Part shown: piece after piece, positions 1 to 32,000 of the stretch
How the letters are laid out: every line of letters begins with the position of its first letter
Position numbering within the stretch: the first letter of the stretch is position 1
DNA from: Acaryochloris thomasi RCC1774
GTDB taxonomy: Bacteria; Cyanobacteriota; Cyanobacteriia; Thermosynechococcales; Thermosynechococcaceae
Assembly: GCF_003231495.1 (NCBI RefSeq)
Contig: NZ_PQWO01000001.1
Location: 240,001-272,000 of the forward strand
Reading direction: 5' to 3'
Length of the DNA stretch: 32,000 nt
Translations under genes and position numbers: made by a program
Notes under the pieces: generated by a model
Database searches by the model: none
Seen by the model: only the letters and a program-made list of their open reading frames with translations
Told to the model about the DNA's origin: nothing

Positions 1-1
1 C

Positions 2-1681
2 AGCACTGAGACTCGCATTCTCGTTTCTGATGCTATTCCCGCCGGAACAGTTCTGAATGCAGTGCCCACCGCACCTGCAGGCTGGGAAGTGGTTTACTCC
101 ACAAACGATCCATCAGCGACAGCACCCATTGGAACTGGCCCTAATACAGCAGCGTGGATTCGCAACAGCGTAACTCCTTTGAATGCAGGTAACTTTGCAT
201 CCGTGGAAAGAGTGGGTTTCATTCGCACAGCGACGACTCCGCTAGCCGCAGGTACTGATGTTACGGCAACAACTCCGTTCCAATTTACCGTGATTACTTC
301 TGGCCTCGCTCCAGAAGGTGGCCAAGTTGCTAACATCGCTCAGGTCTTTGGTCGCACCTTCGATGATCCCGCGATTGCTGGCTCACCCACTGATCAAGTT
401 GTCTACGACGAATCTGGAGACAGCCAGCCCAACAACTTCAACGATAATCAAACGCCTCCCAATCCAAACGGCAGCAACTTCGTTCCTGCTGAAGATCGAG
501 GGGTTGCAGATCCAGTAGCTCAAGGCACTGACACTAACGGCGACAATACAGGTTCAGGTCCTGATGGTGAAGCCAACGTTGTTAACATCGGCAATGTTGC
601 TGGTGCTGATGACATTCTTAACGGTACCGATGGTGTTCCAGGTGCCCAAGGCCCCACCGACCAAAATGACGATTTTACAAACCTATCTACTGATGTCCCA
701 GTGGGTACAGGTCCTGCAGATACTTTCAATCCAGCTGCAGTTACCTTTGATAACACCATTCAGAACCCATCTAGTGCTGGCTTCATTGCTGACGTGACGC
801 TGCAGCCCATTTCTCCTACCCAGGCAGAAAACGCAGACGACAGTCCTCTGACAGGACAATACGATGGTGCTGATGCTATTCCTTTCGGCACTCAGGTCAC
901 GATTACTGCTACGGATGAGAACGGTGACGTTTTAACGGCAACCTATACCTACGTTAATCTTGCAGGTGTTCCCACCTTCCGGCTTGATAGCAGCACAACC
1001 ACTGCTGGTGGCGGCGGCGCAATACCGACGCCCGGGGGCCCTGTTCACGTCAACTATGGTGACCTACCTGCAGGTCAGACCCTTGACTACACAGTCTCGG
1101 TTGATTTACCACCTACTGTCACACCTAACCAAGAGATCTCGATTCCGGTTGTAGCCTTCCCGGATGACAATCCAACTACAGCCCCTGGTTTAACTGGAGA
1201 GTCAACCAACAACATAACGATTGACCGCATCTATACCGGCTTCATGCAGCTCACGAAGCAAGCTCAGGTTCTGGATCAGAATGGCGTAATTGTGCAGCCA
1301 TTTGCCTCCGATTTGACTGGCGTTGAGTTCCGACCGGGTTACCAAATCGACTACCGGATTGGTTACGAAAACATTTCAACCCCTGTCGTAGGTACCGGCA
1401 ACGTGGGCCTCACAGCCTTTGAATTTGAAGTTGTAGAAGATGGTACCGTCGCCACTGGCACTAGCACCACTCAAAACAACTGGGCGGCTTTCACGGATCA
1501 TGAGCAGAACACCAGCGCCACGCAGGGCGATGTGGAATTCTTCACCAACAGTGGTGATGCTACACCCCTGACAACCACAGATCCTCTCGCCAATACTCAG
1601 GTTGAGAAGTATGAGAACCCGGTTGGTCAGGTTGATCCTGGTCAAACAGGTGAGTTCCAATTCCGTCGCCGCCTCCAGTAA
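2..1681 (+). CDS. C-terminal part of a large secreted/surface repeat protein (DUF11 / conserved-repeat-domain type); 5' end lies outside the window
   Basis: The frame is open from the window edge (nt 2) to the stop at 1679-1681, so the listed GTG at 62 is internal. The sequence is T/N/G/D/P-rich with no Cys. The edge motif SDAIPAGTVLNAVP and the segment FRPGYQIDYRIGYENIS resemble the DUF11 signature seen in the two downstream genes. Confidence 0.6.
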   Translation, partial: STETRILVSDAIPAGTVLNAVPTAPAGWEVVYSTNDPSATAPIGTGPNTAAWIRNSVTPLNAGNFASVERVGFIRTATTPLAAGTDVTATTPFQFTVITSGLAPEGGQVANIAQVFGRTFDDPAIAGSPTDQVVYDESGDSQPNNFNDNQTPPNPNGSNFVPAEDRGVADPVAQGTDTNGDNTGSGPDGEANVVNIGNVAGADDILNGTDGVPGAQGPTDQNDDFTNLSTDVPVGTGPADTFNPAAVTFDNTIQNPSSAGFIADVTLQPISPTQAENADDSPLTGQYDGADAIPFGTQVTITATDENGDVLTATYTYVNLAGVPTFRLDSSTTTAGGGGAIPTPGGPVHVNYGDLPAGQTLDYTVSVDLPPTVTPNQEISIPVVAFPDDNPTTAPGLTGESTNNITIDRIYTGFMQLTKQAQVLDQNGVIVQPFASDLTGVEFRPGYQIDYRIGYENISTPVVGTGNVGLTAFEFEVVEDGTVATGTSTTQNNWAAFTDHEQNTSATQGDVEFFTNSGDATPLTTTDPLANTQVEKYENPVGQVDPGQTGEFQFRRRLQ

Positions 1682-1690
1682 AGCCTCAGT

Positions 1691-1720
1691 CATGGGTGAG
1701 TGCGATGAGACTCACCCATG
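1691..1720 (+). terminator. Perfect 11-bp stem hairpin just after the stop of the first gene (possible terminator or RNA-stability element)
   Basis: catgggtgagt (1691-1701) is the exact reverse complement of actcacccatg (1710-1720), with an 8-nt loop. The T-run (tgttttt) starts only about 12 nt downstream, so this is not a textbook intrinsic terminator. Confidence 0.4.
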
Positions 1721-1777
1721 ACGCCACAACTGTTTTTGAAGTCGACTGTAGTTTTTGAATTTTAAGGTTTTCTAATC

Positions 1778-2338
1778 ATGAAACGACGTTTATCTATGGG
1801 TCTCGGTATTCTAGCCGTCGCCATTGCCGTTCCCTTTGCCAGCAGCACTCCCGTTCTTGCCAATTTGCAAGAAGCCGGTGAAGCACTGGTTCAGCAGATT
1901 CTTCAGCCCCAGGTCAAGTTGGCCCTTTCTGCCGAGAAGCAAGTGATCACCACTGATGCTGAAGGCAACAAAGCGACCGCTTGGGAAGCTATTGAAGGAG
2001 ATGTCACAGTTCAGCCCGGAGATGTGCTTCGCTACACGCTCAACAGTGAGAATGCCGGTGACAAGCCTGCTTCTAACTTAGTTGTGACGCAGCCTATCCC
2101 TCAAAAGACCGCTTTCCGAGCGGATTCAGCAAAGGCCAATGGCGCTGAGTTGACCTACAGCATTGATGCCGGTCAGACCTTCTCTGCTCAGCCTCTGATC
2201 GAAGAGACTCAGCCTGATGGTTCTGTGAAGATGGTTCCTGCTCCTGCAGAAATGTACACCCATGTTCAGTGGGACTACAGCAATTCGCTGCAGCCAATGA
2301 CCACTGTGCGCGCAACATACGAAGTTGCCGTTAAGTAA
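1778..2338 (+). CDS. Small secreted single-domain DUF11-like protein
   Basis: ATG start. The N-terminus MKRRLSMGLGILAVAIAVPFASSTPVLA looks like a signal peptide. VQPGDVLRYTLNSENAGDKPASNLVVTQPIPQKTAF matches the DUF11 pattern (PGD-x-hydrophobic-x-Y ... N-x-G ... V-x-D/Q-x-hydrophobic-P). Confidence 0.6.
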   Translation: MKRRLSMGLGILAVAIAVPFASSTPVLANLQEAGEALVQQILQPQVKLALSAEKQVITTDAEGNKATAWEAIEGDVTVQPGDVLRYTLNSENAGDKPASNLVVTQPIPQKTAFRADSAKANGAELTYSIDAGQTFSAQPLIEETQPDGSVKMVPAPAEMYTHVQWDYSNSLQPMTTVRATYEVAVK

Positions 2339-2348
2339 CGCCACCAAC

Positions 2349-2380
2349 GGGGGGCAACCTGCCCCCCTCAAACTCTTTTT
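2349..2380 (+). terminator. Rho-independent terminator
   Basis: ggggggca (2349-2356) pairs with tgcccccc (2360-2367) across a 3-nt loop, followed by tcaaactcttttt. It lies 11 nt after the stop at 2338. Confidence 0.65.
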
Positions 2381-2534
2381 ACCTCTCTAAATTTGTGACG
2401 TTAATTCGACGCCCTCAGGCCCCCGACACGGTCTGACAGGCTTCGTGCGGCCAAAACTGGCCCACCGCTGCTGACCCCAGCCTCTTAATCTGTGCGATCC
2501 ACTGTTCTACTTTGACCCCGAGGAGCCCACGCTC

Positions 2535-4103
2535 GTGAGATACTCTCACTTCCAATTAAATCCTGTCTCGGCAAGACGGCTGATGGCGGCGACCTTGATG
2601 CTTAGTCAAGTGCTGCCAAGTGTTGCGATCGCACAGACAGCGGACGATGCTGAGCTACTCATCAACAACACAGCCAGCTACCGCTACGCACAGACCCCTG
2701 GTGGCAATCCGTTCACAGGCTTCACCAACACAATCACAACACCCGTAGACAATTCGCTCACCGATCCTAGAGGCCAAATTTTAGGCTGTGGCGGCGCACT
2801 CTTAGACGATTACACCGGCTTCTCAGTCAGCCTCTTTACAGCAGATCCCAGTGACCCCACCGGCGCCAGCCTCGGGAGTTTAGTCCGCCTCACCCGCACC
2901 GAGCTGCCCGACAACCCCACCAATAATATTCCTGCCGGTATCGAACCCAACAGCAGCAACCTCAACCCCTTTCCCCTCAGCAATCAAGACAGAGGCGAGT
3001 ACAGCTTTCTGCTTGACCCTAACCGAGGTCAGCTTGACGTTGGCGACACCTACATCTTGATGGTGGACGTCCCCGATACCTCTGTGTTTATCCGGCGTCA
3101 GATCAAGTTAGAGATCTTAGCGATTACGCCCACCAACAACCGCAACATCGTTAGCTATCGAGCAACAGCCCTAGACGGACAGCCTGTTGCGGCCTCAGGC
3201 GACGATCAGATCGATCTTTCTGAAACCACGCTGATTGCCGACGCCGATCAAATTTCCCTGCAGCTCCTCGCCATTCAGTTTGCCGGGGCGCTCTGTCCAG
3301 AGAGCCAAATTCAAATTACGAAATCAGGCGATCGCGCCAACGCAGCCCCCGGCGACACCGTGCTCTACCGACTCGGCATCCGTAACACCAGTGGTGATCG
3401 GCTTGATAACACCACCGTTACCGATGTCTTGCCCTTCGGCTTTCGGCTCCTTGAAGATGCCGTGCAGGGTGAAGTCGGCGGCGAGATTGTTCCAGTCACC
3501 GTTGAGCAGAATGGCCTGACGGTTACCTTTAGCACCCCCGCCGTTCTCGAACCAGAGGCCGTTCTCAATATTGTTTACGCGGCCCAGCTCACCCCTGATG
3601 CGATTCGAGGTGATGGCGAAAACGTTGCAACAGTTGCAGCTCAGCGCGTCGATAACGACCTAGAAGTCCGAGATGGACCGGCGATTAACCGCGTACGCAT
3701 TAATCCTGGCATTGCCTCTGACTGCGGCACTATTCTAGGGCGCGTCTTCGTAGACAAAAACTTTGACGGTGAACAGCAGCCCGGCGAACCCGGCGTTCCC
3801 AACTCTGTCGTGTTTATGGATGACGGCAACCGGATCACCACCGACGAAGATGGTCTCTTTCATCTCAAGTGTGTCCTGCCCGGTCAGCGGGTCGGAGCCT
3901 TAGACCTCACCAGCCTGCCTGGTTACACCCTCGCCCCCAACGCCTACTTTATTGAGCGCAATAGCCCCTCTCGACTGGTCCGGCTCTCGCCGGGTGGTCT
4001 GGTGCGCATGAACTTTGGGGTCACACCTACTTTCCAAGAACGATCAACCTCTCCTGTGCCAGAGACCTTGAACGCTCCCAGCTCTCAGGAGGAGTCCCAA
4101 TGA
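2535..4103 (+). CDS. Secreted protein with a DUF11-like domain and a C-terminal SdrD-B / prealbumin-like domain
   Basis: GTG start, followed by the signal-like RRLMAATLMLSQVLPSVAIAQ. ITKSGDRANAAPGDTVLYRLGIRNTSGDRLDNTTVTDVLPFGF is DUF11-like. GRVFVDKNFDGEQQPGEPGVPNSVVFMDDGNRITTDEDGLFHL is SdrD-B-like. The stop overlaps the next start (ATGA at 4100-4103). Confidence 0.6.
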   Translation: MRYSHFQLNPVSARRLMAATLMLSQVLPSVAIAQTADDAELLINNTASYRYAQTPGGNPFTGFTNTITTPVDNSLTDPRGQILGCGGALLDDYTGFSVSLFTADPSDPTGASLGSLVRLTRTELPDNPTNNIPAGIEPNSSNLNPFPLSNQDRGEYSFLLDPNRGQLDVGDTYILMVDVPDTSVFIRRQIKLEILAITPTNNRNIVSYRATALDGQPVAASGDDQIDLSETTLIADADQISLQLLAIQFAGALCPESQIQITKSGDRANAAPGDTVLYRLGIRNTSGDRLDNTTVTDVLPFGFRLLEDAVQGEVGGEIVPVTVEQNGLTVTFSTPAVLEPEAVLNIVYAAQLTPDAIRGDGENVATVAAQRVDNDLEVRDGPAINRVRINPGIASDCGTILGRVFVDKNFDGEQQPGEPGVPNSVVFMDDGNRITTDEDGLFHLKCVLPGQRVGALDLTSLPGYTLAPNAYFIERNSPSRLVRLSPGGLVRMNFGVTPTFQERSTSPVPETLNAPSSQEESQ

Positions 4104-7100
4104 CAAAACGATCCTATCTTCGCGCCAGCCTTTTAGGACTGCTCATCAGCAGCGGCTGGGCGATCGTCCCCACCCTAGCCACAGCTCAAACACTGAAGCT
4201 AGAGCCGACTCCGAGTTCTACAGAAGCCGTTTCATCTACGGCGACCCCAACCACAAAGCCTACGGCTGCTGCTTCATCTACGGCTTCTACCCCAGAGCCT
4301 ACGGTAGAAACTGAAGTCTCTGTCCCGTCAGAAGAAATTACTGAAGCACAGGCTGCTGAAGCTGTGCCCTCTCAGCCTCCTGTTGATTCTGGAGCAGCGC
4401 CAGCAGCGCCTGTCGCTCAGGCGGCACCGCAGGCCCAGACCGTCAAAATCCTATCCCCGCCTTCAGGCGCAACCCTACCGCAGCCTTCTTCCACCGTAAT
4501 TGTGGAGTATAAGGTCGGTCAAACGGTTAATTTGCAGGTCAATGGTAAGCAGGTCGACCGCAGCTTGATCGGTCGCACCGAAACCAATAGTGAAACAGGC
4601 AAAGTCCGCGAGACTTGGTACGGCGTTATTTTTGGCGCTGGGGGCAATACCCTCACCGCTCATCTAGACGGCAGTAGTGAGCCAGCCACAACAGTTAACC
4701 TCGAAGTCCCTGGCGAACCGGATCGGATCAAAGTCAGCACGCGCGAAACCCGAGTCCCAGCAGATGGACGCTCCACAGTCACAGTTGTAGGCCAGCTTCT
4801 CGACAGTCGTGGCAACCGCTCTAGCTGGAATTCACACATTACGCTAGAGGCAAGTGAAGGTGAATTTGTCGGCGTCGATGCCAACTCTACTACACCCGGA
4901 TTTCAGGTTGAGGCCGTCAATGGCGAATTTACAGCCGAACTGCAGGCCGGTCTACAGGCGGGCGCACTGCGGATTCGGGCCAGCAATGGCGAAATGGAAG
5001 GCTTCCATCAGTTGCAGATGGTCACCCCCCTGCGTCCCTCGGGACTACTAGCAGGTGTCGTTGATGTTCGCTTCGGGCGGCGGGGCACAGACTTCTTTGA
5101 TAGCTTCCGCGACTTTCTGCCCCCGGATGGAGACAATCGCTTTGAGCTAGACACCCAAGCTTCAGGCTTCGCCACCACCTCTGTCGGAGAGTGGCTATTT
5201 ACCGGTGCCTTCAATACTGAGCGTCCGCTGAACGAAGACTGTCGTGGTGAATCAACGCTATTCCGAGCGCAGGTAGACTGCGATGACACCCAATATTCCG
5301 TCTACGGCGATAACTCCACCGTTGAGTCCTTCGCTTCTTCCACCGACAACCTTTATCTGCGCCTAGAGCGTACTTCCCCCGTCCCGAATGCGGGGATTGA
5401 CTATGTCCTGTGGGGAGACTACAACACCAACGAATTTGCTCAGCCCTCACAGTTCTACACCGCCACTAATCGCGCCCTCCACGGCGCTAAGGCTAACTAC
5501 AATCTCGGCAACCTACAAATCACAGGCATCTTCGGCAACAACACCGAGGGCTTCCAGCGCGATACCATTGCCCCCGACGGCACCAGCGGGTTCTATTTTC
5601 TGTCTCGTCGCCTGCTGATCTCTGGCAGTGAGCAAGTTTATCTAGAACTAGAAGAACTCGATCGCCCCGGCACAGTTCTAGAACGGACGCGCCTCCTTCG
5701 AGGTGCTGACTATGACATTGACTACGATCGCGGCACCCTGCTGTTCCGGCGTCCGATTCTGCGTACCGATGTCACCGAAGATGGTCGCGTTGCCGTACGC
5801 CGAATTGTCACCACCTATCAGTTTGAAGGTGAAGGGGGCGGCACCAGCATCTATGGCGGGCGGCTACAGTACAACTTTTCGCGGGGCTTAGACAAAGAAA
5901 CTTGGTTGGGAGCTACCTATCTCCTTGAAGATCGGGGCGATCAAGACTTTGAGCTGTTCGGCGCTGATGCCTATGTGTCTCTAGGGGGCGATCGCTACCT
6001 GATTGCAGAATACGCCCACTCTGAAAACGGCCTTGACTTCAGCGAGGCCATCAGCGGCGACGCCTACCGCGTAGAGCTAGCCGGAACCATTATCGATAAG
6101 GTCACGGGTCGAGCCTACTTCAACCACAGCGATACGGGTTTCTCGAATACAGCCACCACGAGCTTTGTACCCGGCCAAACCCGCTACGGTGCAGAGGTCA
6201 CAGCCGAGCTGTCCAGCTCTACAAGTCTGCGAGCCAGCATTGATCACGAAGACAACAATGGCATCGCCCCTCAGCCCCTCGATACCTTTGAAGACCTGAT
6301 TCGTCCTGGCTTTGCGCCCACGCCAGGTATTGGTGTTGACAACTCATTGACCACAATCACAGCAGGCATTCAGCAGCGCATCGGTCGCGGTACGCTTGGG
6401 GTTGACTATGTTCGTCGTGAGCGCTCAGGTGACTTTAGCAATGTCAGTTCCGATCAGATTCGCACCAGCTTTATCACCCAACTGACAAACGATCTCAGCT
6501 TTCATGCCTACAATGATCTGACCCTATCCTCTGAGTCAGATCCTGTCCATCCGAATCGGACTACGATTGGGGTTGACTGGCAAGTTCATCCCGGCATCAC
6601 GGTGGCGCTCAATCAGTCCTACTTCACAGGGGGACAGTTTGACGATGACTTTTTAACCAGTCTCGATATCAAGGGCGAGCATACCTTCTCAACGGATACC
6701 ACTTTGCGGGGCGAAGTCTCAGTGCTGGGCGATCGGGGACTCGTCGGACGCTTCGGCATCGATCAGGGTGTAACGCTAGCCCCCGGTTTAGAGGCAGATT
6801 TCTCCTATGAGCGGGTCTTTAGCGGGTTCCGCGACACGGCAGCGGGCAGTCAGTTCGCGCAGCCCTTTGCGGTTGGCTCTGGCGCTTCGGCTTTGGGCCT
6901 CACCTCTGGCAACAGCTTCAGTGCCGGTCTCAGCTACACCGATAATCCTGACTTCAAAGCTAAGGCACGGGTTGAATACCGCGATTCTACCTCTCAAGGC
7001 TCGAATCTAGTGATTACCGCTGATGCGCTAGGCCGCATTAACAATCGCTTTACAACGCTGGCGAGCTACAGCCAAGCCAGTTCTGCGAACCAGACTCTCA

Positions 7101-7753
7101 GTGCCCTAGGGACCAGCCGTGATCTGAAGTTGGGTTTAGCCTACCGAGATCCTAAAGACGATCGCTTTAATGCCCTGTTGCGCTATGAATATCGTGAAAA
7201 TCCTTCACTGATTCCTGAGACGATTCTATTTGGTCGGGGTACGGGGTCAACGGAGCATCTGCTCTCTGCTGAGGCGATTTATGCACCTGACTGGCGCTGG
7301 GAATTCTACGGCAAGTTTGGCCTCCGCCACAGCCGCACGAATCTGGCGGAGAATCTAGTGGGCACCAGCACGGTTTCTCTCGCTCAAGCACGGGCTACCT
7401 ACCGCTTTGACAAGCGCTGGGATGCCTCCATCGAAGGACGCTGGATTGGTCAGCCCACTGCAGGCTTCAATGAGTTTGGGATCGTCGGTGAAATCGGCTA
7501 TTACCTCAATCCGAATCTGCGCCTTGGGGCGGGCTATGTGTTTGGTAGCGCTAGCGATCGCGACTTGGGCAATTCCCGGTCGGCCAGCGGTCCTTTCTTC
7601 GGTATCACCGTGAAGCTCGACAACAACTTGCTGAAGGACTTTGGTTTCCGCAATCAGGTTGCGCCCAAACAGCAGCAGGAGTCTGAGTCTGTTGTAGAGG
7701 CTTCCAACAAGGAACCTGAAGCCACTCCTGAAGCCCTAGCGACTGAAGGCTAG
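4100..7753 (+). CDS. Large (1217 aa) putative outer-membrane protein: signal peptide, A/P/T/S-rich linker, Ig-like (Big/invasin-type) domain, and a region of about 900 aa that looks like a beta-barrel
   Basis: The signal-like N-terminus is MTKRSYLRASLLGLLISSGWAIVPTLATAQ. The segment RIKVSTRETRVPADGRSTVTVVGQLLDSRGN...ALRIRASNGE is Ig-like. There is a long stretch of alternating hydrophobic/aromatic strands rich in Y/G/N/D/R, ending RLGAGYVFGSASDRDL...GPFFGITVKLD, then an acidic tail of about 45 aa. Confidence 0.55.
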   Translation: MTKRSYLRASLLGLLISSGWAIVPTLATAQTLKLEPTPSSTEAVSSTATPTTKPTAAASSTASTPEPTVETEVSVPSEEITEAQAAEAVPSQPPVDSGAAPAAPVAQAAPQAQTVKILSPPSGATLPQPSSTVIVEYKVGQTVNLQVNGKQVDRSLIGRTETNSETGKVRETWYGVIFGAGGNTLTAHLDGSSEPATTVNLEVPGEPDRIKVSTRETRVPADGRSTVTVVGQLLDSRGNRSSWNSHITLEASEGEFVGVDANSTTPGFQVEAVNGEFTAELQAGLQAGALRIRASNGEMEGFHQLQMVTPLRPSGLLAGVVDVRFGRRGTDFFDSFRDFLPPDGDNRFELDTQASGFATTSVGEWLFTGAFNTERPLNEDCRGESTLFRAQVDCDDTQYSVYGDNSTVESFASSTDNLYLRLERTSPVPNAGIDYVLWGDYNTNEFAQPSQFYTATNRALHGAKANYNLGNLQITGIFGNNTEGFQRDTIAPDGTSGFYFLSRRLLISGSEQVYLELEELDRPGTVLERTRLLRGADYDIDYDRGTLLFRRPILRTDVTEDGRVAVRRIVTTYQFEGEGGGTSIYGGRLQYNFSRGLDKETWLGATYLLEDRGDQDFELFGADAYVSLGGDRYLIAEYAHSENGLDFSEAISGDAYRVELAGTIIDKVTGRAYFNHSDTGFSNTATTSFVPGQTRYGAEVTAELSSSTSLRASIDHEDNNGIAPQPLDTFEDLIRPGFAPTPGIGVDNSLTTITAGIQQRIGRGTLGVDYVRRERSGDFSNVSSDQIRTSFITQLTNDLSFHAYNDLTLSSESDPVHPNRTTIGVDWQVHPGITVALNQSYFTGGQFDDDFLTSLDIKGEHTFSTDTTLRGEVSVLGDRGLVGRFGIDQGVTLAPGLEADFSYERVFSGFRDTAAGSQFAQPFAVGSGASALGLTSGNSFSAGLSYTDNPDFKAKARVEYRDSTSQGSNLVITADALGRINNRFTTLASYSQASSANQTLSALGTSRDLKLGLAYRDPKDDRFNALLRYEYRENPSLIPETILFGRGTGSTEHLLSAEAIYAPDWRWEFYGKFGLRHSRTNLAENLVGTSTVSLAQARATYRFDKRWDASIEGRWIGQPTAGFNEFGIVGEIGYYLNPNLRLGAGYVFGSASDRDLGNSRSASGPFFGITVKLDNNLLKDFGFRNQVAPKQQQESESVVEASNKEPEATPEALATEG

Positions 7754-7807
7754 CCCCTTCTAAAGCTACTCTCTCCTGATGCATCCAAAGGTCTCGGAAT
7801 TTGAATT

Positions 7808-9418
7808 ATGTATAAATTAGTGTTTAACACCGTTCGGAATCCTGTCTGGATCTTGCCTGTTTTGCTGTTGGGCAGCTCTCCCAGCTTGGCGCAATCAGCG
7901 GCCTCACCCCTCCAGGTCACGGTCAACAGCAGTCAGGATGGTGAGATTGAAGCTGACGAGCAGATGACGTTGAGAGAAGCGATCTCAATTCAAAACGGCA
8001 CCCTCTTGCCCTCAGATCTGACAGCGGCTGAACAGGCCCAAATCCAGCCTGCAGACCAACGTAAGATTGCTTTTAACCTACCGACAGGAGAGACCACCAT
8101 CCAACTCCAGTCAGTGCTGCCTGCCTTAGAGTCACCCGACTTATACATCGATGGCACAACGCAACCCGGATACGACAATGCTCCCATCGTGGCCCTCACC
8201 CCTGCAGCAGGCACAGAGGTCTTTCGCGGGCTAACGGTGGTTGCCAACAATGTCACCATTAAGGGACTCAGTTTATACGGCTTTACTTCTATACATCGAA
8301 AAACGGCCACGACACCGCCAGCCGATATCTTCATCGCTCACCGGCTACCGCCGCCTGATATCAGCCAGCAAAAACGACCCAACGGTAACTTTCCATTTCG
8401 GGACCGCGATCAGCCCCCCACGGGCGTTGTAATTATAGATAACTGGTTGGGACTCACCCCTGAAGGTACCAAACCCACACAGCCTTCAGCCTTTGGCGTG
8501 TCGGTCTTCAACAGCCAGGGAGCAACAATTAAAAACAACCGCATTGCCTACCATGACGGCAGCGGCATTATCACCTCGGTTCGGGCCGAGAACTTAGAAA
8601 TCAGCGACAACCAAATCGTTGCCAATGGCCTTGCAGGGATGCCGGACGCGATTCGTTTAGAGGGCATCATCGACAAGGGCGTGATTCGTAACAACCTAAT
8701 CTGCGGCAATGACGGCAGCGGCATCTTCATGTTCAAGCCAGAAGGTGCGGTGGAAATATACGACAACAACATTAAGCTCAACGGCCAGCGACTCAAGCGG
8801 GCGGCGGTTTATCTGATGGGCAATGATCATCAAGTCCGCAACAACCAGATTCATTATCAGTCCGGTCCAGGGGTCGTGGTGGCGGCTTACCCGAAGAGCG
8901 ATCGCAACCTCATCACCCAAAACAAATTTAGCAACCTCGACGGGCTGAGCATTGATTTAGTCGCTCGCCGTGGCGTGGGTGTCACAGCCTACCAGCGCGG
9001 AGACGGTGCCAACATGCCCCAGCGTGATACCGGCAACCGCCGCCGTGACACAGCCAATCGCGCCATTAATACTCCCGTGTTTTTAAGCCAGGAATTTATC
9101 CGCTTTGACGATCAAGTCAATATTGACGGGGTCGCGGATCCAGGTGCGATCATAACCTTGTATAAAGTTACGGAGGACAACGATGTATACGGACCCCTCA
9201 ACGCGCCATTGATGGATATCACCACCAACAATGAAGGTCGATTTTCTGCGACGTTGGAAGGTTTAGAAGCGGGCGATCTCATCAGCGCCATTGCCACCCA
9301 ACCGGAGGCAGGTACCTCTGAACCCGCCAAGAACGCCAGTATTCAATCCTTAGAAACGGCTCCTGTGGCCCCATCAGCCGTGAGCACAGCTGTACCAAGC
9401 TGCACAGCGACTCAGTAG
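7808..9418 (+). CDS. Secreted right-handed parallel beta-helix repeat protein (NosD/CASH/pectin-lyase-fold type)
   Basis: The signal-like N-terminus is VWILPVLLLGSSPSLAQS. Beta-helix turns recur with N/G/I periodicity (IKNNRIAYHDGSGI, ISDNQIVANGLAG, IRNNLICGNDGSGI, IYDNNIKLNG, VRNNQIHYQSGPGV). Confidence 0.65.
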   Translation: MYKLVFNTVRNPVWILPVLLLGSSPSLAQSAASPLQVTVNSSQDGEIEADEQMTLREAISIQNGTLLPSDLTAAEQAQIQPADQRKIAFNLPTGETTIQLQSVLPALESPDLYIDGTTQPGYDNAPIVALTPAAGTEVFRGLTVVANNVTIKGLSLYGFTSIHRKTATTPPADIFIAHRLPPPDISQQKRPNGNFPFRDRDQPPTGVVIIDNWLGLTPEGTKPTQPSAFGVSVFNSQGATIKNNRIAYHDGSGIITSVRAENLEISDNQIVANGLAGMPDAIRLEGIIDKGVIRNNLICGNDGSGIFMFKPEGAVEIYDNNIKLNGQRLKRAAVYLMGNDHQVRNNQIHYQSGPGVVVAAYPKSDRNLITQNKFSNLDGLSIDLVARRGVGVTAYQRGDGANMPQRDTGNRRRDTANRAINTPVFLSQEFIRFDDQVNIDGVADPGAIITLYKVTEDNDVYGPLNAPLMDITTNNEGRFSATLEGLEAGDLISAIATQPEAGTSEPAKNASIQSLETAPVAPSAVSTAVPSCTATQ

Positions 9419-9444
9419 AGCTACCCCATCAACTGATGCCCCCG

Positions 9445-9450
9445 TATAAT
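9445..9450 (+). promoter_or_regulatory. Candidate -10 box (TATAAT) upstream of gpx
   Basis: There is an exact TATAAT 31 nt upstream of the ATG at 9481. I could not identify a convincing -35 element. Confidence 0.3.
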
Positions 9451-9480
9451 GAGACCTGATGTGTCACAGTTGATGAATCA

Positions 9481-9942
9481 ATGCCCCTACCCACGAACCT
9501 CACAACCCTTGAAGGCCAGTCTCTTTCCCCCGCAACGTTAGAGAACAAAGTCATTCTCTTCGTCAACGTGGCCAGTCAGTGCGGCCTCACCCCTCAATAC
9601 AAAGGCTTAGTCGAGCTGAACAACGAATATTCTGATCGGGGCCTTGTGATTATTGGAGTGCCCTGCAACCAGTTCGGTCAGCAAGAACCCGGCAGTCCCG
9701 AAGAGATTAAAGAGTTTGCAGAAAAAAAATACGACGTTAACTTTCCTCTACTAGAAAAGCAGGACGTTAACGGCGCAAACCGCAGTCCCCTCTATCAATT
9801 TTTAGTGGGCGACGGCCCCGACATTGGTTGGAACTTCGGCAAGTTCTTAATCGACCGCAGTGGAGCCGTCGCCGAACGCTTTGAACCCCAAACCGCACCG
9901 GATGATGCAGACCTGCGAGCCGCCATCGAAAAGGCTCTGTGA
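9481..9942 (+). CDS. gpx: Glutathione peroxidase family protein
   Basis: NVASQCGLTPQYKGLVELNNEYSDRGLVIIGVPCNQFGQQEPGS and WNFGKFLIDRSG are hallmark GPx motifs. This is the Cys-type active site. Confidence 0.9.
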   Translation: MPLPTNLTTLEGQSLSPATLENKVILFVNVASQCGLTPQYKGLVELNNEYSDRGLVIIGVPCNQFGQQEPGSPEEIKEFAEKKYDVNFPLLEKQDVNGANRSPLYQFLVGDGPDIGWNFGKFLIDRSGAVAERFEPQTAPDDADLRAAIEKAL

Positions 9943-10042
9943 TCACAAACTAAGCGCAGAGAAATGGGGATGAGCAGTGCCGGGAGCATCTAACTGTTGC
10001 ACTTGGCCTTCATCCCCCAAGCGAGATAACAGCACTCAAAGT

Positions 10043-10070
10043 CCCTCGCCCAATTCTGGGCGAGGGCTTT
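10043..10070 (+). terminator. Rho-independent terminator-like hairpin downstream of gpx
   Basis: ccctcgccca (10043-10052) pairs with tgggcgaggg (10057-10066) across a 4-nt loop, followed by cttt. The U-tract is short. Confidence 0.5.
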
Positions 10071-10117
10071 AAGGTGAGGGCCGTGCAATACATTAGCTAA
10101 AGTGGGATGCTCCCTCA

Positions 10118-10750
10118 ATGTCTGACTACACATCATTTCGAGATCTATCCCCCACGGCCTATGCCGATGCCCTCGGTCGTGAGCAGTTTATGGATATCGG
10201 AATTCGAGAACTTTGGCCCCGAATCCCGAGAATTGCTGGACCCGCCTATACGGTGTACTGCCCTCCCGGCGACAACTTGATGCTCCATGCAACCATTTAC
10301 CGAGCTGAACCCGGTGCCATCATCGTGGTCGAAGCCGGAGACGTTAACTATGCGATGTCCGGCGGCAATGTTTGCGCCATTGCCCAGAAACGAGGTATCG
10401 CTGGCTTTGTCGTTGACGGCGTGGTGCGCGATCTCGCTGAAGTTCGGGACTGCGGCTTCCCAGTCTTTGCCAGGGGCGTCATTCCTATTCCAGGACGCAA
10501 GCAAACCTTAGGCACGCTCAAGCAAACAATCCAATGCGGAGGCGTTCAGGTTGAATGCGGCGATATTGTGGTGGCCGACGAAGAAGGGATTGTTGTCATT
10601 CCACAAGCCCAACAGGCATCGGCCCTACAAATTGCCAAGGCTCGCACCGATAAGGAGGCGTCTCAATCGCTAGAGGATTGGGAAACCGCCCATCGAGCTA
10701 AGGTAGAGCGCCTACTTTCAGGGCTGGGATATACAGAAACAGATGTCTAA
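10118..10750 (+). CDS. RraA family protein (RNase E regulator / HMG-aldolase-like fold)
   Basis: The layout is family-typical: GDNLMLHATIY...GAIIVVEAG...AMSGGNVCAIAQKRGIAGFVVDGVVRDLAEVRDCGFPVFARG...GDIVVADEEGIVVIP. Confidence 0.85.
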   Translation: MSDYTSFRDLSPTAYADALGREQFMDIGIRELWPRIPRIAGPAYTVYCPPGDNLMLHATIYRAEPGAIIVVEAGDVNYAMSGGNVCAIAQKRGIAGFVVDGVVRDLAEVRDCGFPVFARGVIPIPGRKQTLGTLKQTIQCGGVQVECGDIVVADEEGIVVIPQAQQASALQIAKARTDKEASQSLEDWETAHRAKVERLLSGLGYTETDV

Positions 10751-11610
10751 TGCCGAAATAACAGCACTGGAATATCGCTCTCGCGCAGCAGGTAAGCCGT
10801 TGTGCTGCCGATAATCAAACTGCGGATTCGGCTATGGCCGTAGGCTCCCATAATCAGCAGGTCCATTTGCTGCTGCTCGATGTAGCTCATAATTTCCTGT
10901 TCGGGGTGGCCCACTAAGATACGAGCGATGGGCGTAAAGCTACCGGAACGCGCTTGGGCTTCTGCTTCCTGCAGGTGGGCCTTGGCTTGCGGGTCGTCAG
11001 CCTGTTTAGCCGCAATCACGATGTGAAGTTCAAGGTCGTTAAACGCTGAAGAATTCACCAAAAACTGAAGTGCGTTTTGGCAGCTCTGACCGCCATCGTA
11101 GGCTAAGACAAGGCGGCGAATCGGCCGATAGTTTTGCGGCGTCACCAGGCAGGGCGTATTGATCGAGCGAATCACCCGCTCTATCTTCGACCCCAGATGC
11201 TCTGAATTGAAGCCGGCTCCCTCACCCCGTTGACCTAAAATCAGCAGGTCTGAGTGTTGTTCGCACTCGTGCAGGCTATCGACAAAGTAGCCGGTTTGAT
11301 GGGTCAGGGTAACCTCAGGAATTCCTAGCTCCGCCAGTGATGCCTCGGCATTTTCGAGAATGAGCTGTGATTTCTGTTGCTTAATTTTGGAGCGCTCGTA
11401 CTCTAATTCAACAAACTTGTTGAGTAGCTCCTGGGAAGCATTAATACCAATCGCGCCGCTCAGGTTTTGATTTGCCATTTTTTGCGATCTCACATCGCTG
11501 ACGTTCAGCACTTCAATCTCGGCCTCTAGACGAGGGGCAAACCAAGCCGCATAGCGATAGGAACTATCTGAGAACTCTGACCCATCGGTACAGAGCAAAA
11601 TATGCTTCAT
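10747..11610 (-). CDS. Universal stress protein with tandem Usp domains
   Basis: Two Usp-like halves are present (MKHILLCTDGSEFSDSSYRYAAW... and RRLVLAYDGGQSCQNAL...). Both have C-terminal G-x2-G-x9-G-S-type motifs (ILGQRGEG..., IMGAYGHSRIRSLIIGSTT). An AAGGA sits upstream of the ATG, 21 nt after the SulP stop. Confidence 0.85.
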   Translation of the reverse strand: MKHILLCTDGSEFSDSSYRYAAWFAPRLEAEIEVLNVSDVRSQKMANQNLSGAIGINASQELLNKFVELEYERSKIKQQKSQLILENAEASLAELGIPEVTLTHQTGYFVDSLHECEQHSDLLILGQRGEGAGFNSEHLGSKIERVIRSINTPCLVTPQNYRPIRRLVLAYDGGQSCQNALQFLVNSSAFNDLELHIVIAAKQADDPQAKAHLQEAEAQARSGSFTPIARILVGHPEQEIMSYIEQQQMDLLIMGAYGHSRIRSLIIGSTTAYLLRESDIPVLLFRH

Positions 11611-11631
11611 AACGGTTCTAATCCTTTACCT

Positions 11632-13104
11632 TTAATGGCTAGCGAGCTTGTCCATCGCACCGGGTTTATCATGCTCAGCCAGATCTTTTAGCAGGGTTTG
11701 ACTGGCTTCATTGAGGCCCACTAAGTTCACGTCTATACCGTTACGGCGAAACTTAAGCACCACCTTATCAACCGCCGCCACAGCGGACTGATCCCATAGA
11801 TGAGCGTGGGTGAGATCGATCTTGACGGACGCTAGATCCTCTTCAAAATTGAAGGCAGCGAAAAACTCATCCACTGAAACAAAAAAGATTTGACCCGCAA
11901 CGTTATAGATACGGTGCTCTCCATCCGCCGTCAGCACTGGATCGACAAACACCAGTTGGGCAATCTTACGGGAGAAAAAGATCGTGCTGAGGGCAACGCC
12001 CGTCACGACGCCAATTGCTAAATTATGGGTCCAGATAGTGATCACCACGGTTGTCACCATGACGACGGTCTCACTACGGGGGACGCGCTTGATATTCTTG
12101 ATCGATCCCCAGTTAAAGGTACCGATGGACACCATAATCATCACGGCCACCAAAGAGGCCATCGGAATCTGCTGCACCCACGGCCCCAGAACCACAATCA
12201 AAAACAGCAGAAAGACACCAGCCCAAAAGGTTGATAGGCGCTGACGCCCCCCCGACTGGATGTTAATTACCGACTGTCCAATCATGGCGCAGCCCGCCAT
12301 GCCGCCGAAGAAACCCGCGACAATATTGGCGATCCCTTGTCCCTTCGCTTCTCGGTTCTTATCGCTGGGGGTATCGGTTAGCTCATCTAGCAAAGACGCC
12401 GTGAGCAGAGATTCCAGCAGCCCGACAACAGCTAGCGGCAGGGCATAGCTGAATAGAATCTGCAGCGTCTCGAAGGTGAGCGGAATCTGAGGCAGAGCAA
12501 ACAGCGGCAGCGTTGTGGGCAACTCACCCTTATCGCCAACAATGGGAACATCTAGCCCCATGGCAATAGAGACGGCAGTTAGAGAAACAATGGCAACCAA
12601 AGGAGAGGGAAGGATCGTTGTCAGACGCGGTAGCAGGTAGATAATTGCAAGTGCGATCGCAACCATCCCGTAGGCAATGAGCGGCACATTGGTTAGCTCG
12701 GGAATCTGCGCCATAAAGATCAAAATGGCGAGGGCATTCACGAATCCGATCATCACGGCTCGCGGAATATACTTCATCTGCCGTCCCAGCTTCAGCAGAC
12801 CAAAGATAATTTGCAGCACCCCGGTCAAAATTGTCGTCGCCAGCAGGTATTCCAGGCCATGCTCTTTAACCAGATCAACCATCAGCAGCGCCATGGCTCC
12901 CGTTGCCGCCGAGATTAAGCCAGGACGTCCGCCAACGAAGGCGCTCACCACCGCAATACAAAAAGAGGCATAGAGGCCAACTTTAGGATCAACCCCGGCA
13001 ATAATGGAGAATGCGATCGCTTCAGGAATCAACGCTAAAGCCACCACCGTTCCAGCCAGAATATCGGCCTTTGTATTAGAGAACCACTCTCGCTGCCAGG
13101 TCAC
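11632..13104 (-). CDS. SulP family anion permease with a C-terminal STAS domain
   Basis: [25 protein letters not shown], multiple TM segments and the STAS-like tail ([17 protein letters not shown]...[21 protein letters not shown]) are family-typical. The maximal ORF reaches 13293, but its first ~63 aa are Cys-rich and non-membrane-like. I therefore place the start at the in-frame GTG (13104) just before WQREWFSN. The start position is uncertain. Confidence 0.8.
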
Positions 13105-13564
13105 AGTACTCAAGATTAGGATGGGGTTACAGGACCATTGGACTATACGCGATCTCTCTGACCCTCCACAAGGCAAAGGAACTTGGCTGCACACAAAAAA
13201 GAGCAGGGTGCAGAATATCTGATTTTGCGTGAAAGCAGCTATATCTTTGTCTCTTTGAAATGGAGAACAGGGGTTAAGAATAGCCGTTGACACTATAGTT
13301 TCAGCTGGATATTCACACCTGTTCGAGAACTATCGGTCAAGTAAAGAGATTATTGAAGAAGTAGTAGAAGATCTGAGGATGCTTATAGAGTCAAAAGATC
13401 TGATTTGAAAGGACTTTTACCAATAACTTACAAACTTCTGCTACTTATAGGCCGCGGTCTAGCCACGCAATGCAAAGGAAGCTCGCATCAAGAGCTATAG
13501 GGGCATATTCCCATTTTGTCTCGTGCCCTTAATAGTTGAAACGTCATCGTCTCAAGAGGTACGC

Positions 13565-14044
13565 ATGGACTATTTCGGTAAAGCCAATTCGCAAAACATG
13601 CCCCAGTATTTCTTTTGGGACCATATGCATCTTGATCATAGTTCTGCCGTGCGGGCAGATGTGTCGAGGCAGAATTACTCGGTTTGTCCACGATATTGGT
13701 ATGTCGATGCGACTTCCAAATGTTCGCGCTGTAAGAAGATGTTTTGCTTCACTATCGCCGATCAAAAACGATGGTACGAGGAGCTTGGGTTCTACGTTGA
13801 CTCATATGCAAAGAATTGTCGTGCATGTAGGAACGACGAACGCAAGCAGAAGTCATTACGACAAGCATACGATCGTGACATCGAAGCAACTCTTTGCTCT
13901 AACGACATTGTGGCAAAAAAATGCTTGGCTGATGTCATTGATGAACTGTGTTCATACAATTCTGCTCTACCTGCAAAGCTTCATGAAAATCGCAGGCTCC
14001 TAAACAAGCAAATCTTGCGGCTTACTCAACAGGTAGATAAATAA
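13565..14044 (+). CDS. Hypothetical zinc-ribbon domain protein
   Basis: Two CxxC pairs are present (CSRCKKMFCFTIADQKRWYEELGFYVDSYAKNCRACR), as in the probable zinc-ribbon family. The ATG at 13565 is preceded by AAGAGG. The ORF track instead starts at the GTG at 13523. Confidence 0.5.
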   Translation: MDYFGKANSQNMPQYFFWDHMHLDHSSAVRADVSRQNYSVCPRYWYVDATSKCSRCKKMFCFTIADQKRWYEELGFYVDSYAKNCRACRNDERKQKSLRQAYDRDIEATLCSNDIVAKKCLADVIDELCSYNSALPAKLHENRRLLNKQILRLTQQVDK

Positions 14045-14253
14045 AAAGACATTGAACCGGAGTCACAAACCCAGCAGAATCCACAATAAAGATGACACGT
14101 AACCCTGGTTGGCCTATGCAACTAACCCGGCCTTCTATTCAAGCTCGATGAGCATACACATAGAGCTACAGAGGATCGCAGCTTAGTTGGAGACGCATCC
14201 AATTTTAGAGCTACTGCTGGGCAGGTCTTTTAGGAGCTATGACTGTCTTCTTA

Positions 14254-14856
14254 CTATTGAGAGAAGATCCGATTGCCGCTTTGGGCTGTATGCATAGCTC
14301 TTAGAACAACCGCCGGATCGACAAATTTACCTTTGTACTTCAAGGTCCAATGGAGATGCGCACCAGTGGTGCGGCCTGTTAGACCCACGCGTCCTAGTCT
14401 CTGACCAGCCTTAATCGTTTGTCCTTCTCGAATTTCTACACCACTGCCGCGATCAATGATGCGCCGCCCACCGCTGGCTGTCGCAAAGCCCTGTAAATGA
14501 CAGTAAACGTGAGTCCAGTCTCCAGACTGAATCCAAACGGCGGTACCGCAGGCTCCAACGCTAGTCACTTTCTTCACGCGGCCAGACCACCAGCTCCGAA
14601 TGTAGCTTCCCTTAGGTGCAGCAAAATCTAGGCCGCTGTGGAATTCACGCGAGTAGCCTCCAGTGGCAGACCGACGATACCCAAAAGCGGAAGAATATCT
14701 CTGAAAATTTTCGACGGGGAAGGAACCATTGCGCCAGATGGTTTGACTGCTAGCAGCAATCTGATTAGGTTCTCGTTGAGCAATGCCAGCATTAGGAGCA
14801 AGTCCCAGCGCCAGTATACTCGCCCCAATCATTGACAAACAGCGGTTTCGTTTCAC
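14254..14856 (-). CDS. M23 family metallopeptidase (secreted)
   Basis: The M23 zinc-ligand motifs are HSGLDFAAPKGSYIRS ... HVYCHL ... TTGAHLHWTL. The signal-like N-terminus is KRNRCLSMIGASILALGLAPNAGIAQ. The start is ambiguous: TTG 14880, GTG 14856 (preceded by GAGGA), or ATG 14832. Confidence 0.8.
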   Translation of the reverse strand: MKRNRCLSMIGASILALGLAPNAGIAQREPNQIAASSQTIWRNGSFPVENFQRYSSAFGYRRSATGGYSREFHSGLDFAAPKGSYIRSWWSGRVKKVTSVGACGTAVWIQSGDWTHVYCHLQGFATASGGRRIIDRGSGVEIREGQTIKAGQRLGRVGLTGRTTGAHLHWTLKYKGKFVDPAVVLRAMHTAQSGNRIFSQ

Positions 14857-15255
14857 AACAGCATTCCTCAACACACACAAGAAAAGTAATTAAAACCCCG
14901 AGCCGAACCCCGTTCGCAAAGGAGGTGCACCAGACAAAAACCTGGATTCCCTTATAGCGCTATCAGAGGGGACTGTCAATAGGGGTGAATATCCTTTACG
15001 TAAATAAAAATCCAGGCATTCACGCAATGGAATAACCCATCAATGCTCTACGCAGGCATGTTCATTCTTGGACCGCAATCATGACCAAAAAGTTCTCGCT
15101 CTGCATAAATTTGAGTAAGCTACGCTGCTCAGTATAGACAGAAGGCAGAGAGATGCGATCATCCCGAGGTGGTCGCCACAGATGCGACCACAAATCGACC
15201 TTCAGCTCGCCTAACGAATTCAGAGGGCATCATAAAATTTTGATTGGCGATTCTG

Positions 15256-16941
15256 CTATCCCAGGCCGAGATCGGTGACGGCCCCAAGACTACTGGACGA
15301 CACCAGCTTGGCGTACTTCGCCAGCATCCCTCGGGTGTAGCGAGGCAGAGGCGGCGTCCAGGCCGCGCGGCGCGCGGCTAGCTCGGCTTCAGATAGATTT
15401 AAATCTAGCTTCCGCTCTTGAGCATCAATGGTGATGGAGTCGCCTTCATGCACCAGCGCAATGGTGCCGCCCACCGCCGCTTCAGGGGCCACATGCCCCA
15501 CCACACGACCATAGGAACCGCCAGAGAAGCGGCCATCGGTAATTAAGCCCACGGAGTCTCCGAGGCCCGCACCAATGATGGCAGAGGTGGGAGCCAGCAT
15601 TTCACGCATCCCCGGCCCGCCTTTGGGGCCTTCGTAGCGAATCACAATCACGTCACCGGCTTGAATCTTGCCGTCTAGAATGGCGTCAAGACAGGATTCT
15701 TCTGATTCAAAGACCCGCGCTGGCCCGGTGATCTTGGGCATCTTGACGCCTGTGATTTTAGCCACTGCCCCTTCGGTCGCCAAATTCCCTTTAAGAATGG
15801 CGAGATGCCCTTGAGCATACAGAGGCTGATCCCAGGTGCGGATCACGTCTTGGTCGGGGGAGGGCGTTTCAGGAATGTCGGCTAAGACCTCGGCAACAGT
15901 TTGCCCTGTGATGGTGAGGGCGTCGCCGTGCAGCAGCCCGTGGGCCAGCAGCATTTTCATGACCTGTGGGATGCCGCCTGCTTTATGTAAATCCGTTGCT
16001 ACATAGCGTCCTGAGGGCTTCAGGTCGCAAATGACGGGAACTTTGGCGCGGATGGTTTCAAAGTCGTCCAGCGTTAAGGGAACGCCAGCAGTGCTTGCGA
16101 TCGCAAGTAAGTGCAGTACAGCATTTGTAGAGCCGCCGATGGCCATAATGGTTGCGATCGCATTTTCAAACGCTTCCCGAGTCAAAATTTGGCGGGGTAG
16201 AATTTGCTTTTTAATTGCCTCCACCAAAACAGCGCTAGATTTCTCAGCGCTATCGGCCTTTTCCGCATCCTCTGCTGCCATTGTCGAGGAATACATCAGG
16301 CTCATGCCCATCGCCTCAAAAGCTGAAGACATCGTATTGGCCGTGAACATGCCGCCGCAGGAACCCGCTCCAGGACAGGCATTTTTCTCCACCGCCATCA
16401 GTTCGGCATCGTCAATGCGACCGGCGCTGTGTTCACCCACCGCCTCAAAGGCACTCACCACCGTCAGGTCTTTGCCATCGAGATGTCCAGGCTTGATGGT
16501 GCCGCCGTATACAAAGATGGCCGGAATGTTCATACGTGCGATCGCAATCATTGCCCCTGGCATATTCTTATCGCATCCGCCAATTGCCAGCACGCCATCC
16601 ATACTTTGGCCCATACAGGCCGTTTCAATCGAGTCTGCAATCACGTCCCGAGAGACCAAAGAATACTTCATCCCCTCGGTACCCATCGAAATCCCATCGC
16701 TAATGGTGATGGTGCCGAACATCTGCGGCATAGAGCCTGCTGTTTTCAGGCCCGACTCTGCCCTTTGAGCGAGCTGATTCAGCCCCATATTGCAGGGCGT
16801 AATCGTGCTGTAGCCGTTAGCTAGCCCCACAATTGGCTTCTTAAAATCTTGGTCGCCGAACCCTGTGGCTCTCAACATGGCCCGGTTAGGTGCGCGCTGC
16901 ACGCCCTGAGTGACAGCTTGACTGCGGCGGTTGTCAGACAT
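15256..16941 (-). CDS. ilvD: Dihydroxy-acid dehydratase
   Basis: The product starts [28 protein letters not shown] and contains CDKNMPG and [14 protein letters not shown], which are IlvD/Edd signatures. I place the start at ATG 16941 (561 aa) rather than the maximal ORF start at 16995. Confidence 0.95.
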
Positions 16942-17053
16942 TTGAATGGGATTCCTATGAAAGCAATGGAACCTAGCATTGGCTAGGCTCGTCACTGATC
17001 GTACTCCGTTTCGGGGTTACTTACATCTCCTATCGGCGTGTCGTATTTCACCT

Positions 17054-17677
17054 ATGGCTCAGCAACCTCAGCGTCCCCCTTTAAGTTCAGCCACTCCAGA
17101 GACAGCCATCGATGAATCCTGGTGGCTAGATCTTTTCAAGACCATTGCCTTGAGCCTTTTTCTTGCCTTCGGCATTCGCACCTTTGTCGCTGAAGCACGC
17201 TACGTTCCCACGGGGTCTATGAAGCCGACCATCGCCATCAACGATCGCCTCATTGTTGATAAAGTCACCTTTCGGCTGCGTCAGCCCGTCCGCGGAGACA
17301 TTATTGTTTTCAAGCCCACTGCGGCGCTGCGTGAGCAAGGCTATAGCGACACCTTTGTGAAACGCATCGTTGGCCTCCCCGGAGATCGAATCGAGATTAA
17401 AGAAGGGGCCGTATTCATTAACGGCACCCAGCTACAGGAAGGCTATGTCGCGAACGGTGACCAAACTTTCACGGATCTCTGTCACAGTGGCAAGACAATT
17501 CCGGCAACCGCCTTCTTAGATCAGCCTCGCGCCATTCCGGCCAACAGCTACCTTGTCTTAGGAGACAACCGGCACAACAGCCACGATGGTCGCTGCTGGG
17601 GCCTGGTTTCGAGCCAGGAATTAGTCGGACGGGCCATGCTCCGATACTGGCCGCTCAATCGATTTTCCTCTCTCTAA
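17054..17677 (+). CDS. lepB: Signal peptidase I (paralogue 1)
   Basis: The catalytic Ser box is PTGSMKPTI and the Lys box is VKRIVGLPGD. GDNRHNSHDGRCWG is also present. I prefer the ATG at 17054 to the TTG at 16979, which would overlap the ilvD 5' region. Confidence 0.85.
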   Translation: MAQQPQRPPLSSATPETAIDESWWLDLFKTIALSLFLAFGIRTFVAEARYVPTGSMKPTIAINDRLIVDKVTFRLRQPVRGDIIVFKPTAALREQGYSDTFVKRIVGLPGDRIEIKEGAVFINGTQLQEGYVANGDQTFTDLCHSGKTIPATAFLDQPRAIPANSYLVLGDNRHNSHDGRCWGLVSSQELVGRAMLRYWPLNRFSSL

Positions 17678-17817
17678 AATTGCCTGCACTTCATGTCTTT
17701 TATCCCAGCACGAACGTCCACTGAAGCGAGTCAGCACCTTCTCCTCAGCCTCGGGGATTGTGCTATAAATCAACTTACTGGGAAACCTAGTTCAATAGAT
17801 GGTATTAAACAGTATTA

Positions 17818-18477
17818 ATGTCTAAAAATAGTCACCAGCAGCCGAATTCCTCCAAAACGCAAGAAATAAACGACACAGAGGAGTCTTGGTGGCTAGAAGC
17901 GATTAAAACCATCGGTTTAAGCCTATTTTTGGCCTTTGGCATTCGCACCTTTGTTGCAGAGGCTCGTTATATTCCCTCCGGTTCGATGGAGCCGACATTG
18001 CAAATCAACGATCGCCTGATTATTGATAAAGTGAGCTACGATTTCCGTAAGCCAGTACGCGGCGATATTGTGGTTTTCAACCCCACCCAAGCCCTGAAAG
18101 ACCAAGGATTTGATGATGCCTTTATCAAGCGCATTGTTGGGGTTGCTGGCGATAAGATTGAGATCCAAGACGGGACCGTGCTGCTCAACGGTCAGCCCTT
18201 GAAAGAACTCTACGTTGCCAACGGCGATGACACCCTCGTCGATACCTGCGGTGGCGGTCCGAGTGGCTCCGCTCCTGCCTTTCTGCAAAACCCCCAAACC
18301 ATTCCAGAGAACAGCTACTTGGTTCTGGGAGACAACCGCCACAATAGCTATGATGGCCGCTGTTGGGGAGTTGTTGCTGATGATGAGTTAGTGGGACGGG
18401 CTGTCTTTCGCTTTTGGCCCCTCCATCGCCTAGGCACCATTCCTGAGCCAAAGGTCTCAGAGCCAGGTGAGAGCTGA
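17818..18477 (+). CDS. lepB: Signal peptidase I (paralogue 2)
   Basis: PSGSMEPTL, IKRIVGVAGD and GDNRHNSYDGRCWG are present. It aligns without difficulty to the upstream paralogue over its whole catalytic region. Confidence 0.85.
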   Translation: MSKNSHQQPNSSKTQEINDTEESWWLEAIKTIGLSLFLAFGIRTFVAEARYIPSGSMEPTLQINDRLIIDKVSYDFRKPVRGDIVVFNPTQALKDQGFDDAFIKRIVGVAGDKIEIQDGTVLLNGQPLKELYVANGDDTLVDTCGGGPSGSAPAFLQNPQTIPENSYLVLGDNRHNSYDGRCWGVVADDELVGRAVFRFWPLHRLGTIPEPKVSEPGES

Positions 18478-18520
18478 CGCTTTACCCATCGCTTACTCGT
18501 CTTGGCTTGCCTATTACTAG

Positions 18521-18551
18521 ATTCGTGCTTTTGTGCAGGCCAAGCACGAAT
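18521..18551. terminator. Hairpin between convergent lepB-2 and the GNAT gene (possible bidirectional terminator)
   Basis: attcgtgctt (18521-18530) is the exact reverse complement of aagcacgaat (18542-18551), with an 11-nt loop. It abuts the GNAT stop at 18552 and is flanked by ttt on the + side. Confidence 0.5.
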
Positions 18552-19094
18552 TTATAGATCACGGAACGCTTCGTGATATTGGATGATGCCATGAACGTCA
18601 CTGAGGCAGCTAGGGCTTAGCGCCAAGATCATAAAAGCATCATCAGGCACTTCGTAGCTGGAATGAATGTCGAAGAGACTCGCGGGCACAAAGCCAAATC
18701 TCGGGTAGTAGCTGGGATACCCCAATACAACAATCGCATCGTATTCAAGCCTGCGGCAGGCGGTAATGCCTGCTTTGATAAGTTGAGAGCCGATACCTTG
18801 GCGTTGTGCTGCAGGCAGAACGGCCATCGGAGCCAATCCCATGAGCTTTCGTTTAGAACACTCTCCGACCAAATCTACTGGGGTCAACAGAAGATGCCCG
18901 ATAACGGTGCTGCCCCGCTCTGCCACAAAGGAGAGGTAGGGAGAAGCACTCTTTCTGAGGGCATTGACGAGATTGGCCTCAGCTTCTGTTTCAAAGGTCT
19001 GCTGGTTCACAGACCAGATCGCATCAACATCTGATATCCGTTCTGGGCGAATAATTGTTTCTTCACCGGGGCTTCTTTTCTGGCTCACTGACAA
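18552..19094 (-). CDS. GNAT family N-acetyltransferase
   Basis: The acetyl-CoA binding motif is LAPMAVLPAAQRQGIGSQLIKAG. The C-terminal YYPRFGFVPA is typical of YhbS-like GNATs. Confidence 0.8.
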   Translation of the reverse strand: MSVSQKRSPGEETIIRPERISDVDAIWSVNQQTFETEAEANLVNALRKSASPYLSFVAERGSTVIGHLLLTPVDLVGECSKRKLMGLAPMAVLPAAQRQGIGSQLIKAGITACRRLEYDAIVVLGYPSYYPRFGFVPASLFDIHSSYEVPDDAFMILALSPSCLSDVHGIIQYHEAFRDL

Positions 19095-19186
19095 CCTCTT
19101 GCTTGTCGTCGCTCTCTAGGCTGCGGTCAATCGCTCTCCCAATTCACCAGCTATGGTGTAAGACACCTACTCCTGCAACTTGAGTT

Positions 19187-19606
19187 ATGACTTCTGAGAA
19201 TATCACTCTGCTTCGAATCGGCGAGCTGCACAGGGTCAGTCAAGTCCCCATCAAAACTATTCGCTACTACGAAGCGCTGGGACTCATTCAGGCAGATCAG
19301 CGAACTGAGGGCGGGTTTCGCCTCTTTTACCCTGAGGTCGCCGACCGGCTCGCCTTCATCAAACGAACCCAAAGCCTCGGGTTCAGTCTCGAAGAGATCG
19401 GGCATATTCTAAACATTCATGATCAAGGAGAGCTGCCCTGTGCAGAAGTTCGACAGCAGCTGCAGATAAAGATTACTGAGATCGATCAGCGCATTGCCCA
19501 ACTCCAAACTTTGCGGACAGAGCTGATATCTTTAACCTCTGAATCCCCTAGTCTGGAAGAAATCTCAGACGATGTTATTTGTCCGATACTGCAGTCTCCA
19601 GGGTAA
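19187..19606 (+). CDS. MerR family transcriptional regulator (metal/redox-responsive type)
   Basis: The N-terminal HTH is LRIGELHRVSQVPIKTIRYYEALGLI. RTEGGFRLFYPEVADRLAFIKRTQSLGFSLEEI follows, then a coiled-coil dimerisation helix. Cys residues occur at PCAEV and VICPIL. Confidence 0.85.
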   Translation: MTSENITLLRIGELHRVSQVPIKTIRYYEALGLIQADQRTEGGFRLFYPEVADRLAFIKRTQSLGFSLEEIGHILNIHDQGELPCAEVRQQLQIKITEIDQRIAQLQTLRTELISLTSESPSLEEISDDVICPILQSPG

Positions 19607-19641
19607 GTTTTCCAGACATTAGCTACGGGAAACTCTAGCCT

Positions 19642-20190
19642 CTAACTGGTGGCCTGCAGCTCATCTAAGCGCGCTAATATCTCTTTGCTATGCACCGAGG
19701 GTCTGACCTTCACGTAGGTTTCACGCAAGGTACCCTCTGGATCAACGATAAAGGAGTGGCGCATGGAGAAAAAGTTCATCCATGACCCGTAAGCTTTACT
19801 GGCAGAGCCCTCTTCGTCAGCTAATAGAGGAAACTTCAGCCCTTCAGAATCACAAAACTCTGCATGGCTATCAACCGAGTCAACGCTAATGCCGATGATC
19901 TGTGCGTTTTTATCTTGGTATTTCGGTAAGTCCTGCTGGAAGCGCTGGGCTTCAATTGTGCAGCCAGAGGTAAAGTCTTTGGGATAGAAATAGACGACCA
20001 CCCATTGCCCTAAATAATCGGACAATGAAACCTCTCCGTCACCGCTATTGGTCGGCAGCGTAAACTCAGGAGCAGGCTGATTCACAGGCGGCAACTCTCC
20101 ACCCATCGCTAAAACAGGTGCCGTCAGTCCTGACCCCATCAGTAAACCCAACGATAGCAAGAGAGTAAAAAAAGAACGAAGTGGCTTCAT
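19642..20190 (-). CDS. Peroxiredoxin (Bcp/PrxQ-type) with an N-terminal signal peptide
   Basis: The active site is YFYPKDFTSGCTIEAQRF. The N-terminus MKPLRSFFTLLLSLGLLMGSGLTAPVLA is signal-like. Confidence 0.85.
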   Translation of the reverse strand: MKPLRSFFTLLLSLGLLMGSGLTAPVLAMGGELPPVNQPAPEFTLPTNSGDGEVSLSDYLGQWVVVYFYPKDFTSGCTIEAQRFQQDLPKYQDKNAQIIGISVDSVDSHAEFCDSEGLKFPLLADEEGSASKAYGSWMNFFSMRHSFIVDPEGTLRETYVKVRPSVHSKEILARLDELQATS

Positions 20191-20310
20191 AGCAGTAGAG
20201 CAGTTGTGTACACAGACTATGTTACATAGCTTTACACATTGTGGACGGGTTCATTTTGCTTGGCGGCCTACACAACTTGTCTGTCACTGTGGCAATAGGG
20301 CGGGAGAAGC

Positions 20311-21309
20311 TCACGCCGTCTTCATTAATCGCTCTGCAAACAGAGCGGCCCCCATGAGACCTACTTTCGGATTCAGAATGACGGAAACGCGGATTGTTTT
20401 AAGCAGCTTTTCCATCCGGCCTTTGTCTAAAAAGCTGTCAAGGAAAAGCCCGTCCTGTAGCTTTGGCAAAAGTTTAGGCGCGACCCCCCCAGCAATGTAA
20501 AGTCCACCGAAAGGCAAGCTCTTAAGGGCGAGGTTACCGGCTTCGGCGCCATAGGCTGAAACGAAGATTTCTACGGCCTTAGTACAGAGAGGATCGGAAT
20601 TTTTCAAACCATATTGTCCCACCACCGCAGTGGGGTCTTGGGATTCCATTGCGATTTTGACGGCGGCTGATTCTGGGGCGAAATGAGTATCTCTTAAGTA
20701 CTCATAAATGGCATAGATACCTTGGCCGGAGACCACGCGTTCGACGGAAATACGTCCGTGTTTCCCTTGGAGATACTGCAGCAAGCCGATCTCTAACTCA
20801 TTGCGAGCAGGAAAGTCAGTGTGGCCACCTTCAATGGCGAGCACCTGATAGTTTTCCTGTTGCCAAACGAGTAGAGCCTCTCCCAGCCCCGTGCCTGCAC
20901 CAAGGACTGCGATATTGGACTGTGCTTGGATGGGCTGATCTTGAAGCGTCTTTAGATCGTCGTCTTTGAGCGCTAAAATGCCGTATCCGATCGCGGCAAA
21001 GTCGTTCATCAGATGGATGCGGGGAATCTCCAGTGCTTTTTCCATCTGGCGACCATTAAGCTGCCAAGAAAGGTTGGTCAGCTGGCAGGTGTCGTTGAGA
21101 ACTGGACCTGCGATCGCAAGACAAGCGACCTGAGGTCTTTCTCCATCCACGGTGGCTAAAAACGTCTCAATCATCGGGTTGAGATGGTCAAAGTCAGCGC
21201 TGGGGTAGGTCGATTCGGCAAGGGTTTGGGTCGTGTCGCCTTCGACCTGATTGAGGCGCAGGATCGTTTTAGTACCCCCAATATCACCTGCTAAAAGTCG
21301 TATCGCCAT
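20311..21309 (-). CDS. glk: Glucokinase
   Basis: MAIRLLAGDIGGTKTILRL is the ROK/glucokinase N-terminal ATP-binding motif. LGAGTGLGEA and GGLYIAGGVAPKLL are also present. I prefer the ATG at 21309 to the ORF-track start at 21324. Confidence 0.85.
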   Translation of the reverse strand: MAIRLLAGDIGGTKTILRLNQVEGDTTQTLAESTYPSADFDHLNPMIETFLATVDGERPQVACLAIAGPVLNDTCQLTNLSWQLNGRQMEKALEIPRIHLMNDFAAIGYGILALKDDDLKTLQDQPIQAQSNIAVLGAGTGLGEALLVWQQENYQVLAIEGGHTDFPARNELEIGLLQYLQGKHGRISVERVVSGQGIYAIYEYLRDTHFAPESAAVKIAMESQDPTAVVGQYGLKNSDPLCTKAVEIFVSAYGAEAGNLALKSLPFGGLYIAGGVAPKLLPKLQDGLFLDSFLDKGRMEKLLKTIRVSVILNPKVGLMGAALFAERLMKTA

Positions 21310-21430
21310 TATTCTTTGTCGCACCTCATCCTGACTTAAAGGGATTTTGCCTGCTCTTTGGCAATATTCACCCCGGTCAATCGTAACGCTCTAACTTTAA
21401 GAATGACGCCAGAAGAGGCTGAGATTTTAC

Positions 21431-21880
21431 TTAATCGGGTGCCTCGCGCTCAAGGATCAGCGTCACTGGGCCATCGTTTTCAATCTGGACATTCATCATC
21501 GCTCCAAACTGACCCGTTTCGATTTTCAAGCCACTTTGGTTCAGCTTGGCGATAAATTGATCGTATCGCTGCTGCGCCAGCGCTCCTGGTGCTGCGCGAT
21601 CAAAGGAAGGACGCCGACCTTTGCGACAGTCGCCGTAGAGCGTAAATTGGCTAATCACGAGCAGCTCACCTTCAATATCCTGCACAGAGTGAGAGAGCTT
21701 GCCGCCTTCGTCTGGAAAGACTCTCAGTTCAAGACATTTGCGAGCCATCCAGTCGAGTTCTGTTTCTGTATCGCTGGGGGCAATGCCCACTAAAAGAGTT
21801 AAGCCTTGACTGATCTGACCGATCACCGCTCCGGCCACTGCCACGCTGGAAGATTTCACTCGCTGGAGGACAATACGCAT
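21431..21880 (-). CDS. dtd: D-aminoacyl-tRNA deacylase
   Basis: [13 protein letters not shown]...[19 protein letters not shown]...[18 protein letters not shown] is the canonical Dtd layout. Confidence 0.9.
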
Positions 21881-21954
21881 TTTAAGATGATTTCAGAGCC
21901 ACAGTTCAATCAGAAGGATACTATGGGCTTTGTCCACTCCGTTACTTCACTTTC

Positions 21955-23553
21955 ATGAGCTACGCGATTGATTTTGGCACCAGTAACACCGTAATTACCC
22001 GCTGGAATCCGGCCACGGAAAAGCCGGAGGTGGTTAGCCTCAGGGGCATCAGTCATCGAGTGGCCCAGAATCCCGACCTGATTCCCAGTTTGGTCTATGT
22101 TGAACAGGCCGCACAGGAACAGGTTTTGATTGGGCAGCAGGTTTGCGATCGCGGTCTCGATATCCAGGCTGATCCGCGCTTCTTTCGCACCTTTAAGCGG
22201 GGGATTGGCTCTGATATCCAGGGTTTCTTGCCGGAGCTAGACGGCCAAACCGTCAGCTTTGAGCAAGTGGGCCGCTGGTTTTTAGTCAACTTAATGCAGC
22301 AGCTCAAGACAAACAATCCTGATGCCGGTGACTCTTTGGTGCTGACAGTCCCGGTGGATAGCTTTGAGACCTACCGGCACTGGTTAGGGGGCGTTTGCCA
22401 AGATTTGGGCGTCGAGCAGGTGCGAATGCTGGATGAACCTACTGCTGCGGCGTTGGGCTATGGCAAGGCCGATCAAGAAACGCTCTTGGTGGTGGATTTT
22501 GGCGGGGGAACGCTGGATCTATCATTGGTGCAGCTTGGCACTGAGAGTCAATCAAAGACCCAGCCGCTAGGCTTTATTCTCAAGTGGGGCGAGAAAAATT
22601 TAGCGGAAACTTCAAACCAGCGTCCGAAGACAGCGCGGGTATTAGCGAAGGCGGGACAGAATTTAGGCGGCACCGATCTTGACAATTGGCTGATGGATCA
22701 CTTTGCAAAGAGTCAGCAGCTACCCGTCACGCCTCTAACCCAAAGGCTAGCGGAACGTCTCAAAATTCAGCTTTCACTCCAGCCCAAAGCCACGGAGGTT
22801 TATTTCAATGAAGAGACCTTTGATAGCTACGAGCTGACCTTAGACCGTTCGCAATTTGAAGAAATCCTCAGGGAACATCAGTTTTTTGACCGACTTGATA
22901 CCAGTATGGAGCAGGTTTTGCAGCAGGCCCGCCGTCAGGGTCTCACGGTCGAGGATATTGATGCGGTGCTGCTCGTGGGCGGCACGAGTTTGATCCCAGC
23001 GGTGCAGACCTGGGTAAAGCAATATTTTGATGAGGGCAAGATTTGCAGCAGTCGGCCCTTTGATGCGATCGCAACCGGCGCACTGCAGGTCACACAAGGG
23101 CTAGAGGTCAAAGACTTCCTCTACCACAGCTACGGCATCCGCTACTGGGACCGGCAAAACAACTGCCATAACTGGCATCCGATCATTCCGGCGGGCTTAC
23201 CGTACCCCATGAATGAGCCGATTGAGATCTCGCTTGGGGCTTCAATGGAAGTACAGCCCAGCATTGAGCTGATTATTGGGGAGCTGGGCGATGCAATGGG
23301 CGGCACGGAGGTCTATTTCGATGGCGACCGTTTGGTCACCCGACAGCTTTCTGAGCAGCAGCAGGTGCAGACGCTTAATGATCGGGAGGGGGCAAGAAGC
23401 ATTGCGGAGCTTAAGCCGCCGGGGTATCCGGGTTGCGATCGCATCAAAGTCTCCTTCCTGGTTGATGAGCAACGGTCACTGCGGCTCAGCGTCGAAGATC
23501 TATTAACCCAAGACACTCTAATGGAGAATCAAGTCGTCGCTCAATTGAGCTAA
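21955..23553 (+). CDS. Hsp70 family (DnaK-like) ATPase lacking a canonical substrate-binding lid
   Basis: The actin-fold phosphate motifs are AIDFGTSNTVI, LDEPTAAALGYG, VVDFGGGTLDLSLV and LLVGGTSLIPAVQ. Confidence 0.8.
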   Translation: MSYAIDFGTSNTVITRWNPATEKPEVVSLRGISHRVAQNPDLIPSLVYVEQAAQEQVLIGQQVCDRGLDIQADPRFFRTFKRGIGSDIQGFLPELDGQTVSFEQVGRWFLVNLMQQLKTNNPDAGDSLVLTVPVDSFETYRHWLGGVCQDLGVEQVRMLDEPTAAALGYGKADQETLLVVDFGGGTLDLSLVQLGTESQSKTQPLGFILKWGEKNLAETSNQRPKTARVLAKAGQNLGGTDLDNWLMDHFAKSQQLPVTPLTQRLAERLKIQLSLQPKATEVYFNEETFDSYELTLDRSQFEEILREHQFFDRLDTSMEQVLQQARRQGLTVEDIDAVLLVGGTSLIPAVQTWVKQYFDEGKICSSRPFDAIATGALQVTQGLEVKDFLYHSYGIRYWDRQNNCHNWHPIIPAGLPYPMNEPIEISLGASMEVQPSIELIIGELGDAMGGTEVYFDGDRLVTRQLSEQQQVQTLNDREGARSIAELKPPGYPGCDRIKVSFLVDEQRSLRLSVEDLLTQDTLMENQVVAQLS

Positions 23554-23642
23554 AGCAATCGCCATCGCAAAACAGATATACAGCGTATTTCATTATTCTT
23601 GCGTACAGTAGCAGTAGTGAGGTTTTGCTGCATTTCTTTGAA

Positions 23643-23828
23643 TCAGGCTAAATCATCCTCAGATAGCTGAGCAATTTTCATCAATGCCTTCAGAGTGCCA
23701 GTTTTGAGATCTTGGTTACGGTGAACAGGAATCGACAGAATCTTCTCTACGTCAAGGTTCTCATAGATGTGATGGCTACCCGTCACTTTGCGCAACAACC
23801 ATCCTCTCTGTTCTACGATCTTGCACAA
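23643..23828 (-). CDS. hicA: HicA family toxin (mRNA interferase)
   Basis: IVEQRGWLLRKVTGSHHIYEN...IPVHRNQDLKTGTLKALMKIAQL is HicA-like. The only canonical start is the TTG at 23828. The conserved upstream in-frame residues (IKSISGKR) begin at an ATA (23852-23850) that overlaps the hicB stop. Confidence 0.7.
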   Translation of the reverse strand: MCKIVEQRGWLLRKVTGSHHIYENLDVEKILSIPVHRNQDLKTGTLKALMKIAQLSEDDLA

Positions 23829-23848
23829 CCGCTTGCCAGAGATAGACT

Positions 23849-24052
23849 TTATACAGCGATTTCAACAATTTGGTCTGTGGGTTCAACTGCATCATGACTG
23901 TTGGCAACGCTGAGCCAGCCTTCAATCGCGTCCGCAAGGTTAGCTTTTACTTCTTCCATTGAGTCCCCTTCCGTTATGCAGCCAGAGAGAGCGGGTACCT
24001 CTGCCCAATAGCCTCCTTCTTCTGCGGGATGAATGATGGCTTTGATTTTCAT
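23849..24052 (-). CDS. hicB: HicB family antitoxin (UPF0150 fold)
   Basis: MKIKAIIHPAEEGGYWAEVPALSGCITEGDSMEEVKANLADAIEGWL is HicB-like. I prefer the ATG at 24052 to the maximal ORF start at 24127. Confidence 0.8.
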   Translation of the reverse strand: MKIKAIIHPAEEGGYWAEVPALSGCITEGDSMEEVKANLADAIEGWLSVANSHDAVEPTDQIVEIAV

Positions 24053-24123
24053 ATGCTGGCTTAGCCGTTTATTGAGAACATATTGGCAATGAAATTTACC
24101 CACGTTGCTGTGATTTCGATTGG

Positions 24124-24282
24124 TCAAGTACTTATTAAGGCTTTGTAGGCTTGACTTCGAGTATAGCCAATCGTCTTTATCGATATCTTTAGTGAAGTGT
24201 CGTAACTCTTGCAGGCAAGATGATGAACAGTCTCAGGCAAGGCATTAAAGCGTTCCCAAAACTGAGGTGTGGTTCGAGGCAC
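24124..24282 (-). pseudogene. Truncated ParE/RelE-like toxin remnant
   Basis: A 52-codon frame opens at GTG: VPRTTPQFWERFNALPETVHHLACKSYD... This matches the N-terminal F..F..LP..V...A.K.Y pattern of small cyanobacterial RelE/ParE-type toxins. Similarity is then lost, and the frame stops just upstream of hicB. Confidence 0.35.
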
Positions 24283-24305
24283 TTACAGATCCTGTCGTGT
24301 GTTCC

Positions 24306-24485
24306 CTAGGCCTTGGCTGCCATGGCCTCTTCCAATAAAAAATCTAGCTTACCGCTAGCGATATCAGCTTCAAGTTGCCGATCCCAGCATATCCAATCTT
24401 TCTGGGCAAACCACTCTCTGATTCGAACAAAGTCTTCCTGAGAAAGCGCCTCGGTTTCAGCTTTGATCTGTTCTACCTGTGTTAT
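24306..24485 (-). pseudogene. Antitoxin-like small ORF without a canonical start codon
   Basis: The frame reads ITQVEQIKAETEALSQEDFVRIREWFAQKDWICWDRQLEADIASGKLDFLLEEAMAAKA then stop. No ATG, GTG or TTG occurs before the last 7 codons. An ATA (24485-24483) sits where a start would be expected. The frame lies directly upstream of the toxin remnant. Confidence 0.4.
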
Positions 24486-24539
24486 GAGGGAGGGTTGCTT
24501 TAAGTGTAGAGGAGCTTTTGTATTTTAGCAGGAGCACCA

Positions 24540-24592
24540 GATCGCAAGGCAGTCTACTCCAATGAAGTATTGTACGTGCCACTGATTAAGTC
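24540..24592 (+). repeat. Inter-cassette repeat, copy A (core only, most diverged)
   Basis: The sequence is gatcgcaaggcagtctactccaatgaagtattgtacgtgccactgattaagtc. It aligns to copies B-D, with about 12 differences from copy D over the 52-nt core. Confidence 0.8.
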
Positions 24593-24684
24593 CTCAGAGG
24601 TAATTGCCTAAAAGAGAGAAGCCAGTTGTCAGTGTTCACAGGAGAACAGCGGAAGGGTGAGAAGTGTCTATCCTGAAGCGATGA

Positions 24685-24882
24685 CTAAAATGCTTTTGGC
24701 AATCCGGCTTGTTTCAGTACCGCATTGGCTGTGTGGCGAGACTTAATGGACTGATCAACGACAAAGCGGTGCTGGGTGATTAGGCTATAGCAGATTTCAT
24801 GATCGCCTTTTCCGCTGCGCTCGAAAGAGCACTCTGCTGCTTTCAGCTTCTTTTTCAGTGCAGGGGTGAACAATTTGGGCAT
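24685..24882 (-). CDS. hicA: HicA family toxin
   Basis: SFERSGKGDHEICYSLITQHRFVVDQSIKSRHTANAVLKQAGL is HicA/YcfA-like. Its ATG immediately follows the upstream gene's TAA (TAAATG junction). Confidence 0.7.
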   Translation of the reverse strand: MPKLFTPALKKKLKAAECSFERSGKGDHEICYSLITQHRFVVDQSIKSRHTANAVLKQAGLPKAF

Positions 24883-25128
24883 TTACACAGTAAGTTGAAT
24901 CAGTTCTTGCCGATGGCTAATTAGCTCAATCTTGATGGCACCTGTGTGATCGCTTGGCAGCAGATGATTCAACTGCAGTAGCTCAGGCACAATAGTCTTT
25001 AGCTTATGGAGTAAAGCCTCTTGAGAGTCAGCTTCAGTCGCAAGTCCAGGAACGTCCTCGCTAGTGGCGGTCCAGACCTGAGCGTCTGAGTCCCAGAATG
25101 CGCCAATTTTGTAGATTTCTTGACTCAT
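24883..25128 (-). CDS. DUF1902-type (HicB-like) antitoxin
   Basis: YKIGAFWDSDAQVWTATSEDVPGLATEADSQEALLHKLKTIVPELLQLN matches the DUF1902 pattern (WD.EA.VW.A.S.D.PGL.TEA...E.L..KL...PELL). Confidence 0.65.
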   Translation of the reverse strand: MSQEIYKIGAFWDSDAQVWTATSEDVPGLATEADSQEALLHKLKTIVPELLQLNHLLPSDHTGAIKIELISHRQELIQLTV

Positions 25129-25231
25129 ATCTATAAATTTAGAGACCTATTAGATAAGGCGTGGCTCCAATATAGCAATGGGGTGATACGGTCTGAGCAG
25201 TATGAGGTTTACAGGGCTACTATTCAGAGAA

Positions 25232-25340
25232 ATCGCAAGTCAGTCTACTCTGCAGCAACATCGTATGTGCCACTGATTAAGTCTTTGAATATAATCACCC
25301 AAACGAGTAGCCAACCTCCAAGGATAGAGCGATGGAGTGG
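25232..25340 (+). repeat. Inter-cassette repeat, copy B (core plus 3' extension)
   Basis: The core atcgcaagtcagtctactctgcagcaacatcgtatgtgccactgattaagtctttgaat has 8 differences from copy D over 52 nt. The extension cgagtagccaacctccaaggatagagcgatggagtgg is shared with copy D. Confidence 0.85.
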
Positions 25341-25382
25341 CGGGCAAGGCTCTCTGCCTCCCCCATACAACTTTCTCCGTGA

Positions 25383-25643
25383 TTAGCTCATTACACTTAA
25401 CTCGTAATGGAGTGCTATAACTTCCTCGGTTTGCAGTACAGCCATTGCATACTCACGACCCTGTAAATCTGTGAACTCCACTAGGTAACGAGGCATGGTC
25501 CCCTCATAAACTTCTACGATAGTTCCTACCTGTCCACTGGGTAAGCTCTCAATAGACTGATAATCTGGCTCTATAAGGGTTAGCCGATCCACTGGAATCG
25601 GATGGAGGTTTGCGATCGTATCTAGAATACCTAGTGCTACCAT
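25383..25643 (-). CDS. DUF4926 domain protein (second gene of a DUF6883-DUF4926 pair)
   Basis: LPSGQVGTIVEVYEGTMPRYLVEFTDLQGREYAMAVL matches the DUF4926 pattern (G..GTIV.VY....YEVEF.D..G). The ATG at 25643 lies 5 nt after the upstream gene's stop. Confidence 0.65.
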   Translation of the reverse strand: MVALGILDTIANLHPIPVDRLTLIEPDYQSIESLPSGQVGTIVEVYEGTMPRYLVEFTDLQGREYAMAVLQTEEVIALHYELSVMS

Positions 25644-25648
25644 TTTCT

Positions 25649-25978
25649 CTACTTGATGAATGCGGAAACTAGACGTGGGTAGGGATTCTCTAAGCTGATT
25701 TCCCAAAGTGTACGCAGGATAACTTGATGGTGATTGGGAACTGACCAATCAACTTTATACAATTGACCAAAATCTGTGTTCGCTTGCTGGATCACTTCTT
25801 CTTCGAGAGCCGTCCTTACAATTAATTCTCGCAAATCCTCCGCATTTTTGGATGTGATACCTAATACGGAGGCGAAAACCCTTGCCTTATGCTTCCCGGA
25901 AGGATGTTCAGAATTCAGACAGTAGCCCTTCAGCTTCTCCATTGGAATTACAGCACGATTACCATTCGGTAACTTCAT
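25649..25978 (-). CDS. DUF6883 domain protein
   Basis: MKLPNGNRAVIPMEKLKGYCLNSEHPSGKHKARVFASVLGI...ILRTLWEISLENPYPRLVSAF matches the DUF6883 family pattern (KL..Y.L...H..GK.KA..F...G ... T.W ... PR.VTAY). Confidence 0.65.
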   Translation of the reverse strand: MKLPNGNRAVIPMEKLKGYCLNSEHPSGKHKARVFASVLGITSKNAEDLRELIVRTALEEEVIQQANTDFGQLYKVDWSVPNHHQVILRTLWEISLENPYPRLVSAFIK

Positions 25979-26198
25979 GATGCTGGCCTTTACCGATAGC
26001 TCTCTAAGTATATTGTGCTAGAAGGCTTAGAAGCTGCCCAATGGCTCAGTTGAGCAGAGACACACTAAATTTAAGAACCGCCATAACGCATAGCAAGCCC
26101 ACTCTAGCGATGCGTTGGGCTTTCCTGCTCACAGATAGCTTCTCGAAGGCTTGCTATGCACTGATCACTCCACCTAGCTATCTTCCGGTTTGAAAGCA

Positions 26199-26274
26199 AT
26201 CTTAAGTCAGTCTATTCCGATGAAATATCGTATGTGCCACTGATTGAGTCTTTGAGGCGATCGCACACAGTAAA
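26199..26274 (+). repeat. Inter-cassette repeat, copy C (core plus HIP1-containing segment)
   Basis: The sequence is atcttaagtcagtctattccgatgaaatatcgtatgtgccactgattgagtctttgaggcgatcgcacacagtaaa. It has 3 differences from copy D over the 52-nt core. Confidence 0.85.
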
Positions 26275-26424
26275 TCAGAAAATTATCAATATCCGCAGAG
26301 GGCGATTGAGTCGTGAGCAATTCTTAATCTACAGCTTCTGCCGATTTGATCATGAGCATGACCAGTTGTCTCCAGAACCGATAATCTTAGTGGAGTTATC
26401 ACCAGTGCAAGGGTCTGTATTTGT

Positions 26425-26763
26425 GTGAACATTCCTGATGATGCTCTAATACCGTTGCCTAAGCTTACGGACTATCTGCTGGTCCTGAAGGAGCAAGATG
26501 ACAAGTCACAATTTCTTGCACAGGCTGGGTTCACGCTTGCAAATCCCGAGGCTTTGATCTCAGCAATCAGACAACTTACGCAACAGACAGTCGCAACCTT
26601 ACAGAAAAGTAATCAGTACGGCAGTTACTATCAAGTGGAAGGGATTCTGAAAGGTCCCAATCGCCAAGTGATTGGAGTTGTTACCATTTGGTTACAGCGT
26701 GCAGATGGACAGGTCCAGTTTGTCACCCTTAAGCCTCGAAAGGAGCGTCCCAATGTCTCTTGA
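26425..26763 (+). CDS. DUF6883-like protein (divergent paralogue)
   Basis: GTG start. MNIPDDALIPLPKLTDYLLVLKEQDDKSQFLAQAGF...YYQVEGILKGPNRQVIGVVTIWLQRADGQVQFVTLKP has the same architecture as 25649-25978, but most residues differ. Confidence 0.6.
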   Translation: MNIPDDALIPLPKLTDYLLVLKEQDDKSQFLAQAGFTLANPEALISAIRQLTQQTVATLQKSNQYGSYYQVEGILKGPNRQVIGVVTIWLQRADGQVQFVTLKPRKERPNVS

Positions 26764-27019
26764 CCTTTATCAGCGGATCACACTGAGCCGAGATATCCCA
26801 GAGGAAGGACTTAAGACGGGTGATGTTGCTTATTTGCTGGATTACGTTCCCCATCTTCAGGGCGGGGAGTTGGGTTGCGTGTTGGAAGTTTTCAATGCTG
26901 TGGGAGAGTCAATCTCTGTACTTACGGTGCCAGAATCAGCGATCCAACCATTGCGACCTGATGAAATCTTGAGTGCTAGAGCTTTGGTTCCGACGACCGA
27001 GGCAAAAGCGAGCGGCTGA
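26753..27019 (+). CDS. DUF4926 domain protein (divergent paralogue)
   Basis: MSLDLYQRITLSRDIPEEGLKTGDVAYLLDYVPHLQGGELGCVLEVFNAVGESISVLTV is DUF4926-like. The ATG at 26753 overlaps the upstream gene's end by 11 nt. Confidence 0.65.
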   Translation: MSLDLYQRITLSRDIPEEGLKTGDVAYLLDYVPHLQGGELGCVLEVFNAVGESISVLTVPESAIQPLRPDEILSARALVPTTEAKASG

Positions 27020-27065
27020 TGCCGAAGCGGTAAACATCTTTGTGTCCTGTCCGTTGTAAAGAGAG

Positions 27066-27181
27066 ATCGCAAGTCAGTCTACTCCGATGAAATATCGTAT
27101 ATTCCACTGATTGAGTCTTTGAATGCGATCGCACAAAGTAAAAGCGAGTAGTTGACCTCCAAAAGTGGAGCGATGGAGTGG
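27066..27181 (+). repeat. Inter-cassette repeat, copy D (longest copy)
   Basis: The sequence is atcgcaagtcagtctactccgatgaaatatcgtatattccactgattgagtctttgaatgcgatcgcacaaagtaaaagcgagtagttgacctccaaaagtggagcgatggagtgg. It contains all segments seen in copies A-C. Confidence 0.85.
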
Positions 27182-27300
27182 TAGAAAATGTCCAGCCTAG
27201 AATTCTTCTGAGTTTTAATAGCCAAGCAGTTCTGTTCGATTTCAAGGGCTTTCACATAGGCTACACTTCTAATCAGGTTCAGAATAATCAAGAGAAGTAA

Positions 27301-28467
27301 GTGATCACGGAAACTGAAGTTAAAGATTTAGCAATTAAACAGGGCGTTACATTGCCTCGTGTCGAAAAAGATTATGTGATGGGCTGGCTACTGTGGGGAA
27401 TTTACAATGATCCCGTACTATCAAAAAATTTAGTACTTAAGGGCGGTAACTGCTTACGCAAAGTATATTTTCCTGACACTCGATTTTCTGATGACTTGGA
27501 TTTCACTGCATTTCGACTAGATACTAAGCAGGTGTTTCACCAAAGGCTCAATACAATTTGTGAAAACATACATCGTGCTTGTGGAATAGACTTCGATTTC
27601 GATAATACTCTCGTCAAAACTAAGCAGACACCTGACAAGGATTGTACGGCATTAGATGGTCGAGTTTACTTTCGAGGCTTTGCAGGCGATGCAAGCGTCA
27701 GCATGCGGATCAAGTTTGACATTTCTCAATTCGAGAAAATTGTACTACCCCTACAGAATCACTCTATCCTGCACAATTACTCTGACATTGATGCTTGTAA
27801 AGTTCTTATTCGGACGTACTCCCTTGAGGAAGTCCTTGCAGAAAAGTTAAGAAGTTGGATACAAAGGACTCGATCTCGTGACTTATTTGATGTAGTAAAG
27901 ATTGTGCAGAGCGAAGCTGTTCCTATCAGCAACATTAATATTCTGTCCGCATTCTTTCAGAAAACTATATTCAAAGATATACCGCTGGCCGGACAAGAAG
28001 AAATGCTATATGGACCAAAATTTGAAGGCATTGAGAACAGTTGGTTGAAAACTGTTATCAGTCCTCAGTCATCAATAATTGCAGCAGGAAACGCCATCTC
28101 GCTTTTTAAGGATTTCATCAATGCCTTATTCAAACCGGAGATTCTTGAAGCTGCTGGTTTCTCGCAGGCTAATGTATCCCCACATAATTACAATGTTCGC
28201 TCAGGTGTTCGAGAAGCGATTATTGAGGCTGGAAAAGTTCGAAAATCAATTCGGATGCAATATAAGGGGCGCGAGAGAAACATAGAACCTTACTCGTTTA
28301 GGTACAAAATAACGCAGAGGGGTTATGGCGCTGAATATTTCTATGGCTTTGATAGAACAAGTGGCGCAACTATCAAAAGTTTTTTTCTTCACCAAATTGA
28401 AGGTGTTAGTATACTCCCAGAACAATACATCCCTCGTTGGCACGTAGAATTCAAGCCTGATAAATAA
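27301..28467 (+). CDS. AbiEii/AbiGii-type nucleotidyltransferase (DUF1814) fused to a C-terminal WYL-like domain
   Basis: GTG start. AbiEii signatures are VEKDYVMGWLLWGI, LVLKGGNCLRKVYFPDTRFSDDLDFT and LAEKLRSWIQRTRSRDLFDV. The last ~75 aa, IRMQYKGRERNIEPYSFRY...GAEYFYGFDRTSGATIKSFFLHQIEGVSIL, follow the WYL pattern (Y....R.v.P..l....g.wYl.g.d.....R.F.l.rI..v). Confidence 0.7.
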   Translation: MITETEVKDLAIKQGVTLPRVEKDYVMGWLLWGIYNDPVLSKNLVLKGGNCLRKVYFPDTRFSDDLDFTAFRLDTKQVFHQRLNTICENIHRACGIDFDFDNTLVKTKQTPDKDCTALDGRVYFRGFAGDASVSMRIKFDISQFEKIVLPLQNHSILHNYSDIDACKVLIRTYSLEEVLAEKLRSWIQRTRSRDLFDVVKIVQSEAVPISNINILSAFFQKTIFKDIPLAGQEEMLYGPKFEGIENSWLKTVISPQSSIIAAGNAISLFKDFINALFKPEILEAAGFSQANVSPHNYNVRSGVREAIIEAGKVRKSIRMQYKGRERNIEPYSFRYKITQRGYGAEYFYGFDRTSGATIKSFFLHQIEGVSILPEQYIPRWHVEFKPDK

Positions 28468-28487
28468 CCTGAATATATGCAATGGTT

Positions 28488-28534
28488 CTTTAGGGATGAC
28501 AACAAGCTTTATAGGCTCGTTGTCATCCCTAAAG
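28488..28534. terminator. Perfect 16-bp stem hairpin 21 nt after the AbiEii-WYL stop (terminator or other structured element)
   Basis: ctttagggatgacaac (28488-28503) is the exact reverse complement of gttgtcatccctaaag (28519-28534), with a 15-nt loop. No T-run follows on the + strand. Confidence 0.5.
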
Positions 28535-29086
28535 GATCTCAACACTTGCTGGTAAAATTTAGGCAACATTTTTGTGATGGGGTAGTCGTCTTGACCGCCC
28601 TATTTTCTTTTGTGCCTTGAACACTAGAGCTACCAGCAGCAATAGGGGACAGGTGCCTTGTCATCCCTTAAGGCAATGGTTTCAAGATCAAGTGGGTAGA
28701 GCGCGCTCCTGTAGCTCTATGAGTCAACAACCAATTTGCAGGCTGCCTTGACATTCTCATTTTGAGGTCGAGGTTTAGATTTATAACTGTAAGTAATTTT
28801 GTACTCTACTAACTGAATTTTTAAAGGTGATCGCTTAGAGTAAAAAGTAAAGTAAGTGATTAACGCTTACATGTTGGTAATCAAATAGCGGAGATTGCTT
28901 ACCCGAATTATTTTTGCTACCTATGAATCATGTTGCGTGATGCTAATTGGGTTGTCTTCTAACGGTCCAACTCACTGGCGCGAAAGAGTCCTAGAAATCA
29001 AAGCAGATCTAGTATGCTCAATACTGAGCATCCAGTGCAGTGTAAGTTAGGCAAAACAAAAACACCAAGTCAAAACACTCACTATG

Positions 29087-29548
29087 CTATTCACAGCGAT
29101 ACCCTGGACTTGGCGACCAATTCGGAATTGTACGGATCCCATGATCAATCAAGAAATCTCCTTTGTCTAAGTTACCCTCGCATTTGTCTTCAATACAGAA
29201 ACAAGCTACAACCTCCCCTATTTGATGTTGATATAAAGTTTTCTTATCATATTTTTCAAGAATCATCTCTTCTAATTCTGAAGTAGGTACGACGGATCTT
29301 GATGGATCGTTAACAACGCTCATAGCAAAAATAAATAAAGGAATTCCGCCTAAACAAAGAGTCCACCACAAATATTTTTTAGTAAGGCGCGCTCTATCTC
29401 CAGAGCCTTGAAGGTTCTCGCTGCGTTCCTGCCTCTGCTTTTCATCTATTTCTTGCTGCTTTTGTCCACCTTTTGAAGACTCTCTCGATATGAAAGCCGC
29501 AGCAATAGTAGCGAATGCACCAATTAGTGCAACAATAACTGCTTCCAT
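29087..29548 (-). CDS. Hypothetical small membrane protein (two predicted TM helices, charged linker, Cys-containing C-terminal domain)
   Basis: ATG start. TM1 is MEAVIVALIGAFATIAAAFI, followed by a K/Q/E/R-rich linker. TM2 is WWTLCLGGIPLFIFAMSVV. The C-terminal ~75 aa contain CFCIEDKCEG. The gene is AT-rich, and I recognise no family. Confidence 0.45.
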   Translation of the reverse strand: MEAVIVALIGAFATIAAAFISRESSKGGQKQQEIDEKQRQERSENLQGSGDRARLTKKYLWWTLCLGGIPLFIFAMSVVNDPSRSVVPTSELEEMILEKYDKKTLYQHQIGEVVACFCIEDKCEGNLDKGDFLIDHGIRTIPNWSPSPGYRCE

Positions 29549-29815
29549 AATTCATTGTTTAGTGTTGCGTCGTTTATAACTTAAGCAGGTTTAATCACTT
29601 ATTGTGCGGAATTAATTCTGACAAACATACCCATCAGCTTGCTATACGGATTATATGCTGCATATCATACCGATCAGCCTATTTCTGCGAAAAGTCTTTC
29701 ACACATTATCCTGTTTTAGAGATCTTATACGGACATGTTCTGCATAATTCCCCAATGAACTTATTCCTCATCTAAACACTCAATTCCAGTTCTAGCCTTG
29801 CTGAGCATCGTCCAT

Positions 29816-32000
29816 CTACTGAGTTGTGTTCGTAGGAGGATCCGTAGCTAAATCTCCGTCAGGCTCAGGCTCCAGCTCAAGTAAGATTTCATTCACCTCA
29901 CTAATCGGGAACCGATCCATCAGCTGCTGTGCCCGCTTCGCATTCTGCCGCAACTCCCCAGATGTATGCGGCGCATGAGGAATCTGAGACAAAATATCCA
30001 ACGTTCGCCGCAGCATCCGCACAATATCGCCCTCATCTAAACTCGTGTGGGTACACAGCTCCAGCCAGTCCATTCCCAACGCCCACTGCTCCACAATGCC
30101 AATCAGCTCCGTCTCCAACCCAATAGGACTCATAACATCCTGACGATACTGCTCCTTAAGCAACTGCCGCTGAATCGGACGCAGCTCAGCCAACGCCTCC
30201 TGCACTTCTGCTGAAGGAGAAAAGTGAGTCCAGGTATCGGTGCGATTGTTGTCGTAAACCAGTGCCGTACAGGCCGCCGCCAACTGATGCGGAGCCAAAC
30301 TGTCAAAAACGCCGGAGCTAAAAACCAGCCCTAGCCACAGCTCATTCTCGCCCCGTAGCCCAGAGGCCATCTCTCCCAAAGGCGTCGGTGTCACATCCTG
30401 CAGACCGTTGAAGTGGCGCAGCACCTTGACCAGGCCCATAAACTCATCCCAGTGGTGGTGCGATCGTCGATGGAATTTAGTTTGACGATCTTCTAACTGT
30501 GCTTCCAAGCTCTTCACCCGTCGCTGCCACCGCAAAATTGAATGGTGACTCTTACGCGAAGCATGGGCCGGATGCCCCTCTATCTTCTGCTGTACTGCCT
30601 CCAATCGCTTGCTCTGGTCATGGACTTCAGGAGCCACCTGCCATTCTCCCGCCGGGATTTGCTTGGCAATAGCAACACTCGATTCATCCCCATTGGCAGA
30701 CTGTCCTACTTTCGGCTGCAACGTTGCGGGAGGTGTCAATGCTTCCAGCTCAGCCTCTAGCGAAAGATGGCCTTCTAAGCTAGCAACCTCTTTATGGGAA
30801 ATCACCTGCCAGCGGTTCTTCTGAGTTAAAGAAATAAAGTACGGAAGCTGACCGGAACTAGGCAACTGGCGGACCAAGATGGCTGAAACGGGGCTGTCTT
30901 GTTCTGATGTTTGGACACCCACCACAGTTCCGATAGGCGCATGAGCCATAATCAGGGCTAGCTCTTGAGCGCGGTTTTCTTGGGCCTGCTGCTGCAAAAT
31001 TTTCAATAAGCGCCGCTCTTCTTTAACGCGCTGCCGCAGCTTTTGATAGCTGTTGAGTTCTGCTAGGTCGATATCGGCTAGCTTGGCTTGAAGGCTGGTC
31101 AGTTCTTGCTCTACAGATGCGATCGCATCTTTCTGCGGATTGAGCTGTAGCATCCCCAAATACTGCCCGAAGCTTTTCTCAATCAGAGCCTTAGCTTCAT
31201 CAAGGCTGTGCGTCTGCAGCAGATTCAGCACCATCCCGTAGCTAGGGGTAAACTGGCTTACCAGCGGATCAGCTCCTACAGTCGCCAGGTAGGATGCTTC
31301 CTTCGCCCCTTCAAAACGAGTTTGCACCGTGACGACGTGACCGCTATCATCCATCCCTCGCCGTCCGGCTCGCCCTGACATCTGCAAAAATTCAGAGGCC
31401 GTCAGCAGGCGATGGCCGTCGTCTGTGCGTTTCGATAGTGTAGAAATCACCGTCGTCCGCGCAGGCATGTTGATCCCTGCAGCAAGCGTTTCAGTGGCAA
31501 AGACCACCTTGATTAATCCCTGCTGGAATAGCTCTTCCACTAATCCTTTCCAAGCTGGGAGCAGACCGGCATGGTGGGCGGCAATACCGCGATAGAGGGC
31601 GTCAAACTGTTCCAGTTGCCCGACATCAGGGTTCTGCTGCCGGAAGGCATCCACCTGACGCTTCAGTTCTGAGGCTTCTGCATCATTGACGAGACTCAAA
31701 CCGCTGGCCTCTTGGACCGCTTTATCGCAGCCCCGCCGACTGAAGATGAAATAAATGGCAGGCAGCATGTCCCGCTGGCGCATCTGTTCCACAATGCTGG
31801 GGAGGCTGGGCACATTGGGCCGAGGTGGACGCTTACCGCGATGACGACCGCGACCGCGATTCTTATTACTGGGCTTCGCCATTTGTGACTTAAGCTGCGG
31901 ATGCATCTTCGTCTTTTGCTCATTGAGCAGACGGCAGAGGCCTTTATTTCCAGCGAAATGGAAGTTAAGGGGTACGGGTCGCCAATCGGAATCCACCAGA
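29816..32000 (-). CDS. Ski2-like DEAD/DEAH-box helicase, C-terminal ~two-thirds (N-terminus outside the window)
   Basis: The frame stays open to the window edge. RPVPLNFHF, GIAAHHAGLLPAWK, VVFATETLAAGINMPARTTV and QMSGRAGRRGMD (helicase motifs IV-VI) are present. The C-terminal DSHCT-like region is EGDIVRMLRRTLDIL. Confidence 0.85.
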   Translation of the reverse strand, partial: LVDSDWRPVPLNFHFAGNKGLCRLLNEQKTKMHPQLKSQMAKPSNKNRGRGRHRGKRPPRPNVPSLPSIVEQMRQRDMLPAIYFIFSRRGCDKAVQEASGLSLVNDAEASELKRQVDAFRQQNPDVGQLEQFDALYRGIAAHHAGLLPAWKGLVEELFQQGLIKVVFATETLAAGINMPARTTVISTLSKRTDDGHRLLTASEFLQMSGRAGRRGMDDSGHVVTVQTRFEGAKEASYLATVGADPLVSQFTPSYGMVLNLLQTHSLDEAKALIEKSFGQYLGMLQLNPQKDAIASVEQELTSLQAKLADIDLAELNSYQKLRQRVKEERRLLKILQQQAQENRAQELALIMAHAPIGTVVGVQTSEQDSPVSAILVRQLPSSGQLPYFISLTQKNRWQVISHKEVASLEGHLSLEAELEALTPPATLQPKVGQSANGDESSVAIAKQIPAGEWQVAPEVHDQSKRLEAVQQKIEGHPAHASRKSHHSILRWQRRVKSLEAQLEDRQTKFHRRSHHHWDEFMGLVKVLRHFNGLQDVTPTPLGEMASGLRGENELWLGLVFSSGVFDSLAPHQLAAACTALVYDNNRTDTWTHFSPSAEVQEALAELRPIQRQLLKEQYRQDVMSPIGLETELIGIVEQWALGMDWLELCTHTSLDEGDIVRMLRRTLDILSQIPHAPHTSGELRQNAKRAQQLMDRFPISEVNEILLELEPEPDGDLATDPPTNTTQ

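Follow-up and report, generated by a model that had tools for sequence, protein, structure and literature searches.

The window analysed here, a 32-kb stretch of Acaryochloris thomasi RCC1774, contains at 23554–29871 a low-GC island of about 6.3 kb (GC 38–48%, versus 50–56% in the flanking DNA), enclosed by an Hsp70 gene and a DSHCT helicase gene with convergent 3' ends. The cargo consists of small self-contained units, mostly two-gene toxin-antitoxin (TA) modules encoded on either strand, with repeat units placed at junctions between them, in the following order:

23554–23642: left junction of the island, spanning the interval between the Hsp70 and hicA stops; 14 nt past the former (23567), homology with a related strain is lost.
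23643–24127, minus strand: cassette of hicA (23643–23828; Pfam HicA_toxin, 1e-14) and hicB (23849–24127; UPF0150/HicB_lk).
24124–24524, minus strand: decayed two-gene module (module 1), made of an antitoxin-like 72-codon frame without start codon (24309–24524) and a truncated 52-aa ORF (24124–24282).
24520–24690, plus strand: unit A, with type-I core (about 24541–24599), degenerate central 8-mer GTAATTGC (24600–24607) and type-3 tail (nhmmer E 5.5e-34).
24685–25128, minus strand: cassette 2, a HicA-like gene (24685–24882) and a DUF1902 gene (24883–25128), by Pfam.
25211–25382, plus strand: unit B, with type-I core, degenerate central 8-mer TATAATCA (25290–25297) and type-1 tail (nhmmer E 9e-31).
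25383–25978, minus strand: cassette 3, DUF4926 (25383 to about 25643) and DUF6883 (25649–25978) genes (Pfam 1.7e-12 and 2.1e-26).
26178–26346, plus strand: unit C, with type-I core, HIP1 site GCGATCGC at 26257–26264 and type-2 tail (nhmmer E 4e-42).
26425–27019, plus strand: cassette 4, DUF6883 (26425–26763) and DUF4926 (about 26754–27019) genes, by Pfam.
27045–27213, plus strand: unit D, with type-I core, HIP1 site at 27125–27132 and type-1 tail (nhmmer E 1.3e-39).
27301–28467, plus strand: nucleotidyltransferase of the AbiEii family, extended at its C-terminus and lacking an AbiEi partner (Pfam AbiEii, 4e-29), cargo between units D and E.
28786–28919, plus strand: unit E, found by nhmmer, degenerate and AT-rich, with central 8-mer GTGATCGC at 28827–28834.
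29087–29548, minus strand: hypothetical protein of 153 aa with a hydrophobic N-terminus, the final cargo ahead of the helicase.
29816–29871, minus strand: right island boundary, where the two strains lack homology over the terminal ~55 nt of the DSHCT helicase ORF.

Four strong direct copies of the repeat lie in register at 24535, 25226, 26193 and 27060, all on the plus strand, at spacings of 691, 967 and 867. The initial annotation, made from the sequence alone, had reported four same-orientation repeats, and these are well founded: their nhmmer E values are 1e-35 to 1e-38 with a profile of the four copies and about 1e-31 to 1e-42 with a profile of 11 units, and shuffled sequences are expected to give no chance match to a pattern fitting all four. 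Two of the three spacings given earlier (967 and 867) were right, whereas the first, given as 692, is 691. Recounting the differences over the 52-nt core by hand returned the earlier values, namely 3 between C and D, 8 between B and D and 12 between A and D; in a 56-nt comparison, identities to unit D are 50, 48 and 44. The set of four was nevertheless incomplete, as the degenerate unit E follows downstream of the AbiEii gene, after 1.6 kb of cargo from D (nhmmer E 0.015 when the profile is built from the four copies, 8e-7 when it is built from 11 units, the latter with bias 10.3), making five plus-strand units across 24520–28919. The repeat had been described as 55–115 bp long; the core is real, but homology runs past it, to about 135–170 nt per unit.

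A full unit comprises a core of about 60 nt, a HIP1-centred motif, a segment here termed mid and a tail of about 70 nt. The central motif has the approximate consensus TCTTTGAAG-GCGATCGC-ACAAAGTAAA, which includes the cyanobacterial HIP1 palindrome (HIP1 being the exact octamer GCGATCGC), and, intact or decayed, it is the sole element common to all 11 unit junctions known from the window and two related sequences, the orthologous locus L016 and the contig L017. Unit A retains a further junction-motif remnant, TCCTGAAG-CGATGACT (24671–24686), adjoining the hicA-like stop. HIP1 occupies the boundary between core and mid in window units C and D, in units U1, U3 and U4 of L016 and in both L017 units, and is found instead at the left boundary of U2 of L016. 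All eight full HIP1 sites present in the roughly 10 kb of island sequence fall inside units, at two fixed positions, and the window cargo has none. The window as a whole carries 17 HIP1 sites and the octamer is abundant genome-wide, so that its occurrence in a conserved native repeat is possibly incidental.

Most gene labels proposed earlier agree with Pfam, i.e., the DUF1902 and HicA-like genes, both DUF6883-DUF4926 pairs on opposite strands and the AbiEii gene; the label WYL is only the UniRef name of the AbiEii-family protein ('WYL domain-containing protein'). Of ten window proteins, nine are exact matches to A. thomasi RCC1774, under consecutive locus tags. The module described as a decayed ParE-like pair could not be upheld, since a family search gave no match for either of its ORFs, which are just a small antitoxin-like and a truncated one. 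The hicA/hicB cassette directly adjoins this truncated ORF on its right, with no unit in between. As had been argued, the cargo is far more diverged than the repeats: identity is 27% between the two DUF6883 proteins, and no similarity is detectable between the two DUF4926 proteins, whereas the window cores are 74–92% identical among themselves.

As far as could be detected, the units are neither structured RNA, coding sequence, tRNA fragments nor miniature inverted-repeat elements (MITEs). A protein-coding fragment was rejected, variable sites being distributed 7/7/9 over the codon phases, with no match at E<=10 for a six-frame peptide profile in 5.8 billion proteins and none in Pfam. A tRNA or tmRNA attachment-site repeat was likewise discarded, as ARAGORN predicted neither a tRNA nor a tmRNA in the window and no unit runs into an intact gene. 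A repeated structured RNA, one of the earlier suggestions, was rejected as well: Rfam 15 gave no match to the units at gathering score or at E<=10, RNAalifold predicted 0 pairs on 11 units (on four units, –7.9 kcal/mol with two compensated pairs), and the single-sequence fold z-scores are ordinary (–1.5 to +2.0). The same results weigh on the idea that the unit is under selection at each junction as a small RNA gene or a cis-acting expression element, whether by separating TA operons as an insulator or terminator or by acting as a portable minus-strand promoter. Three of the four units first reported do lie upstream of minus-strand operons, the core holds by eye a weak promoter-like pair on the minus strand (TTCAAA-N18-TACGAT, with TACAAT in A), and a 5-bp tail stem seems, also by eye, to be kept with changed sequences (TCAAT/ATTGA, TCAGT/ACTGA, CTCCA/TGGAG). 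However, the units face gene starts and ends without preference and a promoter and terminator scan found nothing recurrent in them; unrelated TA operons normally bring their own autoregulated promoters. We thus consider an expression element highly improbable.

A small non-autonomous transposable element, similar to a MITE or an IS end and favouring the gaps between TA genes, appears still less probable. It would suit a short non-coding repeat in intergenic gaps, the 10-nt inverted repeat around the core of unit B and the 12-bp hairpin of the type-II cores (those of L017), but the units have no conserved terminal inverted repeats, and no target-site duplications were seen by eye. Moreover, the units are mosaic and partial, all 11 have the same polarity, nhmmer with the 11-unit profile found 0 in the flanking chromosome over about 40 kb, and searches of GTDB species representatives, JGI metagenomes, IMG/VR and PLSDB with core patterns or blastn gave no matches.

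The orthologous 17-kb locus L016, from the related MAG GCA_039814705.1, has flanks with 91–93% nt identity to those of the window and an island of only 2.9 kb, which carries four units (U1–U4), all on the plus strand (E 2e-25 to 7e-40). The only cassette common to both islands is cassette 4, the DUF6883-DUF4926 pair (86% nt identity over 886 nt; DUF6883 is pseudogenised in L016), and its neighbours differ on both sides. Homology starts at the HIP1 site of unit C (26257) and stops at 27142 in unit D, 10 nt past HIP1. In L017, cassette 2 (83% nt identity) lies between two further units next to a different DUF4926 gene, with the polarity of the units relative to the cassette unchanged; one of its boundaries relative to the window maps no more than about 15 nt from the HIP1-centred motif. 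Repeats, polarity (uniform in 11/11 units) and junction placement are hence observed in three independent sequences, the only ones from which this family is known, together with variable cargo at one orthologous locus. Since L016 has a single common cassette and L017 another neighbour, cassette content varies between strains at the repeats, in accordance with the cassette-array organisation first proposed, against which an invariant, syntenic locus would have spoken. Linkers of the same kind occupy the corresponding place in a related strain, with mostly different genes, largely other TA cargo, between them, so that the array behaves as a set of swappable cassettes.

The units themselves are mosaic. 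Type-I cores are found in window units A–D and in U2 and U4 of L016, type-II cores in both L017 units, and the core is of type III or absent in U1 and U3 of L016; tail types 1, 2 and 3 assort independently of cargo. U3 and the tail-bearing L017 unit, with different genes on both flanks, have 95% of the motif and mid and 84% of the tail in common. Identity among paralogous cores is 74–92% in the window and 81% in L017, whereas the orthologous cores beside the common cassette 2 are 35% identical, against 83% for the cassette; indeed, core types differ between unit B and its counterpart, the L017 unit following the same cassette. Judged from these sequences, cores are homogenised within arrays. 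Partial units are present at three of the 11 junctions (U3 without core, the second L017 unit without tail, unit A with its extra motif remnant), and homology breaks off at several positions, including unit edges. The same unit blocks flanked by different cargo in different genomes point to rearrangement at the units, not to deletion alone, and partial and mosaic units with several breakpoint positions argue against precise site-specific exchange, favouring recombination between linkers.

In the reading that we prefer, with a probability of about one half, the island was horizontally acquired, as its GC contrast suggests, is strain-variable, and has the linkers as sites of array recombination, by general homologous recombination rather than by a dedicated integrase. 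Cargo between linkers would be deleted, replaced or reshuffled between strains by linker recombination, and within an array the linkers would trade segments and become homogenised. Most likely, linkers would undergo general homologous recombination and gene conversion with one another, within the chromosome and/or with DNA taken up from relatives, the HIP1 site possibly enhancing recombination or uptake. HIP1 within homology arms increases integration by natural transformation and has been discussed as Chi-like (bioRxiv 10.1101/2024.09.10.611283), and a role as uptake signal has been proposed for it (bioRxiv 10.64898/2026.06.24.733823). The exact octamer stands at fixed positions in the units, and the literature ties HIP1 to recombination and transformation efficiency; it is normally described as a dispersed 8-mer and is not known as the centre of a cassette-delimiting repeat of about 150 bp. 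Some points do not sit easily with linker recombination: identical runs between linkers of about 19 nt are marginal for RecA-dependent exchange, the comparison comprises three sequences, and the process accounts for loss, shuffling and homogenisation but not for how an unrelated TA module was first flanked by linkers. We infer that linker recombination of RecA type, not site-specific, drives the turnover.

The array resembles a cassette array, but not a classical integron. Integron arrays and integrase-less CALIN clusters likewise have one- or two-gene, TA-rich cassettes of 0.5–1 kb on either strand with a fixed-polarity repeat per junction, strain-variable cassettes and repeats closer within than between arrays, and CALIN have no nearby integrase (PMC4889954). 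Two or more same-strand sites within 4 kb separating small cassettes are also present here, the strong units being 691–967 bp apart. The integron flavour given to the repeats by the initial annotation was, on the contrary, not borne out, and the units do not appear to be attC sites. A regular-expression search of 23500–29700, covering both strands, placed no R''/R' pair (RYYYAAC/GTTRRRY) at or near a unit; its one match, at 28965–29052, is at chance level (shuffles 1.7 +/- 2.0). The 55-nt window cores fold weakly as ssDNA (–2.6 to –4.0 kcal/mol, z –0.7 to +0.4). When the flanking HIP1 halves are included, unit D reaches –9.1 kcal/mol (z –1.6) and the type-II cores of L017 –11.2 and –12.9 kcal/mol (z –2.0 and –3.6), while unit C, U2 and U4 do no better than shuffles; a stable bulged hairpin like that of attC is not consistently seen. 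Unlike attC sites, the units are 135–170 nt long, with a conserved primary-sequence centre bearing HIP1 and with partial or composite junctions; A. thomasi has no known IntI, and no integrase, transposase or remnant was found by Pfam among window ORFs of at least 90 aa and small island ORFs, nor in the annotation of the 17-kb L016 locus.

A dedicated site-specific system, in which a recombinase encoded elsewhere in the genome would recognise the ~30-bp imperfectly symmetric motif around GCGATCGC and excise and integrate cassettes at it, as integrons or the dif modules of Acinetobacter do, core and tail being accessory, is rather unlikely. It would explain the presence of the motif at all junctions, and both boundaries of cassette 4 and one of cassette 2 lie within about 15 nt of it; for the cassette 4 ends (26257, 27142) a single crossover site fits as well as linker recombination does. 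Uniform polarity with TA-rich cassettes of 690–970 bp and genes on either strand, the good folding of type-II cores between HIP1 halves, and cores that are array-specific, as attC sites are integron-specific (PMC4889954), are also in its favour. Against it stand the absence of a recombinase or remnant among the genes of the window and of the 17-kb L016 locus, the partial units, the type-I cores without fold, a dyad symmetry that is approximate and judged by eye, and breakpoints that also fall at unit edges (U3 versus the L017 unit; unit B versus its L017 counterpart). The modules with dif sites of Acinetobacter (pdif, XerC-XerD) offer a parallel, being small accessory modules, often TA, that are delimited by short conserved recombination sites and are shuffled between replicons with no dedicated recombinase in the array (PMC13141974, PMC6449649). 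Those modules reside on Rep_3 plasmids, with 28-bp (11-6-11) sites in alternating orientation, whereas the units here are chromosomal, about 150 bp long and all direct (11/11), with an 8-bp palindrome as centre whose flanks are symmetric only approximately; in none of them was a dif-like site of the 11-6-11 form recognised, as judged without a cyanobacterial dif model. More specifically, the recombinase might belong to a previously unrecognised cassette-capture system of this cyanobacterial lineage, functionally parallel to integrons, cutting and rejoining at the HIP1-centred ~30-bp site with core and tail as accessory sequences. This is clearly unlikely; if true, defence and TA cassettes would be assembled and shuffled at a chromosomal platform and HIP1 would gain a concrete site-specific role. 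General, HIP1-assisted recombination between linkers is more probably at work than a dedicated integrase.

Finally, the units might have no role, being passive leftovers of an old array that arose once, by whatever route, and kept alike only by gene conversion between close direct repeats, with strains differing by independent deletions and whole-island replacement. Core homogenisation within arrays, the partial or decayed units A, B, E, U1 and U3, pseudogenised cargo (module 1 in the window, DUF6883 in L016) and island boundaries in or beside conserved genes usable as homology arms agree with this, and replacement through such flanking genes could yield much of the strain difference without linkers. 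Neisseria 'minimal mobile elements' and defence-island hotspots similarly have a fixed site between conserved genes, with strain-specific accessory or defence cargo exchanged via flanking homology after DNA uptake; they depend on flanking core genes and, unlike the present island, have no internal series of polar linkers between cargo. Passive leftovers are quite improbable, because the same unit blocks recur from genome to genome with other cargo on either side, the neighbours of cassette 4 differ on both sides though the flanks are 91% identical, and the central motif and HIP1 have been kept in an otherwise HIP1-free, low-GC island.

The left island junction (23554–23642), in which nhmmer detected no unit, may be a decayed one; it terminates in TCTTTGAA, which corresponds by eye to the left arm of the junction motif.

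The repeat search of the window returned one family with four direct copies on the plus strand, and pairwise local alignments defined a core of about 60 nt common to all copies, followed by weaker homology over about 70–100 nt further. The spacings of 967 and 867 nt claimed in the initial annotation were reproduced, while the first is 691 and not 692 nt; its mismatch counts over the core were correct on a recount from the sequence, with which a separate scoring agreed. A degenerate pattern fitting all four copies gave no chance matches in shuffles, and the nhmmer E values of the four copies ranged from 1e-35 to 1e-38. With a profile of 11 units, drawn from the window and two related contigs (L016 and L017), a degenerate fifth copy was detected, and no unit was found in about 40 kb of flanking chromosome of the two strains. 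The units of the window are as follows:

24535, plus strand: repeat copy in unit A (wA)
25226, plus strand: repeat copy in unit B (wB)
26193, plus strand: repeat copy in unit C (wC)
27060, plus strand: repeat copy in unit D (wD)
28786–28919: unit E, degenerate fifth copy, after AbiEii

The GC content at 23550–29800 is 38–48%, versus 50–56% on either side, and this stretch is therefore regarded as an acquired island. The window is otherwise ordinary chromosome, encoding dihydroxy-acid dehydratase, signal peptidases, peroxiredoxin, glucokinase, D-Tyr-tRNA deacylase, Hsp70 and a DSHCT helicase, and its proteins correspond, by exact-sequence cluster match, to A. thomasi RCC1774 locus tags C1752_00267 to 00274. 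The gene order proposed for the island was confirmed by Pfam, except that the decayed pair, previously described as ParE-like, was without any family match. The cargo is arranged in the following order:

HicA/HicB
decayed pair
24685–25128: HicA-like + DUF1902 (cassette 2, between units A and B)
minus strand: DUF4926 + DUF6883
26425–27019, plus strand: DUF6883 + DUF4926 (cassette 4, between units C and D)
27301–28467: AbiEii

In agreement with the divergence already reported for the two DUF6883/DUF4926 pairs, the DUF6883 proteins share 27% of their residues, and no similarity is detectable between the DUF4926 proteins; the repeats were therefore not copied along with this cargo. At 24058–24282 no unit separates the hicAB cassette from the adjoining truncated ORF (52 aa) of the decayed module; the cassette's arrival seems to have been an event that cut the older gene without use of a unit. 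The AbiEii-family protein is 388 aa long and matches AbiEii at residues 31–210 only, the AbiEi antitoxin gene is absent upstream and the UniRef name is WYL domain-containing, so that it could represent a fusion or an orphan form. Starting 21 nt past its stop codon, a 20-nt inverted repeat (28488–28534; 95% complementary, 7-nt loop) was observed, with a third copy of the arm (TTGTCATCCCTNAAGG) 138 nt further on, at 28651–28673.

A cluster look-up showed that two cassette proteins have relatives of at least 90% elsewhere, which led to both contigs. The first, L016 (MAG GCA_039814705.1), is the orthologous locus, carrying the same S26 peptidases, MerR, AhpC, glucokinase, Dtd, Hsp70 and helicase. 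At the nucleotide level it is 91–93% identical to the window along the left flank and 89% identical across the helicase. The L016 island measures just 2.9 kb, and its units U1–U4 match those of the window in family and polarity. The second, L017, is a 1.1-kb contig from SRR14610195 with two units, L17a, which bears a tail, and L17b. The orders are:

L016: U1; DUF6883 + DUF4926; U2; HicA + HicB-like (plus strand); U3; HicA/HicB (minus strand); U4; PIN/MazE (minus strand)
L017: DUF4926'; unit; DUF1902 + HicA-like; unit

The sole cassette common to the window and L016 is the plus-strand DUF6883–DUF4926 pair, 86% identical over 886 nt (window 26257–27142). The DUF1902 + HicA-like cassette is 83% identical between L017 and the window, with the same relative polarity and a different neighbour. 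On the question raised at first, whether cassette content differs between strains at the repeats, the same locus with the same polar linkers was found to carry mostly different cargo. A shared cassette with different neighbours on both sides, together with the third context found for another cassette, supports the cassette-array organisation suggested at first.

Other differences between the two strains were also observed. The DUF6883 gene of the shared pair is pseudogenised in L016 (6605–6960) by an in-frame TAG (6791–6793), with its partner DUF4926 intact. The DSHCT helicase ORF loses homology over its final ~55 nt (window 29816–29871; L016 9309–9352) and the encoded C-termini differ, which places the island boundary within the 3' end of this gene. 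A second presence/absence difference, unrelated to the TA island, concerns a minus-strand GNAT acetyltransferase gene (18552–19094) inside 18467–19210, a stretch of 745 nt in the window and 91 nt in L016. The tandem paralogous S26 signal-peptidase genes (16979–17677 and 17818–18477), with 66–68% nucleotide identity to each other across strains, are both present in L016 too.

As to the nature of the repeat, the integron-like reading is supported for the array organisation and not for integron membership, and an integron mechanism is weakened by scattered breakpoints and by units that are partial or mosaic. The RYYYAAC/GTTRRRY boxes of canonical attC core sites are indeed absent, and the 55-nt cores fold as ssDNA with only −2.6 to −4 kcal/mol; an attC identity was set aside for the lack of core sites and for this weak folding. 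The proposal of a repeated structured RNA received no support, since Rfam gave no match at gathering score or E ≤ 10, the folding z-scores of the 120-nt units were ordinary (−1.5 to +2.0), and RNAalifold called a weak hairpin on four copies and nothing on eleven. A tRNA- or tmRNA-derived att repeat was not found, and a promoter and terminator scan of the units returned nothing recurrent. A coding repeat was considered as well, because a plus-frame peptide (RKSVYSDEISYVPLIESL) and a minus-frame peptide with a shared stop looked coding by eye; it was ruled out by variable sites distributed 7/7/9 over the codon phases, with no periodicity, and by the lack of a conserved start codon. The six-frame peptide profile had no match in 5.8 billion proteins, and ORFs over the repeats belonged to no Pfam family. 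A tandem dimer of a ~65-nt subrepeat was likewise rejected, the core compared with its own tail not scoring above shuffles, with wC as a weak exception (z about 2.2).

Each full unit consists of a core, a central motif, a 'mid' and a tail, and units account for ~13% of island DNA. The central motif, about TCTTTGAAG-GCGATCGC-ACAAAGTAAA, occurs intact or decayed at every unit junction, its right arm being ATCAAGCAAACA in some units. Its centre, GCGATCGC, is the cyanobacterial palindromic octamer HIP1. Across the three sequences, which together provide ~10 kb of island DNA, all full HIP1 sites (8/8) fall within units, at two fixed positions; none occurs in the window cargo, and the flanks contain about 0.6 per kb. 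The cores were classified as:

type I: wA–wD, U2, U4
type II: both L017 units
type III or absent: U1, U3

Tails are also of three types, which combine freely with the core types. The core is missing in U3 and the tail in L17b, and after wA comes another remnant of the motif, adjoining the hicA-like stop. Type-II cores contain a 7–12-bp central hairpin and fold between the HIP1 halves with −11 and −13 kcal/mol (z −2.0 and −3.6), whereas type-I cores mostly fold poorly there, and structure is therefore no consistent property of the family. By eye, the alignment also displays a 5-bp tail stem with a 12–14-nt loop in three sequences (TCAAT/ATTGA, TCAGT/ACTGA and CTCCA/TGGAG; window 26286–26312 and 27155–27177, L016 7898–7925), not called by RNAalifold.

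For cassette 4, the two strains are homologous from the HIP1 of unit C (26257) to 27142, 10 nt past the HIP1 of unit D. Cassette 2 is homologous to its L017 counterpart up to the stop codon beside the motif remnant on one side; on the other, similarity declines along the 5' region and on into the unit, where the window has a type-I core and L017 a type-II core. Finally, U3 and L17a are 95% identical over motif and mid and 84% over the tail, with different sequence on both sides. Breakpoints thus fall at the motif and at both unit edges, so that no single crossover position explains all of them; left-HIP1 and right-HIP1 models each failed to fit all four inter-genome boundaries. The alternative of a dedicated recombinase with the HIP1-centred motif as its site would be more novel, and we regard it as unlikely; the window is without an integrase, as previously noted, and likewise no transposase or remnant was found. 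Within one array the cores are alike, with 74–92% identity for the window's four strong units and 81% in L017. Across arrays, the core that follows the shared cassette 2 has just 35% identity between window and L017, against 83% for the cassette itself, which is the signature of within-array homogenisation. Recombination between the linkers themselves is the best-supported mechanism. Deletion between direct repeats would lead to cassette loss, exchange with incoming related DNA to a cassette swap, and gene conversion would keep the linkers alike.

HIP1 in homology arms reportedly raises integration efficiency and may act like Chi (bioRxiv 10.1101/2024.09.10.611283), and it has been reported as a possible uptake signal (bioRxiv 10.64898/2026.06.24.733823). 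In the light of these reports, it is plausible that the central HIP1 acts as an enhancer. Being central in the linkers and absent elsewhere in the island, it offers a specific locus for the long-standing question of HIP1 function, and RCC1774, as a named strain, may make the locus suitable for experiment. If the linkers drive turnover, they would be a simple means to keep a swappable shelf of TA and abortive-infection genes; even with passive linkers, the locus remains a clear example of a defence/TA hotspot whose spacers evolve in concert.

To our knowledge, cassette arrays are known almost only as integrons (attC and IntI) and as the Xer-dependent dif modules of Acinetobacter plasmids. Hotspots flanked by core genes exchange their content after DNA uptake, and if the mechanism here is general recombination, they would be its nearest parallel. 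In organisation, the array comes closest to integron cassette arrays and CALIN (PMC4889954) and to the Acinetobacter dif modules (PMC13141974, PMC6449649). The array is chromosomal and cyanobacterial. It follows the logic of integrons and dif modules, with small TA/defence units, a single polar repeat at each junction and turnover from strain to strain, but has none of their defining sequence features, and its ~150-bp polar HIP1-centred linkers set it apart from integrons/CALIN, dif modules and hotspots alike.

Core patterns gave chance matches or none in JGI metagenomes and IMG/VR, and also in GTDB species representatives, where the window's own copies were not returned, so that the genome or the stretch is absent or masked there. 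Blastn against plasmids matched cargo genes and no units, and the Hsp70 neighbourhoods of more distant relatives (78–93% identity; loci L003–L005 and L011–L014) contained neither a TA array nor units. Units were also absent from two loci matched by window proteins (L009 and L010), and the HicAB cassette of L016 was found at 76% nucleotide identity, without units, in another organism (L018). In L009, a TA-rich cyanobacterial metagenome contig, a DUF4926 domain is fused to a TPR protein, and duplicated gene fragments are 87–94% identical (1484–1656/3241–3410 and 2913–3037/3443–3567); TA arrays in this phylum evidently also rearrange by segmental duplication. On plasmid pANACY.03 of Anabaena cylindrica (L015, 5818–6392), the S and R genes of a type I restriction-modification operon flank a DUF6883–DUF4926 pair, which shows that the two genes move together as a module in other defence contexts too.

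Follow-up and report, generated by a model that had tools for sequence, protein, structure and literature searches.

Genomic setting of the gene

Within the window, by which we mean the whole 32-kb stretch of Acaryochloris thomasi RCC1774 DNA that was analysed, the list of open reading frames (ORFs) places an AbiEii-WYL gene on the forward strand at 27301–28467, with a GTG start, a TAA stop and a product of 388 amino acids. The product is identical in sequence to C1752_00274, a hypothetical protein of this strain that UniRef names 'WYL domain-containing protein', and its GTG start is backed by an alignment of 40 homologues across which the N-terminus 'MIxxxEV' is conserved. The gene sits in an islet of mobile toxin–antitoxin (TA) genes whose GC content is 40–41%, against 51–54% in the flanks; the genes upstream of the islet encode a glucokinase, a D-Tyr deacylase and an Hsp70-like protein. 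Horizontal acquisition of this low-GC islet of TA genes, the AbiEii-WYL gene included, is the most likely history.

The start codon is preceded by an intergenic region of 281 nt (27020–27300) that contains no conserved gene but holds a repeat, copy D (27060–27181), and a nonconserved 40-codon ORF with a GTG start (27178–27300), which lies partly inside the repeat and abuts the start of the AbiEii-WYL gene. The 120 bp upstream had been described as practically free of ORFs in an earlier note on this DNA, which is incorrect. The 120-nt repeat is found also in front of HicAB-type and DUF6883/DUF4926 pairs and is thus not specific to the AbiEii-WYL gene. It has no match in Rfam, and its copies fold weakly as single-stranded DNA (z −0.8 to −2.9); given these weak folds, the absence of an integrase among the islet neighbours and the lack of an Rfam match, a reading of the repeats as integron attC sites was rejected. 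On the other side of the gene, 21 nt past the stop codon, starts the inverted repeat I2 (28488–28534), a hairpin with a 20-bp stem (dG −18.6 kcal/mol, z −8.8) and without a T-run, and a possible transcript-end or stability element. A promoter and terminator scan returned no site in the 281-nt upstream region and no intrinsic terminator, a result that is uninformative for a cyanobacterium.

Domain composition of the protein

By profile search and alignment, residues 1–288 (27301–28164; this and all the following segments on the forward strand) are an AbiEii/MenT (DUF1814) nucleotidyltransferase with the full set of catalytic motifs. The domain, consisting of an alpha/beta catalytic lobe and a helical C-lobe, is identified by Pfam, PADLOC, AF2 and Foldseek: the match to the Pfam family AbiEii (PF08843) has an E-value of 4e-29 and a score of 102.6 bits, the cut-off being 22.5 bits, and in PADLOC the AbiEii models reach E 2e-60, with a full-length match at E 6.5e-57. 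In the AF2 model, the pLDDT of the domain is mostly above 85, and Foldseek retrieves MenT3/TglT (6j7n) and MenT4 (6y56) at E 1e-8 and target-normalised TM scores of 0.61–0.62, as well as JHP933 (4ok0) at 0.67–0.68. A search of NCBIfam with the window protein and a phmmer search of the PDB with the whole protein gave no match. The best sequence-level match in the PDB, found with the family profile, is AbiGII (9hlo_B; E 6.5e-8) of the lactococcal AbiG system (AbiGi–AbiGii); unlike in that system, no AbiGi is present in the window, and within the clade AbiGi is missing from most loci and differs in position where it is associated.

The motifs are strictly maintained. Motif I (K47-G48-G49; 27439–27447) is invariant in the alignment of 41 sequences and kept in the W, T and S lineages, and motif II with the putative phospho-acceptor (R61-F-S63-D-D65-L-D67-F68; 27481–27504) is invariant and aligns with 'RFSTDLDF' of MenT4. 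Motif III (K138-F-D140; 27712–27720) is invariant in the clade, its D being shared by all three of these lineages, and motif IV, specific to DUF1814 (E181-K-L-R-S-W-I-Q-R-T-R-S-R-D-L-F-D197; 27841–27891), is invariant or nearly so, the positions fixed in the family alignment being E181-K-L-R, R189, R193-D194-L and D197. A comparison of the motifs and of S63 found them to be the same in all three lineages. The signatures from which the earlier note recognised an AbiEii-type enzyme are thus present and invariant in the family, and that assignment stands. From the alignment with MenT4 and the position within the motif, S63 would be the counterpart of S78 in MenT3 and T65 in AbiEii, residues that are auto-phosphorylated upon antitoxin binding (PMC11375011; bioRxiv 10.64898/2026.01.19.700257).

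The same DUF1814 fold and all four motifs are found in AbiE (AbiEi–AbiEii) of Lactococcus and Streptococcus agalactiae and in MenAT3 and MenAT4 of M. tuberculosis, TA systems classed as type IV, with type VII now proposed; shared as well is a Ser/Thr beside the DxD, which in those systems is auto-phosphorylated when the antitoxin binds. Unlike in AbiE and MenAT, an adjacent AbiEi/MenA gene (COG5340) is absent from the window and its clade, and the polypeptide is extended at its C-terminus by a WYL domain of about 90 amino acids.

The WYL module (residues 299–384; 28195–28452) is connected to the enzyme by a flexible linker (residues 289–298; 28165–28194), the sole internal segment with a pLDDT below 50 and one that varies in both length and sequence in the alignment. 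The module is identified by PADLOC, by Pfam in relatives, by a domain-only model and by fold matches in the PDB, and is laid out as a helix (301–312), a five-stranded Sm/SH3-like barrel (315–375) and a conserved end, P378-R379-W-x-V-E-F. The last 88 residues match the PADLOC WYL model at E 2e-5, and 22 of the 41 family members match the Pfam WYL family (PF13280; best E 3.5e-8); the window protein alone has no match to the latter at E ≤ 1, and a sequence profile of the tail retrieved only noise among PDB chains (carbonic anhydrase, merlin). Modelled on its own, the module has one helix and five strands at a pLDDT of 87.6, and the best 17 PDB fold matches of this model are all WYL domains (PafBC, 6sj9; DriD, 7tzv/8tp8; BrxR, 7qfz), with an rmsd mostly of 1.8–3.0 Å (maximum 4.5 Å) over 81–98 columns; the full model gives a local match to BrxR of 83 columns at 2.7 Å. 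On the evidence of these models, residues 299–384 are a genuine WYL domain, as the earlier note had proposed. The conservation of R326, Y331, K359 and R379 in the alignment of the tail is compatible with putative ligand binding and proves nothing.

The barrel superposes on those of the HTH-WYL(-WCX) regulators BrxR, CapW, PafBC and DriD at TM scores of 0.61–0.70 and 16–25% identity. Unlike these regulators, the window protein matches no HTH family in profile searches and has no WCX, its chain ending about 10 residues past the barrel; the partner domain is an enzyme, and the output would thus be catalytic, not transcriptional.

Relatives, known fusions and antitoxin partners

The fusion of a nucleotidyltransferase to a WYL domain is already catalogued and common. 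Makarova, Anantharaman, Grishin, Koonin and Aravind (2014; PMC4012209) include in their list a WYL fusion with an 'AbiGII-like nucleotidyltransferase (DUF1814)', which is the same architecture, and propose that WYL senses negatively charged ligands to regulate the Abi system; their paper neither analyses the partners nor describes the AbiEi-less clade. The PADLOC AbiEii model PDLC02317, 396 positions long, covers the whole fusion. With these precedents and the WYL in the UniRef name, the earlier note was mistaken in regarding the architecture as undescribed. In the literature searched, no functional study joins 'AbiEii' or 'DUF1814' with 'WYL'.

We found 279 homologues of about 384 amino acids at 51–77% identity, with the tail among the best-conserved parts. 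Members of the window's clade, 35–77% identical to the window protein, come from Chloroflexota, Saccharibacteria, Micrarchaeota, Bdellovibrionales, Acidobacteriota and Planctomycetota and are carried also by plasmids of Sinorhizobium, Sphingomonas and Streptomyces in culture; homologues from these three genera include Sinorhizobium WP_180941829, Sphingomonas WP_347092308 and Streptomyces WP_329296042. A search of viral contigs for relatives yielded none, and the contig index had no entry with exactly the sequence of the window protein. The neighbourhoods of the relatives contain genes of defence and mobility, such as BrxC/helicase, TIR-NTPase, methylase, Prok-JAB and serine recombinases.

In two-gene AbiE systems, AbiEi (COG5340), with a winged HTH and a C-terminal domain, is encoded directly upstream of the toxin, mostly with an overlap. 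For the detection of antitoxins, we used a profile built from 58 AbiEi sequences, each the partner of a related short AbiEii gene. An AbiEi gene abuts 61 of 63 short AbiEii relatives, and the profile matched in 64/64 and 52/56 of the control loci with short AbiEii. With all 32 kb of the window translated in six frames, it gave no match (best E 6.1), and across the sources for the clade the counts were 0/31, 0/23 and 0/3; AbiEi is missing from all of the roughly 45 distinct loci. By these profile searches, the clade to which the window protein belongs is indeed solo, and the lack of AbiEi pointed out in the earlier note is confirmed for the window and extends to the clade. Among the neighbours within 2.5 kb in 22 nonredundant loci, no family recurred beyond two loci in an all-against-all BLASTP, and no ORF of at least 25 amino acids within 500 nt, in 33 loci, is conserved beyond duplicate or near-duplicate loci. 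A shared upstream partner of about 203 amino acids was considered and rejected, as the candidates represent two unrelated families, each limited to sub-clades: a translationally coupled 203-aa PDC-S54-like gene, the candidate partner in one sub-clade (L086 and L092), and the upstream gene of L006 and L111, which have the same GIY-YIG-like sequence. AbiGi-like genes, the other candidate partners, are located near two members of one sub-clade. With candidate partners in two sub-clades, the solo state is not universal in the family.

A larger sister lineage, at 27–31% identity, has the same WYL tail in 118 of 120 proteins, often with an additional zinc finger (zf-BED/C2H2) after the WYL. Its members (PDLC02317; for example L024, L175–L177 and Ca. 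Thiodictyon pTs417 WP_100922825) have the same order of nucleotidyltransferase, linker and WYL, and their tails align residue by residue with that of the window protein, yet a canonical AbiEi gene adjoins the start of the toxin in all six loci sampled, overlapping it by 4 nt in L024 and L175–L177 and ending 10 nt upstream of it in L181. An AbiEi gene next to homologous toxins, which the earlier note had named as evidence against its proposal, is thus found among the distant homologues and is missing from the window's clade.

In a neighbour-joining tree of the nucleotidyltransferase domain, which is midpoint-rooted, rough and without support values, the clade nests among AbiEi-paired lineages, and this placement suggests that AbiEi has probably been lost in the window's clade. 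As the sister lineage has both the tail and AbiEi, the tail would be older than the loss and independent of it. The solo form, with 45–77% identity and invariant catalytic residues, occurs in many phyla, at about 45 loci, which points to long-term purifying selection on that form.

Proposed function and alternatives

We consider the gene to encode a stand-alone toxin, that is, a horizontally acquired, AbiEi-less nucleotidyltransferase of the AbiEii/MenT type with a C-terminal WYL domain, a nucleic-acid ligand and translation arrest as its effect, and give this reading a probability of roughly 0.55. By analogy with MenT1, MenT3 and MenT4 and with AbiEii of S. agalactiae (PMC7450476; PMC10435456; PMC11375011; bioRxiv 10.64898/2026.01.19.700257), the enzyme would add nucleotides to the 3′ acceptor ends of tRNAs and so arrest translation, the arrest being the output of a growth-arrest or abortive-infection effector. 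If DriD with its ssDNA, PafBC and BrxR are a guide, the ligand of the WYL tail would be negatively charged and most probably a single-stranded nucleic acid, whose binding would be coupled to the output of the nucleotidyltransferase; both the ligand and the direction of the coupling (activation, inhibition or substrate binding) we infer purely by analogy. Since the tail is shared with the AbiEi-paired sister lineage, the WYL is probably an activating or targeting module in the solo and the paired lineages alike. In the relatives, AbiEi restrains the toxin by inducing auto-phosphorylation of the serine that corresponds to S63, in line with the current understanding of how DUF1814 toxins (AbiEii, MenT) are turned off; in the solo clade, which lacks the antitoxin, restraint must come another way, and the candidates are intramolecular control, low expression (GTG start, no recognisable promoter) and a factor acting in trans.

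A different role for the tail is conceivable, and we hold it as a tentative alternative: the Sm-like barrel may grip the single-stranded 3′ end of a tRNA or other RNA, or tether the enzyme, without any sensing, and toxicity would be controlled elsewhere, through the expression level, a balance of phosphatase and auto-kinase or an antitoxin in trans. Such a substrate-binding module is consistent with the coexistence of WYL and AbiEi, with the binding of single-stranded nucleic acid by solved WYL domains among the best matches (DriD with ssDNA) and with the single-stranded tRNA 3′ ends that are the substrates of MenT/AbiEii enzymes, and the zinc finger following the WYL in the sister lineage would fit a nucleic-acid-binding C-terminal arm; short AbiEii/MenT enzymes, however, modify tRNA without such a module, and how the solo clade avoids intoxicating itself is left unexplained. 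We are rather doubtful about the tail being an antitoxin in cis, keeping the nucleotidyltransferase off by occlusion or through auto-phosphorylation of S63 until a phage-derived ligand binds. The ligand, such as ssDNA or ssRNA produced by the phage, would then free the enzyme, or reverse or block the auto-phosphorylation, leading to modification of tRNA 3′ ends and shutdown of translation; if true, the protein would be a self-contained, single-polypeptide switch for abortive infection. The clade-wide absence of AbiEi with catalytic residues and S63 retained, the high conservation of the tail, the pTM of 0.78 of the full-length model, which suggests that the two domains are placed in a defined way relative to each other, and the ligand sensing proposed for the fusion by Makarova et al. 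(2014) all speak for it. Against it, tail and AbiEi coexist in 6/6 sister loci, from which it follows that the tail did not evolve as a substitute for AbiEi and that its presence is insufficient evidence for self-containment, and some sub-clades have other coupled partners. The idea implied in the earlier note, of the WYL standing in for the antitoxin, is therefore unsupported.

Two further explanations place the control outside the protein. The gene could be an orphan toxin, the remnant of an AbiE pair, that is cross-neutralised by another AbiEi in the genome or barely expressed. The GTG start, the lack of a promoter-like site among the 281 nt upstream and the position in a mobile TA islet inside a low-GC insertion agree with this, and our search for AbiEi in A. 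thomasi covered the 32-kb window; as the solo state is common to about 45 loci in many phyla and the catalytic residues are invariant, the evidence points away from recent decay and we consider the orphan explanation unlikely. Least plausible, and in our judgement very improbable, is an overlooked adjacent antitoxin, either a small protein or an RNA produced from the upstream repeat in a type III-like manner. The 40-codon ORF abuts the start codon and the 120-nt repeat precedes the gene, and some DUF1814 toxins are known to use antitoxins smaller than AbiEi or distantly related to it (MenA1, SanaA), but the only small ORFs conserved within 500 nt in the 33 loci were those of duplicate or near-duplicate loci, and the repeat, weakly folding and unmatched in Rfam, stands before unrelated TA pairs as well.

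Defence-system finders that demand a pair of AbiEi and AbiEii probably miss the AbiEi-less clade. Having kept the phospho-acceptor and the catalytic residues and lost the antitoxin, the clade constitutes a natural experiment on how a toxin is controlled without its antitoxin. AbiEi-paired WYL forms and short forms are available as comparators side by side, with homologues on plasmids of cultured hosts, and the stand-alone enzymes offer a tractable route to what a WYL domain senses when wired to an enzyme and not to a DNA-binding domain.

The fused protein and its family

The open reading frame described in the earlier note exists exactly at 27301-28467 (+), with 388 codons and a GTG start backed by an N-terminus (MIxxxEV) conserved in an alignment across 40 homologues. 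The encoded protein has the same sequence as hypothetical protein C1752_00274 of the cyanobacterium Acaryochloris thomasi RCC1774, an entry that UniRef already labels 'WYL domain-containing protein'. Residues 31-210 match Pfam AbiEii (PF08843; E 4e-29), the PADLOC AbiEii sub-models reach E 2e-60, and PADLOC model PDLC02317 (396 positions) matches end to end over residues 1-386 (E 6.5e-57). An AlphaFold2 model built from a 41-sequence alignment is confident (mean pLDDT 86.5, pTM 0.78). In the PDB it is closest to the tRNA-modifying toxins MenT3/TglT (6j7n) and MenT4 (6y56), at E 1e-8, with JHP933 next, and a profile of the family picks up lactococcal AbiGII (9hlo_B, E 6.5e-8) as well as MenT4. 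All four DUF1814 motifs are invariant in the alignments, as is S63 within 'RFSDDLDF', aligned to 'RFSTDLDF' of MenT4. The AbiEii/MenT catalytic core is intact, regulatory serine included: from its position in the motif, S63 is taken to be the counterpart of MenT3 S78 and Streptococcus agalactiae AbiEii T65, where auto-phosphorylation induced by the antitoxin turns the toxins off (PMC11375011; bioRxiv 10.64898/2026.01.19.700257).

Short AbiEii relatives stop at about residue 285 of the window protein, and the model continues with a disordered linker (residues 289-298), a helix (301-312) and five strands (315-375). Pfam WYL gives no match to the window protein itself at E<=1, and a sequence-only profile of the tail returns only noise from the PDB. 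The tail does match a PADLOC WYL model (E 2e-5), and 22 of the 41 aligned relatives match Pfam PF13280 (best E 3.5e-8). When residues 297-388 were modelled separately (pLDDT 87.6), the top 17 PDB matches were all solved WYL domains, from PafBC, DriD and BrxR, several of the DriD structures being bound to ssDNA; the superpositions have TM scores of 0.61-0.70 at 16-25% identity and rmsd mostly of 1.8-3.0 Å, up to 4.5. On this evidence the tail is a WYL domain rather than an ordinary DUF1814 C-terminus. The observation of an AbiEii-type nucleotidyltransferase joined to a WYL domain is thus confirmed.

The earlier note did not recognise the architecture as a described one, but Makarova et al. 2014 (PMC4012209) already state that WYL domains are combined with 'AbiGII-like nucleotidyltransferase (DUF1814)', and PDLC02317 spans the whole fusion. 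It is catalogued and common: the window protein has 279 word-sharing homologues of ~384 aa, and a distant relative, a fused query of 417 aa, has a far larger set, of which the best 120 all cover 98-100% of the query and 118 carry the same tail. Searching with the tail profile recovers 660 representatives of 50%-identity clusters; sampled matches of atypical length or position are mostly N-terminally truncated AbiEii fragments. No functional treatment of the fusion was found in the literature searched.

Search for an antitoxin

As a control, among 63 short AbiEii relatives from the same genome scan, 61 have a ~270-aa gene that directly adjoins or overlaps the start of the toxin gene; the partners tested are AbiEi (PADLOC E 1e-73 to 1e-88; Pfam AbiEi_4 and AbiEi_1). 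A profile built from 58 such partners matched at 64/64 control genome loci and 52/56 further short-AbiEii metagenome loci. In the window protein's clade, it matched at none of 31 sources in a first six-frame set that included the window (best E 0.16), none of 23 metagenome loci and none of three plasmid loci of cultured bacteria. The window gene indeed has no AbiEi beside it, the profile being blank across the whole 32 kb and about 45 distinct clade loci after duplicate removal. Among neighbours within 2.5 kb at 22 non-redundant loci, no family was common to more than two, and ORFs of 25 aa or more lying up to 500 nt from the gene showed no conservation; this clade has no conserved partner.

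Two sub-clades are exceptions, with candidates of their own. Genes of the P0075/P0098 type follow a translationally coupled gene of 203/204 aa (4-nt overlap or 1-nt gap; L086 3390-4004, L092 3388-3999, likewise L087, L093, L094 and L105), whose two versions are 38% identical. It has no match in Pfam; in PADLOC it aligns with candidate PDC-S54 (E 1e-36), but just with the N-terminal half of that profile. It may be an antitoxin or partner not recognised so far. In the P0067/P0070 sub-clade, AbiGi-like genes lie nearby at no conserved position (L090 5195-6070, 58 nt downstream; L083 2853-3617, 1.4 kb upstream). Both kinds of gene are absent from the window. An AbiEi-less intermediate lineage (35-37% identity, 412-465 aa) occurs on large plasmids of cultured bacteria: Sinorhizobium mexicanum pEmeITTGR7a (L178), Sphingomonas parapaucimobilis (L179) and Streptomyces sp. 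NBC_01455 (L180). L178 and L180 each have a further gene annotated as a nucleotidyltransferase no more than 1.5 kb away.

Genomic setting

The AbiEii-WYL gene stands at the end of a toxin-antitoxin-like islet, in which four putative pairs are packed into 23849-27019: HicB-like/HicA-like (23849-24282), HicA/DUF1902 (24685-25128) and DUF4926/DUF6883 (25383-25978), all on the minus strand, and another DUF6883/DUF4926 pair running the other way (26425-27019, +). The DUF6883 and DUF4926 genes recur together and overlap, much as a two-gene module would. Glucokinase, D-Tyr deacylase and an Hsp70-like protein flank the islet on one side and a DSHCT helicase on the other. Between the gene pairs, which face either way, a ~120-nt repeat occurs in four direct copies on the same strand (24535-27181; starts 24535, 25226, 26193 and 27060), with about 70% mean identity and a 47-nt core pattern matching 4 times against 0 expected. 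Since its single-strand folds are weak, Rfam gives no match and no integrase lies nearby, the repeat is not attC-like. A near-perfect 20-bp hairpin (28488-28534; dG -18.6 kcal/mol, z -8.8) begins 21 nt past the AbiEii-WYL stop; it lacks a T-run, and a second copy of one arm is found 138 nt further downstream (28651-28673). The hairpin may be a structure at the transcript end or a dispersed palindromic element.

GC content, 51-54% in the flanking housekeeping genes, is 45-47% across the islet and drops to 40-41% in 27000-29700, which spans the AbiEii-WYL gene and the next ~1.2 kb; this compositional drop is consistent with horizontal acquisition. The 40-41% stretch also holds an unannotated 153-aa ORF (29087-29548, -) for which neither Pfam nor PADLOC gives a match. 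Relatives elsewhere adjoin BREX, TIR-NTPase, methylase, JAB and recombinase genes and occur also on plasmids; none was found on viral contigs.

History and role of the WYL tail

A sister lineage (27-31% identity, 390-480 aa) shares the nucleotidyltransferase-linker-WYL layout but retains the AbiEi gene that the window protein's clade lacks. Each of the six loci examined has a canonical AbiEi gene next to the start of the toxin: it overlaps by 4 nt in L024, L175, L176 and L177, its reading frame ends at the beginning of the toxin match in L124, and it ends 10 nt upstream on a Thiodictyon plasmid (L181). The two tails align residue by residue (IEPYSFRY/VEPYSLRR, PRW-VEF/PRY-IEL). Because the sister lineage has both tail and AbiEi, the tail did not originate as an AbiEi replacement; of the earlier interpretation, the AbiEi-less fusion stands, and both the tail as stand-in by origin and the novelty of the architecture fall. 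In a neighbour-joining tree of the nucleotidyltransferase domain (rough, no support values), the AbiEi-less clade is monophyletic and sits among AbiEi-paired lineages, so the simplest history would be loss of AbiEi in its ancestor. Many AbiEi-paired proteins (P0169 and similar, ~470 aa) carry a Cys-rich tail of ~80 aa after the WYL domain, with weak zf-BED/C2H2 zinc-finger matches, as do fragments P0253, P0283 and P0270; these matches suggest a C-terminal arm binding nucleic acid.

By analogy with MenT1/3/4 and AbiEii, the enzyme would add nucleotides to tRNA acceptor ends and block translation, and the covalently attached WYL barrel, as in DriD, PafBC and BrxR, would bind single-stranded nucleic acid or a related anionic ligand. 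We favour a tail that would act as a sensor activating the enzyme in both lineages, restraint in the AbiEi-less clade coming from some other mechanism. That the tail is instead an in-cis antitoxin, as the earlier note proposed, we consider unlikely. It may also be a substrate-gripping arm, in keeping with the additional zinc-finger tails seen in the sister lineage. An AbiEi outside the 32 kb searched may act in trans from elsewhere in the genome. The sole new element is the consistent, conserved AbiEi-less state of the window protein's clade, and it poses a clear, testable question.
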